Shown here: in pieces, positions 1 through 64,000 of the stretch | How the letters are laid out: each line of letters opens with the position of its first letter | How positions within the stretch are numbered: position 1 is the first letter of the stretch | Assembly: GCA_964634935.1 (NCBI GenBank) | Contig: CAZWJT010000007.1 | Span: 13,808 to 77,807, forward strand | Direction: 5' to 3' | DNA length: 64,000 bases | From: an uncultured Planctomycetia bacterium | Lineage (GTDB): Bacteria; Omnitrophota; Gorgyraeia; Duberdicusellales; Duberdicusellaceae | Translations under genes and position numbers: made by a program | Notes under the pieces: generated by a model | What the model was told of the DNA's origin: nothing | What the model saw: the letters and a program-made list of their open reading frames with translations, nothing else | The model's database searches: none

Positions 1-93
1 ATCAATCCAATCGTTGAACTTCATGAGCCTGGAAGTTTGCCGATATCTGAGGGGAAAGCCAAGCGCGTAGTTGATATGCGAAAGAAACTGTGA
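1..93 (+). CDS. 3' end of an upstream CDS (partial), hypothetical protein
   Basis: Open frame 1 runs from the window edge to TGA at 91-93 (…VDMRKKL*). No recognisable motif. Confidence 0.3.
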   Translation: MNPIVELHEPGSLPISEGKAKRVVDMRKKL

Positions 94-138
94 TGATCTG
101 TTTATGGTTGACTTGATACAAGAAACGGGAGGCGGATA

Positions 139-567
139 ATGGTACGACAACTGAATATTTTTATCGAGAATAAACCCGGACGCTTAAAGGCGGTAACGGA
201 AGTTTTGCTTGCTCAGCAGGTAAATATCCGCGCCTTTACCATCCAAGACAGGCGTGATTTTGGGCTGATGAAACTTCTCGTGAATATTCCACAACAAGCA
301 TACCTTGTGCTTGCGGATAAAGGATACGCTTGTGCTTTGAAAGATGTGGTCGCTCTCTCTATCAAAGATAAACCGGGGAATCTGCATAAGCTGCTTTCAC
401 TTCTTGCGCAGCACAACATTAATATTTCAGATACCTATGGATTTGTGCTTGAACCGCAAGCTCAGGGGGTTTGTTGTCTGGAAGTAGACAATCCTCAGGA
501 GCTCGAAATACTTCTGCAAAAAGAAGGATTTACGGTTTTGCAGGAAGAACAGCTGAATACCTTCTGA
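139..567 (+). CDS. ACT-domain protein (two ACT-like repeats)
   Basis: 142 aa with two repeats of the ACT-like pattern (…FIENKPGRL…, …IKDKPGNL…). SD GGGAGG upstream of the ATG. Confidence 0.55.
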   Translation: MVRQLNIFIENKPGRLKAVTEVLLAQQVNIRAFTIQDRRDFGLMKLLVNIPQQAYLVLADKGYACALKDVVALSIKDKPGNLHKLLSLLAQHNINISDTYGFVLEPQAQGVCCLEVDNPQELEILLQKEGFTVLQEEQLNTF

Positions 568-574
568 AGTAAGA

Positions 575-1378
575 ATGATTATCGATATCCATACCCATGC
601 CTGGCCGGAGAAAATTTCAGGAAAAGCCCGCGAGTTTCTCGAATCGTTATTTCATGTTCAAATGGTGGGTGATCCAACGGTAACCACATTGTTGCATGCG
701 ATGGATAAATGTGGTATTGACTTGAGCGTTATCTGCGGTGTTGCTGCTCGACCTGAACAGGTTCCTTCTATCAATAACTGGCTTTTTAGCGTACGCAGTG
801 AGCGCCTGAAGGTTTTTTGCGCGTTACACCCTGCCTATGAAAAGTGGACTGAAGAAATCTCGCGAATAGCAGACCAGGGCGATGGGGTTAAGTTACAGCC
901 GGAGTTTCAGAATTTCTATGTCGATAGTGAAGCTGTATTTCCGCTCTATGAACGACTGGAGCGGGATCAAATTCCTGTTTTATTCCACTGCGGAGAAGAA
1001 TTGTCCGGAACGATGTTGGTTCGTTCTTCACCGGAACGGATACTTGCCGTAAAGGAAAAATTTCCTCACCTGTGTATTATCGCTGCTCATTTCGGCGGAT
1101 TTCGTCTCTGGAAGGATGTAAAAAAATATCTTCTTGGGAAAGATATTTATTTGGATACGTCTTTTTTCTTTCCATATCTTTCCCCGGATGAAATAATCTC
1201 CTTTCTTACTTCGCATCCAGATGATCGGTTACTTTTCGGGACTGATTTTCCGTTAGTTGACCAGAAAGAAGACATACGGTTTCTTGAGAATCTTGATATT
1301 TCTACGTCTCTCCGGAGGAAAATTTTTTCTGAGAACGCTCAAAGACTTCTTGATTTTTCAAAAAAGCGAAAGGCATGA
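575..1378 (+). CDS. Amidohydrolase-family (TIM-barrel metal-dependent hydrolase) protein
   Basis: N-terminal IDIHTH metal-binding motif typical of amidohydrolase-2/TatD-like hydrolases; 267 aa. Confidence 0.6.
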   Translation: MIIDIHTHAWPEKISGKAREFLESLFHVQMVGDPTVTTLLHAMDKCGIDLSVICGVAARPEQVPSINNWLFSVRSERLKVFCALHPAYEKWTEEISRIADQGDGVKLQPEFQNFYVDSEAVFPLYERLERDQIPVLFHCGEELSGTMLVRSSPERILAVKEKFPHLCIIAAHFGGFRLWKDVKKYLLGKDIYLDTSFFFPYLSPDEIISFLTSHPDDRLLFGTDFPLVDQKEDIRFLENLDISTSLRRKIFSENAQRLLDFSKKRKA

Positions 1379-2916
1379 ATAAAAAAGGAGTTGTTCAAAA
1401 ACCAGGATTTGATAACGAGAGGTATTTACGCGAACAGACTGCGGCAATTCTGGAGCGGGTAGCCTTGTTCCACAACAAGCTTTATCTTGAGTTTGGAGGA
1501 AAGCTTTGTTTCGATTATCATGCTGCTCGAGTTCTTCCTGGATATGACCCGAATGTGAAAATCCGCCTCCTTCAAAAACTCAAAGATCAGATTGAGATGG
1601 TTCTTTGTATTTATGCGGGAGATATCGAACGGGGAAGGGTGCGAGGCGATTTTGGTATTACCTATGATCTGGCAACCCTGAAACTCATTGATGATTTGCG
1701 TAGATGGGGGTTGGATGTGGCGGCGGTTGTTATCACGCGATTCCACAATCAGCCGGCGGCAGTTACTTTTAAAAATAAGCTGGAACACAGAGGTGTCCGG
1801 GTGTATCTTCATTACCCCATCGAGGGATATCCTTCGAATCTCGATTTTGTTGTAAGCGCTGACGGGTTTGGTAAGAATGATTATATCAAGACCCAGAAAC
1901 CGATCATAGTTGTTACCGCTCCTGGGCCAAACAGCGGAAAATTGTCGGTTTGCCTTTCGCAGCTTTACCTGGAACATGCCCGGGGAGTTGGCGCTGGATA
2001 TGCCAAGTTTGAAACCTTCCCTATCTGGAACCTTCCTTTGACTCATCCGGTCAATATCGCGTATGAAGCGGCAACCGCGGATATCCAGGATTTTAATCTT
2101 GTCGATCCTTTTCACCTGAAAGCCTACAATACGATCGCGATTAACTATAATCGCGACGTGGAAAGTTTTCCGATACTGAAGTCCATGCTGAATAAGATTC
2201 TCGATACAAGCGGTTCGCTTCCTGCGTATCAGTCGCCCACCGATATGGGGGTAAATCGTGCGGGTTTTGGAATCATTAATGATGAAATAGTCCAGCAGGC
2301 AGCCCGGCAAGAGCTTATTCGAAGGTATTTTCGTTATCATGCTGAATACGTGCTGGGTATTGAACGGAGAGAAACTTTCGATCGGATTGTTTTCCTTATG
2401 GACGAGTTGAACGTCAAGGTCACGGAGCGGGCAGTGGTTGAGGCTGCGCGTACTGCTGCGATTGAAGCTGAGCAAACAGGGAAGGGGAACGAGGGGATTT
2501 ATTGCGGGGCAGCGCTGGCATTAAAAACAGGCGAGATGATTATCGGGAAGAATTCACCGCTTCTGCATGCGGCCTCAAGCTTGATTTTGAATGCGATCAA
2601 GAGACTCGCGAATATCCCGGATGAGATTTTACTGCTTTCCCCGCATATTATTAACCATATTCGCACCCTGAAGAAGGATACGTTTCAGATGGATGCAGTC
2701 AGTCTCGACCTCGAAGAAACCTTAATCGCTCTTTCAATCAGCGCTGCTACGAATCATACCGCGGAAGTAGCTATGGAGAAACTTTCTTATCTGAAAGATT
2801 GTGAAATGCACATGACGCATATTCCTACGCCCGGCGACGAAGTTGGAATTAAGCGGATAGGGATCAATCTGACTACCGACGGAAAATTTTCTTCACAAAA
2901 TTTGTTTATGGCATGA
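1375..2916 (+). CDS. DUF1846/UPF0371-family protein
   Basis: 513 aa. N-terminus …GFDNERYLREQTAAILERV… resembles the conserved start of UPF0371 proteins. Start overlaps the previous stop (ATGA). Confidence 0.45.
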   Translation: MNKKGVVQKPGFDNERYLREQTAAILERVALFHNKLYLEFGGKLCFDYHAARVLPGYDPNVKIRLLQKLKDQIEMVLCIYAGDIERGRVRGDFGITYDLATLKLIDDLRRWGLDVAAVVITRFHNQPAAVTFKNKLEHRGVRVYLHYPIEGYPSNLDFVVSADGFGKNDYIKTQKPIIVVTAPGPNSGKLSVCLSQLYLEHARGVGAGYAKFETFPIWNLPLTHPVNIAYEAATADIQDFNLVDPFHLKAYNTIAINYNRDVESFPILKSMLNKILDTSGSLPAYQSPTDMGVNRAGFGIINDEIVQQAARQELIRRYFRYHAEYVLGIERRETFDRIVFLMDELNVKVTERAVVEAARTAAIEAEQTGKGNEGIYCGAALALKTGEMIIGKNSPLLHAASSLILNAIKRLANIPDEILLLSPHIINHIRTLKKDTFQMDAVSLDLEETLIALSISAATNHTAEVAMEKLSYLKDCEMHMTHIPTPGDEVGIKRIGINLTTDGKFSSQNLFMA

Positions 2917-2947
2917 TGGTGGAACCGAAAGCAAACAGGAGGACGGG

Positions 2948-4345
2948 ATGGCGGTGAGTCTTAAATTTTTAGGCGGCGTACGTACCGTTACCGGATCAAG
3001 CCATCTTGTGAATACCGAGAAATCAAGAATTCTTCTCGACGCAGGAATGTTTCATGGACGCCGCAACGAATTTTATTCGGTGAATACGACGTTTACCTAC
3101 AATCCTTATAAAATTACCGCCTTACTTCTTTCACATGCCCACATCGATCATTGCGGGAATATTCCAAGCGTGATTAAACGAGGATTGAATTGTAAAATCT
3201 ACGGGACTTCTTCAACGAAAGATTTGGCGAAGCTGATGCTGGAAGATTCAGGGAAAATTCAAGAGGAAGATGTCCGCTACGTAAATAAAATTAACCGGCG
3301 TTTGCATCGCCCGCTCCAGCAGCCGCTCTATTCTCAGAAGGAAGCCCAGCGGGCCACCAAAAAATTTCGCCCGCTTTCATACGGGCAGAGATTCTGTGTT
3401 GCTAAGGATGTTTTTGTCACCCTCTATAATGCGGGGCATATTCTTGGTTCGAGCATCATCGTGCTCGATATCCATACGAATAATCGCCGACAGTTACGGC
3501 TTGGTTATGCGGTTGATCTTGGTAGAAGGAATCTTCCTCTTCTGCGCGATCCCGTTGTTCCTGAGCAACTTGATTATTTAATACTTGAAAGCACCTATGG
3601 AGGGAGAATCCGCGCGCCCATTTCCGAGGCGAAAGCAAAACTGCGCGATGCCATTGTGCGTACCGTTGAACGTAAAGGAAAAATTCTTATTCCTTCTTTT
3701 GCTTTGGAGCGAACACAAGAAGTGCTATATTTTCTCAGTGAACTTTTAAGAGAACGATTGATTCCAGGGATTCCTATCTATGTGGACAGTCCTTTAGCTA
3801 CAAACATAACGGAAGTTTTTAAATATCATCTCGGTGATCTTAACGAGGAAATTCATCGCGCCGTCAGAGATGGAAACAGCCCATTTGATTTTCTAAACTT
3901 GCGTTATGTGCAGAGTCAGGAAGAATCAAAAGCGTTAAACAGCGACGATCGACCGATGATTATCATCTCCAGCTCTGGGATGTGTGAATCCGGAAGGATT
4001 TTACACCACCTGCAGAATAATGTTACCGATTCTCGTAATACCATTCTGGTAGTTGGATACATGGCACAGGATACTCTTGGAAAACGGATTGTTGATAAGG
4101 CCCGTTTTATCCGTATTTTCGGCATTGAGCGAGAATTGAATGCCGAAGTAGTTGTGATCAACGCGTTTTCCGCGCATGCCGACCAAGGAGAGCTTGTCGA
4201 TTTTGTGGAACAATGCAAGTCAGTCAAGAAGGTTTTCTTAGTTCATGGGGATTTTGACCAATCAAAAGCACTCGCAGATATTTTGACAGGCAAAGGTTGG
4301 CAGGTTTCTATCCCAGAGAAGAATGAGGAAGTGTTGCTTGTGTAG
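2948..4345 (+). CDS. MBL-fold metallo-hydrolase, beta-CASP family (RNase J/CPSF-like ribonuclease)
   Basis: HAHIDHCG zinc-binding motif (HxHxDH), later conserved His/Asp residues and a C-terminal SAHAD motif typical of beta-CASP; 465 aa. Confidence 0.7.
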   Translation: MAVSLKFLGGVRTVTGSSHLVNTEKSRILLDAGMFHGRRNEFYSVNTTFTYNPYKITALLLSHAHIDHCGNIPSVIKRGLNCKIYGTSSTKDLAKLMLEDSGKIQEEDVRYVNKINRRLHRPLQQPLYSQKEAQRATKKFRPLSYGQRFCVAKDVFVTLYNAGHILGSSIIVLDIHTNNRRQLRLGYAVDLGRRNLPLLRDPVVPEQLDYLILESTYGGRIRAPISEAKAKLRDAIVRTVERKGKILIPSFALERTQEVLYFLSELLRERLIPGIPIYVDSPLATNITEVFKYHLGDLNEEIHRAVRDGNSPFDFLNLRYVQSQEESKALNSDDRPMIIISSSGMCESGRILHHLQNNVTDSRNTILVVGYMAQDTLGKRIVDKARFIRIFGIERELNAEVVVINAFSAHADQGELVDFVEQCKSVKKVFLVHGDFDQSKALADILTGKGWQVSIPEKNEEVLLV

Positions 4346-4350
4346 AGGAG

Positions 4351-4821
4351 TTGTCTACCGGAAAGGATAGTATGCAGTATACGCAAGGTTCTTTAGGCAG
4401 GATTTTTGTGATGCGATTTGAGCCGGGTGAGCTTCTCAACGAAACGATACAGAAATTTGTAGTTACAAAACGCATCAAAACTGGTCTGATGGTTTTTTTA
4501 GGGGCATTGGAGCGGGGCGATCTTGTCTCGGGGCCGAAGAAAGCAGTTGTTCCTCCAGTCCCAAACTGGGTTCATTTCCGAGATGGGTGGGAAGTCATGG
4601 GTATAGCCAGTATCTTTTCTGGCTCTCAGGGTTCTTCGATACATATCCATTCGTCTCTGGGAAAGAACGAGAAAGTTCTTACCGGGTGTATCAGAAAGAA
4701 CGCAAAAGTTTTTATTGTACTTGAAGCTGTGCTTTTTGAGTTGCGGGGTGTATCAGCGCGCAAGGAACTTAATCCAGAGACCGGGCTTACGCTTCTTGAG
4801 ATACTCCGGAGTAAAACATAG
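4351..4821 (+). CDS. PPC/DUF296-domain putative DNA-binding protein
   Basis: 156 aa with a GRIFVMRFEPGE…L…F…G.LERGDL pattern resembling PPC (plants-and-prokaryotes-conserved) domain proteins. Confidence 0.4.
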   Translation: MSTGKDSMQYTQGSLGRIFVMRFEPGELLNETIQKFVVTKRIKTGLMVFLGALERGDLVSGPKKAVVPPVPNWVHFRDGWEVMGIASIFSGSQGSSIHIHSSLGKNEKVLTGCIRKNAKVFIVLEAVLFELRGVSARKELNPETGLTLLEILRSKT

Positions 4822-4827
4822 GGCATT

Positions 4828-5487
4828 GTGCGATACGGCAGACGTTTCTTGCTCCGCTTGTGTTTCGTTGGTTTTTGTGGTTTGCTCGTTGGTGCTGGAG
4901 TTTCGTGGAACGTCCATCGCCGCTCAGAAGTTATTTTTCTTGGCGATAGCCTGACGCGTTCAGGTTGGTGGGATAAACTCATCGCCGGTTCTCTAATCAC
5001 GAATCAAGGTATCAATGGAGATACAACTGAGAAAACCCTTGGGAGAATCGGCACTATTATCCAAAAAAAACCAGAAAAAATTTTTATCATGGTTGGTATC
5101 AATGATCTGTGGCAGCAAATTGATACGCGCGTTTCCTTGGAGTATTACCGGCAGATGCTCGTCGTTCTTCGTGCGAAGCTGCCAAAGACCAAGATTTTTG
5201 TTCAGACGCTTATTCCAATCCATGAGGAACTATTTTCTTCTCGTTATCAAGGAACGCTTTCGAACGAAAAAATATTTTCTTTTAATGAAAAACTCACCCA
5301 CCTCACCCGGGAATTTGATGCCAGCTTAATTGATGTGTGTTCTTTTTTTTTGAAGCATTCACAAACCAAAGGATTGGACCCCCGGCATACAACAGATGGG
5401 ATTCATTTATCCGGGGAAGGGTATAAGCTTTGGAGTGTAATTCTTTCTCAGTGCTTAGCCGGGAAATGCCGGGAGGGATCTCAGTGA
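4828..5487 (+). CDS. SGNH/GDSL-family hydrolase (lipase/esterase)
   Basis: Block I IFLGDSLT, block II GINGDTT, block III GINDL; N-terminal membrane anchor. Probable GTG start. Confidence 0.65.
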   Translation: MRYGRRFLLRLCFVGFCGLLVGAGVSWNVHRRSEVIFLGDSLTRSGWWDKLIAGSLITNQGINGDTTEKTLGRIGTIIQKKPEKIFIMVGINDLWQQIDTRVSLEYYRQMLVVLRAKLPKTKIFVQTLIPIHEELFSSRYQGTLSNEKIFSFNEKLTHLTREFDASLIDVCSFFLKHSQTKGLDPRHTTDGIHLSGEGYKLWSVILSQCLAGKCREGSQ

Positions 5488-5501
5488 AGCGGAGGTGAGT
5501 T

Positions 5502-5990
5502 ATGAACCAGAAAATCTTTTATGTTTTTTTTGGTCTTTTCCTTTTGGTAGGTTTGTTGGTTGCAGCGTGGGGAATACGTTATCTTTATCTTTCGTCAGAA
5601 AGTACCAAGTGGCCATCCTCCGAAGCCGAGATTACCGCTTCAAAGGTAAGTTCGCATCGCAGCAGCAGACGGCAAGGGCGTCATCGAGTAGCAAGTCGCA
5701 CTTATTCGGCAAAAATAAATTATCTCTACTGGGTGCGCGGAGTGGAATATACGGGAAATCGTATTTCATTTGGTGATTATAGTTCCAGCAATAAAAACCA
5801 TGCTCTTTCTCTGGTTGCCCGGTACCCAGTAGGAAAAAAGGTGTTGGCTTACTATCATCCGAAGGATTGCGCGGTTTCTGTGCTCGAGCCGGGATTTCAG
5901 GGGGGAATTTTAATTCCCTTGGGCATTGGCGTGATTTTTGCTTTTGTAGGCGCGGGGGGTATTTTCTACGCGCGTAAAAATTTCCGGTAG
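5502..5990 (+). CDS. Membrane protein, DUF3592-like
   Basis: N-terminal TM helix, then a beta-rich segment (…YSAKINYLYWVRGVEYTGNRI…), and a C-terminal TM helix. Confidence 0.4.
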   Translation: MNQKIFYVFFGLFLLVGLLVAAWGIRYLYLSSESTKWPSSEAEITASKVSSHRSSRRQGRHRVASRTYSAKINYLYWVRGVEYTGNRISFGDYSSSNKNHALSLVARYPVGKKVLAYYHPKDCAVSVLEPGFQGGILIPLGIGVIFAFVGAGGIFYARKNFR

Positions 5991-6000
5991 ACAAAAAGAA

Positions 6001-6028
6001 AAAGGGATAATGCTATCCCTTTTTCTTT
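6001..6028. terminator. Bidirectional rho-independent terminator
   Basis: Hairpin AAAGGGATA-ATGC-TATCCCTTT with T-runs on both strands. Downstream of 5502..5990 (+) and of the small minus-strand ORF 6048..6125. Confidence 0.7.
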
Positions 6029-6047
6029 GAGAATTTTTCATTCCCAC

Positions 6048-6125
6048 TTATCTGCAGCAGGATCTTTTTTTACTCTTCTTTGTTCTTTTTTTTGCTGCTT
6101 TCTTTGCTTTTTTCTTTGTTGCCAT
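6048..6125 (-). CDS. Small, extremely basic peptide (25 aa; MATKKKAKKAAKKRTKKSKKRSCCR)
   Basis: Too short for the ORF track. Strong SD GGGAGGTG 5 nt upstream of the ATG; ends at the bidirectional terminator. Confidence 0.3.
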   Translation of the reverse strand: MATKKKAKKAAKKRTKKSKKRSCCR

Positions 6126-6558
6126 GATTACACCTCCCTTCCTATGAGTTTTTTTATTGGTTTTTCGGTTAGGTCTGTTCTCGGTGATTTGAAGTTTTGA
6201 GGTTCAGGTGCAAGGAGTCGCTCGGTAAGATAACATGGGAAACAAGAAAGAAAAAATATTTTTCCGGGAAGGAAAATTCTATTGTGTTCCTTATCGGCGT
6301 TTAGGAGATTTTGGATTTGAGGGGAGCAGGGGATAATTTGAGAGATGCGTGTGTGTACAAATTTTCTGATTCCAGCAATCTTTTTATTCATTAATAAAAG
6401 TTTAGCATAAAAATACTTTTTAAGGAAGTAAAAAAATAAAATATATAAATATCGATGGAAAGATATTGCAAAAATAAAAGTGGCAGTTACAATTAAGCAG
6501 TATGTTGAGAAGCATGAGTTTCCGGAAAACGAAAACCGCGTAGGGCCAATAAAATTGT

Positions 6559-7116
6559 ATGAAGAAAATTATCCTAAAACCAGTTAATGTAAGCACGAGG
6601 ATTTTTCAGTTTCTTGAGCGGCGTAATCTTATTAGGACTTTGAAACCAACGCAACGAATTATTCAAACGCGGTCACAGCGCGGATGCGTGGATACGATTT
6701 ATACGACAGCCCGGTCGTTTGGTTCGCATAAGCTTATTTGTGTCCGTATGGGGCCTTCGCAGGTATATTTGAATTCTCATCCGGATAATGAAGAATTTTT
6801 ACTGATGAATGCAAGTACAACGGCCTTTAAGCCATTCTTTATTGTTTTTGGTCTCTGTCCCCACAGGCAGCTTGAGGATAAAGTGAGGAAAAACCAGCTT
6901 TCTCAAGAAGATTTTTTGCTGGTGCGTATGCCTTTCAATGATCCGAGGTTTTCGGTATTTTCGCTTTTGAAGGATACTCCGCACTGTGAGGTGACAGCTC
7001 CGGGACGGGGAAATTCGCCAATTTTTTTTGTAGCCGAGCCAAGCAAGCTTCCGATGCGTTATGTTGATTTCCAAGGAAAATATTCTTTCTCTGTTTGCTA
7101 CAACGATCGTGTATGA
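6559..7116 (+). CDS. Hypothetical protein
   Basis: 185-aa ORF after a 430-bp AT-rich intergenic region; no recognisable motif. Stop overlaps the next gene's start. Confidence 0.3.
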   Translation: MKKIILKPVNVSTRIFQFLERRNLIRTLKPTQRIIQTRSQRGCVDTIYTTARSFGSHKLICVRMGPSQVYLNSHPDNEEFLLMNASTTAFKPFFIVFGLCPHRQLEDKVRKNQLSQEDFLLVRMPFNDPRFSVFSLLKDTPHCEVTAPGRGNSPIFFVAEPSKLPMRYVDFQGKYSFSVCYNDRV

Positions 7117-7793
7117 GTCATTCTCAAAATTTCAAGGCAGTCATTTTCGACATGGATGGAGTTTTAGTGGATTCCATGCCGTATCATTTTCTTGCCTGGT
7201 ATGAATCGTTACGTCCTATGGGGGTACGGGTAAATTGTTTTGAAGTATACGCCAAGGAAGGGGAACGCTGGGAGAAGACCCTGAGGTATTTTTTGCGGCG
7301 CGCTCACATGCATCCGGAAAAAGTTCTTTTAGAAAAAATTTTTTCCGAGCGCCAGCGAATTTTTAAGAAATATTTCAAACGTTTTATTTTTCATGATACT
7401 GAGGAATTTCTTGTTTATTGCGCCCGCCGAAATTACCAGCTTGCCTTAGTAACCGGAACTCCGCAGGAAGAGGTGAAAAAAATATTGCCTCAGCGGATTC
7501 GCAGGCTTTTTCGCTGTATCGTGGGTGGAGATGACGTGCGTCTTGGGAAGCCGCATCCCGAACCTTATAAAAAAGCGGCTCGGTTTTTGAACTTAGAACC
7601 GCGTGATTGTCTCGTGATTGAGAACGCACCGTTTGGAATACGCGCCGCCAAAGATGCCGGCATGTTTTGCGTGGCTTTAACCACAAGTTTGCCAAGACAG
7701 TATCTTCAGCATGCAAATGTCGTCGTTGATAATGTTTGGGATGTGTCTCGTTTTCTCAAGGCCCAAGGCGATTCTTCGTTAACCCATGAATAA
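7113..7793 (+). CDS. HAD-superfamily hydrolase (subfamily IA, beta-phosphoglucomutase-like)
   Basis: Motif I FDMDGVLVDS; later …GGDDV…GKP… and ENAPFGI (motif IV-like). Start placed at the in-frame ATG 7113. Confidence 0.7.
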   Translation: MSHSQNFKAVIFDMDGVLVDSMPYHFLAWYESLRPMGVRVNCFEVYAKEGERWEKTLRYFLRRAHMHPEKVLLEKIFSERQRIFKKYFKRFIFHDTEEFLVYCARRNYQLALVTGTPQEEVKKILPQRIRRLFRCIVGGDDVRLGKPHPEPYKKAARFLNLEPRDCLVIENAPFGIRAAKDAGMFCVALTTSLPRQYLQHANVVVDNVWDVSRFLKAQGDSSLTHE

Positions 7794-9090
7794 GAAGTTT
7801 TTCCATTCGCAGTTTGCCGTGCTCTTCCGCGCTTTTTCTTACCGTAACTACCGTCTTTTTTTCTTTGGGCAAAGCATTTCGCTTATTGGCACATGGATGC
7901 AAAATGTTGGAATGGGTTGGCTTGTGTACCGGATGACCCAATCGGCTTTCCTTCTGGGTATGGTGAGTTTTTTAAGCCAGATTCCGGTCTTTTTTCTGGC
8001 GCCTTTTGCCGGAGTACTTGCTGATCGGAAACGGCGGAAGAATATCCTTATCGTTACACAAGTTCTTTCAATGATTCAAGCCTCAGTCCTCGCATTCTTA
8101 GTGATGAGTCATCGCATAGCCGTGCCGCATATTCTACTTCTCAGCGTGTTCTTAGGCATTGTAAACGCTTTTGATGTTCCTGCCCGGCAGGCTTTCGTGT
8201 TTGAGCTCATCTCAGATAAGAATGATTTTAGCAATGCGATTGCTTTGAATTCGTTGATGTTCAATCTCGCGCGTTTCATGGGGCCGCTGATTGCCGGAAT
8301 GCTTATCGCGCTCTGGGGGGAAGGTGTTTGTTTTCTGATGAACGGGATTAGTTACTACGCGGTATTGTGGGCTCTTGGGCAGATGGTTGTTGTCTCGCGA
8401 GAAACGCCTCTGCAAAAGCAGCATCCATTGCAGGAGTTACGAGAAGGGTTTTCTTATGTTTGGCATTTTCCGCAAATTCGATCATTGTTGAGCTTAGTAA
8501 GTTTAATCAGCCTGGTTGGTGTTCCCTATGCGGTGCTTATGCCAATTTTTACCAGAGAGATTCTTCATGGAGGACCGCGCACCCTTGGTTTACTTATGTC
8601 TGGTGTAGGAATCGGGGCTCTCTGTGGAGCGATTTATCTGGCCTCTTGCCGTGATTTAATACGTTTTGGGCGGAATATTATTTACGCTGCTTTTATTTTT
8701 GGTTTTGGTGTTTTTTTGCTTTCTTTTATGAAAACGACAGTTTTATCTGTTTTTGTTTTAGCAGCGGTAGGTTTTGGAATCATGGTATGTCTGGCTTCTT
8801 CAAACACGCTCTTACAGACATTGGTGGATGATGATAAGCGTGGCCGGGTGATGAGTTTTTATGCTCTTGCATTTGTCGGGACTGCGCCACTCGGAAGTTT
8901 TGTCATCGGCAGCGTAGCATCTTCTTTGGGTATCGCTCATACGCTCATGCTTGGTGGTTTTTTCTCAATGACAGTCGCGATTTTATTTAGCAAGAAGATT
9001 TCAAGTATTTCTGCAGTCAGGTTGTCTCCCGAAAAAGAATTCGTACCGCAAGATTTGCCCGCAGAAGCTCTTTTCACTGACGCAGGATAG
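7786..9090 (+). CDS. MFS transporter
   Basis: 434 aa with about 12 predicted TM helices; MFS-like motif …PFAGVLADRKRRKNIL… between TM2 and TM3. Confidence 0.75.
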   Translation: MNKKFFHSQFAVLFRAFSYRNYRLFFFGQSISLIGTWMQNVGMGWLVYRMTQSAFLLGMVSFLSQIPVFFLAPFAGVLADRKRRKNILIVTQVLSMIQASVLAFLVMSHRIAVPHILLLSVFLGIVNAFDVPARQAFVFELISDKNDFSNAIALNSLMFNLARFMGPLIAGMLIALWGEGVCFLMNGISYYAVLWALGQMVVVSRETPLQKQHPLQELREGFSYVWHFPQIRSLLSLVSLISLVGVPYAVLMPIFTREILHGGPRTLGLLMSGVGIGALCGAIYLASCRDLIRFGRNIIYAAFIFGFGVFLLSFMKTTVLSVFVLAAVGFGIMVCLASSNTLLQTLVDDDKRGRVMSFYALAFVGTAPLGSFVIGSVASSLGIAHTLMLGGFFSMTVAILFSKKISSISAVRLSPEKEFVPQDLPAEALFTDAG

Positions 9091-9164
9091 AGCACTGTGT
9101 TCTTGACAATGGACGATTTCTTCTTTATAGTACCCTAAGGAGCATCTGGAACGAAAAGAGGTAT

Positions 9165-9734
9165 ATGAAAAAAACCATTTTGAGTCTTATCGGCCTATGT
9201 GTTTTTCCCTGCATTATTTCTTCGGTTTTTGCTGCGGAACGTTCTCAGCGGATACTTCTTTTGATTGCTGAACAGAATATTGAGAGTCCTCAGACTGCTT
9301 GGTGGGCTAGTGAAGTTGATTTATCGGTGGTTGAACAAGTTTTGGCTCAGAAGTTTCTTGAAAAAGGCTATCAGGTAGTTGAGCCCAATACGCTGCGCGA
9401 TTTCATTGTGCAGAAACCGGCGTTTCGGGCGCTTGAGCTTTCCGAAAATATATCTTTAGACATGGCGCATACCGCGTCCGCCGATTATATTCTTTTAGGT
9501 AAAGCCGTAGCTTCTGGAGGCGCACCTGTTCCTCATTCTTCGATGGGATCTTATTTTGGGAATATCAGTGTTAAGCTCATCAAGGTCGCAGATGGAACTA
9601 TGATCGGGCATTTTGAAGGGGGTGGAAATTCTGCGCATCTTGATGCGGTAACCGGCGGGAAAGAAGCGTTAACGCGCGCGAGTGAAGCGCTTGCTCAGAA
9701 GGTTTTTCTGGCCTTGGAAAAAGGAGGAAAATAA
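9165..9734 (+). CDS. Secreted hypothetical protein (CsgG-operon partner)
   Basis: Signal peptide; 189 aa. Sits immediately upstream of the CsgG-like gene with 0-nt spacing. Confidence 0.4.
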   Translation: MKKTILSLIGLCVFPCIISSVFAAERSQRILLLIAEQNIESPQTAWWASEVDLSVVEQVLAQKFLEKGYQVVEPNTLRDFIVQKPAFRALELSENISLDMAHTASADYILLGKAVASGGAPVPHSSMGSYFGNISVKLIKVADGTMIGHFEGGGNSAHLDAVTGGKEALTRASEALAQKVFLALEKGGK

Positions 9735-10481
9735 ATGAAGATACCCAGTTTTACCTTTATTATTTTAGTTGCAGTTTTTATTCTTTGTGGATGTGCCTCG
9801 TTAGATCAGATGGCTCAACCAAGCGCTCAGGTGGATACAACTGCGGGAACGCAACCGTTACCGCCTTATGCTGGTCCAAAGTCTCGCATTGCAATCGCTG
9901 ATTTTGAAGTGAAAGCGGCTCGGGCGACTGGGGCGATTGGTTCTGGATTGCGTGAAATGTTGATTACAGCCTTGGTTACCAGCAATCGGTTTAGTGTTCT
10001 TGAGCGGCAGGTGCTGGATGCGGTGATGCAAGAACAAGAATTGGCCAGTTCTGGAGCAGCCCAACAGGGCACTGGACCTCAGCGCGGACAGATTAAAACC
10101 GCTGATCTTATTGTTACTGCGGCAGTTACTGAATTTGAACCAGAAGCTTCAGGAACCGGTGCTGGTATCGGTGGCGGAGGAGTAGTCGGCGGGGGACTTC
10201 TGGGAGGTTTACTGGGAGGTAGCATGAATACGGCGCATATGGCTTTAGATATTCGTATCATCGATGCCTCTACGTCGGAAGTCATTGCTGTAACCAGAGT
10301 TCAAGGGCAAGCCAAGGAGATAAATGCTGCGGTTATGGCAGGTTTTTTTGGCGGTTGGGGGTTGGGAGCCGGTCTTTCTGGATATGCAAACACCCCGATG
10401 GAGAAAGCGATTCGAGTCTGTATTATTGAAGCTGTACGGTATATTTCTCAAGCAATACCACCACAGTATTATAAATATTAA
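9735..10481 (+). CDS. CsgG/HfaB-family secretion lipoprotein (curli-type secretion channel)
   Basis: Lipobox LCGC. Blocks aligning to E. coli CsgG: RIAIADFEVKA…MLITALVTSNRFSVLERQVLDAVMQEQEL…ADLIVTAAVTEFEP…GAGIGGGG…MALDIRIIDASTSEVI. Confidence 0.8.
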   Translation: MKIPSFTFIILVAVFILCGCASLDQMAQPSAQVDTTAGTQPLPPYAGPKSRIAIADFEVKAARATGAIGSGLREMLITALVTSNRFSVLERQVLDAVMQEQELASSGAAQQGTGPQRGQIKTADLIVTAAVTEFEPEASGTGAGIGGGGVVGGGLLGGLLGGSMNTAHMALDIRIIDASTSEVIAVTRVQGQAKEINAAVMAGFFGGWGLGAGLSGYANTPMEKAIRVCIIEAVRYISQAIPPQYYKY

Positions 10482-11653
10482 TGAAGGTTTTTTCACGATA
10501 CTCTCCAGGCGTTTATGGCTGGAGAATCGTTGTTTTGCTTCTGATGGGTTTTCTGCATTTCTCAACCAGCGCAGTTGACGAACAAAATATTTGTGATGCT
10601 GTTTTGACCCAGGCAACTGCCTTTCTTGAAGCAGGGGATGTTTCAGCCGCGACCGCGGTTTTACAGAAAGCTGTTCAATGTTCAACCCGCTTTGAATATT
10701 CGAATGCTTTGGGTTTCATTGCTCTTTCCCAAAAAGACCTTGTGAGGAGTTTTGATTATTTTAAAAAAGCAGCAGAAAAAATTCCATCTGGGCATCCTTC
10801 GGAGCACCTTGTTTATTATAACCTCGGGTTTTGCGCTTCCCAACATGGAGACTATGAAAACGCTCGCCTATACTACGAGAAATCAATTTCCTTAAAGCCG
10901 GATTTTGCTCAAGGTTTTTATAACCTTGGATTGGTTTTTCTTCATCAGGGGGATTCAGCGAAAGCATCGTTTCACCTCAAAAAGGCCGAAGAGCTTTTTC
11001 TGCAATCCGGCAATCAAGAATTAAGTAATGCCGCCAAGGGCCTTATTCTATCGCTTGGCGTTTTCAATGAAGACCAGCCTGAAGAAGGCGGCATTCTGTC
11101 TTCCGGCGAAGCTTCCCAGCCGAGAGGAAACGATGCAGTAACCTTGAATACGGATGAAAGCCCGCAAGAGAATACAGTCAGTTTACTTGAGAAGAGTTCT
11201 TTACTTTTTCGGGATGGTTCGTTTCCTGAGGCGCAAGCGGTTCTCGAAGATGTTATCCGCAAAGACCCATATTGCGTTCAGGCGTATTATCGTTTGGGGT
11301 TAGTTCGGATCTCACAAAATGATTACCAGGGAGCAATTGGATATTTTGAAAAAGTACTTGCCCTTGATCCTCAGTTTTCTCGGGCGTATGTCAATCTCGG
11401 AGTGATTTATAGTAAACTTGCAAAGCCTGAGCAAGCTTTTGAATATTTTAAAAAGGCCTATGCGCTGGAACCCAATAATCCAAAAGTAGTATATGACTTG
11501 GCGGTACTCTATCAGAAGATGGGACAGTATGAGCACGCCAAGAATTTTTTTAAGACTGCAGTTCAGTGTGCCACCCAAGAGGGGAATAACGAGATAATTG
11601 AGAAGTCTTCGAGAGCGCTTTCTGCACTTCAGGCCGTCCCGGAAAACCAATAA
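10481..11653 (+). CDS. Secreted TPR-repeat protein
   Basis: N-terminal signal/anchor, then multiple 34-aa TPR-like repeats (…YYNLG…A..Y..A..L.P…). Confidence 0.7.
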   Translation: MKVFSRYSPGVYGWRIVVLLLMGFLHFSTSAVDEQNICDAVLTQATAFLEAGDVSAATAVLQKAVQCSTRFEYSNALGFIALSQKDLVRSFDYFKKAAEKIPSGHPSEHLVYYNLGFCASQHGDYENARLYYEKSISLKPDFAQGFYNLGLVFLHQGDSAKASFHLKKAEELFLQSGNQELSNAAKGLILSLGVFNEDQPEEGGILSSGEASQPRGNDAVTLNTDESPQENTVSLLEKSSLLFRDGSFPEAQAVLEDVIRKDPYCVQAYYRLGLVRISQNDYQGAIGYFEKVLALDPQFSRAYVNLGVIYSKLAKPEQAFEYFKKAYALEPNNPKVVYDLAVLYQKMGQYEHAKNFFKTAVQCATQEGNNEIIEKSSRALSALQAVPENQ

Positions 11654-11661
11654 AAAGAAAA

Positions 11662-11731
11662 AAACAACAGCCAGCGCTTCAATGCTGTCTTGTTGTTTTC
11701 AAAACGAGCAGCAGGTCCGCGCGCCTGCTGC
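11662..11731. terminator. Pair of hairpins forming bidirectional terminators between convergent genes
   Basis: Hairpin 1: AACAACAG…CTGTCTTGTTGTTTT (serves + strand). Hairpin 2: GCAGCAGG-TCCGCGCG-CCTGCTGC with a T-rich tail on the minus strand. Confidence 0.5.
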
Positions 11732-11755
11732 CCAAAAGATCTATGCTTTAATAGC

Positions 11756-12070
11756 TTACTTCCATTCTTCGAAAATGAATTCAGGTTCCATGAGCGGGTC
11801 CGTAGGAATTGGGAAAGATACAGTGTCGTATGTTCCGGTTACGACGCGAAGTACTGAGTAGATTGATCCTTTTATCGGACCAAAGATAAGTCCGGTAAGC
11901 GGATCATGGTCGCGGGAAACAACATATATCTGAGTGGGCACTTCTAGCCAACTGGTCAATATATTTGTTACCCCTCGTCCCAATTTTTCACCTGGATTGT
12001 TTGCCGCGTATCCAGCAACGCTGAACCCGATGAGAAAAACAAGTGTGATTGCGATAACCTTTTTCAACAT
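11756..12070 (-). CDS. Small secreted protein (possibly exosortase-associated TIGR04073-like)
   Basis: 104 aa with signal peptide; …KLGRGVTNILTSWLEVP… motif recalled from a small exosortase-associated family. Weak call. Confidence 0.4.
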   Translation of the reverse strand: MLKKVIAITLVFLIGFSVAGYAANNPGEKLGRGVTNILTSWLEVPTQIYVVSRDHDPLTGLIFGPIKGSIYSVLRVVTGTYDTVSFPIPTDPLMEPEFIFEEWK

Positions 12071-12298
12071 AAGTCCTCCTTCCTTTAGTCACGGTCAATG
12101 TATAGCACAGAGCTGCAGAATTTTTCAAGGTAGCCTGCGCAAGTTCTCTTGGATCGTAAAGCAGGATTAAGCGATTCTGTTCTTATTTCTCAAGGCATAT
12201 TTTACCGCGGCTATGGCGCTGAATACGTTTTCATGAACCACAAAAAAGATGCCGGTTTTTCATTTTTGACAGGGAGTTCTTAATTTTTTCAGAAATTT

Positions 12299-12307
12299 GT
12301 GCTACAA
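12299..12307 (+). promoter_or_regulatory. Extended -10 element (TGcTACAAT) upstream of mtnA
   Basis: TGnTAnAAT-like sequence about 10 nt upstream of ATG 12318; would give a very short or absent leader. Confidence 0.25.
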
Positions 12308-12317
12308 TCTCAGTATT

Positions 12318-13355
12318 ATGCGCCGTGCGTTATGGCTTAAAAATAAGCAGCTTTTTATTCTCGACCAGACTCGGCTTCCAACCCGTGCAGTATATCTGCG
12401 GTGCAGGACGCTTTCTGACTGCTTTTCGGCTTTACGGAAACTTCAAGTGCGCGGGGCGCCCTTGATTGGTGTTTTTGCGGGATACGCTGTTTATGTTTCT
12501 TTGAAGGATAGAGGGAATACGAAAAAGAGTTTTCCCCGGCAGTTTTATCAGGTGTTGGAGTGTCTTCGTAAAAGCAGGCCAACAGCGGTGAATCTATTCT
12601 GGGCACTGAAACGCATGGAACAAAAATTCCAAGCTGTTCAAGATTCTTCTCCAGAGGAAATAATGGAAGCTCTTTTTGAGGAGGCATCCGCTATCCACCG
12701 CGAAGATATTCGAGCGTGCACCGCGATTGGAAAATATGGTCTTTCGGTAGTAGAAAAGAAAGATCGCATTCTTACTCATTGTAACGCTGGATTTTTAGCA
12801 ACCTCCGGCGATGGAACAGCTCTTTCAGTGTTCTATCAGGCACAAAAGGCGCATCGGGAGATCAGGGTATATAATACGGAAACTCGCCCTTTACTCCAGG
12901 GTTCCCGGCTTACCGCGTGGGAGCTCCTGCAGCGCGGGATACGAACAACGCTGCTTACTGATAATATGGCTGGGTTTTTGATGCAGAAGAAAATGATCAA
13001 CAAAATTATCGTCGGAGCAGACCGGATTACTGCGCATGGAGATGTTGCAAATAAAGTAGGTACATATTCATTGGCTGTTTTGGCCGCTGCGCACAAAATT
13101 CCTTTCTATGTAGCTGCTCCTTGTTCGACATTCGATCGTCTGCTTATAAGAGGGGAGGATATTCCTATTGAAGAAAGGAATCCTCAGGAAGTAAAAGAAT
13201 ATGCCGGGAAAGTGGTTGCGCCTTTAAAGGTGAAAGTATGGAATCCGGCCTTTGACATAACTCCCAGCAGGTATATTACGGGGTTTATCACTGATTACGG
13301 GATCATTAGACCGCCATTCTTGTCTCAGATAAGAAAAACATTTACCCATGGATGA
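12318..13355 (+). CDS. mtnA: S-methyl-5-thioribose-1-phosphate isomerase (eIF-2B alpha/beta/delta family)
   Basis: MRRALWLKNKQLFILDQTRLP…GAPLIGV… and later …TLLTDNMAG…IIVGADRI…NKVGTY… typical of MtnA. Confidence 0.8.
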   Translation: MRRALWLKNKQLFILDQTRLPTRAVYLRCRTLSDCFSALRKLQVRGAPLIGVFAGYAVYVSLKDRGNTKKSFPRQFYQVLECLRKSRPTAVNLFWALKRMEQKFQAVQDSSPEEIMEALFEEASAIHREDIRACTAIGKYGLSVVEKKDRILTHCNAGFLATSGDGTALSVFYQAQKAHREIRVYNTETRPLLQGSRLTAWELLQRGIRTTLLTDNMAGFLMQKKMINKIIVGADRITAHGDVANKVGTYSLAVLAAAHKIPFYVAAPCSTFDRLLIRGEDIPIEERNPQEVKEYAGKVVAPLKVKVWNPAFDITPSRYITGFITDYGIIRPPFLSQIRKTFTHG

Positions 13356-14220
13356 ATTATCGCTGATTGAGGAACTGAAAAAAACGAAAGTTTCTAAATC
13401 TGTTCGTTTGGGAATAGGAGATGATGCCGCTGTTTTAGAGAGCCCAAAAAAGCTTCTTGTTTTTTGCGGGGATATGATTATTGAGGGCGTGCATTTTCTA
13501 CCGGGGCGCTGTACATACGAAGCGATTGGGCATAAAGCAGCAGCCAGGACTTTAAGCGATATCGCGGCAATGGCTGCTATTCCAAGATATCTCGGGGTTT
13601 CTTTGGCTCTCCCTGCAAAAAAAGTTCGGGCTTCTAAGGCGATTCTCAAAGGAATAAAAAGATTGATCGGCAGATTTTCATGTGATCTGGTTGGAGGAGA
13701 CTTGAGCTCGGCGCCATTGATTTTTGTCGATACTTGGTGCGTGGGAGAGGTTGAAAAGAATAGATATCTTACGCGGGCAGGCGCCAAGAGCGGTGATGGT
13801 ATTTTTGTGAGCGGTAGATTGGGTGGCTCTCTGAAAGGGCATCATTTGCGTTTTCTGCCAAAGATTGAACAGAGCAGAACATTGCGCAGGAGAATTCCCA
13901 TACATGCGATGATTGATATTTCGGACGGATTGGTTGTTGATCTTTGGCGGGTACTTTCCGCAAGCGGCAAAGGGGCTTTGCTTTTTGCAGAAAAGATACC
14001 CCTTACTCGGGAAGCGCAGAACCTAGATGATGCGCTTTTTTCCGGAGAGGATTACGAACTCCTTTTTACCGCTCCGTTGCGGCATGCTTCTCAGATTATA
14101 CGTATGGGTTGTTTTCAGATTGGAGTCATTACTGAACGGAAGTTTGGTTTTTTCTTGGTGGATAAGCAGAATCATTATCGGCCGCTTGATTATCGAAAAG
14201 GGTTTCAACATTTTTCATGA
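13348..14220 (+). CDS. thiL: Thiamine-monophosphate kinase
   Basis: N-terminal ELSLIEEL…GIGDDAAVL… and AIR-synthase-related fold motifs; 8-nt overlap with mtnA. Confidence 0.8.
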   Translation: MDELSLIEELKKTKVSKSVRLGIGDDAAVLESPKKLLVFCGDMIIEGVHFLPGRCTYEAIGHKAAARTLSDIAAMAAIPRYLGVSLALPAKKVRASKAILKGIKRLIGRFSCDLVGGDLSSAPLIFVDTWCVGEVEKNRYLTRAGAKSGDGIFVSGRLGGSLKGHHLRFLPKIEQSRTLRRRIPIHAMIDISDGLVVDLWRVLSASGKGALLFAEKIPLTREAQNLDDALFSGEDYELLFTAPLRHASQIIRMGCFQIGVITERKFGFFLVDKQNHYRPLDYRKGFQHFS

Positions 14221-14666
14221 CAACAAAGAGCATTTCACCAGCGCAGACACGCATCCTGGCAAGAAAAATTGCTCGGACTTTATCCCCCGGAGACACCATC
14301 GCTCTTTCGGGAGATTTAGGGGTAGGGAAGACTACCTTTGTGAAAGGGGTGCTTCAAGGGTTTGGTTTTCCGGAAAACAATGTCATTAGCCCGTCATTTG
14401 TGCTGATGCGAACCTATTCAACTCGTTTCGGGAAAGTACACCATTTTGATTTATACCGGTTGAATCATCCAGCTCTCGAGCAGTTTGCTGATTTATGGGA
14501 AGCTCTTGAGGACGGCAGTTCGCTCAAGATTATTGAATGGGCAGATTGTATCGAGAAATTTCTTCCTCAAAAGACCATTTTCGTCGAGATAAGGTTTCTT
14601 TTAAATCAAGCTCGGAAAATCAGCATCATCGACAAGAGAAATGTATTGATCGGGAGGGTAGTATGA
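14217..14666 (+). CDS. tsaE: tRNA threonylcarbamoyladenosine biosynthesis ATPase TsaE
   Basis: Walker A GDLGVGKTTFVKG in a ~150-aa protein; ATGA overlap with thiL. Confidence 0.8.
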   Translation: MTTKSISPAQTRILARKIARTLSPGDTIALSGDLGVGKTTFVKGVLQGFGFPENNVISPSFVLMRTYSTRFGKVHHFDLYRLNHPALEQFADLWEALEDGSSLKIIEWADCIEKFLPQKTIFVEIRFLLNQARKISIIDKRNVLIGRVV

Positions 14667-15361
14667 ATATTCTTGCTTTTGACAGCTCAACCAGCCTGTT
14701 GAGTATCGCGCTTCTCCAGGACGAAAAGATTTCTGATATAAACGTATTCCGCACAGAAGGCATAAATTTCTTTTTCCTCGTCGATGATTTACTGAAAACC
14801 CAAAACATGAAGCTTGTGGATATTGATGCGATTTGCGTTGGGCTCGGTCCGGGATCTTTCACCGGCTTAAGAGTTTCTGGCGCAATTGCCAAGGGGTTTA
14901 GCCTCGCGCTTCAGAAGCCGCTTATCGGTATTTCCAGTTTCTGTTCGATCGCCTACCAGACTGCGATAATGGGGGATGTGGTAGTATTGGAAAATGCGGG
15001 GCGTAATCTTGTATACGCTGGTTATTTTCATCTCGATGCAAAACTCAATATTACCCGCAAACAAAAAGAAACGCTTTCGTCCCTTGATACGTTTTTAAAG
15101 ACTCTTCGGACAGAGCCTATATTTACGGGAGAAAGTTTCCGTTTCATGCAAGATATCCGCGAAAAATTTCCGAGAGCGTTCATCATTCCGTTTTCAGTCT
15201 ATCCTTTAGCTCGGTTTCTATTGAAAGAAGCAAAGCGAAGATTTGAGAAAGAGCTTTTTACTGATATAGAGAAGCTTTTTCCGTTATACCTTTATTCAAA
15301 GGTATGTCAGATACGAGGTGCTTCTGCTTTCATAAAAAATCCGCAAAAGCATAAAAAATGA
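14663..15361 (+). CDS. tsaB: tRNA t6A biosynthesis protein TsaB (YeaZ)
   Basis: MNILAFDSSTSLLSIALL… typical TsaB N-terminus. Start placed at ATG 14663, overlapping the tsaE stop. Confidence 0.75.
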   Translation: MNILAFDSSTSLLSIALLQDEKISDINVFRTEGINFFFLVDDLLKTQNMKLVDIDAICVGLGPGSFTGLRVSGAIAKGFSLALQKPLIGISSFCSIAYQTAIMGDVVVLENAGRNLVYAGYFHLDAKLNITRKQKETLSSLDTFLKTLRTEPIFTGESFRFMQDIREKFPRAFIIPFSVYPLARFLLKEAKRRFEKELFTDIEKLFPLYLYSKVCQIRGASAFIKNPQKHKK

Positions 15362-16467
15362 TCCACGACAGCTGGGTAGAAGTAAACCTTACGCACCTTG
15401 CCGGAAATTACCGGAGAATCAAAGCCGCGCTCGGGCGTACCGTGAAGGTTTTGGGCGTGGTCAAACAAGAAGCATATGGACATGGTCTTTTAACCGTGAG
15501 TAAAGCATTAGAGCAGAAGGGCATAGATTTTTTAGGAGTACATAATACCGAAGAAGCTTTGCAGCTTCGTCAGGGAGGGGTTAAAATTCCAATTTTAGTT
15601 TTAAGCCGTGTTCTTCTTCCTCAGGATTTTGAGCAGATAGCCGCGCGGGGAATTCGCCTTTCCATTGCTGATTCGGATATTCTGAATTCAGTCATTTCGG
15701 CCGGGAATTCCCTGAAGCATGTGCTTCGCGTGCATCTTAAGATTGATACCGGGATGAACAGGCTTGGTTTTTACTATAAAGATGTTCCTTGGATCATCGA
15801 AAAGCTTCTCGATTACAACAGCAGAGTTGGCGTTGAGGGCGTATTCTCACATTTATCTTCAGCGGATAGCGACCACGAATACACGAGGCTTCAGCGGGAA
15901 CGTTTTGAGTATGTGAGGAAGAAGCTTGCTCAGAAAAATATCCTTATTCCAATTTTTCATCTTGCCAATAGCGCAGGGGTAGCTCAGAGTGAACACCATT
16001 TCAACATGGTGCGGGCTGGTCTCTCGCTGTACGGCGTGAAGCCATTTGGCAAGTTTCAAATACCGCTTCAGCCCGTTCTTGAGTTTAAAACCAGGGTTGT
16101 TTCTTTGCGTAGGATTCCTTCAGCCAGCCGGGTAAGCTATGGAGGCACATTTGTTACTAAAAAACCGACCAATACCGCGGTTATTTCTTGCGGCTATGCC
16201 TATGGATATCCCTGGGCTCTTTCCAACAAAGGCTGGGTATTGATTCGAGGGAAAAAAGCCAGGATTCTTGGGAGAGTTTGCATGGACCATATTATCGTTG
16301 ATGTATCTTGTATTCCGGGGGTTTCAGTTGGTGACGAAGTTGTTCTTTTAGGCAAGCAGGGTAAAGAAGTGATTACTGCTGATTGCCTGGCTGCACTCGC
16401 TGCTACAATTCCCTATGAAATTCTTTGCGGCATTTCTCATACTATTCCGCGCGTTCCAGTTCGATAA
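15358..16467 (+). CDS. alr: Alanine racemase
   Basis: PLP-lysine motif VVKQEAYGHG plus C-terminal alanine-racemase blocks; 369 aa. Confidence 0.85.
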   Translation: MIHDSWVEVNLTHLAGNYRRIKAALGRTVKVLGVVKQEAYGHGLLTVSKALEQKGIDFLGVHNTEEALQLRQGGVKIPILVLSRVLLPQDFEQIAARGIRLSIADSDILNSVISAGNSLKHVLRVHLKIDTGMNRLGFYYKDVPWIIEKLLDYNSRVGVEGVFSHLSSADSDHEYTRLQRERFEYVRKKLAQKNILIPIFHLANSAGVAQSEHHFNMVRAGLSLYGVKPFGKFQIPLQPVLEFKTRVVSLRRIPSASRVSYGGTFVTKKPTNTAVISCGYAYGYPWALSNKGWVLIRGKKARILGRVCMDHIIVDVSCIPGVSVGDEVVLLGKQGKEVITADCLAALAATIPYEILCGISHTIPRVPVR

Positions 16468-16484
16468 GCCCATTTTTTAACACG

Positions 16485-16518
16485 AAATAAAAAACACAGG
16501 GAGGAGATTACTCCTCCC
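16485..16518. terminator. Rho-independent terminator (hairpin GGGAGGAG-ATTA-CTCCTCCC)
   Basis: A/T runs flank the hairpin; T-run on the minus strand downstream of tRNA-Ala, and directly after alr on the plus strand. Confidence 0.65.
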
Positions 16519-16666
16519 CGTGACTAAAGAAACGCGCGGCATGAAAGGTCTGGTGCTGTGTGGTTCAGGTATACCATATCTTTCCCGAAAATTGCAAGGG
16601 TATTTCTTTAGGTTTTCCAATCATTTTTTCTGGTAGTCCGGCAAAGAGGTAGGCGGGATACATTTT

Positions 16667-16739
16667 ATGGAGCTGGGGAGATTTGAACTCCCGACACCAA
16701 CGCTGCCAGCGTTGTGCTCTCCCAACTGAGCTACAGCCC
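16667..16739 (-). tRNA. tRNA-Ala (anticodon GGC)
   Basis: Reverse complement GGGGCTGTAGCTCAGTTGGGAGAGCACAACGCTGGCAGCGTTG…GGGAGTTCAAATCTCCCCAGCTCCA folds as a cloverleaf; anticodon loop CTGGCAG. Confidence 0.85.
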
Positions 16740-16899
16740 CTTAAGAAATTACTTGAAGATTCTGTTCAACGCAACACAACCGGAGCAAACATCTCATTTC
16801 AGGAGGATGAAAAGGTAATCGATAACGAATATATCATACCTGCATTTTGTAAATTGACAAGGATAAAGTAGGATGTTATGATTATACCCGGTTTCTTAC

Positions 16900-16982
16900 G
16901 CCGGGGTGTTGGAATGGCAGACAAGTCGGTCTCAAAAACCGATGGGGGCAACCCCGTAAGGGTTCAAGTCCCTTCCCCGGCA
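16900..16982 (+). tRNA. tRNA-Leu (anticodon CAA), long variable arm
   Basis: GCCGGGG acceptor, anticodon stem TCGGT/ACCGA with loop CTCAAAA, variable arm GGGG…CCCC, T-arm AAGGGTTCAAGTCCCTT. Confidence 0.85.
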
Positions 16983-17091
16983 GATAGTCCCGGTATTGCA
17001 AAATGAGTTACTTACAGTACAATGAAATTCATTATTGGCTTTCTGGTTTTGCTGCCATGTATTGAATTTTACTAAATCGGATTACTCTTGT

Positions 17092-17166
17092 GGCCCCATC
17101 GTCTAGCCTGGCCTAGGACACATGGTTCTCAACCATGTGACACGGGTTCAAATCCCGTTGGGGCTG
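17092..17166 (+). tRNA. tRNA-Glu (anticodon CTC)
   Basis: GGCCCCATCGTCTAGCCTGGCCTAGGACAC D-arm typical of tRNA-Glu; anticodon loop TTCTCAA; T-loop GGGTTCAAATCCC. Confidence 0.8.
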
Positions 17167-17333
17167 ATATATTGTACCAAAGGAAAGATTGCATGTATTG
17201 CAAGCACGGTCGAGAAACAAAATGATAGCAAGTGGCTACTTTTTTGTCATGATCCAGAACTGCAGTTTTCCGTCGCATCCGGAAGAAGATCTGTTCGGAG
17301 AATGTAAAATGATCAAGAACGAAAATTAAGGAT

Positions 17334-18173
17334 ATGAAGCTGGGGGTGCATGTTTCGATCGCCGGGGGATTTGGGAAAGCTTTAGAGCGTACCGAAAATT
17401 TAGGATGCAATACTTTACAGATTTTTTTGCGTAATCCGCGCGCCTTTAAACGATCTCCGTTTGACCGGGACGATGCTGCTTTATTCTTGAGCAAACGACG
17501 AGAGAAGAATATCGCTCCTCTTGTAGTCCATGAAGTGTATACGCGGAATCTCGCCAGCTCAAAAAAAGATTTCTACTATCTTACGATCAAGGAATTTATT
17601 CGTGACATAAAAGATGTTACCCTGCTTGGCGCTGAATATATCGTGACACACTTAGGAAGTTTCAAGGGTTCAACGTATCAATCGGGGATGAAACGGGTTG
17701 TGAGCGCTCTCAAGAGCATTCTTGCCGAAACCCCTTCGACAACGACAATTCTTTTGGAAAATACATCGGGAAGCGGCCAGTGGCTAGGGGCGTATTGGAG
17801 CGAACTTCAGTATGTTTTTGAGCATCTTAAATGGCCGAACAATCTTGGTGTGTGTTTTGATACCTGTCACGCGTGGGCCGCAGGTTACGATTTGCAGAGC
17901 TCAAAGGGTATCGATGCTGTATTCACTGAGATTGAAAAGACAATAAGCTTACGGAAGATCCAGGTAATTCATCTCAACGACACAAAAGATAAACTGGGTT
18001 CAAAAAAAGACCGGCACGCCCATATCGGAGAAGGGAAGATTGGCTATGCTGGTTTTTCTCGGATTCTCAATCATCCTGGTTTTGGCGATTGTGCGTTTAT
18101 TCTGGAGACACCGAAAGATTCAGAAGATGACGATAGGCGTAATTTAGAAGCGGTACGTTCCCTTAAAGCATAA
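17334..18173 (+). CDS. nfo: Deoxyribonuclease IV (endonuclease IV)
   Basis: MKLGVHVSIAGG… N-terminus and TIM-barrel AP-endonuclease family-2 His/Asp/Glu metal ligands. Confidence 0.85.
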   Translation: MKLGVHVSIAGGFGKALERTENLGCNTLQIFLRNPRAFKRSPFDRDDAALFLSKRREKNIAPLVVHEVYTRNLASSKKDFYYLTIKEFIRDIKDVTLLGAEYIVTHLGSFKGSTYQSGMKRVVSALKSILAETPSTTTILLENTSGSGQWLGAYWSELQYVFEHLKWPNNLGVCFDTCHAWAAGYDLQSSKGIDAVFTEIEKTISLRKIQVIHLNDTKDKLGSKKDRHAHIGEGKIGYAGFSRILNHPGFGDCAFILETPKDSEDDDRRNLEAVRSLKA

Positions 18174-18174
18174 G

Positions 18175-20640
18175 GTGATTATGGAATATCAGCATAAAGA
18201 AATAGATAGTAAATGGCAGAAGTATTGGGAAGAGCATGGAGTTTTTACGGTTGATGTAAAGAATTCTTCCAAGTCAAAATACTACTGTTTAGTGATGTTT
18301 CCATATCCTTCTTCGGAGCTTCACGTCGGACATGCCCGTAATTACATTATCGGAGATGCGGTAAGCAGGTATAAGATTATGCAGGGCTTTTCTGTTTTAT
18401 CGCCGATGGGCTGGGATGCTTTTGGGCTGCCTGCAGAAAATCAAGCGATTAAAAAAGGGGTTCCGCCAAAGGAATGGACTTTGAGGAATATTAAACGTAT
18501 TACCCAGCAGCTGCGTTCTTGGGGAATCGGGTATGATTGGGCTCGGGAAGTGACTACTTGTTTTCCTGAATATTACAAATGGACGCAATGGATTTTCCTC
18601 AAGCTTTACGAAAAGGGGCTGGCGTACAAGAAAAAATCAGCAGTGAATTTCTGTAATTCGTGTCAAACTGTCCTTGCCAATGAGCAGGTTATCCAAGGGA
18701 AATGCGAACGCTGTTCAACCGAGGTTATTCAGAAAGATCTGGAGCAGTGGTTTTTAAAAATTACTGATTATGCTGAACGTTTACTCGATGATACAGCGTT
18801 GCTGGAAAACTGGCCTGAGCGCGTGACCACGATGCAACGTAACTGGATTGGACGATCAGAGGGCGTTGAAATCAATTTCTCTTTGCCTGCTCAATCCTTC
18901 AGTCTCAATTGTTTTACAACTAGAGTTGATACAATTTTTGGAGCGACATTTCTTGCGGTCTCCTGTCAACATCCTCAAGTGCAAGCATTGATTCAAAATT
19001 CTCCAGAGTGTTTCAAACTCCAGGAGTTTATTGAAAAAGTAAACAACCAGCCGCGGTCCGCCCGGTTGCTTGAGGATTTTGAAAAAGAAGGGATGTTTAC
19101 TGGCGTGTATGCAATAAATCCGATGACCAGAAAAGAAATTCCGGTATGGCTGGCAAACTATGTTTTGATGGAATATGGCACCGGGGCAATCATGTGTGTT
19201 CCCGCCCATGATCAGAGGGATTTTGAGTTTGCCCAGAAATACAACCTTCCGGTTATTCCAGTCATTGAACCGATTGAGAACCAGGAACAAAAAGATGGGG
19301 TGTATGAAGGGGAAGGGCGGTTGATTCACTCCTTATCCTACACGGGGTTAACTTCCAGTAAGGCAAAGGAGAAGATCGCTGAGCAGATGGAGCGGCAGGG
19401 TATTGGCAGGAAAACCGTACACTATAAGCTGCGCGACTGGTTAATTTCTCGTCAGCGATACTGGGGCGCTCCAATTCCTATCGTCCACTGTAACCAATGT
19501 GGTCTTGTTCCGGTAGCAGAAAAAGACCTTCCGGTTCTTCTTCCGGAAAATGTTGAGTTTCGGCCAACGGGCGAATCACCCCTTACCTATGTCAAAGCAT
19601 TTCTGGAAACTGTCTGTCCCAAATGCGGCGGTTCCGCCAAGCGCGAACCGGAAACTATGGATACATTCGTTGATTCAAGCTGGTATTATTTGCGCTATAT
19701 CTCTCCCCGGGCAACGGAGCATGCTTTTATCAGTGAAGACGTAAATCGTTGGCTGCCGGTTGACCAATACATCGGAGGAGTTGAACATGCGATATTGCAT
19801 TTGATGTACTCACGGTTCATCAACAAATTCCTTTACGATCTGAAGCTGATCAATTTCAAGGAGCCGTTCGCGCGGCTGTTCACCCAAGGAATGATCGTCA
19901 AGGACGGTTTTAAAATGTCTAAATCAAAAGGCAACGTCGTCGCTCCGGATTATATCATCGACCGATACGGCGTCGATACGATGAGGCTCTACATTCTTTT
20001 TATGGGTCCGCCGGAAAAAGATGCCGAATGGAACGATGAGGGGTTAAAGGGCGCTTGGCGTTTTTTAAATCGCGCCTTGCGACTTGTGACGATGGTCAAA
20101 AATTTTAAGCACACGACAATCGATTCTGAGGGATATACACTTTCCGAAAAAGAGCTTCTTTCCAAGCTCCATTCAACAATAAAGAAAGTTACCGATGATC
20201 TTGAGGGTAGTTTTCAATTTAATACTGCGATCAGTCGGGTGATGGAACTGGTCAATGAATTATACCGTTTTATTCAGGAACCTGAGGCAAAAATAAGAGG
20301 GGAGCTTTTTCTGCAAGGAATTCAAACCGTTTTTCTATTGCTTGCTCCATTTGTGCCTCATGTTGCTGAAGAAGCATGGAAAGAGCTGGGAGGGAGCGGG
20401 TCAATCTTTACCAGAATGTGGCCTCAGTATGATCCTGGTTTTATTTTGCAGTCCCATGTAGAAATTGCGGTAATCATAAACGGAAAAGTCAGAGGGCATT
20501 GCTTGATTGATACCGCCTGGGCGGAGTCGCAAATCCAGGCTTGTGTTCTTTCAGACGATAAAATTCAGTCATTGTTAGCCGGAAAAACACCCAAAAGAAT
20601 TATCTACGTAAAAGAAAAGCTGGTTAATATCGTTTGTTAG
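18175..20640 (+). CDS. leuS: Leucine--tRNA ligase
   Basis: HVGH (HIGH) motif, KMSKS motif, editing (CP1) domain; 821 aa. Confidence 0.9.
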   Translation: MIMEYQHKEIDSKWQKYWEEHGVFTVDVKNSSKSKYYCLVMFPYPSSELHVGHARNYIIGDAVSRYKIMQGFSVLSPMGWDAFGLPAENQAIKKGVPPKEWTLRNIKRITQQLRSWGIGYDWAREVTTCFPEYYKWTQWIFLKLYEKGLAYKKKSAVNFCNSCQTVLANEQVIQGKCERCSTEVIQKDLEQWFLKITDYAERLLDDTALLENWPERVTTMQRNWIGRSEGVEINFSLPAQSFSLNCFTTRVDTIFGATFLAVSCQHPQVQALIQNSPECFKLQEFIEKVNNQPRSARLLEDFEKEGMFTGVYAINPMTRKEIPVWLANYVLMEYGTGAIMCVPAHDQRDFEFAQKYNLPVIPVIEPIENQEQKDGVYEGEGRLIHSLSYTGLTSSKAKEKIAEQMERQGIGRKTVHYKLRDWLISRQRYWGAPIPIVHCNQCGLVPVAEKDLPVLLPENVEFRPTGESPLTYVKAFLETVCPKCGGSAKREPETMDTFVDSSWYYLRYISPRATEHAFISEDVNRWLPVDQYIGGVEHAILHLMYSRFINKFLYDLKLINFKEPFARLFTQGMIVKDGFKMSKSKGNVVAPDYIIDRYGVDTMRLYILFMGPPEKDAEWNDEGLKGAWRFLNRALRLVTMVKNFKHTTIDSEGYTLSEKELLSKLHSTIKKVTDDLEGSFQFNTAISRVMELVNELYRFIQEPEAKIRGELFLQGIQTVFLLLAPFVPHVAEEAWKELGGSGSIFTRMWPQYDPGFILQSHVEIAVIINGKVRGHCLIDTAWAESQIQACVLSDDKIQSLLAGKTPKRIIYVKEKLVNIVC

Positions 20641-20673
20641 TTTTTCTAAAAACCTTTTCTGAAAAACGAAGCC

Positions 20674-21006
20674 GTGATTTATTTTACCCGGCAGGAACAG
20701 AAAGCGATCCTTTGTATCGCTGCATTCTTTCTTATTGGCATTGCGGTCCACGTTGTTTGTAAATTAAATCCTTCTTTTATCCAGCCGACCGAGCACTATC
20801 CTGAAACAAAGAAGGCGTCTTGCAATCTGAACACTGCGACCATTGCCGAATTAATAGAGGTTCCGGGAATTGGCCCGCAGACAGCAGAAAAGATTATGAA
20901 ACGCCGGTCGGTGAAAAAATTCCAGAGTATTGATGAGCTTAAAGAAATAGACGGCATTAAGGAAAAGAAATTCTTGCGGCTTAAGGAATATCTCGATGCG
21001 CCGTGA
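20674..21006 (+). CDS. comEA: ComEA-family helix-hairpin-helix DNA-binding competence protein
   Basis: N-terminal TM helix; LNTATIAELIEVPGIGPQTAEKI HhH motif. Confidence 0.7.
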   Translation: MIYFTRQEQKAILCIAAFFLIGIAVHVVCKLNPSFIQPTEHYPETKKASCNLNTATIAELIEVPGIGPQTAEKIMKRRSVKKFQSIDELKEIDGIKEKKFLRLKEYLDAP

Positions 21007-22454
21007 GGTATCCATTAGTTCTTCTATTCAGCGCTTTTTCTTTCGGATTATGGCTTGGAAAAATTATTCTGGTTCCTTGGTTCATTCTTGCATCTGGAAC
21101 AGCAATATTTTTTCTTATTGTATTGTTTATTTTTTTGCGGGCTCTTCCCCTGATTCATGTTGGACTTGTTGTCCTTTTCACGTTCATTGGTTTTTTGCAC
21201 ATGCGCGTGGATGAGCTTGGCAAGTTAGAAGGTAAAAAAGAGATCCTCGGAGTTGAACGACAGTTTTTCTTCCGGATAACCAGTCTTCCGCGAGAGAATG
21301 AGCTGTTCACAGTGTATCGTGCTGTCCTCACGGGAGTCATGCAAGGGAAGCGTCGGTTATTCCTTTCGCAGGCTGTTCAGGTACGCGATTATACCAAGGG
21401 GCCGAAGGAGTATTTCGCCGAATATCGCTGTCAGGGATTAGCGCGGGAAGTTTTTTATGATACCGCGAAAGGAATATTTGTTCTTTGGATTCAAAAAGAT
21501 CATTTCCCTCAAAAAATAAAAGATCCTCCTTGGTGGCGCGCTGGTCCGTTCTTTGTGTCTCAGACCCTCCGGAATTTCTTCATCCGCCATCTAACGCCAG
21601 AAGCTGCCGCTTTTTCATCCCTTTTCCTTTTAGGCACAGAGGAAAGTGGAAATATTTCTATTAAAAGTATTTTTATCGAAGCAGGGACTATTCATATTCT
21701 TGCTGTTTCCGGTCTGCATGTCGGCATGGTCTATCTTATTACCTCTGTTCTATTAAAAGCGCTTGGGATTCGAAAAAGATGGAAGTACTGTATTTCCGCT
21801 CTGGTTATTGTTGGATATGCTTTTCTCTGCGGTTTGCACCCTCCGGTTGCGCGGTCCGCGTGCATGTTTCTTCTTTTCACTTTAAGTAAGTTTTTTCAAA
21901 GAAAAAGCAACGCTTTATGCGCTTTAGTTCTTTCTGGTTTTATTTTATTATGCCTGAATCCTCAAGACGCTTTTGCCGTCAGCTTTCAGCTTTCTTTTCT
22001 CGGGGCCTTGAGTCTCATTCTTGGTTTTCAGTATTTTTATTTTCGCCGGCTGCTTTCTTCTCCCTGGGAATCGCTTCGTAAGCTATTCTTCGGATCTCTC
22101 TATGCAGAAATAATGCTGGCGCCACTCCTTGGCTATTATTTCAGCACGATTTATCCTCTTGCGCTTTTTTCTAATATTCTTGTTGTTCCCGTATCGTTTC
22201 TGATCCTGGTTTTCATATTTATTTTTATAGGATTTGGGTATTTTTATCCATTTTCTTTCCTGGGAGAAGGACTTTCCTGGTCTATCAATATGTTTATTTT
22301 TCTCAATTCGCTCTGCGCGCACGGTAAGGTTGCGCGTATTTCTTTCCAGTGGAACATCTGGGGTGTTATCCTGTGGTTTTTCTTTTTGGGTTTTTTCCTA
22401 TGGGTGCGCGCCCGGGCTGAGAATAACCGCATTGATTTCGACAGGGCACAATAA
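21003..22454 (+). CDS. comEC: ComEC/Rec2-family DNA internalisation channel protein
   Basis: Polytopic membrane protein with the ComEC signature IHILAVSGLHVGMV; overlaps the comEA stop. Confidence 0.75.
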   Translation: MRYPLVLLFSAFSFGLWLGKIILVPWFILASGTAIFFLIVLFIFLRALPLIHVGLVVLFTFIGFLHMRVDELGKLEGKKEILGVERQFFFRITSLPRENELFTVYRAVLTGVMQGKRRLFLSQAVQVRDYTKGPKEYFAEYRCQGLAREVFYDTAKGIFVLWIQKDHFPQKIKDPPWWRAGPFFVSQTLRNFFIRHLTPEAAAFSSLFLLGTEESGNISIKSIFIEAGTIHILAVSGLHVGMVYLITSVLLKALGIRKRWKYCISALVIVGYAFLCGLHPPVARSACMFLLFTLSKFFQRKSNALCALVLSGFILLCLNPQDAFAVSFQLSFLGALSLILGFQYFYFRRLLSSPWESLRKLFFGSLYAEIMLAPLLGYYFSTIYPLALFSNILVVPVSFLILVFIFIFIGFGYFYPFSFLGEGLSWSINMFIFLNSLCAHGKVARISFQWNIWGVILWFFFLGFFLWVRARAENNRIDFDRAQ

Positions 22455-22514
22455 CTTTTCCTCGATTTTATTCCTAATCATGGTACAATTCTGTCCTAGA
22501 GATCAGGAAAGACC

Positions 22515-23132
22515 ATGGCGTTGGACAAAAAAATAATTCTCGATACCAATATTTTTATCAACCCGGCTTCGTTCTGTTTTTTTGGGCGAAATGCTGAAGA
22601 GGCATTTTCTAATTTTTTACAGCAGGCGATGCAAAATCGTACCATCAGTCTCTATATGCCAGTTTCAGTATTTGACGAACTTTCAAAGTTTATTAATATC
22701 AATTCGATAGATCCCGGGCTCGTTCGCTCGATACTCCGGAAATCTCCAAAGCGCTATGAACTTCCAGTCCCAGGGTTATTTCTCTATGAGCTTGTTGAAG
22801 AAATGCGTTATCGTACGAACAAGGGTTTGCGAATCGTTGAAAAATACATTTATAAAGCGCAGCATCAGCCGGATCTTACCCCGCTTGTTGCTTCATCCCG
22901 GCAGGAATATCGGGTTGCTCTCCGTGAGGGCATTATTGACAGTCGCGAGGATATCGATCTTTTGCTCCTGGCCCGAGAACTCAAAGCTTTTTTGGCGACG
23001 GCGGATAATGGTCTTGCGAAGTGGGCGGATAAACTAGGGATTTCCTTGCTTTGTACGGAAGATTTAAAGATTTTCTTAGGGAACCAGCGTGTTTCTCGGA
23101 AGAAAGCCGCGAAAAAGACCAAGCCTGCCTGA
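22515..23132 (+). CDS. PIN-domain protein with basic C-terminal tail
   Basis: ILDTNIF (first Asp), DELSKF, and …DIDLLLLARELKAFLATADNG… acidic PIN residues; K-rich C-terminus. Confidence 0.5.
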   Translation: MALDKKIILDTNIFINPASFCFFGRNAEEAFSNFLQQAMQNRTISLYMPVSVFDELSKFININSIDPGLVRSILRKSPKRYELPVPGLFLYELVEEMRYRTNKGLRIVEKYIYKAQHQPDLTPLVASSRQEYRVALREGIIDSREDIDLLLLARELKAFLATADNGLAKWADKLGISLLCTEDLKIFLGNQRVSRKKAAKKTKPA

Positions 23133-23134
23133 AT

Positions 23135-24097
23135 TTATCGTAGTGATTCCTGCGGTCCCGTGAAGGATCCAAGAATACATTCCATAATATCTGTGAGAAA
23201 GAGTACCCCGACAGATTTGTTGCCTTTTTTGACTAAGGCGATGCTTTCTTTTTTTCTGCGGAGCAGTTCAAAAATATCCGCTAATTTTTGGCTTGATCCT
23301 ACCACGGTTATCTTCCGCGTGTGTTCTTGCCAGGTGGTGGTTTCAGCATCGTAACAGAGGTCGAAAATGTTAATGTAGCCGGTGATACACGTGTCGTGAT
23401 AGACTGGGTATCTGGTAAATCCCGAGAAACGAGCCTGTTCCAAGATATGCTCTTTTGCATCTAATGAATCAAGACAGACGACATTCTGGAGCGGCAGCAT
23501 CACCTCGCGCGCTCTCCGATCCGAGAATTCCAGAATGTCAGCAATCGCTTCTTTTTGTGCCCGATTGATTGCGCCGTCGCCGTGCAGAGTATCGATCATG
23601 ATTTTAATGTCTTCTTTGTTCCATGAAATCGGTTTGCGCTTGAAGAAAATCTTGGTGAGGATCGATGAAAAGAAATCAACGAGTGCGGTGAGCGGATGGA
23701 AAAGTTTTTCACAGAACGAAAAAATAGGTAGGGCATAGATGATAAATTTTTCCCGGAAAAACCATCCAATGCTTTTTGGCAGCATCTGAGCAAAAATAAT
23801 CGTAACTGGAGGAAAGAATATCCCGATCCAGAATGATGGACGGGCAATGTTCAGATGAATGAACGAAAGCGTCATAAGCCCTGTACTGATAATCAAGGCG
23901 ATATTCGAGCTGATGAGCATTGTTGAGAGTATGTGCTCGGGCTTTGTGCGGAAGTCCTTAAAATATTTCTGAAAGAGCTTATTCTTCTCGCGCCTTGCGG
24001 TTAACGGGTTGGTGCAAATGAATGCCGTTTCTGTTCCTTCGAAAATTCCGGCAAGGATCAGAAAAAAAATACTGAGAAGGAAATAGAGGTTATTCAT
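23135..24097 (-). CDS. CNNM/DUF21 membrane protein with CBS pair (CorC/TlyC-like, shorter paralog)
   Basis: N-terminal DUF21-like TM region (…GTETAF…) followed by a CBS-pair region; 320 aa. Confidence 0.65.
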   Translation of the reverse strand: MNNLYFLLSIFFLILAGIFEGTETAFICTNPLTARREKNKLFQKYFKDFRTKPEHILSTMLISSNIALIISTGLMTLSFIHLNIARPSFWIGIFFPPVTIIFAQMLPKSIGWFFREKFIIYALPIFSFCEKLFHPLTALVDFFSSILTKIFFKRKPISWNKEDIKIMIDTLHGDGAINRAQKEAIADILEFSDRRAREVMLPLQNVVCLDSLDAKEHILEQARFSGFTRYPVYHDTCITGYINIFDLCYDAETTTWQEHTRKITVVGSSQKLADIFELLRRKKESIALVKKGNKSVGVLFLTDIMECILGSFTGPQESLR

Positions 24098-25319
24098 TTT
24101 TTAGTATTCGCAGAATTACGGTTATGATTCTTCGGTTGGTAAACTTTCCCACGCTGAGCTCTAAATTCTTGTACACTGCAGTTTCGTTCGTTTTGGGAAA
24201 ATGATCGAGCAATGTCAGTAAGAATCCGGCAATGGTATCGGTTTCTTCCGGTATGGTTGTTCCTAGCTGATAGTTTATGTCGGCGATCAGGGTAGTGCCG
24301 AGGACTTGGTATTCTTTCTCGTTGATCAACTTTATCGATTCTTGAGTCTGTTCGAACTCATCGTATATTTCACCAAATATTTCTTCCTGAGCGTCTTCCA
24401 GGGTAACCATGCCTGCTGTTCCGCCGTATTCGTCGATTACGATAGCAATTTTTTCTTTCTTTTGATAAAATTCCGAAAAAAGCGTTATCAGTTTTTTATT
24501 TTCTGGAACAAAGAGCGGCGATTTTAGCAATTCACGCACAGGTTTTTTTTCGAGAAAGAAATCTTTTGTCTGTAACGTACCAACGATGTTGTCCACCGTG
24601 TTTTCATAAACGGGAACACACGTGTGTTTTACTTCGCAGAGAAATCTTTTTATCTCTTCAGGAGATTTTGTTATTTCGAGCGCTTTCATGTCAATGCGGG
24701 GTGTCATGATTTCTTTTACCTGAGTGGTGCGGAATTCCAGGGTTGAGTAAATCATATCTTTTTCTTCTTGCTCAAGCACTCCATCGGTTTTACCGGTTTC
24801 CAAGACAACCTTCAATTCTTCTTCAGTAAGGATATCATCGCGCAGAGGCTGACGCCGGAAAAAGAAACGAAACAGCGTATCTGAGATGAATATGATTCCT
24901 TTGGCCAGAGGAGAAGCTACACGCATTAAGATATAAATCGGATAAACAAGTACAAGCGATAATTTTTCCGCAGTATAGAGGGCGTATGTTTTTGGCAGTA
25001 TTTCTCCCGGGATAAGTAAAAGTATGCTGGTGCTTATAACGGCAACAGTCAGTCCGATGTCTCCCCAGATTTCAAAGGCGAGGTATGTCATCAGAGATGA
25101 AAAGATAACATTGGCAAACATATTCCCGATCAGGATTGTAGAAAGCAGGTGATTCGGAGTTTTCTTCAGCGTTTCAACCAGGCGTGCGCTTCGATGCCGT
25201 TTTTTAAGCTTTTCAATCTTTAATTTTGTTAAAGAGAATAAGGCAGTTTCACTTGCCGAGAAAAATGCCGAAAAGAGAAGGAGGAGTCCCAAGATCAGGA
25301 CTGAGGGGAGCGTAATCAT
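24090..25319 (-). CDS. Hemolysin/CorC-family protein (DUF21-CBS-CorC_HlyC)
   Basis: …FFSASETALFSL… DUF21 motif, CBS pair, C-terminal transporter-associated domain; 409 aa. Confidence 0.75.
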   Translation of the reverse strand: MITLPSVLILGLLLLFSAFFSASETALFSLTKLKIEKLKKRHRSARLVETLKKTPNHLLSTILIGNMFANVIFSSLMTYLAFEIWGDIGLTVAVISTSILLLIPGEILPKTYALYTAEKLSLVLVYPIYILMRVASPLAKGIIFISDTLFRFFFRRQPLRDDILTEEELKVVLETGKTDGVLEQEEKDMIYSTLEFRTTQVKEIMTPRIDMKALEITKSPEEIKRFLCEVKHTCVPVYENTVDNIVGTLQTKDFFLEKKPVRELLKSPLFVPENKKLITLFSEFYQKKEKIAIVIDEYGGTAGMVTLEDAQEEIFGEIYDEFEQTQESIKLINEKEYQVLGTTLIADINYQLGTTIPEETDTIAGFLLTLLDHFPKTNETAVYKNLELSVGKFTNRRIITVILRILKNE

Positions 25320-26068
25320 TCTGGTGTATGCTGCCTTTTGTCTTTGAGAATCATCGTGTAGCCGAACACCCCTGGATTTTCGATTCTGAGAGGTGTTCTT
25401 TCTTTATCGGTGCTCAACCAGAGGATAAATTTATCAGCCGGAATGCTCTGAAAAACAAGAACATCTCGCATCTCTTTGGCAAATTTTACTTTTTTTATCC
25501 CCAAAAATTCGATCGTTAACGACAAAAGGGGAAAATCGACAACAAATTGTTCGGTTGGCTGAAGGTTTTTTCGTGTCCGGTAGTGATAGCTTAAGAGAAT
25601 TCCATTCGAGAGCGGTTTTTGCTTTTCGATAACTGTAGTTTGAGATTTTTTCCCGGTTGTTTTTGTGATGGAAACTTTTCCTTCTTTCTGAGAGTATGTT
25701 TCCTCGATTGTCATCGGTTTTGCGCCGAATTTTCTTATGGTCCGCTTGATTACTTTCGGTAAAAACGTTTCTTTCTCGGCGTAAATCTCTTCAAGATCCT
25801 TAAATCCCGGGGTTTCAGTCTTGAAGGTTACGTAAAAAAAATCTTGGTCCGCCAGAGTTTTTATTCCATGGAATGCAAGCGTGGAAGTTCCGATTTTTAA
25901 CCCTTTGTAGAAAATCCCATAGGTTAAAGTTTCGCCGGCTTGGAAAGGGATGCTGGTTGAAGTTTTTTCTACCAAGGGCACTTGTGGCATATCAGTAGAG
26001 GAGGCATGCGGAATTTGTAAAGTCAGAAGAAGAGCAACCATTACAAGTATCTGCGTTATTTCTTTCAT
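25316..26068 (-). CDS. Secreted hypothetical protein (possibly DUF3108-like)
   Basis: Signal peptide, 250 aa, beta-rich; divergently oriented from the EPS locus. Confidence 0.35.
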   Translation of the reverse strand: MKEITQILVMVALLLTLQIPHASSTDMPQVPLVEKTSTSIPFQAGETLTYGIFYKGLKIGTSTLAFHGIKTLADQDFFYVTFKTETPGFKDLEEIYAEKETFLPKVIKRTIRKFGAKPMTIEETYSQKEGKVSITKTTGKKSQTTVIEKQKPLSNGILLSYHYRTRKNLQPTEQFVVDFPLLSLTIEFLGIKKVKFAKEMRDVLVFQSIPADKFILWLSTDKERTPLRIENPGVFGYTMILKDKRQHTPE

Positions 26069-26220
26069 ATTTTATTTTCTTGCTCCGTGCGTTGTATATT
26101 GTAACGGGAACTGATATAATAGTCAAACAATAAAGCAATTTCGCGATTGCGGTAGCTTGTCACGCAGTAGCGAGGAAATATATTGCATTCTTATCCTTGG
26201 AGGATACAATAAATTATACT

Positions 26221-27807
26221 ATGAGCCAGATACCTCCTTCAATAACGATTACCGTTCATGATTTTCTTGACCTTGCCTTTCGGCGCAAATGGTTTTTTAT
26301 TATACCCTTTGTGCTTATCGCTTCACTCTCATTCATTGCTGCCTACACAAAACCAGCAGTTTACAAAAGTGTCGCGTTGATTGTCGTCGAAGAGGAACTT
26401 GTGCGTAATCCGTTTGTTTCAGGTCTTGCAATTCCGACTTCCGTCCAGCAGAAGTTGAATACCTTAATGCAGAAAATACTCAGCCAATCCCACTTAGAGA
26501 AGGTTGTTAATGAATTATATCTGGAGAAGCGGATGCCGAAGATGCCGGAAAAAGAAATGATTATCAACCTGATCAAGTCGAACATTAACACGACATTTCG
26601 TTCTGGTTCAGTAATTGAGATGGGTTTTGAAGGTCCCGATCCTTTGGTGTGCAAAGAGATTTTAGAAACCTTGGTCGATACTTTAGTGAAAGAGAGCTTA
26701 AAGGTTGAAGATACGCAAACACAGCGGGGCATTGAGTTTTTGAACGGTCAAATTGAATTTTACCGCAAGAAGCTGGAAGACTCGGAACGGGCGCTTTCCG
26801 AATACAAGAAGAATAATATGAAAGATCTGTCAGTCCAGACGACTGAGGCTATTCGCGGGACAATCGGTTTTCCGTCCGGGGTAAACATCAATGTGTCCCG
26901 GGTAATGGGTTTTGAAATGCAGCTGATTGATATACGTCTTGAACTTGATCAGCTTTTGAAAGAAAAGGAGGGGCTCGAAGCTCAGCTTACCAAGGAACAG
27001 AAGGTGGTTGTGTCACAGACCGTGCGCAGCGCTGATCCAGTTACCCGGGAATTAAGCAACCAACTTGTTGAGCTGCAGGTTAAGATGAATAATTTATTAG
27101 TTGACAGTTCTTCTGATCATCCAGAAGTTTTGCGCCTGCAAAAGAAAATAGACAATATTACTGAAATGCTCCAGAAGCGTTCAAATGACCGAGTAGAAGA
27201 AGAAACCTATTCCTTGAATCCAGTGCGCATTGAACTGCAGAAACGTTATAACGACATCAATGTGAAGATTGATTCATTGAGGACCAAAGAGAAGACCCTT
27301 TCAATACTTACCTCGAAATTTAACGAAAAAATAGAGCGACTTCCCGATCAAGAACGAGAGTTTGCAAAATTGAACCGCGACTATGGCATTAACGCCTCTA
27401 TGTATTCAATGTTACGCGATAAACTTGAAACTGCCCAGATTACGAAGCGCCTGGAAACAAACGAAGAAGGGGCGCGGTTTAAGCTGATTGATCCACCGAA
27501 TCTACCTACAAAACCAATCAAGCCGAAACGGATGAGAATTTTAGTCCTGGGGATTGCGGTTGGTCTGATGATTGGCGTTGGATGTGTTGTCGGAGTCCAA
27601 TACATGGATAAGTCATTTAAGACGGAGAAGGGATTGGGGGCAATTATTGGAGTTCCAGTATTGTCCTCGATCCCCAAGATGCTCCTTGAGCAGGAAGACC
27701 AGATCCGCAAAGCCAAACAGAAGTTTACCATAATTCTTCTTGGATGTTGTGTTTTATTGAGTGTTATTTTAGTTCTGGTTAAGTACGCTGTGAAACTAAA
27801 GATCTAA
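26221..27807 (+). CDS. Polysaccharide chain-length determinant protein (Wzz/GumC/EpsF-like)
   Basis: N-terminal TM, long coiled-coil periplasmic region, C-terminal TM: Wzz architecture. ATG 26221 preferred over TTG 26197. Confidence 0.7.
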   Translation: MSQIPPSITITVHDFLDLAFRRKWFFIIPFVLIASLSFIAAYTKPAVYKSVALIVVEEELVRNPFVSGLAIPTSVQQKLNTLMQKILSQSHLEKVVNELYLEKRMPKMPEKEMIINLIKSNINTTFRSGSVIEMGFEGPDPLVCKEILETLVDTLVKESLKVEDTQTQRGIEFLNGQIEFYRKKLEDSERALSEYKKNNMKDLSVQTTEAIRGTIGFPSGVNINVSRVMGFEMQLIDIRLELDQLLKEKEGLEAQLTKEQKVVVSQTVRSADPVTRELSNQLVELQVKMNNLLVDSSSDHPEVLRLQKKIDNITEMLQKRSNDRVEEETYSLNPVRIELQKRYNDINVKIDSLRTKEKTLSILTSKFNEKIERLPDQEREFAKLNRDYGINASMYSMLRDKLETAQITKRLETNEEGARFKLIDPPNLPTKPIKPKRMRILVLGIAVGLMIGVGCVVGVQYMDKSFKTEKGLGAIIGVPVLSSIPKMLLEQEDQIRKAKQKFTIILLGCCVLLSVILVLVKYAVKLKI

Positions 27808-27809
27808 GT

Positions 27810-28610
27810 ATGAAAAAATGGTTTGAAAAGTTTATTAACTTTCTCCATAAAAAGAGAGAAGAGGCCCGTTATCGCTATGATAGTCTTTATATCGCTCGGG
27901 CGAATGACGCATCCGAGGAAGTTGGCATTGATCCGCGAGTGGTGTGTCTTTCCGATCCGCATTCCCATGTTGCTGAGCAATACAGGCTTTTGCGGACGAA
28001 CATACAATCCCGTTTTACTGAGCGTCCCCTGCGCACTCTGCTTATTACGAGCGCTTTGCGCGGGGAAGGAAAAACTATTACCAGCGCTAATCTCGCCGCT
28101 TTGTTCGCCCGTCACCATGACGGGAAAAGAGTTTTGCTTGTAGATTGCGATATTCGTCGGCCGGCCGTACACGCGCTCTTTCGGATTGAACACTATCCCG
28201 GGCTCAGCGAGGTTATCAGGGGAGAAATTGATTTCCAAAAAGTAATCAAAGAAAAGATCAAGAATCGGCTCTTTATTCTTCCTGCCGGAAAATACTTAGA
28301 GAATCCCGCGGAGCTTTTTGAATCAAATAAATTTCTTGATGTACTGCGAATGTTGAAGGATCATTTCGACTTAATCATTCTCGACGCCCCGCCGATCATT
28401 CCCGTTACTGACGCAGGGATTCTTTCTCCGTTCACCGATGCAACTCTTTTGGTTGTAAAGGCCATGGTTACGCAGACTCCCGACATTATCAAGGCCAGGG
28501 ACCTGCTTATTGAAGCAAAAGGGAAACTTACCGGCATCGTGCTTGTCAGTGTTGAAAATTACGTTCCGTACTACCTGCAGAGATATTCGTATATGTATAA
28601 ATATGTCTGA
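27810..28610 (+). CDS. BY-family protein tyrosine kinase / ParA-MinD-like ATPase (EpsG/CapB-like)
   Basis: Walker A LLITSALRGEGKTITSANLA, Walker A' VLLVDCDIRRP, Walker B LIILDAPP, C-terminal Tyr-rich YYLQRYSYMYKY. Confidence 0.75.
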   Translation: MKKWFEKFINFLHKKREEARYRYDSLYIARANDASEEVGIDPRVVCLSDPHSHVAEQYRLLRTNIQSRFTERPLRTLLITSALRGEGKTITSANLAALFARHHDGKRVLLVDCDIRRPAVHALFRIEHYPGLSEVIRGEIDFQKVIKEKIKNRLFILPAGKYLENPAELFESNKFLDVLRMLKDHFDLIILDAPPIIPVTDAGILSPFTDATLLVVKAMVTQTPDIIKARDLLIEAKGKLTGIVLVSVENYVPYYLQRYSYMYKYV

Positions 28611-30147
28611 TGTCCCGAAGACCCTCTACGCGCCGCCTGCGAGAAAAGTTCGCTCTTCTTCCGAATATTTCAAATATTTTGTTGGGATTGTTTGTGTTGC
28701 GATTTTCGCCTACGTTATTCGCCAGGGAACGTTTGCCACCCAACAGCTTCGAACGGTTGTCGGGTTAAGCGGTTCATTCGCGATTTTTCTCCTTTCGTTT
28801 TATTTCCCGCTCGTTCCGCTTTTTATTTTTCTTGCCTATAATCCTTTTAGCTCCGCTATGCCTGCGGATTTCGGCAGTATTATGCGAGCGTTAAATCTGA
28901 CAAATATTCTGCTTGTGAGTTGTTTTGTGGGGTGGGTTTCATTATCAATACGCGGTAAGCAGAAATTTTGGCATCACAGTGAACTGGGACGGGCAATTGC
29001 TGTTTTTCTTTTGCTGGTTACTTTCTCTTATTTGTACGGTACTGTGCAATTTGGTGGGTCTTATTTTACCGCGAATATATGGGGGTTTAAGCGCTGGACT
29101 ACCCCGTTTATTACGTATTATTTCATTTATAATCTTGTTCGTGACCGGGAGAATTTCAAGGTTGCTCTTATGATTATGCTGTTGATTATTCCGGTACAGG
29201 CACATCTGGGGCTTGAAAGTCAGGGTGAGGTTTGGCACTATTCACATGAGAGCCGCATGGAAGGTTCTTTTGGCCACTCCAATACCATGTCGGCTTTCAT
29301 CTGCTATTATATTTTTTACCATCTCGGCATCGCGTTTACTCATATCAAGAATTTCCGTTACTGGTTTTTATTTCTTGCTTTGATTCCCGGGATTAAAGGC
29401 ATCCTCTACACGTTTTCGCGCGGAGGGTACATTGGTTTTTCTGCCGGGTGCCTTGTCGTTTCATTTCTGTGGCGCCGTTCAATGATTGCTGTGGTGCTTT
29501 TAGGAATGATTTTTCTCTATTTTAACCAAGAATTTCTACCTCAGGCCGTTCAGGAGCGGTTGGCGATGACCATGCAGAAAGATCAAAGTGTTATTTACGG
29601 TGAGGAGAAGGAGATTTTAGAGCAGAGCGCTGCTGCTCGCCTGGCGATCTGGGAAGGGGGTTTTAAGATGATTTTGGAGAATCCTTTTCTTGGACTTGGT
29701 TTTGCAACCTTCCGTTTTGCTATACCTTGGTATGCCAATACGTTCGGCTTGCAGCTTGATGCTCACAATGCCTATCTTTTGATGGCAGCAGAAAACGGCA
29801 TTCCGACTCTGTGCGTTCTTTTCTGGATGTTTTCTATTATTGTCCGTGCTTCGTGGAGAATTTTGAAGCAGAGCGATGATTTACTGTACCAAGGGGTTGC
29901 TTTAGGCGCGATTACCTCGGTTGTTACCTTTGTTATTGTGAATTGTTTCGGCTCGCGCATCTACGAAGAAGCATTGGTGACCTATTTCTGGAGTTTTGGG
30001 GCTTTAGTGATGTTTATGCAAGATGATGTTCGGAGGAAAGCCCAAGAGGGCGAATGCTCTCAGGAAGCCGAACAGAGAAAGGACGTTACATACGCTGATC
30101 TTTTTGATTCACGATGGGGCAAAGGAGCCTATGATCGCGGGCAATGA
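28603..30147 (+). CDS. O-antigen ligase/Wzy_C-family polysaccharide polymerase-like membrane protein
   Basis: Polytopic membrane protein with Wzy_C signature …H.HN…(FSRGG)… and a large periplasmic loop. ATG 28603 overlaps the kinase stop. Confidence 0.65.
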   Translation: MSDVPKTLYAPPARKVRSSSEYFKYFVGIVCVAIFAYVIRQGTFATQQLRTVVGLSGSFAIFLLSFYFPLVPLFIFLAYNPFSSAMPADFGSIMRALNLTNILLVSCFVGWVSLSIRGKQKFWHHSELGRAIAVFLLLVTFSYLYGTVQFGGSYFTANIWGFKRWTTPFITYYFIYNLVRDRENFKVALMIMLLIIPVQAHLGLESQGEVWHYSHESRMEGSFGHSNTMSAFICYYIFYHLGIAFTHIKNFRYWFLFLALIPGIKGILYTFSRGGYIGFSAGCLVVSFLWRRSMIAVVLLGMIFLYFNQEFLPQAVQERLAMTMQKDQSVIYGEEKEILEQSAAARLAIWEGGFKMILENPFLGLGFATFRFAIPWYANTFGLQLDAHNAYLLMAAENGIPTLCVLFWMFSIIVRASWRILKQSDDLLYQGVALGAITSVVTFVIVNCFGSRIYEEALVTYFWSFGALVMFMQDDVRRKAQEGECSQEAEQRKDVTYADLFDSRWGKGAYDRGQ

Positions 30148-30201
30148 GAGAGATGGCGGGATTGCTATGCGCAAGCTCCATTGATACTTTAGGGGCATAG
30201 T

Positions 30202-31953
30202 ATGGTTAAATCACCGGGTAGGAAAAATTGTCTTTTCTTTCTTTGTGGTATCATTGGTGTTGCATTCGTCTTGCGAGTTTTTTCTATCGCCGATGAGCTG
30301 CCAAATCATTACTATATTGATGAGAATAATTACGTATATATGGCTCTGCGTTTTGGAACCGGAGATTTGAACCCGCATGAATTTATTAATCCCGCTTTTT
30401 TTCAATACATCCTTTTTTTCCTCTACGGAGTTTATTTTTTAATAGGAAAAGCCTTTACTGTTTTTAAGTCGTCTTCAGACTTTCTGCTGTTTTATTTAAC
30501 TGATCCTACCAACTTTTTTCTTATCGGCAGATTTTTTTCCGCCGCGGTAGGAAGTCTAACTTGTTTTTTAATCTATCGTATTTTAAGAAAAACCACCCGA
30601 GATGTGCGATTTGCTCTTTTGGGCGGCCTTGCCTATGCTTGTTTACCGTTCTGTGTTAAGTATGCTCATTTTGCGACGGTTGAGACACTTCTTGTGTTCT
30701 TAATTCTTCTTTCGTTCTATTTCTTCATTTCATTCATTCAGGAGCGGCGTATATCTTTTTTTTACCTTGGGAGTTTCTTTATCGGGCTTGCCTGTGGAAC
30801 AAAATACTCTGCTTTCATTCTTTTCGTTGTTTTTCTTGTGAGTTTTTTCTATGGGAATTCCGCGCAGAAGAGACTGGTAACATTTTCTCTCGGGCTTATA
30901 GCGGTATTCTTCGGATTCTTTATCAGTTCGCCCTATTGCATCCTGGACTTTTCTAGTTTTATCCGCGATATGCGTTCGCAGGCAATCGCAATGACTACGG
31001 GGTACTGGGGCTGGGAGGAGGGGGCGCATACGTATTGGCACCAGCTTTCCATCAATATCCGCTATGGCATGGGGTTATTTCTCGAACTTGCCGCTTTTGC
31101 CGGAATTATTTTAAGTGTTTTTCGTCGCCAACGCGAAGATATCCTTATCCTAAGTTTTGTGCTTCCATTCTATATCTGGATTGGGAAGAACGTTTTAACC
31201 TATGAACGCTTTGTGCTTCCGCTTTTTCCTTTCTTGCTTATTCTCGGGATACATTTCTTCGCTTGGTTTCAAAGGCGGTGGTTTGCGATTTTGCGTATCG
31301 GGAGCATTCCCTTCCTTTCCTGCGTAATTTTAATATCGGTTGCCAAGGAGATTTATATCATCAAGCGGGAGTTTTTTCTTCCAGCAACCTTTACCCTGGC
31401 AAGACAATGGTGCGAAGACCGCATTTTGCCCGGAAGTAGAATCCTCGTGGACACGCTTTGTCCCCAACTTCAGCAGAATACCATAAGCCTTGAGCGATAT
31501 CATCGATGGAAGCACGAAGGTGTGCGTGAGGAGTTTTCTTACCGAGAACACCGCTCGTCGTACTTTGCCTTACAGAATGAAGCAGCCCGCAGGAAACCAA
31601 TCACGTACGACATTACTTATATTCCGCATCCGGCCGCCTATCTGCCCGGAGAGCGGGAGTATTTTGAAACATGGATGAACTTAGACCGCGCCAGGGCGAT
31701 TGTCGATCCCTATCGGTATGATTATGTAATTGTGAATACGGAATTTTTAAGCCATTATATAGGTAAAGAAAAACTTCCCAAGAAGTTTAAATTTATGGCT
31801 GATTTTTATCAGCAGGTTGCGAATGAGTGCATCCGCATTGGAGAGTTTGCCGATAGAGGGGCGAGCATTGGAAGCACCATTTGGATTTTTGAAGTTCCCA
31901 AAAGGCGCCTGGCGGGAATCGAATTATCCGTTCGGAAATATTCTACAAAATAA
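30202..31953 (+). CDS. GT-C fold glycosyltransferase (PMT/ArnT-like, GT39/83)
   Basis: Loop-1 DE motifs (SIADELPNHYYIDENNYVYMA), many N-terminal TM helices, C-terminal soluble domain. Confidence 0.6.
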   Translation: MVKSPGRKNCLFFLCGIIGVAFVLRVFSIADELPNHYYIDENNYVYMALRFGTGDLNPHEFINPAFFQYILFFLYGVYFLIGKAFTVFKSSSDFLLFYLTDPTNFFLIGRFFSAAVGSLTCFLIYRILRKTTRDVRFALLGGLAYACLPFCVKYAHFATVETLLVFLILLSFYFFISFIQERRISFFYLGSFFIGLACGTKYSAFILFVVFLVSFFYGNSAQKRLVTFSLGLIAVFFGFFISSPYCILDFSSFIRDMRSQAIAMTTGYWGWEEGAHTYWHQLSINIRYGMGLFLELAAFAGIILSVFRRQREDILILSFVLPFYIWIGKNVLTYERFVLPLFPFLLILGIHFFAWFQRRWFAILRIGSIPFLSCVILISVAKEIYIIKREFFLPATFTLARQWCEDRILPGSRILVDTLCPQLQQNTISLERYHRWKHEGVREEFSYREHRSSYFALQNEAARRKPITYDITYIPHPAAYLPGEREYFETWMNLDRARAIVDPYRYDYVIVNTEFLSHYIGKEKLPKKFKFMADFYQQVANECIRIGEFADRGASIGSTIWIFEVPKRRLAGIELSVRKYSTK

Positions 31954-33107
31954 TGCGCGTCCAATCAGAGCCGCTCACAAACGTAAAGAGATGCTTCATT
32001 ACCGCAGGTAAGATAGGTTTCTGGTTTTTGGAGTATTGGAATTATCTGTGTACCTGTGTTCGGCTCTGGCGAATCCCTCAGAAAAAAGTCTGCAATATTT
32101 TAGTTGTGCGGTATTCGGGTTTGGGGGATATCCTTATGGCTTCAGTGGTGCTTTCGCAATTACACAAGAAGTACCCAAACGCAAAAATCTCTTTTTTTAC
32201 GAGTAACGACGGATTTACTCTGCTTCAGAATCATCCGTTGATAGACCGAATCTATACTGATGAGGCAGTTTTTCAAGAGGCCCAACAGGTATTTGATCTG
32301 GTGATTAACCTGCAGGTTTTCGATAATGCTCCAGAGGTAAGAACATTAATGCAATATGTTCGCGCCCGGGTTTTTCTAGGGCGTTGTTTTTCGCGTTCCG
32401 GAAGATACGCCTATGTACCTGAAGGGCTCTACATGAAAACCTGGGTTAAGAAGTTTTTTTCTATTGCGGGGCTTTCTTGCCGCGGCAGAGACGTGACGGA
32501 CGAATCGTTCTGCGGTTTTTCAGGCTGTTTGCCTGATATTTTATCAGAAAGTAGAGGACAATATCAAGAGGTCGTAGGGATTGGAATTGCTGATACTGCC
32601 AAGGAATGGGTTTTTATCCGCAATTTTTCCATCGATTATTTGAGAAGATTATGCCAGACGCTTTCGGCTCCGGGTCGGTGTATATACTTATTCGGTACCC
32701 TTGGCCAAGAAGATGAAGAGCGTGTAAGGAATATTTCTTCGGAATTACCGTCGGTAGTGAATTTGGTCAATAAAACATCACTGAGCGAATTATTCGGGTA
32801 TCTACGACAGTGCGATTGTTTGGTAACAGTTAATTCTTTTTTCATGCATGCGGCTTTTTGCTGTAACATTCCGGTTGTTGTACTCAGCGGTGGAGTGAAC
32901 TGGCGGGAATTTTTTCTCTCACCGAGAGAGAAATCCTATAGTATAATTGAGGGAGAAAAAGTCTGTGTTCCCTGCGAGTTCTATCCCTTAAAAGAGTGCA
33001 ATCAAACGAAGACAGCACATTGCATTGAAGAGATATCGCCGAGGAAAGTGCTCGATGAAATTGAAGTATTTTTACATAACCTAAAAAAGAGCAAAAATTC
33101 ACCGTGA
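31953..33107 (+). CDS. Glycosyltransferase family 9 (heptosyltransferase-like)
   Basis: ILVVRYSGLGDILM (GT9 N-terminal signature) and a C-terminal GT-B half. Exact start uncertain; likely an internal alternative start. Confidence 0.65.
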   Translation: MRVQSEPLTNVKRCFITAGKIGFWFLEYWNYLCTCVRLWRIPQKKVCNILVVRYSGLGDILMASVVLSQLHKKYPNAKISFFTSNDGFTLLQNHPLIDRIYTDEAVFQEAQQVFDLVINLQVFDNAPEVRTLMQYVRARVFLGRCFSRSGRYAYVPEGLYMKTWVKKFFSIAGLSCRGRDVTDESFCGFSGCLPDILSESRGQYQEVVGIGIADTAKEWVFIRNFSIDYLRRLCQTLSAPGRCIYLFGTLGQEDEERVRNISSELPSVVNLVNKTSLSELFGYLRQCDCLVTVNSFFMHAAFCCNIPVVVLSGGVNWREFFLSPREKSYSIIEGEKVCVPCEFYPLKECNQTKTAHCIEEISPRKVLDEIEVFLHNLKKSKNSP

Positions 33108-34528
33108 GCAAGAGATTAAAAGTTTTACTGCTGAAGCCGTTTAATTTAAGTGATCATATCCAGCCGGCTCTTGGCCTTGGCTATCTTGCTACAGCGGTAC
33201 GGGAAAATCACGATATCAAGATACTTGATTGCATTAAAGAAAAAGTTTTCGGGGAGAGACTTCTCGAATATATTCGGGTTTTTCAGGCCGATATAGTCGG
33301 TTTTCAAATTTATACGTATGATTTGGCGCGCGTCCGTGCTGAATTAAAAGCAATTAAGGAACATTTTCCTCTGATGATTACTGTTGCCGGAGGGCCGCAT
33401 CCAAGCGCCTTGGCGCATGATACCATCCGTCACATGAGAGGAAACTTAGATTTTGTTTTTTGCGGAGAAGCGGAGCGAAGCTTCCCAAAATTTCTCGATT
33501 TATTGGCGTCAAACGCTTCTTCGACAATCCGAGATCTTCAGCAAGGTGATTTAATGAAAATTCCCGGGCTTACCTGGGTTAAACAGGGGCAGGGATTCTC
33601 TAGCCCTCCGGAATTAATTCAGAATCTAGACCAACTTGGTTTTCCGGCATGGGATTTGATCCGGCCGCACACCTATCCTGAGGCTCAGCATGGAGCGTTT
33701 TTTAAGAATTTTCCTATTGCGCCAATCATGACCGGACGTGGTTGTCCTTGTCCCTGTACTTTTTGTGCCGGTCACATCATTACTGGCCGGCGTATTCGCA
33801 AGCGGAGCGTCGAGAATGTTATCGAGGAGATTAAGATTCTGACGCGCGACTATCGGATTCGAGAAATTCATATCGTTGATGACAATTTTACGATTGAGAA
33901 GAAGTATGTCATGAATTTTTGTGAGCAGCTTCTGCGGGAAAATATTAAAATTAGCTGGGCTACCCCTAATGGCGTACGCATTGATTCTCTTGACCGTGAA
34001 ATGCTTTTGATGATGAAGAAAAGCGGGTATTATCTCGCGTCTGTCGGGATTGAGTTTGGCTCAGAGCGTATGCTTCAGATAACCGAAAAGCACTTGACTC
34101 AGCAGAAAATTCGCGAAGGAATCGAGCTAATCAGAGGTACCGGGCTTGACGTTGCCGGATTCTTCATGATCGGATATCCCGGAGAGCGGAAAGAAGAAAT
34201 AGAAAAAACAATAGAATTTGCTTTGAGTTTGCCGCTTATCCGCGCTAACTTCTTTATTTTTCTTCCTCTCCCGGGCACTGAGGTATATCAAGAACTTGAG
34301 AAAAAGCTCGAACTCGGTAAGGTTGACTGGGAGCATTTTTATTTTACCCATCCCGCGTATACGTATGGAGGTTTTTCACCGGGCGAGCTTAAAAACTTTC
34401 AGCGGACAGCTTTTCTTAAATTTTATCTCAGGCCGCATATTTTTCTTGAAAACTTGAAGCAAATCAAAAGCATACGCCAGTTTAAATATCTGCTCCGCCG
34501 GGGTTACCGGTGGATTCTTGCTTGGTAA
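33104..34528 (+). CDS. B12-binding-domain radical SAM protein
   Basis: N-terminal cobalamin-binding Rossmann-like region, then CPCPCTFCAG (CxxxCxxC) radical SAM cluster motif. Confidence 0.8.
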   Translation: MSKRLKVLLLKPFNLSDHIQPALGLGYLATAVRENHDIKILDCIKEKVFGERLLEYIRVFQADIVGFQIYTYDLARVRAELKAIKEHFPLMITVAGGPHPSALAHDTIRHMRGNLDFVFCGEAERSFPKFLDLLASNASSTIRDLQQGDLMKIPGLTWVKQGQGFSSPPELIQNLDQLGFPAWDLIRPHTYPEAQHGAFFKNFPIAPIMTGRGCPCPCTFCAGHIITGRRIRKRSVENVIEEIKILTRDYRIREIHIVDDNFTIEKKYVMNFCEQLLRENIKISWATPNGVRIDSLDREMLLMMKKSGYYLASVGIEFGSERMLQITEKHLTQQKIREGIELIRGTGLDVAGFFMIGYPGERKEEIEKTIEFALSLPLIRANFFIFLPLPGTEVYQELEKKLELGKVDWEHFYFTHPAYTYGGFSPGELKNFQRTAFLKFYLRPHIFLENLKQIKSIRQFKYLLRRGYRWILAW

Positions 34529-34584
34529 GAATGGAGTTCTTTTCTTTCCCGGTTTTTCTTTTATAATAGGGAACACTGTAATGT

Positions 34585-35277
34585 ATGTTGGAGAAAAAGA
34601 TGCACGATAAAAAAATATCTGTGGTAATTCCCGCACGCAATGAAGCTCCTACTATTTGTGAGATTATCAGCGAAGCCAAGAAAGTTGCCTGGGAAGTGTT
34701 GGTAATCGATGGTAATTCGTCTGACGATACCGCTTCTTTGGCCGTTCAGGCTGGAGCGCGTCTTATTCGGGATGAGGGAAAAGGAAAAGGACGAGCTGTC
34801 CGTTTGGGAATTCAGGAAGCACAGGGCGATGTTATTGTATTTATTGATGCTGATGGTTCACATGACCCACGGGATATCTCCCGTCTCGTCCAGCCGATCT
34901 TTGATGATACTGCAGATATGGTGATTGCTTCACGGAGTACAGGCGGGAGCGATGAGCTTCATGGGACAGTCAATAAATTTTTGAGGCTCATTGGGAGCGA
35001 AATTATAACGCTTATTATCAATATTCGTTTCCGACAAACATTGACAGATACCCAAAATGGATTTCGCGCACTTCGAGCCCCAGCCGCAAAGAGTATTCGG
35101 CTTACTGAAAATATCACCACGATAGAGCAAGAGATGGTAATTAAGTTTTTAAAGAAGAACTACCGGATTGTTGAAGTTTCAAGTCACGAGTATGAGCGGA
35201 AATATGGTAAATCAGTAATCGTACTCAGGCGCGTTTGGTTTCGCTATGTGTATTCTGTTATAAAAAATATTTTTTAA
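34585..35277 (+). CDS. Glycosyltransferase family 2 (Dpm1/polyprenyl-phosphate sugar synthase-like)
   Basis: KISVVIPARNE…VIDGNSSDDT…FIDADGSHDP (DxD) motifs. Confidence 0.8.
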   Translation: MLEKKMHDKKISVVIPARNEAPTICEIISEAKKVAWEVLVIDGNSSDDTASLAVQAGARLIRDEGKGKGRAVRLGIQEAQGDVIVFIDADGSHDPRDISRLVQPIFDDTADMVIASRSTGGSDELHGTVNKFLRLIGSEIITLIINIRFRQTLTDTQNGFRALRAPAAKSIRLTENITTIEQEMVIKFLKKNYRIVEVSSHEYERKYGKSVIVLRRVWFRYVYSVIKNIF

Positions 35278-35278
35278 T

Positions 35279-36379
35279 GTGAAGATTCCTGTTTTTTTCG
35301 AGCGTCTATACCGATATTGCTCATTCGGCACACGGCTTCTTCAGGCAAATTTTCTCTCGGGGACAGTTCCCTATAAGATAAACCTGATTGTTACTTACCA
35401 TTGTAATTCTCGCTGCAAGCATTGCGCTATTTGGCGCAAGGAACATGTTCCCGAACTCAGTGTTTTGGATTACCAAAAAATGCTCTCTCAGGTATCTGCG
35501 CATTGGATTGATGTAAGCGGGGGAGAGATAGTATTGAGAAAGGATATTCGGGATATTTTTCAGATTTGTCTCAATACTCAAAAAAGATTGGCACTCCTTC
35601 ATTTTCCCACGAATGGGTCTTTTCCTGAAAAAGTTTGGGAATTGTCACATGATATCGTGCGTATATTTCCCGGTAAACTTGTGGTGAGCGTAAGCCTTGA
35701 TGGGCCGCGTGGTCTGCACAACCAACTGCGGGGAACGGATTCCTGGGAGAAGGCGGTTGAAACCTTCAAACGTCTTCGGGAAATTACCAAGAAAAACTTT
35801 GGTGTTTTTTTCGGTTATACGATTTCTGAGGAAAATGCTTCCGTTCTCGAAGAAACTTTCCGTGATTTACGGCGGTATATTCCCAAGATTTCCTACAGAG
35901 ATATCCATATTAATATTGATCATATTAGTCCGCACTACTACGCAAATTCTTTCCGGAAGATCGACCGGGAAAAAGTATTGGCAGGCGTTTATCATTATGC
36001 ACGGAAGAGAACGTACGGTTTTGGGGTTTTTGAGTATCTTGAAAGAGCCTATCACCGTTCGATCGCGGGATATTTGAATCTGGGAAAGACCCCGCGTCAA
36101 TGCGTAGCTCTCCGTGATAGCGTCTTTATTGATCCATATGGTAATGTTTTTCCCTGTAGTATTTACGCTGAGAATTTAGGAAATATCAAGGAATATGATT
36201 TTAGTATTTCCAAGATATTGAGCTTGGAATCTGCGGGGCACCTGCGCAAAGAAATCCAAGGCGGTAAGTGTCCTCAGTGCTGGACGCCTTGTGAAGCGTA
36301 TCCAATGATTCTCGGATCTTTTTTTAAAAAACACAATCATTTCTTGGTGCAACGTAAAAGTAAAAATAATGCGTGCTAA
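35279..36379 (+). CDS. Radical SAM protein with C-terminal SPASM-like Cys cluster
   Basis: CNSRCKHC CxxxCxxC motif near the N-terminus; C-terminal CPQCWTPCEAYP auxiliary-cluster motif. Confidence 0.7.
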   Translation: MKIPVFFERLYRYCSFGTRLLQANFLSGTVPYKINLIVTYHCNSRCKHCAIWRKEHVPELSVLDYQKMLSQVSAHWIDVSGGEIVLRKDIRDIFQICLNTQKRLALLHFPTNGSFPEKVWELSHDIVRIFPGKLVVSVSLDGPRGLHNQLRGTDSWEKAVETFKRLREITKKNFGVFFGYTISEENASVLEETFRDLRRYIPKISYRDIHINIDHISPHYYANSFRKIDREKVLAGVYHYARKRTYGFGVFEYLERAYHRSIAGYLNLGKTPRQCVALRDSVFIDPYGNVFPCSIYAENLGNIKEYDFSISKILSLESAGHLRKEIQGGKCPQCWTPCEAYPMILGSFFKKHNHFLVQRKSKNNAC

Positions 36380-37445
36380 ATACGTTCGATTATTTTCCAA
36401 ATGCCTTCAGCAGAAACAATATGCGTATTTGTTCCGTCAGCCCTTTAAGCTTATTCAGCTTTTTTTTACCTACCATGGAGTTAAGCTTTCAAAAAAGAGG
36501 AAACCTTTTGTGGCCACCTTGATTCCAACGTATCGGTGCAACAGTAGCTGCCCGAAGTGCGTAAAAAAGGGGATGCACGATGTTATGCAGGAGATGACTA
36601 CCGAACAATTGAAGCGCGTCATCGATGAACTTCAGGCATTAGGTATTTCCGCGATTGATTTTACCGGGGGAGAACCGCTTCTCCGGGACGATCTCACGGA
36701 GCTTCTGCGGCATACCTCTGGCAAGGGGCTCCTCAGTCACTTAAACACAAACGGCTACTTGCTTACTCCGGAGCGTGTCCAGGATATAGTACAGAGCGGG
36801 GTAAACTCTATTAATGTTTCATTAGATAGTGTATCGCCGGAAAAGATGGAAGTTTTAACGGGTATCCCCGGAGCTTTGGCGAAAATTCAGGAAGGTTTAA
36901 TTTCTCTTCTTGCTGCTCGCGCGATGCGTCGCTCGCTTCTGGAAATAACAATTGTCACTGTACTGAGTAAAGAGAATCGGGATGAGCTTGAAGCGATTAT
37001 TGATTTTGCTCGAAAGATTGGAGTTGATGGGGTCAGTATCAATCCCTATCATGCGTTTCCTCGTCCCTTATCCGGCATACGGGATGATTCTTTTCAGGAG
37101 ACGATTGGGAAGCTGATGCGCTGGAAGAACCAAGGAGGGTTGCTTGAGAATAGCAAAGAGTATTTTTTTCTTTTACATAAGTTTTTTAAAGGTGAGCCGT
37201 TCCCCTTGCGCTGTTCAGCGGCTGATTCATACCTTATTATTGATACGTATCGGAGAATATTTCCTTGTTTCTGCTGGTTAGAGACGGGAGGCAGATCGAT
37301 TTCTTTTACAGATTCAATTCGCCAAGCAATCCAGTCAGAGGAATATCGGCAGATACTTGTCTCTGCGCGGTTGTGCCGTGCGTGCTATTGGAATTGTCAT
37401 GCGGAACTCAGTATTTTTCTTAACCCTTTTTTCCGTTATGTCTAA
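36369..37445 (+). CDS. Radical SAM protein with C-terminal SPASM-like Cys cluster (paralog)
   Basis: CNSSCPKC motif, GGEPLL SAM-binding motif, C-terminal CRACYWNCHAE; overlaps the previous gene. Confidence 0.7.
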   Translation: MRAKYVRLFSKCLQQKQYAYLFRQPFKLIQLFFTYHGVKLSKKRKPFVATLIPTYRCNSSCPKCVKKGMHDVMQEMTTEQLKRVIDELQALGISAIDFTGGEPLLRDDLTELLRHTSGKGLLSHLNTNGYLLTPERVQDIVQSGVNSINVSLDSVSPEKMEVLTGIPGALAKIQEGLISLLAARAMRRSLLEITIVTVLSKENRDELEAIIDFARKIGVDGVSINPYHAFPRPLSGIRDDSFQETIGKLMRWKNQGGLLENSKEYFFLLHKFFKGEPFPLRCSAADSYLIIDTYRRIFPCFCWLETGGRSISFTDSIRQAIQSEEYRQILVSARLCRACYWNCHAELSIFLNPFFRYV

Positions 37446-39096
37446 ACAGATAAAGGGTATACATCTTTTCATCATTCTTTTCAGCGCCCTTGTGATTCGT
37501 GTTTTTTTTCTCTCCGCATCGCATTTCCATATTCATTCTGATCATGCTACCTGGGCATTGATGGCTTTAGATTTTCTAAAAGGTAATTTTTATTTTTTTC
37601 CTGCCGGGCAAACGTTTGGCTCGCCGCTGGAGCCATTCTGTATGATTCCTTTTTTCAAGATAATCGGCAGCAATCACTATGCGGTGCGCGCCCTTGGCTT
37701 CGGAATTTCCATCGGCATTATTCTGGCGCATTATGGAATGATTCGCACGATGTTCCATAGAAGAATCGCCTTGCTCTCAGCGTGGTATTTTGCGCTTGGT
37801 CCTCAATTTCTGATCGAATGGACTTTAGAGGTTAGGGGAGGGAGGAGTCCAACGCTTATCTTTGGTCCGCTTATTCTGCTGGCGGGGTTTTTTATTTTAC
37901 GCTGTCCGGAACAAAAAAAACGGAGGCTTATCTTTCTTTATGCGTGGTGTGGATTTATTTCAGGGGTAGGGTATACAAACGACATGCTTGCTTTTACCTA
38001 TATAGGTACGTTTCTCCTTTGCGCATGTTTGCAGGATTTTCGAAGGATGGTAAAGCATTTAGTTTTTTTCCTGTTTCCGTTCTTTATCTTATATCTTCCG
38101 CATTTTTTCTACAATATAACCACAGGGGCCTCTACTTATGCGCATTTTTTCGGAATGATGAAATTATACAATCTTAAGTTTGTGCCGTTACGCATATTCC
38201 ATATGCTTGCAGAATCGTTTCCAGTGCTGATTGGCGCGCGCATCAGCCATTCATTCCAAGATTTCTTTCCCTTTCTCTCTATTCCGGTATCAGTTCTTTT
38301 TGTGGTCCTTTTTTTCCGGATGGGCAAGCTGTTTTTTGCGCATATCAGCAGGATTACTCCATGGACCAAAATCCCGCGGGCAAGAATTACTCAATGTTCA
38401 AAGCTGCTGGTTCTCAAAAATAATTTTATTGATGCGGTGCGGAATGCTGACCCCGTGGCGTATGCTTTTGTATTTTTGATTGTGCATTGCGGATTTTTCT
38501 TGGCTAGTAATTCCGGTGATCTCATTACGCACAGTCCAAGGTATCTTTTGCCGCTTTACAGTGTTCTTGTTCCGCTTTTTTTCTTTTTTCTTTTTCAGTT
38601 CCGGGCCAGGATCATTCGTTTTTTAGTTTGTGGGTTTGTTTTTTTGCTTAATCTCGGAAGCATTTTTGTGTATGCTCAAGAATGTTCTCTCCCGGGGACT
38701 CAGCGCGGCCAATGGACCGCTGATTTTCTTGATCAGAAGATGATTACCGAAACTTTACTGAGTCGGGATATACATCAGCTCTATGCCGATTATTGGATTT
38801 GCTACACAGTCGGATTTCTTTCTCAAGGACAAATTTTGGTTAGCCCTCTCTGTGGTCCAAACCGGGAAGATCGAAGGCCCTGGGATACAAAAACTATCCA
38901 GCAGACCAAGGTTCCAAAAGCGGTTATTTTTTCAATGGAAGCGGCTTACGAAGAATCCGGGTTTTTGGATTTTATCCGGAATATTCAAACACCGTATGTA
39001 CGGATCGATTTTGGGCGATTTCATGTTTATTTAACCAAAGCAATCATTTGTTTTTCAGAAAAGGGGGTGCCGTATGTCTGTGGAACGGACGATTGA
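37438..39096 (+). CDS. GT-C fold membrane glycosyltransferase (ArnT/PMT-like)
   Basis: Polytopic (more than 10 TM) protein with a C-terminal soluble domain; start at ATG 37438 overlapping the upstream stop. Confidence 0.5.
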   Translation: MSKQIKGIHLFIILFSALVIRVFFLSASHFHIHSDHATWALMALDFLKGNFYFFPAGQTFGSPLEPFCMIPFFKIIGSNHYAVRALGFGISIGIILAHYGMIRTMFHRRIALLSAWYFALGPQFLIEWTLEVRGGRSPTLIFGPLILLAGFFILRCPEQKKRRLIFLYAWCGFISGVGYTNDMLAFTYIGTFLLCACLQDFRRMVKHLVFFLFPFFILYLPHFFYNITTGASTYAHFFGMMKLYNLKFVPLRIFHMLAESFPVLIGARISHSFQDFFPFLSIPVSVLFVVLFFRMGKLFFAHISRITPWTKIPRARITQCSKLLVLKNNFIDAVRNADPVAYAFVFLIVHCGFFLASNSGDLITHSPRYLLPLYSVLVPLFFFFLFQFRARIIRFLVCGFVFLLNLGSIFVYAQECSLPGTQRGQWTADFLDQKMITETLLSRDIHQLYADYWICYTVGFLSQGQILVSPLCGPNREDRRPWDTKTIQQTKVPKAVIFSMEAAYEESGFLDFIRNIQTPYVRIDFGRFHVYLTKAIICFSEKGVPYVCGTDD

Positions 39097-40387
39097 CACA
39101 GGCTATTCTTTTTACCGCGTGCTTCTTACTACGCTTTTGATCCTTTTTTCTTGTGCCCGTTATTACGATACCATGGTTTCTTCGGTGCTTCCTGCTGAGT
39201 GTGGTGATTTTGCTGCCGTGTACGCTGGCATCAAGAATATGTCGTCCGGCGTGAGCCCTTATTCGGCTTCCGGGGGTACCTTTTATACTGGAAAATCATT
39301 TCTTACTACTACCTATAATTATCTTCCCTTTTACGGAACAATGCTTTGGTTTTTCAATAATTTTGAATATCGGACCGCACGGTATCTTTGGATCTTCTTC
39401 AATCAATTCTTTTTAGGGGTTTTACTCTATCTTTTGTTTCGCCTTTTGCGTGTTTATAAGAAGAATGCCGATTTTTTTGATTTTGCAATACTCTTTGCGC
39501 TGTTGTTTAACTTTCATCCGTTGATAACAGGTCTTACGATGGGGCAGAACCACATTTTGCTTTTGGTGATTTTTTTAAGTATGTTTCTTGCCGCATTGAG
39601 CGGCCGCGATTTTATCGCAGGTATCGTGCTTGCGCTTCTTATTTTGATTAAGATCAATTTTGGTTTTTTTCTTGTTTTTTTCCTGCTTAAGAAGCGCTGG
39701 AAAATTCTCTGGGGAACTTGTGTCGGTTGTGTCCTTGGGGTCATCGGATCATGCCTTTTAGTCAGCCCGCAATTTTATCTTGATTTTTTTAGTGACATGC
39801 TTCGGCGCATCGAACGGAATAAAGTAATTTTTTATGATCCGAATACACAGGCGTTATCGAGTTTTCTGGTGCGGGTCTTTTGGAGCAATGAATATGGAAG
39901 TATTTTTTCATTGCCGTTCTGGTTTGTAAAGCTTCTTGTCACGGTAAGCTGTCTTTGCGTTTGTGGGGTGACATTTTTCTTGGTATCATTGCGCCGGACT
40001 ATTCTCTCGCGCCAAGTAAGAGATTTCCTGGAGTGTTCGTATGTGCTTTTTTGCGTACTACTCGTTTCTCCCTATGCCTGGCGTCATTACTTTTTCTGGC
40101 TTCTTTTTTTGTTTCCGGTTGGATTCTATATTTTTCGGGGTACCGGGAATCCGGATAAAACAACATTCTTGGTGCTTTTTTTTGGTTACTCTTTTGTCGC
40201 CGTCAATCCGTTCTATCTGCTTGTTGATTTCCTAAAAGACATTCTTGGTCCGGAGATGTTTTATTCTTCGGCAATCATGGCAAAGCCTTGGACGCTTCTG
40301 CTTGATTACGGATATTTTTATATTTTAGGGATGCTTTGGCTGTATTTCAGTTTCTTTTTATTCCATGCGCGGGATCGTAACCGATAA
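39074..40387 (+). CDS. GT87/DUF2029-like polyprenol-phosphate-dependent membrane glycosyltransferase
   Basis: Polytopic membrane protein; …LILIKINFGFF… region resembles DUF2029/GT87. Overlaps both neighbours. Confidence 0.5.
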   Translation: MSVERTIDTGYSFYRVLLTTLLILFSCARYYDTMVSSVLPAECGDFAAVYAGIKNMSSGVSPYSASGGTFYTGKSFLTTTYNYLPFYGTMLWFFNNFEYRTARYLWIFFNQFFLGVLLYLLFRLLRVYKKNADFFDFAILFALLFNFHPLITGLTMGQNHILLLVIFLSMFLAALSGRDFIAGIVLALLILIKINFGFFLVFFLLKKRWKILWGTCVGCVLGVIGSCLLVSPQFYLDFFSDMLRRIERNKVIFYDPNTQALSSFLVRVFWSNEYGSIFSLPFWFVKLLVTVSCLCVCGVTFFLVSLRRTILSRQVRDFLECSYVLFCVLLVSPYAWRHYFFWLLFLFPVGFYIFRGTGNPDKTTFLVLFFGYSFVAVNPFYLLVDFLKDILGPEMFYSSAIMAKPWTLLLDYGYFYILGMLWLYFSFFLFHARDRNR

Positions 40388-42125
40388 AGCCCAAATCATT
40401 GTGGTAACCCGATTATTTGTATTTTGGTTTCAGAAGTTACATGAAAGACCAGGATGGTTTGTTGCCGCGTTTCTTTTTATTTTTTTGAGTATCTGCATAA
40501 GTAGTATGCTGCAAACTTCCGCCACTTTTGATGAAACTTTTCATATCACCGAAGGGGTCTACCCGTTTACGAATGCCCAGCTTTCGGTTATCTTTGAGCA
40601 TCCGCCATTAGTGCGCACCTATGCGGCACTTCCCTTGATTTTTTTCCAGAAACAGCTGCAGCTTCAATGGCCGCAGGAAAAACACAGTTATCAGAAATTC
40701 TGTGATGAGTTTGTTTGGGGTGCGAACAAAAAGAATAGCCTTTTGATCATTTTCTTAGGCCGGGTTATGATCGTTTCGCTTGGAGTTTTGCTCGGTTTTT
40801 TTATTTTCAAGTTTGCTGCGCTTCTTTTTGGATCCCAAGCTGGCATTTTTGCGCTTTTTTTATATGTGTTTTGTCCAAATTGTATTGCTCACAGCCGGTT
40901 GATTACTACTGATATCGGAGGAGCCTGTTTTTCATTCATTGCGTTGTATTTTTTCTGGAAATTCTTATTTCGGAGATTCTCAACAAATATTTTTTTATTT
41001 GGCCTTTTTCTCGGGTTTGCCTGTTCAGCAAAATATTCAGCGCTTTTCCTTTATCCTTTTGCTTGCGGAGGGGTTATGTTTTTTACGGCGAGAGGAAGCC
41101 GCAAAAAATATTTTTCCGGACTACTTGGGGCTTTTCTGGTCAGTTTTTTTGTTATCTGGGCAAATTATGGTTTTCAGCTGAAAACGCTTACTACAAAAGC
41201 AGAGAGGCCGCATTTTGCCTTGGACAATCTTCCAATCCCGGAATTCGGAAAAACTCTTGCGTATGGAGTCGTCGAAAACCTGTATTTTCCCTGGGATTTT
41301 TTCAAGGGGATTTACGGTTTATCCAAGCATAACCTTGGAGGGCATCCGAGCTATATCCGAGGAATATACAGCCGGAGCTCGGTTTGGTACTATTATCTCT
41401 ATGCGTTGTTTTTGAAAACTCCCATACCGGTGCTTGTTCTTTTTCTCTGGGTTTTTTGGATTACGGTAAAGCGTTGGCGCGATCAACCAAAGCTTTTTCT
41501 GCTCTATGCGCTGGGTGTTTTTTTCGGAGTATCGTTTTTAAGTAAACAGCATGTTGGTATCCGTCATGTTATTCTGCTCTATCCCATACTGTTTGTTTTT
41601 ATCAGCAGTTTGATCCGGAGTCTGGTCTGTCGCGTGCATTCTTTAAAAATTGCAAAGATCATTGTGCTCATTGTCCTGTGCGGCTGGTATGTTTTTGAAA
41701 GTATGACCCATTGGCCTGATTATTTAAGTTACTTTAATAACGTTATCGGGAAAAGAGAAAATGCCTATCGGCATCTTGTTGATTCCAATCTTGACTGGGG
41801 GCAAGGATTATTCCAGTTAAAAAAATTCATGGACAGGGAAAATATCTCTAGAATAAAGCTTGTTTACTTTGGAACAGCCCGGCCCGAAGCCTATGGTATT
41901 AACTATGAACTTCTTCCTTCGACTTTCGCGCAGCATTTGGTCCGGGTCGGACAGGCATGTCCGGGCGATTTTGGATCTATCCCTGCGCGTGGTATTCTCG
42001 CGGTTAGTGCAACGGATTTAACGGGTGTTTATATCGGCGGCCCCGGAACATATTCCTGGCTTAGAAACTATACTCCTTGGGAACATTTATCCGGCTCGAT
42101 ATTCATCTATAGGATTCCAAATTAA
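40365..42125 (+). CDS. GT-C fold glycosyltransferase, PMT_2/ArnT family (protein O-mannosyltransferase-like)
   Basis: First-loop TFDETFHITEG matches the PMT/ArnT catalytic DE motif; more than 10 TM helices and a C-terminal soluble domain. Confidence 0.65.
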   Translation: MRGIVTDKAQIIVVTRLFVFWFQKLHERPGWFVAAFLFIFLSICISSMLQTSATFDETFHITEGVYPFTNAQLSVIFEHPPLVRTYAALPLIFFQKQLQLQWPQEKHSYQKFCDEFVWGANKKNSLLIIFLGRVMIVSLGVLLGFFIFKFAALLFGSQAGIFALFLYVFCPNCIAHSRLITTDIGGACFSFIALYFFWKFLFRRFSTNIFLFGLFLGFACSAKYSALFLYPFACGGVMFFTARGSRKKYFSGLLGAFLVSFFVIWANYGFQLKTLTTKAERPHFALDNLPIPEFGKTLAYGVVENLYFPWDFFKGIYGLSKHNLGGHPSYIRGIYSRSSVWYYYLYALFLKTPIPVLVLFLWVFWITVKRWRDQPKLFLLYALGVFFGVSFLSKQHVGIRHVILLYPILFVFISSLIRSLVCRVHSLKIAKIIVLIVLCGWYVFESMTHWPDYLSYFNNVIGKRENAYRHLVDSNLDWGQGLFQLKKFMDRENISRIKLVYFGTARPEAYGINYELLPSTFAQHLVRVGQACPGDFGSIPARGILAVSATDLTGVYIGGPGTYSWLRNYTPWEHLSGSIFIYRIPN

Positions 42126-42236
42126 ACTGTAGAGCCCAAAAAATCCTTAAGAGATGTTGATTTCTTAAGGTTGATTTTTGATTGGTAAACCTTGATTATT
42201 CTCCATAGTATGTGGTATACTGAACCGGTGGGTTAG

Positions 42237-43829
42237 ATGAGGCAGTTCATAAAAATAGTATGGTTCTCTATTCTACTCTTAGAGGTATCTTTTGTTTATT
42301 GCGAGAACAGCATCTCTGTTGATTCATACTTTCCTATTCCCGAACAGCAGTATCGAAACCTTAAAGCCGAACAGTTTTCTTCCGTAAATACTGAGGTGCG
42401 GATTGCTTTCCAGAAATATGACCCGTCCGGCCAGCTTGTTTTCCAGGCATCTCGTAATCCGCTCGCTAAGAACGCGACGAATTTTCCCATCGCAGGCTCC
42501 ATACCTTTTACGAGCGACGGCAATGTCTATTCGGCTTTATTCAAGCCGCTTACCATTGCTGATCTTACCCAGCCAAACCAGCCGCTCAATGTGCCATTTG
42601 GTAACAAGGAAATTATTACGAATGCCATCGAGAATGTCGAGTTTCTAAGCGATGGGAGCACGAATCCCGATGGTTCAGTCCGGGGGATTTCGACGTGGCC
42701 GGGGATGGGAACATGCGAAGAGGTAAACGGGCAATTTTATATCGGTATGTACCAGGCAAACTGCGGTGACTCGGCGTACCTTGCTTGGCTCAATGAATCA
42801 TCAGGTTTTTATGTCGCAGCCGGAGTGGGTATGGGCTGGGCAAGTCCTTTGTCAGCGCTTGGTATGGGAGTAGTCGGCATCAAGATGGGCACGATTGATT
42901 ATAAATGCTGCAGGCTTCAGGAGAACCGTCCGATTCCTCAAGGAGAAAATCTTCAGGATTGCCGTCCCTTGGCAAATCAGGTGCAGCAGATTTCCGATCA
43001 GATTAAAGGTTATTACGATGGATACTATGATGCATTTAATGATGCATGGAACCGAGGCTGTTTCCGGACAACAAATCCTCCGGCATTGATCAAAACATAT
43101 ACGCATGGGGCGCGTACCGGGCAGTGGAGAGGGTGTGACCGGTATACTTGGGCGTGTCAAACCCCGCAATGCCAGGGCGCTTGCACAACCTGTAATACGT
43201 GTACCTACACGGAAACCATTACCCATACAGGTCCAGATGCGTCGTGTGGATGTGCAGCGTATAATTCATGTGATTATCCGTGTACGCAGTGGGCTTGGGG
43301 AGAAAATGATTGTGGTAATTGTGGCAATTATTGTTCTCTTTATTGGTGTAACTGGTGTTGGCAGGGGATTTTCTATCTACCGAATTGTGCGGTCTGCGGT
43401 ACGGGTGCTTGCGCACAGTGGTCATGCAACAGCTGTTGGTATTCGTATACAGGAACATGCAATGGTCCGCATTCTTCCTGTGGCTGTGGTACCTATAATT
43501 CCTGTTCGCATAGTCATACTTCAACGGTTACCAATGCGAACTGCACGCAATGCGGGTGTGCGGCGTATTCCCAGGTGTGCTGTCCAAATCCAGGAGAAGG
43601 AAATGTTACCAATGGTTGGAATTGGACGATTACGGATGATGGCTGCGGTGTTGGAAATAAGCCGCAGTGCGAAGCTGATATCGCGATTCTCGACGGAAAT
43701 ACAAGTGGTCTTGACGCTCTGAAACAGGCATATTTTGATGCAAAGCAAGCTCTTTGTAATTGTGCCTGTCAGGGCAGTCCTCAAATGGCGTCTTGCGTTA
43801 ATTCTTGTTTTGAGGGGATGAGGGAATAA
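42237..43829 (+). CDS. Cassette A, type-1: secreted Cys-rich protein (~530 aa), unknown family
   Basis: Signal peptide, then SVDSYFPIPE motif; conserved WPGMGTCE, GVGMGWASPLSA, YKCCRL blocks; C-terminal region packed with CGC / YNSC repeats. Confidence 0.65.
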   Translation: MRQFIKIVWFSILLLEVSFVYCENSISVDSYFPIPEQQYRNLKAEQFSSVNTEVRIAFQKYDPSGQLVFQASRNPLAKNATNFPIAGSIPFTSDGNVYSALFKPLTIADLTQPNQPLNVPFGNKEIITNAIENVEFLSDGSTNPDGSVRGISTWPGMGTCEEVNGQFYIGMYQANCGDSAYLAWLNESSGFYVAAGVGMGWASPLSALGMGVVGIKMGTIDYKCCRLQENRPIPQGENLQDCRPLANQVQQISDQIKGYYDGYYDAFNDAWNRGCFRTTNPPALIKTYTHGARTGQWRGCDRYTWACQTPQCQGACTTCNTCTYTETITHTGPDASCGCAAYNSCDYPCTQWAWGENDCGNCGNYCSLYWCNWCWQGIFYLPNCAVCGTGACAQWSCNSCWYSYTGTCNGPHSSCGCGTYNSCSHSHTSTVTNANCTQCGCAAYSQVCCPNPGEGNVTNGWNWTITDDGCGVGNKPQCEADIAILDGNTSGLDALKQAYFDAKQALCNCACQGSPQMASCVNSCFEGMRE

Positions 43830-43832
43830 AAG

Positions 43833-44801
43833 ATGGGTATACAAAAAAATATTTTTTCTGTTTTTTTCTGCACTCTTGGCATTGTAACTTTTTTCGCATA
43901 TGCACAGGAAGCGCAAACCATTCGGGTAACTACATATTATCCGTCGCCAAATGTAAAAACATTGTCGCTGATTGTTCAGGATATGGAAGTTCGCAAAACC
44001 ACCGAAACGAGCATGGTGCCGCGTTTAGAGATCCCTGTAGGTGGTGTTTTTTATGTCGACAGCCCGGTTGCAGGGAGTGCTTTTCGTATTGATAGCGCTG
44101 GGGTTTCTTTCTCCGAGAATGCTTATGTTCATGAGACGATAGGATACCAGTGTGTTCGAAGCAATAATAACAGGGTTTGCAGCGGTAATGTTACCACGGG
44201 AAATTTAACGCCGCGGTCTTTTAATGGGAATGCTTCATATCTTCGTTTGAATGGTATCGCGTTGCATTCAATGCCGGTATTGGTTTTAAATGAAGAGGGG
44301 AATACCAGAATTCATAATGATTACCAGGGGATGCAGAACGCAACAAATACTTTGACCAATACCTATCCGCTTGCGCAGGATGCCTGTGCTATGTGCGAGA
44401 TGTGCGAACAGAAAGAAACGACGGCTTTAAAGAATGCGTGTTATACAGCGGAAAACTGCAATGCAGGATACATCAATGCCGACAGGAATTTTGATCTCGC
44501 GGCATGTTTAAATACGGCAAAAACCATTGCCACAAATACCCTTGGAACGCTTACCTATACCAACGCGCAAGGTCGTTTTTCGAATAAAAAAGGTATTTTC
44601 CGGATGACGAAGACTGGCGAGTATGCCTTTGGCGGTGGAGTAGGCGTGGGCATTGGCGGGCACTTTGGAGCTGGGGTGGGAGCTCTTTTCGGCACAAATA
44701 CAAAACCTGCTCCAGGCTGGCTTGGTTTTATTCCGACAGGTGATCCGGCAAAAAGTTTTGGTTATAAAACATTTCAGTATCAAACAAAGGATCCGCAGTG
44801 A
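43833..44801 (+). CDS. Cassette A, type-2: secreted protein (~320 aa), Gly-rich C-terminus, unknown family
   Basis: Signal peptide, RVTTYYPSPN motif, CAMCEMCE block, GGGVGVGIGGHFGAGVGALFG and YKTFQY near the C-terminus. Confidence 0.65.
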   Translation: MGIQKNIFSVFFCTLGIVTFFAYAQEAQTIRVTTYYPSPNVKTLSLIVQDMEVRKTTETSMVPRLEIPVGGVFYVDSPVAGSAFRIDSAGVSFSENAYVHETIGYQCVRSNNNRVCSGNVTTGNLTPRSFNGNASYLRLNGIALHSMPVLVLNEEGNTRIHNDYQGMQNATNTLTNTYPLAQDACAMCEMCEQKETTALKNACYTAENCNAGYINADRNFDLAACLNTAKTIATNTLGTLTYTNAQGRFSNKKGIFRMTKTGEYAFGGGVGVGIGGHFGAGVGALFGTNTKPAPGWLGFIPTGDPAKSFGYKTFQYQTKDPQ

Positions 44802-45421
44802 GAGTAAGTTTAGTGTCAAAAATTTTGTTTTTCATAGTATGCTGCATAGTGAGCGCGGTTCATCCGTGCGGGATGGTTTTGGCGAATGACGAAACAGTCA
44901 ATATTTCGACTTTTTATCCTTCTCCCAAAGGGATTTATGACCGTATCGATGTGGTGAATGCCGGTGGAATTTCTGGAAGCGCTCTTATTGGTAATACCCT
45001 GAAGATGATTAATACCGACCCAGCGGGAACCGTGGTTGATGGTCCGGGAACAGATATTGATAAGGATGGTAATATTAAGTCCAAGGCTTTTGCTTTTTTG
45101 GGGCAGAAATACTATACGCCGACTCTCAGGGCTCGCTCTTTAACCGTGACCCAGAATTCTCAGTGGCGGATTCCATCTTGGCAGGTGGAAGTGGGCGCAT
45201 TAGATTGGGGAGTTGTTCTTGCGAGCTTAGCCTTTAGCATCGATCAGACTGCAGAGTGTCCAAATGGCCTGGTGAATTCGATTACTAATTTAAGTGGTAT
45301 CTCACCCTTTTGTTTGGGAGTACCTGTGTCATTAAGCCCGCCGGTAGCAATAGTGCTGTGCGTGGGCCAGGAAAAGTTTATTCTTGGGTATAGCTGTTTG
45401 AATTTATATGCTCAAAATTAA
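44798..45421 (+). CDS. Cassette A, type-3: secreted protein (~205 aa), unknown family
   Basis: GTGA overlap with the previous gene; signal peptide, ISTFYPSPKGIYD motif, GQKYYTPTLR, LSGISPFCLGVP blocks. Confidence 0.6.
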   Translation: MRVSLVSKILFFIVCCIVSAVHPCGMVLANDETVNISTFYPSPKGIYDRIDVVNAGGISGSALIGNTLKMINTDPAGTVVDGPGTDIDKDGNIKSKAFAFLGQKYYTPTLRARSLTVTQNSQWRIPSWQVEVGALDWGVVLASLAFSIDQTAECPNGLVNSITNLSGISPFCLGVPVSLSPPVAIVLCVGQEKFILGYSCLNLYAQN

Positions 45422-45464
45422 GAAAAAAATCACAAGCAGGAAAAATCTGATATAATATAACCAT

Positions 45465-47030
45465 ATGCGGAGCAAGATAACCAGTGTGATTCTCCGAATC
45501 TATCAAAGAGGGGGTATACTTGGTTTTGTTTGTTTGATGCTTTTCTGTTCTTTGTCTTCCGCAAGCACCCTCACCGTCGATACATATTTTCCAGCTCCAG
45601 AAGTACGTTATCGTAAAGTTTTAGCCCAAGAGGTAGTTTCTAAACGCACTGAAATTGATGGTCGTCTTATCAAATATGATGAATTAGATGGAACAAAGAT
45701 TGTTCTTGAGATCGCAACAACCCCTCTGACGAAAGCCGCTTTTTCTGCGGAAGCAAAAACATTCACCAGCGATTCTGATATTGTCGTATCTCTTTTTAAA
45801 CCGCTTACCGTGCCCGCTTCTTCGCTCAATAATGCCAAGATTTATGTAAACGCAGTTGAAGATTTGATTTCTTTTAGCGATGGAGCAAACCGTATTGGAA
45901 TATGGCCCGGCCTTGGGTCCTGTGAACGGCAAAGTTTTCTTTTTCTTGGTTATTACACCGTTGATTGCGGAGATGGCGCGTATCTCGCCTATATTCAAGA
46001 GAGTTCAGGTATTTATTTTGCTATCGGCGGAGGTATGGGTTGGGCGAGTCCTCTTTCAGCGATAGGAACTGGATTCGGCATAAAATCCGGAAGCGTTGAT
46101 TATATCTGTTGCCGGTTGGATCAAAATGCGGTTATTCCTATTGGAAGCGGTAATATGAGTTGCGGAGTAGAAGAGACTGAGGTAAAAGACGCAAAGACCA
46201 GAGTAGATATAAAGCAGCAAGAATATAATGCGGCTTTTGATGCGGCAAAAGCCGCTGGCTGTTTTCGAGAGATGGGAGTAGGCGGTACAAAATACCATAC
46301 AAATTGGCCCGCTCCTGGAGTTGATGTTTCTTATGAGAAGACCTGGTTAGACGGCACAAACGTGGAACAGGAGTTTGGCAGATGGCTTGGTTGCAGTATG
46401 TATACCTGGGAATGCCGCGCACCAGCTGATGCGATATGTAACGGTAGTTGCAACACGTATTGTACATGTCAGAATTCTGCTTGTGGCTGTTGTGCTTCGG
46501 TGTGTACAGCGTATTGCGCTTGTTCAAGCTGTGGCTGTTGTTCTTCCACATGTACTTCGTATTGTTCTTGTGCTACTGCTGCTTGCGGCTGCGCGACTAA
46601 AGACCCAAAAACAGGAGCATGCACATCGTATAACACATGTCAGAATTCTGCTTGTGGCTGTTGTGCTTCGGTGTGTACTGGGTATTGCGCTTGTTCAAGC
46701 TGTGGCTGCTGTGCTACTGCCTGCACTTCGTATTGTTCCTGCGCTACTTCTGCTTGTGGCTGTTGTGTCTATAACAAAGTTTGCTGTGCTAATCCTGGAG
46801 AAGGGGTTGGAGGAAGCGGTTGGCGGTGGTACGAAGACCAGAACGGCGCATGTAACCGCGCTAACTGCAATAGCTTGATTTCTACTCTTTCTTCTGCAGG
46901 GCAGGCTTTGCGAGATGAAAAGGCAAACTACGAAAATAAGAAACGTTCTTATTGTACTTGTGTTTGTAACGCGCTGGGCAACCCCGGCGAACCGTGCATC
47001 AGTACTTGTATGGTGAGCAATCAGTTATAG
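45465..47030 (+). CDS. Cassette B, type-1: secreted Cys-rich protein (521 aa) with internal 57-aa tandem repeat
   Basis: Signal peptide, TVDTYFPAPE motif, WPGLGSCE, GGGMGWASPLSA, YICCRL. Two CGCC-rich 57-aa repeats; VCCANPGEG near the C-terminus as in A1. Confidence 0.65.
   Translation: MRSKITSVILRIYQRGGILGFVCLMLFCSLSSASTLTVDTYFPAPEVRYRKVLAQEVVSKRTEIDGRLIKYDELDGTKIVLEIATTPLTKAAFSAEAKTFTSDSDIVVSLFKPLTVPASSLNNAKIYVNAVEDLISFSDGANRIGIWPGLGSCERQSFLFLGYYTVDCGDGAYLAYIQESSGIYFAIGGGMGWASPLSAIGTGFGIKSGSVDYICCRLDQNAVIPIGSGNMSCGVEETEVKDAKTRVDIKQQEYNAAFDAAKAAGCFREMGVGGTKYHTNWPAPGVDVSYEKTWLDGTNVEQEFGRWLGCSMYTWECRAPADAICNGSCNTYCTCQNSACGCCASVCTAYCACSSCGCCSSTCTSYCSCATAACGCATKDPKTGACTSYNTCQNSACGCCASVCTGYCACSSCGCCATACTSYCSCATSACGCCVYNKVCCANPGEGVGGSGWRWYEDQNGACNRANCNSLISTLSSAGQALRDEKANYENKKRSYCTCVCNALGNPGEPCISTCMVSNQL
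46455..46796 (+). repeat. In-frame tandem direct repeat, 171-bp period, two copies at about 90% identity
   Basis: TGTCAGAATTCTGCTTGTGGCTGTTGTGCTTCGGTGTGTAC… recurs at 46467 and 46638; it encodes the Cys-rich TCQNSACGCCASVCT.YCACSSCGCC… units of protein B1. Confidence 0.85.
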
Positions 47031-47033
47031 CGT

Positions 47034-47933
47034 ATGAAAAAAGAATATTTGCGCTTTATTGTTCTTTTCTGGTGGTGCATTTTTTTCTCTGGTTACGCTT
47101 TTTCTCAAAACCAAGAGATAAGGATGAGCACGTACTATCCTACGCCTAATCTTGATGCAAACCAGTTTTTTGTTGATGAAGTTGATATCGAGAAAACAAC
47201 TCCAAAGACAACCCCGCCTTCATTTCGCATTGAGCAGGGCGGAGAGTTATTTGTAGGTACGGATAACGCAAACCGGATTCTTACGATCAATAATGCCGGA
47301 GTTTCCGCAAACGGAAATTCCTATGTTGAAGAAACCATAAGCTATGAGTGTGATCTTGCAACCGGCATATGTTCCGGAAGTTTAGCAACAAAAGATATGG
47401 AGCCGCGAGCCTATGGCGGCCAGTCTCCTTACATACGGTTAAGCGGTATTGCGCTCTATAGTATGCCGAGGTTGGTTGAAGTCGCGAATGATTGGACCTC
47501 AATGACCGACGGGGGAATTTTGAATGCGGTCAATGATGCGAATAATTACCTGCGCAATGTTTATCCAACAACCCGGCAAGGTTGTTTTACCTGCGAAGCC
47601 TGTGAATTGGAGAGTGATCCAGTAGCCTGTTTTACGGCGCATGGGTGCGGGTATGTGGCAGGGGAAGCTTTTGATTTAACGTTGTGCCTTACCGACACAT
47701 CCAATTTGGCAGGAGGTCATTTTGACGCAATGCTTGAAGATCCCGCGGCAAATCCCGGATATTCGCGGGAACGAGGCGTGCATGGGTTGACTAAGAATGG
47801 CGAATGGGCTGCTGGGATTGGTATTGGCGGTGTTTTAGGCGGGCATTTTGGCATTGGAGGCGCTATTCTTTTCGGTGGTGGAACACCGATGAATCGAAGC
47901 TATAACACCTTTGAATATAATTATAAAGAATAA
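47034..47933 (+). CDS. Cassette B, type-2: secreted protein (299 aa), Gly-rich C-terminus
   Basis: Signal peptide, RMSTYYPTPN motif, CFTCEACE block, GIGIGGVLGGHFGIGGAILFGGG and YNTFEY. Confidence 0.65.
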   Translation: MKKEYLRFIVLFWWCIFFSGYAFSQNQEIRMSTYYPTPNLDANQFFVDEVDIEKTTPKTTPPSFRIEQGGELFVGTDNANRILTINNAGVSANGNSYVEETISYECDLATGICSGSLATKDMEPRAYGGQSPYIRLSGIALYSMPRLVEVANDWTSMTDGGILNAVNDANNYLRNVYPTTRQGCFTCEACELESDPVACFTAHGCGYVAGEAFDLTLCLTDTSNLAGGHFDAMLEDPAANPGYSRERGVHGLTKNGEWAAGIGIGGVLGGHFGIGGAILFGGGTPMNRSYNTFEYNYKE

Positions 47934-47934
47934 G

Positions 47935-48633
47935 ATGAAATCGCCATTGAATCAAAAGATGCTCTTTCGGGTGCTTGCGCTTTTGGCATTCCTTTCTATG
48001 GCCCATACTAGTTCTTTTTCTCAAGGAACTGATGAGGAAGTCATCATTTCGCCCTTTTACCCGTCACCGAAGGGAATTTATGATAATCTGGAAGTCGTCA
48101 CTGATTTAATATTGGATCCTGGCCAAGACGGACGGGTTGGCGAAGGGGTATTGAAAATTGCCGGAGGAGCGCCTACTCCGTCAGGACAAGGATTAAACGC
48201 TCCAGGGATTTTGATGACAACCCCTACTTTTCCGGGAGAAAAGATAACCAGGATTAAAGAAGATGGTTCTCTGCGCGCCTCAGGTTTCCAATTTATTGGC
48301 GATAAATACTATACGAAAACATTAAGAGCCGGAGAGCTTGTGCTTACTGACAGCACGGGGGCATGGAAAGTTCCTACGCTCCAGATTGATAACGCTGAAT
48401 GGCTTGGAGGCTGGAGTGATCCCCGGTGGGGTGTCGGGTTTGGAAGTTCTACGAGTTTTGATTGTAACGACGGAGGTAATTTAGGATTTATCGGAGGCGT
48501 CCAAAACCTCAGCGGAATTATGCCGTGGTGTATCGGTATTCCTATTCCTCCAGATTTTTGTATAGCTGTTCTTTTGTGCGCGGGAGAAGAGCAGTTTATT
48601 ATGAGCTATAAATGCATTCGTCCTCAGTATTAA
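47935..48633 (+). CDS. Cassette B, type-3: secreted protein (~232 aa)
   Basis: Start set at ATG 47935, just after the B2 stop. Signal peptide, ISPFYPSPKGIYD motif, GDKYYTKTLR, LSGIMPWCIGIP. Confidence 0.6.
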   Translation: MKSPLNQKMLFRVLALLAFLSMAHTSSFSQGTDEEVIISPFYPSPKGIYDNLEVVTDLILDPGQDGRVGEGVLKIAGGAPTPSGQGLNAPGILMTTPTFPGEKITRIKEDGSLRASGFQFIGDKYYTKTLRAGELVLTDSTGAWKVPTLQIDNAEWLGGWSDPRWGVGFGSSTSFDCNDGGNLGFIGGVQNLSGIMPWCIGIPIPPDFCIAVLLCAGEEQFIMSYKCIRPQY

Positions 48634-48647
48634 AAAAGGAGAAAGAC

Positions 48648-49172
48648 ATGATCAAGAAAACCTTGTGGCTATTTCTGTTGACTTGTTCGTTTGGTTTTTC
48701 GTGTTTTGCGGTTTCTGATCCTATTGACATTAAAAATAATGTTCTTGATAAATTGGATATCCCTGTGTATCCTTCGATGCAATCGCCCGAGGCTTACGGG
48801 ATTTCGCTTAATTATACCCTGCAGGATACTTGCGTTGATTGCGTTATTTCTTTCTTTAAAACAGAACTCAAGAAAAAAGGCTGGAAGGTTGATGACGAAA
48901 AACTTGACCGAAGTTTTCAGGAGGCTTTTAGCAAGGTTCGCGGTCAGCTTGAGGGAATGCAAGGAAGTTATCCGCAGGGTTTTGATACGAAAACAGCAGA
49001 AGCGATACTTTCCGGGAAGAACGACAGTTACATTAAGGAACAAATTAAGAAAATGTCTCCAACGGTGATTGAGGCAAGAAGAGAAGAAGACGGGATCATT
49101 TGCCGTATTTTTATCCATGGAACTTCGGGGACCCAGGGAATGAAAATAACTTTAACGCTTTCTGCCCAATAA
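48648..49172 (+). CDS. Secreted hypothetical protein (174 aa) inserted between cassettes B and C
   Basis: Good SD AAAGGAGAAAG; signal peptide; lacks the (Y/F)(Y/F)P-x-P N-terminal motif of the cassette proteins. Confidence 0.5.
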   Translation: MIKKTLWLFLLTCSFGFSCFAVSDPIDIKNNVLDKLDIPVYPSMQSPEAYGISLNYTLQDTCVDCVISFFKTELKKKGWKVDDEKLDRSFQEAFSKVRGQLEGMQGSYPQGFDTKTAEAILSGKNDSYIKEQIKKMSPTVIEARREEDGIICRIFIHGTSGTQGMKITLTLSAQ

Positions 49173-49178
49173 TACTGA

Positions 49179-50558
49179 ATGCGGTTGACGCTTGACAGAT
49201 GCTCTAAAAAAACATCGTGCGGTGTTTTTTTAGGGCTTTTGTTCTTTGGGGTAGGTTTTTGCGGTTATACCGCCTATGCGGCAAACGATCTTACTGTCGA
49301 TACCTATTATCCCGCTCCAGCGTTAAATTACAAAGAAGCAAAGGCTCATGATTTTTCTTCACGCGATACTGAGGTAAAGAAGAAGATTGAGAAGCAAGAC
49401 CGGGCTTTTCTTGCTTCGGTTGATTCCCTGGATAAGAATCAATTTCCTACAGCTGGCGCAAAGGATTTTACAGACGCAGCTGATTCAATCTATATCGGAC
49501 TCTTCCGTGATTCTTCAAATGCATCCAATGTACGTCCTTTGCGCGTATTGAACGGAGCAGCGTTCGCCCCTACATCATCGCTCATTATCAATAAGGCGCG
49601 GCATGTATCGTATCTTACTGAAAACGGGGAAACAATGAGTATGTGGCCTGGATTAGGACGATGTGCTTCCCGTAGTATTTGGAAGCTCATTGCCGGATTC
49701 GCCCAGTGTGCCAGCGATGAATATCTCGCAGATTATTCGGAAAGTCCTGGTTTGTATCTTGGTGGTGGCGTAGGAAGCGCCAGCATGGGCAATATGGGTG
49801 GGGGAATTGGCTTTAAAATGTCGACGATTAACTATACCTGCTGTAAGTTGCGAGGAGATGAAGAGCCGGTAACCAGTATAGACGGATGTGTTACAAAACA
49901 AAATGACGCCGAGACAGCACGGCGTAATCTGGATCTTGCCAAATGCAGGTATATCCAAGCGATTCGTGATGCAAAAGCCGCAGGGTGTAATCACAGCAGA
50001 GATTTTGCTTGTTTCGGGAACAGTTGTCAAGATACAGGGGCGACCTGCACAAAGCGATTTGAAGATATGTCTATTAATGAAAACGCTTGTCCGTATTTAT
50101 TAAGCGGGCAACCTGTACCGTCGCCTCTACCGGCTGATTCAAGAATGCCCAGTCTTTTAGCTTTACTTGGGCTTATACCTTCAGAACCTCCCTCTATATG
50201 TTATGCAGGATGCACCGAATGTTCAACGTTCTGTTGTGGGTATGATTCAGCGGGGTTTTGTACCTCAACCTGCTGTAATTCTTGGGACGTCTGCAACGAG
50301 GCGGATTGTCAAAGTCGGATTGCAGATATAGACCAGAAAAAACAAGATATTGAGAATGCCCGGGCGCAGCTGAGGAATGTGCTCGAGGATTTATGTAATA
50401 CGTGCGTCTGCGGCCGCTGGGATGGTATTCGTTCTGAGATTGAAGCTTTCGTCCCTGGTTTGGATCTTGCCGGTTACATCGGTTCCTTGCTCAATCCGGG
50501 AGAATCTCTCTGTGATAATATGTGTAGTACTCAGATGCTTGACGCCGCGATACAATAA
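49179..50558 (+). CDS. Cassette C, type-1: secreted Cys-rich protein (459 aa)
   Basis: Signal peptide, TVDTYYPAPA motif, WPGLGRCA, YTCCKL, C-terminal LCNTCVCG as in A1/B1 (LCNCACQG / YCTCVCN). Confidence 0.65.
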   Translation: MRLTLDRCSKKTSCGVFLGLLFFGVGFCGYTAYAANDLTVDTYYPAPALNYKEAKAHDFSSRDTEVKKKIEKQDRAFLASVDSLDKNQFPTAGAKDFTDAADSIYIGLFRDSSNASNVRPLRVLNGAAFAPTSSLIINKARHVSYLTENGETMSMWPGLGRCASRSIWKLIAGFAQCASDEYLADYSESPGLYLGGGVGSASMGNMGGGIGFKMSTINYTCCKLRGDEEPVTSIDGCVTKQNDAETARRNLDLAKCRYIQAIRDAKAAGCNHSRDFACFGNSCQDTGATCTKRFEDMSINENACPYLLSGQPVPSPLPADSRMPSLLALLGLIPSEPPSICYAGCTECSTFCCGYDSAGFCTSTCCNSWDVCNEADCQSRIADIDQKKQDIENARAQLRNVLEDLCNTCVCGRWDGIRSEIEAFVPGLDLAGYIGSLLNPGESLCDNMCSTQMLDAAIQ

Positions 50559-50571
50559 TGGTGGCATAGTT

Positions 50572-51405
50572 ATGAAAATGAACGTTCAAAAAAAAGTAAG
50601 TATCCTCAAGTGCTTTCTCTATTGTTTTTTAGTTATTATTTCTGGTAGCGCGTACGCTGAAGGACAAGAAGTGCAGATGACTACTTTTTATCCGACGCCA
50701 AACGCGGTAACCAAGAATTTCATCGTTGATATTCTTCATATCGAAGATACGACGGGGGTTCCTGGCCCGGTTTTTACCATTACCACGGAAAGTGGAGTTG
50801 ACGGCTGGCTTAAGTTACGAGGAACAAATAGCTCAGGTGTTTTAACAGATGTTCTTGAAATAAATAATCTGGGGCTTGTTTTTCGCAAAAATGCGTACAG
50901 TGATGAAACCAGGGCTTATCCTTCAGTCCAACAACCCGGGATACTGGAACTACGACAATTTGGAACAGGGTCAGATTCTACTCCTGCTATTGAACTCAGA
51001 GGTATCCCTTTGACGCATACTCCGGAACTTGTTGTTTCTGTAAACCCATTCCGCAATAATTTTAATCCATTTAGTGATACTTTTTTTACACAGTATGATG
51101 ATCTGCAAAACGGTTGTTTATCCGCGGGGGGCGATCCCGAAACTTGCTTACAACTTTTAACTCCAATAGGCCGAGCAAGTTTTGACGTGATCACTGCTCC
51201 GTATGCGATTCCGGCATCAGAAAAATATTCTTCGCGGAAAGCGCTTTTCCTCTTGAACCAAACTCCAGAAACTGTTTTTGGGGTTGGGATATATTGTGGC
51301 ACAGGGAATGGCTGGGGTCCGGGTGCGGGTATACTTTTTGGGTTTGGAGGCGGCACAAACGCGCTCTATAAAACATTTAAGTACAGCGTGTATACGGGGA
51401 ATTAA
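50572..51405 (+). CDS. Cassette C, type-2: secreted protein (~277 aa)
   Basis: Start set at ATG 50572; the track ORF from 50377 overlaps C1 and is rejected. Signal peptide, QMTTFYPTPN, G-rich GILFGFGGG and YKTFKY. Confidence 0.6.
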   Translation: MKMNVQKKVSILKCFLYCFLVIISGSAYAEGQEVQMTTFYPTPNAVTKNFIVDILHIEDTTGVPGPVFTITTESGVDGWLKLRGTNSSGVLTDVLEINNLGLVFRKNAYSDETRAYPSVQQPGILELRQFGTGSDSTPAIELRGIPLTHTPELVVSVNPFRNNFNPFSDTFFTQYDDLQNGCLSAGGDPETCLQLLTPIGRASFDVITAPYAIPASEKYSSRKALFLLNQTPETVFGVGIYCGTGNGWGPGAGILFGFGGGTNALYKTFKYSVYTGN

Positions 51406-51406
51406 A

Positions 51407-52006
51407 ATGAGCATGAAAGTCGTTCAACAGTTCTGTATCGTAGCCGTCATTTTTTCTTTACAGGCGATTGTATCTGCCGCGGATGAAACGATACAACTTA
51501 CGCCGTTTTATCCTTCGCCGAAAGGTATCTATAATAGCGTACGCACCACTGAACTGACGACGGTTCAGGATAGTTTGCTGTTATCACAAGATGCGGAATT
51601 AAAATATCATAACGGGAGTTCTTCTCTCAACAACGACAGATTTCTGACAAATCGGCTTTCCTTCAATGGAGAAAAGTACTATACTCCGATACTGAAGACG
51701 CAGATTTTGGATGCGTCTGATATTCTTCCGGCGACAGGCGACTGGAAAGTTCCGCGACCAAGTATTAATTTGCCTTCCATTCCTGCTCTTGCGTTGGGGG
51801 CTTTTACCGGCACGGTCGTGTGCGGTCAAAGCGAGGTGATTAACAGCGTTATTTCAATAAGTACGGCTGTCGGTTTTTGTGTCCCGATTCCTATCGGCGG
51901 CATGGGAGGAACGATGCCAGTTATCTGTCTCGGCCGAGAGGACTTGAAGCTTTTTGGTAGCTGTATGAATACGGATTTAAGTGAAACAGGAATTACCGCT
52001 TTTTAA
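51407..52006 (+). CDS. Cassette C, type-3: secreted protein (~199 aa)
   Basis: Start at ATG 51407, 1 nt after the C2 stop. Signal peptide, LTPFYPSPKGIYN, GEKYYTPILK, VICLG. Confidence 0.6.
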   Translation: MSMKVVQQFCIVAVIFSLQAIVSAADETIQLTPFYPSPKGIYNSVRTTELTTVQDSLLLSQDAELKYHNGSSSLNNDRFLTNRLSFNGEKYYTPILKTQILDASDILPATGDWKVPRPSINLPSIPALALGAFTGTVVCGQSEVINSVISISTAVGFCVPIPIGGMGGTMPVICLGREDLKLFGSCMNTDLSETGITAF

Positions 52007-52080
52007 GACCTTCCCTGTTTTAAAAACAAGAGTTTGTCATAAGATCAGAAGTATGTTTTTTAATTATTTATAATGTTCAT

Positions 52081-54069
52081 ATGAACGAACGATTTAGCCT
52101 CCAATCAAACTTTCGCCCCAAGGGAGACCAGCCGCAAGCGATTGAAAAATTAGTTCGTTTTTTCCAAGAACAAAGAAAGTTTCAGACGCTTGTCGGAGTT
52201 ACTGGTTCAGGAAAAACATTTACTCTTGCCTGCGTTATTGAAAAGATTAATAAGCCGACCTTGGTTATTTCCCACAATAAGACCTTGGCAGCTCAGCTCT
52301 ATGCCGAATTTAAAGAATTTTTCCCCCACAATGCCGTTGAGTATTTTGTAAGTTACTACGATTATTATCAGCCAGAGGCATATATTCCGCAGACCGACAC
52401 GTATATTGAGAAAGATGCTTCAATTAACGAGCGTATCGACCGACTTCGTCTCTCGGCAACCAGTTCTCTTTCCTACCGTCGCGACGTCTTAGTTGTTGCT
52501 TCGGTTTCCTGTATTTATAATATCGGTTCGCCCGATGAATATCAGGAATTTGTGATTTCTTTACAGAAAGGTCAGCACGCGTCGCTTGACGGGATATCTC
52601 AACAGTTAGTTTCGCTCCAGTATGAGCGTGCAGATTTTTCTTTTAAGCGAGGTACCTTCAGGGTGCGGGGAGGGATTTTGGATCTTTATCCTTCCTATAA
52701 AGAGAAAATAATCCGGATTGATTTTTCGGACGATAGAATTTCTGGAATTTTTGAGCTCCATCCAATAAACTTTAAAGTTGAAGGCAGTTTTGAAAAGATT
52801 AATATTTATCCAGCAAAACATTTTTTAATCTCTCGTAATAAGATGGAACCATCGCTCCTTGAAATCAAAAAAGAACTCGACGTACGGTGTAGGGAGCTTG
52901 AGCATCACGGTAAAATTATGGAGGCAGAGCGTTTAAAAAAGAGGACATTCTATGATCTTGAAATGCTCGGTGAGTGCGGATGGTGTCATGGTATAGAAAA
53001 CTATTCCCGGCATTTATCCGGGAGGCCTCAAGGGTCAAGGCCGTATTGTCTTCTTGATTATTTCCCAAAGGATTATTTACTGGTTATTGATGAATCTCAT
53101 ATGACCATTCCCCAGGTGCGCGGCATGTATCATGGCGATCGGTCGCGTAAAGAAGTTCTGGTTGAATATGGGTTTAGACTTCCGTCGTGTCTCGATAATA
53201 GGCCGCTGAAAGGCGAAGAGTTTTTTGGGCTTCTCAATCAGGTTATTTTTGTTTCGGCAACTCCTGCGAAAGAGGAATTGAAGCTTTCCGGAGAGTGTCT
53301 TGTTGAGCAAATTATCAGGCCAACAGGGCTTGTTGATCCTAAGATTGAAGTACGCTCCACCACAGACCAGATTGAAGACTTGGTGAAAGAAATACGCCTG
53401 GTAGCACGGAAAAAACAGAGAGTTTTAGTTACAACGCTCACCAAGCGCATGGCTGAGGATTTGACGGCGTATTTGGAAGACGAAGGAATCCGGGTGCGCT
53501 ATATCCATTCGGACTTTGGTGTTCTCGACCGCGCAAAAATTATTCAGGATCTGCGGAAAGCAGAGTTTGATTGTTTGGTTGGCATTAATTTGCTGCGGGA
53601 AGGATTGGATCTGCCGGAAGTCGCGCTCGTTGCCGTTCTTGATGCGGATAAAGAAGGTTTTCTCCGCTCAGAAGTTTCTCTGATCCAAGTCATTGGGCGT
53701 GCCGCGCGCCATGTTGAGGGCCGCGCGGTCTTTTATGCCGAAACAGTGACTCATTCAATGAAACGGGCCATTGAAGAATCACAGAGGAGGCGCATGCTTC
53801 AGCTTGCGTATAACAAGAAACACAAGATTACGCCGAAAACAATCAAGAAGAAAATTCAGGAAGGGATTGAAATCTGGGCAAAAGCTGAAGAGCTGAGTGA
53901 GATGGTGCTTTCCGAAGAAAATGATGAGAGAGATGTTTTAAGGGCGATTTCAATTCTTGAAAAGGAAATGCTCATCGCCGCGAAAAATCTTAAATTTGAA
54001 AGGGCTGCTGAATTAAGAGATAAGATTGAGCATTTGCGGAAAGCGAAGAAATCAAATCCAAGGGTATGA
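52081..54069 (+). CDS. uvrB: Excinuclease ABC subunit B
   Basis: Walker A GVTGSGKT, helicase motifs, beta-hairpin region, C-terminal UVR domain (…ERAAELRDKIEHL…). Confidence 0.9.
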   Translation: MNERFSLQSNFRPKGDQPQAIEKLVRFFQEQRKFQTLVGVTGSGKTFTLACVIEKINKPTLVISHNKTLAAQLYAEFKEFFPHNAVEYFVSYYDYYQPEAYIPQTDTYIEKDASINERIDRLRLSATSSLSYRRDVLVVASVSCIYNIGSPDEYQEFVISLQKGQHASLDGISQQLVSLQYERADFSFKRGTFRVRGGILDLYPSYKEKIIRIDFSDDRISGIFELHPINFKVEGSFEKINIYPAKHFLISRNKMEPSLLEIKKELDVRCRELEHHGKIMEAERLKKRTFYDLEMLGECGWCHGIENYSRHLSGRPQGSRPYCLLDYFPKDYLLVIDESHMTIPQVRGMYHGDRSRKEVLVEYGFRLPSCLDNRPLKGEEFFGLLNQVIFVSATPAKEELKLSGECLVEQIIRPTGLVDPKIEVRSTTDQIEDLVKEIRLVARKKQRVLVTTLTKRMAEDLTAYLEDEGIRVRYIHSDFGVLDRAKIIQDLRKAEFDCLVGINLLREGLDLPEVALVAVLDADKEGFLRSEVSLIQVIGRAARHVEGRAVFYAETVTHSMKRAIEESQRRRMLQLAYNKKHKITPKTIKKKIQEGIEIWAKAEELSEMVLSEENDERDVLRAISILEKEMLIAAKNLKFERAAELRDKIEHLRKAKKSNPRV

Positions 54070-54791
54070 GAGTATTCTATTTTAAGGAAATTTCTTCGAC
54101 CAATGATGAAGCTGTGCGCATGGCAGAATCTGGAGCTGAAGAAGGCACTGTCGTTCTTGCTGATAGTCAGACCAACGGACGAGGAAGATGCGGGAATGTT
54201 TGGCTTTCGCCTCATGGAGGAATGTATGCATCGTTTGTCCTCCGGCCGAATTTTTCTTCAGAAAACATGTACTTGCTGGGTCTTGTTCTGGGTTTAGCTG
54301 TCGTGCGTGTTCTTAGGCGTGAGCATCTCGATGCTGTTCTTAAGTGGCCAAACGATATCCTGATTTTTGGGAAAAAACTAGGTGGTATCTTAGCGGAAGC
54401 TAAGACAAAAGACAAAAAAATAGACTTTGTTGTTCTGGGGTTAGGTCTTAACGTGAATACAGATTTCTCCCTGCTTTTTTCAGGAGCGACTTCACTGTAT
54501 ATTGAGGATGGGAGAGTCCGTAACATTGAACAGCTTTTTACTGTGTTGTACGATGAATTTCTTAATTTTTACCAGAAGATACCCGATAAAAAACATGATA
54601 TAATACGCGAAATGAGTATATATCTTTCAACGCTCGGTATGCATATCGAAGCTACTCTTGGGGATTCCAAGATCAGCGGTTATGCTCTTTCGTTGCAGGA
54701 TAATGGTCAGCTCTGCGTTCGCACCGAAGAAGGGATGATTTTATATCTTTCTCCCGGAACCGTAACGCATATCCGTGATTATGAAGCTTGA
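54066..54791 (+). CDS. birA: Biotin--[acetyl-CoA-carboxylase] ligase (group I, no HTH)
   Basis: GRGRCGNVWLSP biotin-binding loop motif; 241 aa; overlaps the uvrB stop. Confidence 0.8.
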   Translation: MRVFYFKEISSTNDEAVRMAESGAEEGTVVLADSQTNGRGRCGNVWLSPHGGMYASFVLRPNFSSENMYLLGLVLGLAVVRVLRREHLDAVLKWPNDILIFGKKLGGILAEAKTKDKKIDFVVLGLGLNVNTDFSLLFSGATSLYIEDGRVRNIEQLFTVLYDEFLNFYQKIPDKKHDIIREMSIYLSTLGMHIEATLGDSKISGYALSLQDNGQLCVRTEEGMILYLSPGTVTHIRDYEA

Positions 54792-55530
54792 GAAAGACCG
54801 CGTTATTTTTCTCGATGCCGGGAATACCTCGGTAAAACTTGCTGTTTCCTCAGGTTTGATAACACGCAAAACAGTGCGGGTTTTTCCTTTGCGGGCCGCT
54901 CCACATACAATAAATTCTTTTCTCCAAAAATACCGAGCCTCTCAAGTGTATATGGTAAGCACAAATGTTTCGATTACAAAGAGGCTCCGTTCAGTTTTCA
55001 CGAAGCACAAGCTTGCTATTTTTGAGATAGGGCGGGAAATACAGGTTCCCATGAGAACGCTCTACGGCCCGTCACTTGGGCAGGATCGGCTCCTGGGGGT
55101 TTTTTCCGCCAGCCGGCTTTATACGCGTGTTGGCATGGTTATCAGTTTTGGGAGCGCGGTTACCATTGATTTTCTTTCAAAGCGTGGAGTGCATCGTGGA
55201 GGATTTATTATTCCTGGCCTGTCTTCTTCTTTCTGTGCAATGCAGAAAAATTGTCCGTCACTTTCGCGGGATATTCTTTTTCGTATGCCCAAAAAAATAA
55301 TTGCTTCTACAACTGAGGGAGCCCTGCAGAGTGGTATTTTTTATGGGGTTAGCTTGGAGATTTCCGGTATTATCAAGTATTTCCGCAAACGTAAACAAGA
55401 TTTTCGGGTGGTTGCGTCTGGCGGAGATGTATTTCTAGTTTCTCAGCGTCTATCTGGAATTGATATTATTGAGCCTTATCTTAACCTGGAAGGCCTTAGG
55501 ATAATATATCGAGAATATCGGAGTAAATAG
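54775..55530 (+). CDS. coaX: Type III pantothenate kinase
   Basis: VIFLDAGNTSVKLAV (ASKHA phosphate-1 motif DAGNT) and …GGD… C-terminal motifs. Confidence 0.8.
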   Translation: MIMKLEKDRVIFLDAGNTSVKLAVSSGLITRKTVRVFPLRAAPHTINSFLQKYRASQVYMVSTNVSITKRLRSVFTKHKLAIFEIGREIQVPMRTLYGPSLGQDRLLGVFSASRLYTRVGMVISFGSAVTIDFLSKRGVHRGGFIIPGLSSSFCAMQKNCPSLSRDILFRMPKKIIASTTEGALQSGIFYGVSLEISGIIKYFRKRKQDFRVVASGGDVFLVSQRLSGIDIIEPYLNLEGLRIIYREYRSK

Positions 55531-55644
55531 CCATAATATAGCGAGAAATTGAGATAAATTTCATTAAAATCCTCTATAGTCTATAATAATCCCAATAATA
55601 TCCGAAAATAACCCTTGATTTTTGTAATTTTTACAGTAAAATTA

Positions 55645-55671
55645 TTAGCACTCTCTAAGGCTGTCTGCTAA
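55645..55671 (+). promoter_or_regulatory. CIRCE-like inverted repeat (HrcA operator) upstream of groES
   Basis: TTAGCACTC-N9-GTCTGCTAA versus consensus TTAGCACTC-N9-GAGTGCTAA: left arm 9/9, right arm 7/9, correct 9-nt spacer, about 35 nt upstream of the groES SD. Confidence 0.55.
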
Positions 55672-55706
55672 TTTAAAATAATGGCAATTTAAGAGGAGGT
55701 GAGTTT

Positions 55707-56000
55707 ATGAAGATACAGCCACTAGGAGACCGGGTTGTGGTCAAGCCGCTTGCTGCGGAAGAAAAAACAAAAGGGGGAATTCTTATTCCGGATACAGCAA
55801 AAGAAAAGCCTCAAGAAGGTGAAGTTATTGCTGTTGGTCAGGGTAAGACAGAAAACGGGAAACTAGTTCCGCCGGAGGTAAAACCAGGAGACAAAATTCT
55901 CTATGGGAAATATTCGGGCACCGAAATTCGTTCAAAAGAGGGTGATGAATATTTGATCCTGCGTGAGGACGATATCTTAGCGATTATTAAGGACAAGTAG
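55707..56000 (+). CDS. groES: Co-chaperonin GroES
   Basis: [14 protein letters not shown]… canonical GroES; SD AAGAGGAGGTG. Confidence 0.9.
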
Positions 56001-56012
56001 AGGTAAGGAGGA

Positions 56013-57653
56013 GTGGCTATGGCAAAACAGCTTTTATATAATGAGGAAGCTCGCAACAAAATCGTAAAGGGCGTTGAGGCTCTTGCGCGAGCAGTTAAGG
56101 TAACTCTTGGTCCCAAGGGTCGGAATGTGGTTATTGAGAAAAAGTTTGGCTCTCCGACCATCACCAAGGACGGGGTCACGGTTGCAAAAGAAGTTGAGCT
56201 AGAAGATCCTTTTGAAAATATCGGAGCTCAACTGGTGAAGGAAGTTGCTGAAAAAACTTCCGATAACGCGGGCGATGGAACAACAACGGCGACACTGCTT
56301 GGCGAGATTATTTTTAAAGAAGGCATGAAGAACGTTACCGCCGGCGCGAATCCAATGGCTTTGAAACGAGGTATTGATAAGGCGGTTATTGCGGTAATCG
56401 ATAATTTAAAGAAGATGTCCAAACAAGTCAAGGACAAAAAAGAAATAGCGCAAGTTGCCACGATCGCCGCGAATGGCGAAACCAAAATCGGCGAATTAAT
56501 CGCTGATGCCATGGATAAAGTTGGCAAAGACGGAGTTATTACCGTCGAAGAAGCAAAATCAACGGCAACCACCCTTGAAGTTGTCGAAGGTATGCAGTTT
56601 GACCAGGGGTATCTTTCTCCGTATTTTGTTACCGACCCCGAGAAGATGGAATGCAGCATGGAGGATCCGCACATTCTCATCTATGAGAAGAAAATTTCTA
56701 ACTTAAAAGACATGCTTCCCTTACTTGAGAAAATTGCCCGAAGCGGTAAACCACTTCTGATTATTGCAGAGGATGTTGAAGGAGAAGCGCTCGCGACTCT
56801 GGTCATTAATAATATCCGGAAAACCCTTGTTTGCGCAGCGGTGAAGGCTCCTGGCTATGGCGATAGACGGAAAGCTATGCTTGAAGATATCGCTGTTCTT
56901 ACTGGCGGGACGCCAATTACCGAAGACATCGGGCGTAAGCTTGAAAGTATCGATTTGAATGATTTAGGCCGGGCAAAGCGGGTACGGATTGATAAAGAGA
57001 ACACTACTATTATCGAAGGCGCTGGAAAGACCGCGGCAATTACCGGAAGAGTGGCTCAAATTAAGAAGCAAATTGAAAACACAGATTCTGATTACGACAA
57101 AGAAAAACTGCAAGAGCGTTTAGCGAAACTTTCTGGCGGTGTCGCAGTTATCAACGTTGGTTCTGCGACTGAAACAGAAATGAAAGAAAAGAAGGCTCGT
57201 GTTGAAGACGCGCTCCATGCGACCCGCGCCGCTGTTGAAGAAGGTATTATCCCTGGTGGAGGCATCGGGCTTTTACGCTCAGTGAGCATCGTTGAAAAAT
57301 TGAAACTAGAGGGCGATGAGCAAATCGGTGCACGAATTATTCGTCGGGCTATTGAAGAGCCGATTCGTCAGCTTCTTGCAAACGCGGGACTCGAGGGTTC
57401 GGTTATTGTTGAGAAATTAAAGTCCGAGAAAGAACATGTGGGATTTGATGTTGAAAAGGGTGAAGTTGTAGACATGCTTGAGGCAGGGGTTATTGATCCG
57501 ACAAAAGTAACTCGTTCAGCCCTTGAGAATGCGGCATCGATTTCCTCACTTTTGATTACAACCGAGTGTATCATCGTTGAAAAACCGGAAAAAGAAGCTA
57601 AGACACCTCCAATGCCACCAGCTGGTATGGGCGGCGGTTACGGTGACTATTAA
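56013..57653 (+). CDS. groEL: Chaperonin GroEL
   Basis: [11 protein letters not shown]…[11 protein letters not shown]… canonical GroEL, C-terminal GGM-like tail (MGGGYGDY). Confidence 0.95.
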
Positions 57654-57672
57654 GGTTTAAGAAGGATCCTGC

Positions 57673-57712
57673 GAGGGAGATTCCTTACACAAGGAATCTC
57701 CCTCTTTTTTTT
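57673..57712 (+). terminator. Rho-independent terminator after groEL
   Basis: GAGGGAGATTCC-loop-GGAATCTCCCTC hairpin followed by TTTTTTTT. Confidence 0.8.
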
Positions 57713-57983
57713 GTTGTTTAAACCAGAAAAATTCTATATAATTTATATTTCAAGTTCCTAAGTAATTTAAAATACAGAAATACCTATATGCAACGGCAGG
57801 GATTTTATAATGAGGAAATTAGGTTATTTTCTTTGAAGTTACATAAGCCATATCCATACGATGTGTAACCTATTTGGTAAATTTTCAAGTTCTCTGAGAA
57901 CGTGGTAACTTTTTCTAGGAAAAGCGCCTTAAGAAGGGGAATTGTCGGCATGGAGTTTTCTATTTTGGACAAAGCAATACTGA

Positions 57984-59378
57984 ATGGCAAAGATTCTTTT
58001 TGTTAATCCGCCTTTACGAAAAAGCGCGTATCTGGTTACGAATACTTCTGTGGCAGCTCCAAGCTACCCAAGCCTTACCCTTGCGAATCTTGCAGGGCAA
58101 ATTAGGAAAAATCACCAGGTACAAATTCTCGATTTGGAGCTTGTTTCTCATGCGGAGGAAGCGCTTTGGGAGACGATAGATACTGTTCGGCCTGACTTTG
58201 TGGCATCTTCCGCAAACACCCCTTCGTATCTTTTTATCGCAAATTCCATGAAGCAGATCAAAGAACGCTATCCTTGGATTACTACTATTGTTGGAGGAGT
58301 TCATATAACTGCTTTGCCAGGGGAAGCAGCGCAGAACCCGTATTTTGACATCATTGTACTTGGCGAAGGGGATAAGACAATCGAAGAAATTTTAGAAAAG
58401 CCGCTTTCTAGTGTTGCCGGGGTTATGTATTTCGATTCACAGAAAAAGCGAGTTTCCGGTAAAAAACGGGAATACTTAAAAGATTTAGATGCTTTAGCGT
58501 ATCCGGCTTGGAATCTTTTTTCGCTTAAACAGTATAAAAATTCCCGTGTTTCCTGCAGGAAGAATCCCGCGGGTCTCATCGAAACTAGCAGGGGATGTGC
58601 GTTTCAGTGTAATTTTTGCAACAAGCTTACTTTTGGAACTTTATTTCGGGTCAAAAGTCCTCGGCGCGTTGTTGATGAAATTGAATATATGCTTCAATGT
58701 GGTTTTAAGGAAATTCATATTACCGACGATAGTTTTACTCAGGACATTGGACGGGCAAAAGAAGTGTGCGCAGAGATTTTACGGAGGAATCTTAAGTTTC
58801 CCTGGTCGATATTAAATGGGGTACGCGCAGACAAAGTTGACCAGGAATTTTTTATGCTCGCAAAACGTTCAGGATGTTGGCAAACAGGATTTGGCATTGA
58901 AAGTGGAGATGACGCAGTGCTCCAGAGAATTAGTAAGCAGATTACTACAGAGCAGATTCAAAAGTCAATTAGAATGGCAAAAAATGCGGGTATTGAAACT
59001 TTTGGGTTTTTTATCTTTGGGCTGAGCGGGGAGTCCATACAATCGATGCAAAAAACAATAGATTTTGCTTGTGAGCTTCCTCTCGATATCGCAAAGTTTG
59101 ATATTTGTATTCCTTATCCGGGTACTCCGTATTACAATGAGCTAAAAAGTCAGAATCGACTTGCTTCAGAGGATTGGTCAAAGTATGTTTGTCATCAGAT
59201 CGACGAGCCTTTGTTCCAGCACGAAAATATTTCCTGGCAGAATCTCCAGCAATATTATCGACAGGCGTTTCGAATATTCTATCTTCGTCCCCGGTATATT
59301 ATCCAGCGTTTCTTGCGCGACTTATGCAAGGGAGATTTTTTGTACGATTTAAGCTATTTTCTCCGGGCAAAATGGTAA
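57984..59378 (+). CDS. B12-binding-domain radical SAM protein
   Basis: N-terminal B12-binding-like domain (…ILFVNPP…), CAFQCNFC radical SAM motif; same architecture as 33104..34528. Confidence 0.8.
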   Translation: MAKILFVNPPLRKSAYLVTNTSVAAPSYPSLTLANLAGQIRKNHQVQILDLELVSHAEEALWETIDTVRPDFVASSANTPSYLFIANSMKQIKERYPWITTIVGGVHITALPGEAAQNPYFDIIVLGEGDKTIEEILEKPLSSVAGVMYFDSQKKRVSGKKREYLKDLDALAYPAWNLFSLKQYKNSRVSCRKNPAGLIETSRGCAFQCNFCNKLTFGTLFRVKSPRRVVDEIEYMLQCGFKEIHITDDSFTQDIGRAKEVCAEILRRNLKFPWSILNGVRADKVDQEFFMLAKRSGCWQTGFGIESGDDAVLQRISKQITTEQIQKSIRMAKNAGIETFGFFIFGLSGESIQSMQKTIDFACELPLDIAKFDICIPYPGTPYYNELKSQNRLASEDWSKYVCHQIDEPLFQHENISWQNLQQYYRQAFRIFYLRPRYIIQRFLRDLCKGDFLYDLSYFLRAKW

Positions 59379-59800
59379 AATTGAACGGTATCGCAAATCG
59401 AGAATTTCTGAGCAACGTCCTTTTTCCCTGCAAAAAGGTGATTTTGCATTTTCTGTAAGTTGCCCTTGAAGTGTTTGTGCCCACTCCCAGATGTTGTATC
59501 AACGATATTATAAGACGAAAGCTTCATGCGATTTTGTTCTGGGCTCGAGAATATCGTTCATTTTTTTCCCGTTGAAAATGTCTAGTCTGCCTGCAGGGTA
59601 AAACTATTTTAGATAAAAATCAGAAAAATCTGATATTTCGCGATAGTTTTTCTTAAAATAATAAACGCCGAACTACCCTTGACAATACTCTGGATTTATG
59701 CTACGCTTTAAATGTGGATACGCTCTTTGATAGGTTTTTCTTTATAATCATTTAAGCTTATCGAAAAAGAGCAAACATATCCGGAAAGGAGGGATAGAAG

Positions 59801-60211
59801 ATGAAAAGAAAATCAGGTTTTACTCTTGTAGAAATCATGATCGTTGTTGCTATCATCGCGCTCCTTGCATCAATTGCTATACCCAACTTAATGAAGGCAC
59901 GGCAAAGCGCAAATGATTCTGCGGCAAAAGCAGAATTACAGACTCTTCAGACAGCGCTTGAGAACTACGCGGTTGACATGAACGGAAACTATGCTGCTGC
60001 TGACAACACAAATAGTCTTGCGCACTTAGTTACTGCCGGTTATCTGCGAGTTGATACATGTGCTGCTGGTGTTCCTGCTAACGCAATTAAGTCAGGACAT
60101 AGGTTTACCTGCGATGTTGATATTACCGGGTATACCATCACAGCTGTGAAAGAAGGAAACTCTGGAACTAAGAATTTTGTTATGACGCAGCTCGGTATCA
60201 ATGAGTATTAG
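59801..60211 (+). CDS. Type IV pilin / pseudopilin (prepilin-type N-terminal cleavage/methylation domain)
   Basis: MKRKSGFTLVEIMIVVAIIALLASIAIP: class III signal peptide (G|FTLVE) plus hydrophobic helix; strong SD GGAAAGGAGGGA. Confidence 0.8.
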   Translation: MKRKSGFTLVEIMIVVAIIALLASIAIPNLMKARQSANDSAAKAELQTLQTALENYAVDMNGNYAAADNTNSLAHLVTAGYLRVDTCAAGVPANAIKSGHRFTCDVDITGYTITAVKEGNSGTKNFVMTQLGINEY

Positions 60212-60240
60212 TCCAGGACTTTTCATGGTTTGAATACCAC

Positions 60241-60278
60241 AAAGGGCGAAAGATACAATCTTTCGCCCTTTGTATTTT
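60241..60278 (+). terminator. Rho-independent terminator after the pilin gene
   Basis: AAAGGGCGAAAG-ATACAAT-CTTTCGCCCTTT hairpin followed by a T-rich tract. Confidence 0.75.
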
Positions 60279-60317
60279 ACCTGGGCTAATCTATTTCTTT
60301 GAATAAAACAGTTAGTA

Positions 60318-62891
60318 ATGTTGAAACGAGTAAGTTTCGTTCTTTTTTTTATAAGCTTTTTTGTGAATATATATTTTCGGCTTACCCCTGTCTACTTTCC
60401 TGCCATGAAAGAATGGGCTGAAACGCTCGCCAAGAAAGAATTGCAAGCTCATGCAGAAAAGTTCCTTACGGACCGCTCACGCAGTTCTTTAGTAAAAAAT
60501 ATACTCCAGAAAGAATCTATCTTATTCGAGAGTGAAGTTCAAAAAAAGAAATTGCATTCCCGGATAGAACAGATTTATCGTAAGTTGAAAGATCCTTATC
60601 AGGATCTATCGGGGCAAACATATCTTTTGGAGCTTGATGGTTACCATTGGAAGCGTTATGTGAAAAATATTCTTCAGCATGGAAGTCCAGGTGATATAAC
60701 GGAAGATAAACAAGAATACGATATATATACACTTGCTCCTGTTGGCGTTCCTGTCTTTGAACAAAAAGGCTATTTTTATTTATCAGCTTTTTTTATCAAG
60801 GTAATTCAGTATTTTTTCCCTGCCGTGAAGTTTGATACAGCCATTTTTTATCTTCCGCTTGTATATTTTTTTATCTTTTTCTGCGTTTTGTACGGATTCA
60901 TCCGATATGTATTCTCCAATGTCGCAGCATTCTTTTCAACGCTCTTTATTGGATTAAGCGGTGCTTGGATTCAGCGTAGTTCTGCCGGATGGTTCGATTA
61001 TGATAGCCTGATTGTTACATTGCCTTTGTTGGCCTCTTGGCTTATTATTACGGCGTTATACGAGAAAACATCTTTTTTAAAAAGATTTTTCTTCAGTATT
61101 TTAAGTGCCATAGTCGTTTTTTTCTATGCATTTACCTGGGCAGGTTACGGTTGGTGGTGGTTATTGTTGGCATCATTCTTTATTTTTTCTTTGATCAACA
61201 GCTATCTCATTTCTCATTCTTTAAAAACAGATTCTCTGAAGTATCTTTTGGTTGGGAGTATCTGTATTTTGACAAGCATTCTTCTTGTTATCTTTTTTCT
61301 GCATCGTAATTTAATTCTGAATATTTTCCAGCTTGCCGGCCTTTTTACTTCTTCTACAATTTATGGTTCTATCTGGCCAAATGTCTATTATACAGTGCGG
61401 GAATTACTTCCATTTTCTATATCAGAAATCTTAGGACATCTTCATGGGGGGGTTATTGCATCTTTTTCTTTATGCGGTTTTCTTTATATTTTTCTGAAAG
61501 AACGGAGATCGGAGAAAAAAGACTTCCTTTTGCTGACTTTTCTGTGGCTTGTTGGCATGTTTTACGCTTCTTTAAAGTCACAGCGTTTTGTTCTGTTTCT
61601 TATTGTGCCATTTGGAATAAGTTTTGGAATTTTTACAGTTGAAATAGGACGGTATTTGTTCCGCGATTTTCTCAAAAAACATGCAATGATCACGAGTAAC
61701 TTTTTCCGGATTCGTCGGGTAAATTTTGTGCTTGGTAAAAACATCTCTCTGTATTTTGGGCGTATTCTTTTTGTTGGTTTCATGATGTTTTCATTTGTCA
61801 GATTTGGTTTATCAGCAAGAACCACAGCCGATACCTTAATTCCGATCATGAATGATTCTTGGCAGAGTGCTCTGGCATATCTGAAACAGGAAACACCGAA
61901 AGAGGCCATTATTAATACAATGTGGGACTACGGTGTTTTTATCGAGACTGAATCTCAAAGGAGGGTGTTATACGATGGGATCTCTCAGGATGGGTTTATT
62001 GGATATTGGATTACTCGTGTTTTGTTGAGTACTTCCGAGAAAGAATCTCTTCGTATTTTACGCATGCTTAACAATTCTTCATGTCTTTTACGGAATGAGC
62101 TATGGGAAGAACTTCATGATTCTTTTGAAGCGGGAATGCTTTTGCAGCTGCTTATAAGCAGTGAGTTCTCGCAGACAGAGAAGATTTTTGATATGTATAC
62201 TATTTCGCCGAACTTACGTAAGCGAATTCTCGATGTTCTATATATACGGCGACCAGACCCGGCTTATCTTTTTATCGATAAGGGTCTATTTCGAAAGATG
62301 AAATCCATATCGTTCTTACGGAATTGGAATTTCGCAAAATTGTATATTTCTCAAAATAAAGACCGGCTTTCACAGAATCGCCTTATTCAAAGAGTAGTTG
62401 AAAAGTTCGGGATTTCTGTTGAGCAGGCAGAAGGATTTTATGCTGATGTGCTTCTTGCTTCTGTTTCCAAAGATTTTAATGAAGTATTATCCGAACGTTG
62501 GGAAATGAGTCAGGTTCCTTCTTTTGGATTGCAGCAAGGCGAAGTTGTTTTGTTTAATAATAATATTGTATTTGATTTGAAAGATAAAAAAGGGTATGTA
62601 TTTTCTCTGGAACAACAAAAATATAACCAACTTAGATTTATAACCATCTTTGACGCGCTAGCAGGAACCTCGGCATATTATGAAAATAAAGATGCCAACT
62701 TAGAGTCCGGCGGCATTGTTATCCATTCTCCGGATGGTTGGAAATCACTGTTAGTTTCTCATCAAGAGCTTGCCAGCGCTTTGTTCGCAAAGTTATATTT
62801 TCTGAATGGAAAAGAGCTGGAATATTTTAAGCCAGTTTATTCTGATCCTGAGGGAGGAATTTTTATCTTCAAAATTATTTGGCCAGAATGA
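60318..62891 (+). CDS. STT3/AglB/PglB-family oligosaccharyltransferase-like membrane protein
   Basis: 857 aa. TM1 followed by a long first loop; about 13 TM region; MWDYG (compare WWDYG) about 25 aa after the last TM; SISE (compare SVSE/TIXE) in a late loop; C-terminal soluble domain. Confidence 0.55.
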   Translation: MLKRVSFVLFFISFFVNIYFRLTPVYFPAMKEWAETLAKKELQAHAEKFLTDRSRSSLVKNILQKESILFESEVQKKKLHSRIEQIYRKLKDPYQDLSGQTYLLELDGYHWKRYVKNILQHGSPGDITEDKQEYDIYTLAPVGVPVFEQKGYFYLSAFFIKVIQYFFPAVKFDTAIFYLPLVYFFIFFCVLYGFIRYVFSNVAAFFSTLFIGLSGAWIQRSSAGWFDYDSLIVTLPLLASWLIITALYEKTSFLKRFFFSILSAIVVFFYAFTWAGYGWWWLLLASFFIFSLINSYLISHSLKTDSLKYLLVGSICILTSILLVIFFLHRNLILNIFQLAGLFTSSTIYGSIWPNVYYTVRELLPFSISEILGHLHGGVIASFSLCGFLYIFLKERRSEKKDFLLLTFLWLVGMFYASLKSQRFVLFLIVPFGISFGIFTVEIGRYLFRDFLKKHAMITSNFFRIRRVNFVLGKNISLYFGRILFVGFMMFSFVRFGLSARTTADTLIPIMNDSWQSALAYLKQETPKEAIINTMWDYGVFIETESQRRVLYDGISQDGFIGYWITRVLLSTSEKESLRILRMLNNSSCLLRNELWEELHDSFEAGMLLQLLISSEFSQTEKIFDMYTISPNLRKRILDVLYIRRPDPAYLFIDKGLFRKMKSISFLRNWNFAKLYISQNKDRLSQNRLIQRVVEKFGISVEQAEGFYADVLLASVSKDFNEVLSERWEMSQVPSFGLQQGEVVLFNNNIVFDLKDKKGYVFSLEQQKYNQLRFITIFDALAGTSAYYENKDANLESGGIVIHSPDGWKSLLVSHQELASALFAKLYFLNGKELEYFKPVYSDPEGGIFIFKIIWPE

Positions 62892-64000
62892 GCGGAAATT
62901 TTGTTTCGGTGCTTATCCCTTGTTTGAATGAAGAAAGAACCATCGGGACTTGTGTTCGAAAAGTCCTGAATGTTTTTCGCGAAAAAAATATCCCGGGAGA
63001 AGTTATTGTGATTGATAACGGTTCTTGGGACAACTCTGCTCAGATTGCCCGCCAGGAGGGTGCCTTGATTGAGTTGCAGCCAGTGAAAGGGTACGGAGCT
63101 GCTTACTTAAAAGGCATTGAGGTAGCAAGGGGTGATATCATTATCATGGGGGATGGGGATGATACATACGATTTTAGCGAGCTCCATTCTTTGATTATTA
63201 AAATTAAGGAAGGGTATGACTGTGTGATTGGCTCTCGGTTTAAAGGAAAAATTCTTCCGGGAGCGATGCCTTTTGCTAACCGGTATCTTGGTAATCCTAT
63301 TCTGACCGGTATCCTGAATCTTTTCTATGATGCCTCAATTTCCGACGCGCACTCTGGTTTTCGGGCGATTACCAAACAAGCCGTAGAAAAGCTTGATCTT
63401 AAAACAATAGGAATGGAATTTGCTTCAGAAATGATTATCGCGGCATTTAGAGAAAAGCTGAAGATATCCGAGATTCCGATTGTTTACTATCCCCGGCAGG
63501 GTGAATCAAAGCTGAAACCATTTTCTGACGCTTGGCGCCATTTGCGATTCATGCTTTTATTTAGTCCAGATTGGCTGTTTTTTATTCCTGGAATAATTTT
63601 ATTTTTTGGCGGTTTCATATTAGCGCTTGCAACTGGGTTTGGAGTATTACGGTTATTTGGTTATGCATTCGATGTCCATTCAATGGTTTTTTTTACATTT
63701 GTTGCTTTAGTGGGGTTCCAGATTCTGAGTATCGGATTTTTTGCAAAAACCTACAGCTATAAAGAAGGTTTTTTGAGGCATGATCGATTCATTGAGTTGT
63801 TTTTCCGGTGTTTTAACCTCGAAAAAGGAATTTTGAGCGGATTAGTCCTTTGCTTGATCGGCATTTTTGGGGGTTTTTCTATTGTAGTAAAGTGGGTTCA
63901 TTCGAATTTTGGCCAGCTTTCAGAGATGAGATTTACGCTTATCTGGTTCTTATTCTTGATGGTTGGAGCTCAAACGATCTTTTCTTCTTTTTTTCTCAGT
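62888..64000 (+). CDS. GT2 polyprenyl-phosphate glycosyltransferase (Dpm1/ArnC/AglD-like), 3'-truncated by window end
   Basis: VSVLIPCLNEE…VIDNGSWDNS…GDGDDTYD (DxD); C-terminal TM helices begin before the window end. ATGA overlap with the OST gene. Confidence 0.7.
   Translation, partial: MSGNFVSVLIPCLNEERTIGTCVRKVLNVFREKNIPGEVIVIDNGSWDNSAQIARQEGALIELQPVKGYGAAYLKGIEVARGDIIIMGDGDDTYDFSELHSLIIKIKEGYDCVIGSRFKGKILPGAMPFANRYLGNPILTGILNLFYDASISDAHSGFRAITKQAVEKLDLKTIGMEFASEMIIAAFREKLKISEIPIVYYPRQGESKLKPFSDAWRHLRFMLLFSPDWLFFIPGIILFFGGFILALATGFGVLRLFGYAFDVHSMVFFTFVALVGFQILSIGFFAKTYSYKEGFLRHDRFIELFFRCFNLEKGILSGLVLCLIGIFGGFSIVVKWVHSNFGQLSEMRFTLIWFLFLMVGAQTIFSSFFLS

Follow-up and report, generated by a model that had tools for sequence, protein, structure and literature searches.

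A putative archaeal-type N-glycosylation module associated with type IV pilin genes in Omnitrophota

Gene arrangement at the locus

The window analyzed here, a stretch of 64 kb from a member of the Omnitrophota, carries close to its 3' end, and all on the forward strand, genes for a B12-binding radical SAM enzyme (57984-59378, 464 aa, Pfam B12-binding and Radical_SAM domains), a prepilin (59801-60211, 136 aa, N_methyl domain PF07963) as candidate acceptor, an oligosaccharyltransferase (OST) assigned to the STT3/AglB family by Pfam STT3 domain, fold and motifs (60318-62891, 857 aa) and a polyprenyl-phosphate glycosyltransferase of the GT2 type with C-terminal TM helices (62888-64000, PF00535), which is cut by the window end. 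The initial annotation had placed the pilin, STT3 and GT2 genes at just these positions and read them as a putative N-glycosylation module, a proposal that is supported by the HMM search and structure comparison described below. Its suggestion of translational coupling between STT3 and GT2 is borne out by the TGA stop of the former and the ATG start of the latter, which share the sequence ATGA at 62888-62891.

The pilin gene is preceded by a GGAGG ribosome-binding site and is located 107 bp upstream of STT3. The encoded protein exhibits the prepilin N-terminus KSGFTLVEIMIVV and matches PF07963 with a score over the gathering threshold (E=6e-9), and it yields partial matches to ComGC, PilA and GspG, each under its cutoff. 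It is the only ORF with a prepilin motif in the 64 kb. As noted initially, it contains exactly one N-x-S sequon (N38-D-S40), compared with 1.5 N-x-S/T sequons expected from its composition; there is no enrichment here and none among the ORFs of the whole 64-kb window (84 sequons observed versus 86.7 expected). Orthologous pilins from the related loci L008, L010 and L022 have a sequon at the N38 site, too (NES, NES and NQS, respectively). Between the pilin and STT3 genes resides a feature that had not been mentioned before, an intrinsic-terminator-like hairpin on the forward strand (60239-60283). Its 16-bp stem (60239-60273) has seven G-C pairs and a loop of 3 nt, and ATTTTA comes after it. Such a pattern would be typical of a highly expressed gene for a major subunit, with partial read-through into the genes downstream.

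The STT3-family enzyme and its catalytic motifs

The 857-aa protein matches Pfam STT3 (PF02516) with 100.5 bits (gathering score 24.5; E=2e-28). Its AlphaFold model (pLDDT 85.8, pTM 0.83) features about 13 TM helices and a periplasmic domain, and the 19 best PDB matches of this model are all PglB, STT3 or AglB. Foldseek places PglB (5ogl) first (E=8e-19, TM-score 0.64 when normalized to the length of the target) and gives far weaker scores for DPY19, Emb, ArnT and further GT-C enzymes. A profile built from 20 relatives finds AglB from A. fulgidus (2e-17), STT3A (9e-15) and PglB (7e-12), and its alignment to AglB equates D107 with D47, D227xD229 with D161xH163, R423 with R426 and residues 535-539 with WWDYG. 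Our preferred reading is a single-subunit N-oligosaccharyltransferase that belongs to the STT3/AglB family.

Among 76 full-length relatives, D107 and R423 are invariant (76/76), and D227 (73/76) and D229 (74/76, with E in the two others) are nearly so. W536, D537 and G539 of the WWDYG motif are each present in all 76. The MWDYG sequence at residues 535-539, about 30 residues past the last predicted TM helix (470-505), had been proposed as a variant of this motif and does align to WWDYG in the AglB proteins of P. furiosus and A. fulgidus and in human STT3A; its methionine is a peculiarity of this one protein (W535M, 1/76). The initial assignment of SISE as the EL5 motif (TIXE/SVSE) had to be given up: the sequence is present at 367-370, but its E370 is kept in only 29 of the 76 relatives. 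Its place is taken by T359-V-R-E362, which starts eight residues upstream, fits the TIXE pattern, occurs in relatives among the AglB proteins of DPANN archaea as well and is almost fully conserved (T359 75/76, V/I360 76/76, E362 76/76). A search with an EL5 sub-profile against solved OSTs gave no match; E362 is equated with the glutamate of TIXE on the strength of its pattern and its invariance. WWD[YF]G and T[VI]xE recognize the +2 hydroxyl and the backbone of the sequon (PMC8342417).

By sequence comparison, the enzyme encoded in the window is the most divergent member of its family. Its mean identity is the lowest found (30% versus a median of 41%), and of 101 highly conserved columns it differs in 19, compared with a family median of two. 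Nine of these deviations, W535M and eight others, cluster near the WWDYG and DGGK-like motifs (534-565). The catalytic core has remained intact and the Ser/Thr-pocket region is remodeled; given this remodeling and the lone sequon of the neighboring pilin, the enzyme may depart from its relatives in acceptor specificity or activity. It is conceivable, albeit unlikely, that this copy has drifted into an OST with a weakened or changed requirement for +2 Ser/Thr, or is decaying and only weakly active, such that little or no classical sequon glycosylation may take place in this genome. The unique W535M exchange, the clustered deviations and the lack of sequon enrichment anywhere in the window would fit this idea, which is countered by an intact, full-length ORF, the retention of all catalytic acidic residues, R423 and W536-D537-G539, the maintained translational coupling to a GT2 that is itself well conserved (about 500 bits to orthologs) and the position of the pilin's only sequon, which three orthologs have at the same site.

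Recurrence of STT3 in type IV pilus operons

We compared the surroundings of 86 related STT3 loci and found a recurrent PilM-secretin-T2SSE-T2SSF-pilins-STT3-GT2-(GT2)-PMT_2-rSAM order, in which the prepilin genes are often the last of the type IV pilus operon and lie just upstream of STT3. In locus L004, STT3 is even flanked by two N_methyl genes within the pilus operon, and minimal loci consist only of STT3, GT2 and rSAM. In these 86 loci, 65 prepilin ORFs fall into the 3 kb upstream of STT3 and four into the other approximately 870 kb, corresponding to densities of about 3 and 0.05 per 10 kb, respectively, and to an enrichment of about 60-fold. A pilin is encoded within 3 kb upstream in 25 of the 60 loci with enough upstream sequence and is lacking there in the other 35, i.e. 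the link is frequent, not universal.

It appears highly unlikely that the pilin and STT3 genes of the window are functionally unrelated neighbors by coincidence. The hairpin separating them and the pilin's sequon count at chance level would be in line with such a situation, but the sole prepilin gene of 64 kb sits directly upstream of STT3 and the same arrangement is found again in many distant relatives. The prepilin ORF is unique in the window and such ORFs are enriched upstream of STT3 across the 86 loci; the adjacency is therefore not due to chance.

Sequon content of the neighboring pilins

Pilins encoded next to STT3 contain 191 N-x-S/T sequons where 83.8±7.9 are expected (z=13.5), and the excess persists when similar sequences are collapsed (146 versus 65, z=11). 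N-x-T is 2.75-fold enriched, compared with 0.7 to 1.3-fold for control motifs and sequon ratios of 0.57 to 1.24 for the other proteins of the same loci. Enrichment is seen in both STT3 sub-clades and in both pilin types. The recurrent placement in pilus operons and the sequon richness of the neighboring pilins strengthen the interpretation of the locus as an N-glycosylation module.

An alternative that we regard as rather improbable is a general system that N-glycosylates many proteins of the periplasm and the surface, with pilins as one abundant class of substrates and adjacency reflecting co-regulation of surface structures. Archaeal AglB and Campylobacter PglB both act in general systems, more than half of the informative loci are devoid of a nearby upstream pilin, some genomes contain two STT3 copies in different contexts, and the contig of the window runs on into a generic glycan cluster (GT2, GT4, WbpB-like dehydrogenase, NeuD/PglD-like acetyltransferase, Wzx flippase). 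Arguments against this are the strong positional enrichment of prepilin genes, the residence of STT3 inside pilus operons and the fact that no sequon excess is seen in the secretin, in further envelope proteins of these loci or in the exported proteins of the window.

The GT2 and radical SAM partners

In another assembly of the same contig (L001) the GT2 is complete and comprises 379 aa. It belongs to PF00535 (E=2e-24), has AglJ as its best NCBIfam match (2e-44, 152 bits versus an equivalog cutoff of 325) and Dol-P-Man synthase from P. furiosus (5mlz, E=3e-18, residues 6-293) as its best solved relative, followed by ArnC. In 45 of 69 loci, STT3 is immediately followed by an ortholog (about 400-500 bits), and the STT3-GT2 pairing is also present in DPANN relatives. 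The next gene in many loci encodes a PMT_2 GT-C enzyme, and this enzyme, in place of STT3, could be the one that consumes the GT2 product. An initiating phosphoglycosyltransferase, including the PglC type, was not seen, and the donor could accordingly be P- or PP-linked. The radical SAM enzyme matches BchE and HpnJ best among NCBIfam models, far under the cutoffs. Of 51 loci, 25 encode a homolog within the 6 kb that follow STT3; the copy at 57984 scores 200-226 bits against these homologs and the window's paralog at 33104 150-180 bits. We can only guess that the enzyme modifies the sugar or the lipid.

Tight coupling to a polyprenyl-monophosphate GT2 is a hallmark of two-enzyme systems such as ArnC/ArnT, GtrB/GtrC or those involving TfpW, a GT-C arabinosyltransferase from Pseudomonas that uses polyprenyl-P-sugar. 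Together with the minimal loci, this could indicate that a GT-C enzyme derived from STT3 has lost protein N-glycosylation and transfers a single sugar from polyprenyl-P-sugar to another acceptor (pilin Ser/Thr, a glycan or a lipid). We consider this very unlikely, as the full N-OST motif set including the sequon-recognizing WWD[YF]G and T[VI]xE is kept (PMC8342417) and the enrichment is specific to N-x-S/T and not to Ser/Thr content. Moreover, euryarchaeal AglBs already use monophosphate-linked donors (PMC8342417), and the GT2 coupling is therefore no argument against N-glycosylation.

Relationship to known glycosylation systems

The Omnitrophota STT3 clade comprises at least 98 species genomes and, on sequence grounds, appears as sister to AglB of DPANN archaea, with 26-29% identity over the full length (E=2e-87 to 7e-114); for the enzyme from the window and Woesearchaeota AglB the values are 26% over the full length and 2e-87. 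A rough NJ tree recovers each clade as monophyletic with respect to the other and is compatible with transfer in either direction. The initial proposal of a divergent PglB-type copy was rejected, since the nearest relatives are DPANN AglBs and the enzyme is widespread in Omnitrophota. AglB from Woesearchaeota and Nanoarchaeota shares the motifs IWPNxxxTVxE, RF, NSWWD[YF]G, FDGxSQ and ILRML as well as the overlapping downstream gene for a Dpm1-like GT2. These archaeal proteins are longer (about 950-1200 aa), often with N-terminal PPIase fusions, and after their short GT2 comes a distinct DUF2304 membrane protein. The Omnitrophota GT2 has a fused TM domain instead, in a bacterial host that possesses a periplasm and an outer-membrane secretin.

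Campylobacter PglB is likewise a single-subunit bacterial periplasmic N-OST of the same fold, encoded in a cluster with glycosyltransferases and a flippase. It is, however, less closely related in profile comparison than AglB, the extended D/E-x-N-x-S/T sequon is not favored in the Omnitrophota pilins (13/191), and the Omnitrophota loci, in which no PglC-type enzyme was seen, differ by the polyprenyl-monophosphate GT2 as partner and the linkage to pilus genes. The Agl system of Haloferax volcanii (AglJ, AglD/AglS, AglP, AglR, AglB) has in common an AglJ-like GT2, methyltransferases, a Wzx-like flippase and extra GT2/GT4 enzymes, and AglS has a PMT_2-type GT-C counterpart in many relatives; differences lie in the AglJ match far under the equivalog cutoff and in the B12-radical SAM enzyme as a conserved extra component in Omnitrophota. 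In bacteria, the genes for TfpO/PilO, the PglL O-OTases and TfpW are located directly downstream of the pilin gene, as is STT3 here. Those enzymes form O-linkages and belong to Wzy_C or other GT-C families and not to STT3, while motifs and sequon excess in Omnitrophota point to an Asn linkage.

Proposed function

Beyond the demonstrated family membership, fold, catalytic-residue conservation, gene order in 86 loci, pilin sequon enrichment and relationship to DPANN AglB, we consider it probable that the single-subunit STT3/AglB OST and its coupled GT2 constitute an archaeal-type N-glycosylation module serving type IV pilins. At the cytoplasmic face, the GT2 (Dpm1/AglJ/ArnC-type) would charge polyprenyl monophosphate with a sugar, the lipid-linked sugar or oligosaccharide would be flipped, and the STT3 enzyme would then move the glycan in the periplasm to Asn of N-x-S/T sequons in exported proteins, with the type IV pilin-like subunits encoded immediately upstream as main clients. 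N-glycosylation thereby presumably occurs, the pilins are its likely acceptors and the GT2 product may serve as donor or as the first intermediate on the way to it. The pathway would then be of the monophosphate type, as in the Euryarchaeota, a group that includes Haloferax and uses such a donor (PMC8342417). AglB-dependent N-glycosylation of type IV pilins and archaellins in archaea (PMC5131992, PMC2952790) provides a parallel. In the literature, we found no paper describing an N-glycosylation module of this kind that serves type IV pilins. The occurrence of STT3 in Omnitrophota pilus operons together with sequon-rich subunits suggests the existence of N-glycosylated bacterial pili.

Identity and catalytic motifs of the STT3-family protein

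The three ORFs that the initial annotation described at the end of the window, for a pilin-like protein, an 857-aa membrane protein and a GT2, are present as described. The proposed relationship of the 857-aa protein (60318-62891) to STT3 is borne out by PF02516, which matches residues 92-453 with E=2e-28 and 100.5 bits (gathering score 24.5). NCBIfam archaeo_STT3 gives a partial match (45 bits vs a cutoff of 450), and the match to the STT3-PglB_core domain (0.01) likewise falls short of the cutoff. With a profile made from 20 relatives, E-values of 2e-17, 9e-15 and 7e-12 are obtained for Archaeoglobus fulgidus AglB (AfAglB), human STT3A and Campylobacter lari PglB, respectively. The AlphaFold2 model built from the same 20-relative profile alignment (pLDDT 85.8, pTM 0.83) features about 13 transmembrane (TM) helices, a long helical external loop EL1 and a mixed alpha/beta periplasmic domain, with a low-confidence stretch at residues 343-349 as expected for a mobile EL5. 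Foldseek comparison with the PDB, a structural check of the kind that the initial annotation had proposed, returned exclusively PglB, STT3A/B, yeast STT3 or AfAglB on ranks 1-19 (E from 8e-19 to 3e-9, TM-scores normalised by target length of up to 0.68), and other GT-C enzymes (DPY19, Emb, ArnT, ALG9 and PMT) matched far more weakly than these. Given the STT3 HMM score, the profile alignment, the model and the Foldseek ranks, the predicted membership of the 857-aa protein in the N-oligosaccharyltransferase (OST) family is solid.

The catalytic motifs were assessed in an alignment of 76 full-length relatives. The acidic EL1 motif E105-L-D107 pairs with D47 of AfAglB and the EFD of STT3A, and D107 is present in 76/76 sequences. 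The EL2 motif G224-W-F-D227-Y-D229 pairs with D161-H-H163 of AfAglB and D-N-E of STT3A; D227 is kept in 73 and D229 in 74 of the 76 relatives. R423, again found in all 76, pairs with R426 of AfAglB, the conserved arginine that contacts the donor phosphate. The initial annotation had assigned SISE (residues 367-370) as the EL5 motif. This assignment does not hold, as E370 occurs in only 29/76 relatives and the three preceding positions, S367, I368 and S369, vary. The invariant element of EL5 is S-I-W-P-N-x-x-x-T359-[V/I]360-x-E362, so that SISE is replaced by T359-V360-R361-E362, in which T is present in 75/76 sequences and both V/I and E are found in all 76. In the model, T359-V-R-E362 is situated in the loop ahead of TM10, past the low-confidence residues 343-349, and in DPANN AglB relatives the motif reads TVAE. 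T359-[V/I]-x-E362 matches TIXE as this motif has been defined in the OSTs of archaea and bacteria (PMC8342417). An EL5 sub-profile (residues 335-445) gave no matches among the solved structures in the PDB, and the assignment of E362 as the probable TIXE glutamate therefore rests on its invariance, the motif pattern and the loop position.

MWDYG, noted initially as a variant of WWDYG, does pair (residues 535-539) with the WWDYG of PfAglB, STT3A and AfAglB. The methionine is unique to the protein from the window, and the remaining 75 of the 76 sequences have WWD[YF]G. Possible counterparts of the DGGK/DNXTZNX[T/S] motif are D553 (75/76) and G554 (70/76), which pair with DNNTWNN of STT3A and are followed by Q-S-Q in the family and by I-S-Q in the window protein. 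In the DK/MI region, a DK-like D601-x-x-[K/R/E]604 is present and loosely conserved.

Distribution and relationship to DPANN AglB

A word-indexed protein search yielded about 20 full-length relatives with 29-38% identity, and where these carry a name, it is "STT3 domain-containing protein", with Candidatus Omnitrophota as the source. When one genome per species was scanned, 98 relatives emerged; 80 loci were kept, nearly all from Omnitrophota MAGs or SAGs, with a few from bins otherwise labelled. In several Omnitrophota genomes, STT3 is present as two paralogs that lie on separate contigs and differ in context (loci L017/L053, L045/L052, L062/L068, L027/L082 and L021/L055). At another locus (L088, 3644-5590 and the next ORF), STT3 is split into two consecutive ORFs, and in a complete chromosome (CP070797; L019, 10001-12139) the match spans residues 1-728 only; these two cases may be frameshifts, pseudogenes or assembly errors.

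An exhaustive profile search collected 1334 clusters (50% identity) at E≤1e-30, the longer matches among them (about 950-1200 aa) being archaeal. All named relatives of one such protein, P0069, are from Woesearchaeota, Nanoarchaeota, the "DPANN group" or an "archaeon", several of them with N-terminal PPIase fusions. When searched with the Omnitrophota profile, DPANN proteins reach 530-640 bits. A Woesearchaeota AglB aligns with an Omnitrophota member at 29% identity over the full length (E=7e-114) and with the window protein at 26% (E=2e-87), identities of 26-29% extending over about 870-900 alignment columns, and subfamily motifs are common to both groups. In a rough NJ tree, the 38 Omnitrophota and 27 DPANN sequences (four of the latter placed in DPANN on similarity alone) form reciprocally monophyletic sisters, parted by a long stem from the two distant STT3 sequences that served as outgroups. 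The initial annotation had taken the protein for a divergent bacterial PglB. On the profile E-values, the searches and the NJ tree, this is rejected in favor of a DPANN-type AglB: the nearest relatives are DPANN AglBs. The simplest reading of these similarities would be an ancient inter-domain transfer, in either direction. In published trees, bacterial STT3 homologues fall inside archaeal diversity (PMC4973528).

The archaeal relatives (P0196, P0199, P0206, P0283 and others) differ from those of Omnitrophota in several respects. They are longer and often carry N-terminal rotamase/FKBP PPIase fusions. In two DPANN contigs (L089, 187-4660, and L090, 10001-14646), AglB is followed by an overlapping gene for a short GT2 (about 220 aa) and one for a DUF2304 membrane protein, a split arrangement where Omnitrophota have a single fused GT2-TM gene.

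The coupled GT2 and the pilus gene neighborhood

The TGA of the STT3 gene overlaps the ATG of the GT2 gene (ATGA, 62888-62891). The latter extends past the end of the window, and its full length of 379 aa is evident from the identical contig in another assembly (L001). The protein matches PF00535 with E=2e-24, and precomputed annotation gives GT2_TM_C. AglJ is the best NCBIfam match (2e-44), followed by haloarchaeal dolichyl-phosphate hexose transferase; at 152 bits against an equivalog cutoff of 325 bits, an AglJ equivalog is ruled out. The closest solved relative is the Dol-P-Man synthase of Pyrococcus furiosus (5mlz, E=3e-18), whose alignment over residues 6-293 covers the catalytic domain and continues into the TM region, and ArnC comes next (E=3e-9). 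Because of these two matches, the GT2 is predicted to be a polyprenyl-monophosphate glycosyltransferase. Among the 69 loci with enough downstream sequence, 45 have an ortholog (about 400-500 bits) directly 3' of STT3, often with an overlap of the two genes.

Upstream of STT3, a 136-aa ORF (59801-60211) that begins MKRKSGFTLVEIMIVV matches PF07963 (E=6e-9) and TIGR02532, both above cutoffs, and partially ComGC, PilA and GspG. It is predicted to be a type IV pilin or pseudopilin with a class III signal peptide (G|F-x-x-x-E) and a hydrophobic alpha1 helix. A terminator-like hairpin with a 16-bp stem, seven G-C pairs among them, lies 3' of the gene (60239-60273) and is followed by ATTTTA. The pilin is the only ORF with a prepilin motif in the 64-kb window, and searches of the window for T2SSE, T2SSF, secretin and PilM genes found none.

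The linkage becomes apparent from a neighborhood survey of 86 non-redundant loci, in which the order PilM-(PilO)-secretin-T2SSE-T2SSF-1-4 prepilins-STT3-GT2 (with TM helices)-(GT2)-PMT_2-type GT-C-B12-radical SAM recurs. At one locus (L004), N_methyl genes are found on both sides of STT3, within the pilus operon. Sequence lying up to 3 kb upstream of STT3 (216 kb) contains 65 ORFs with prepilin motifs vs 4 in the other ~870 kb, an approximately 60-fold difference. A pilin is encoded within 3 kb upstream of STT3 in 25 of 60 loci, and pilus machinery within 10 kb in 17 of 39.

The gene for a B12-radical SAM protein at 57984-59378 is part of the recurrent STT3 gene set. The other B12-radical SAM gene of the window, at 33104-34528, is ruled out as the true STT3-linked ortholog since the copy at 57984 outscores it against STT3-linked homologues. 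A groES-groEL operon (55707-57704) is located immediately upstream of the radical SAM gene at 57984-59378 and has a strong terminator-like hairpin (14-bp stem and T8, 57673-57704).

Genes that directly follow STT3 in other Omnitrophota (PMT_2, GT2 and B12-radical SAM) reside about 20 kb upstream in the window. There, a second glycosylation-type cluster on the forward strand (30202-42125) contains, in this order, genes for a PMT_2 GT-C, GT9, a B12-radical SAM protein, a short GT2, a radical SAM-SPASM protein, a radical SAM protein, PMT_2, GT87 (GT-C) and PMT_2. Past the end of the window, the operon continues on the same contig (L001, 9043-17897) with genes for a methyltransferase, GT2, GT4, a UDP-GlcNAc 3-dehydrogenase-like protein (Gfo/Idh/MocA), an acetyltransferase of the NeuD/PglB/VioB (NeuD/PglD) family, a Wzx-type flippase, a Trm112-fused methyltransferase and a heparinase II/III-like protein, a gene content that suggests a diacetamido-sugar glycan. 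The region 42237-51405 of the window is occupied by a run of ORFs with signal-peptide-like N-termini, none of which is sequon-enriched; for the ORF at 42237-43829, a search of Pfam gave no match.

Sequon excess in the pilins

The excess of sequons is the strongest evidence, albeit indirect, for the pilins as putative acceptors. The 65 STT3-adjacent pilin-like proteins contain 191 N-x-S/T motifs (x not P) vs 83.8±7.9 after shuffling (2.3-fold, z=13.5), and upon collapse to 49 sequences the numbers are 146 vs 65 (z=11); the shuffle null treats related sequences as independent, so that these z values overstate independence, while the motif specificity of the excess is unaffected by relatedness between sequences. 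N-x-T is enriched 2.75-fold and N-x-S 1.76-fold. The control motifs [ST]-x-N (1.27-fold), N-x-x-[ST] (1.0), Q-x-[ST] (1.1), D-x-[ST] (1.2) and N-[ST] (0.72) lack such an enrichment, and for other proteins encoded at these loci the values lie between 0.57- and 1.24-fold, with a short GT2 family as the sole exception, the excess of which may stem from the conserved GT2 motif DNGS. Composition or low complexity as a cause of the excess is rejected on the basis of these unenriched controls and other proteins. The enrichment is seen in each of the two STT3 sub-clades (2.06-fold and 2.40-fold) as well as in both pilin types, and the first 25 mature residues of the pilins, corresponding to the buried helix, contain no sequons at all. 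D or E at position -2 accompanies only 13 of the 191 sequons, which does not exceed the expectation from the sequon excess, and the extended Campylobacter-type sequon D/E-x-N-x-S/T is thus not favored. Such a pattern would be the outcome of selection for N-glycosylation sites.

Divergence of the window's own enzyme

The STT3 protein of the window is the most divergent of the 76, with a mean identity of 30% vs a family median of 41%. Of 101 alignment columns with conservation of 90% or more, 19 show a departure from the family in this protein (median 2), and nine of these departures are grouped at residues 534-565, around the WWDYG and DGGK-like motifs (S534T, W535M, F542I, K543E, I551L, F552Y, Q555I, P560F and M565I). 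The catalytic acids, R423 and W536-D537-G539 are kept, and the sequon-pocket region is atypical. The substitution cluster may stem from a changed recognition of acceptor or donor, or from relaxed constraint. The pilin encoded next to it has a single sequon, N38-D-S40, vs 1.5 in composition-preserving shuffles; the site is also a sequon (NES, NES and NQS) in the orthologous pilins of three related loci (L008, L010 and L022). A search for sequon-rich exported proteins in the window found none, with 84 sequons observed in its ORFs vs 86.7 expected. The module in the window is present and intact, and its use in this lineage may be different or reduced. The evidence for the window's own case is weaker than that for the loci of its relatives. 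The initial reading as an N-glycosylation module is supported, with TVRE in place of SISE, an AglB-like in place of a PglB-like enzyme and an atypical copy in the window.

Proposed pathway and implications

A pathway can be sketched from what is shown here, namely the family and fold of the enzyme, its catalytic residues, the coupling of the genes and the statistics of the acceptor sites. The GT2 would put a sugar onto polyprenyl phosphate, the lipid-linked product would possibly be extended and modified by other glycosyltransferases and enzymes encoded on the same contig, and after flipping of the lipid-linked glycan, STT3 would move it onto asparagine residues of exported pilins before or during assembly. 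The donor may be P- or PP-linked. Slightly in favor of a monophosphate, as in the euryarchaeal-style route (PMC8342417), are the tight STT3-GT2 coupling that is common to the DPANN relatives, the minimal loci with only STT3, GT2 and radical SAM genes, and the best sequence match, which is the monophosphate-using AfAglB. A PMT_2 GT-C enzyme follows in many relatives, and by analogy with AglD/AglS, this enzyme rather than STT3 could consume the GT2 product. As a whole, we give even chances to the reading that Omnitrophota build type IV pili or pilus-like filaments with subunits N-glycosylated by an archaeal-type AglB, which would be shared with DPANN via ancient inter-domain transfer, the donor being maybe monophosphate-linked and begun by the coupled AglJ/Dpm1-like GT2.

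Each of the component families is already known, and the protein is labelled "STT3 domain-containing" by annotation pipelines. Our literature search found no paper linking Omnitrophota with N-glycosylation, STT3 or AglB. What appears to be undescribed in the literature searched is the combination of DPANN-type AglB in a bacterial clade that spans a phylum, the placement of this clade in type IV pilus operons and a sequon excess in the associated pilins. To our knowledge, bacterial pilin glycosylation is O-linked and N-glycosylation of type IV filament subunits is held to be an archaeal trait. This divide would be blurred by an AglB clade that runs through a bacterial phylum and is embedded in pilus operons with sequon-rich pilins. 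If true, it would represent the first N-glycosylated bacterial type IV pilus and a bacterial N-OST lineage apart from the PglB-type enzymes of Campylobacter and Desulfovibrio. It would also supply a large and diverse set of single-subunit OSTs, apparently independent of an acidic -2 residue and as such of interest for glycoengineering. Finally, it points to gene exchange between Omnitrophota and DPANN archaea, both of which are ultra-small, host-associated groups.
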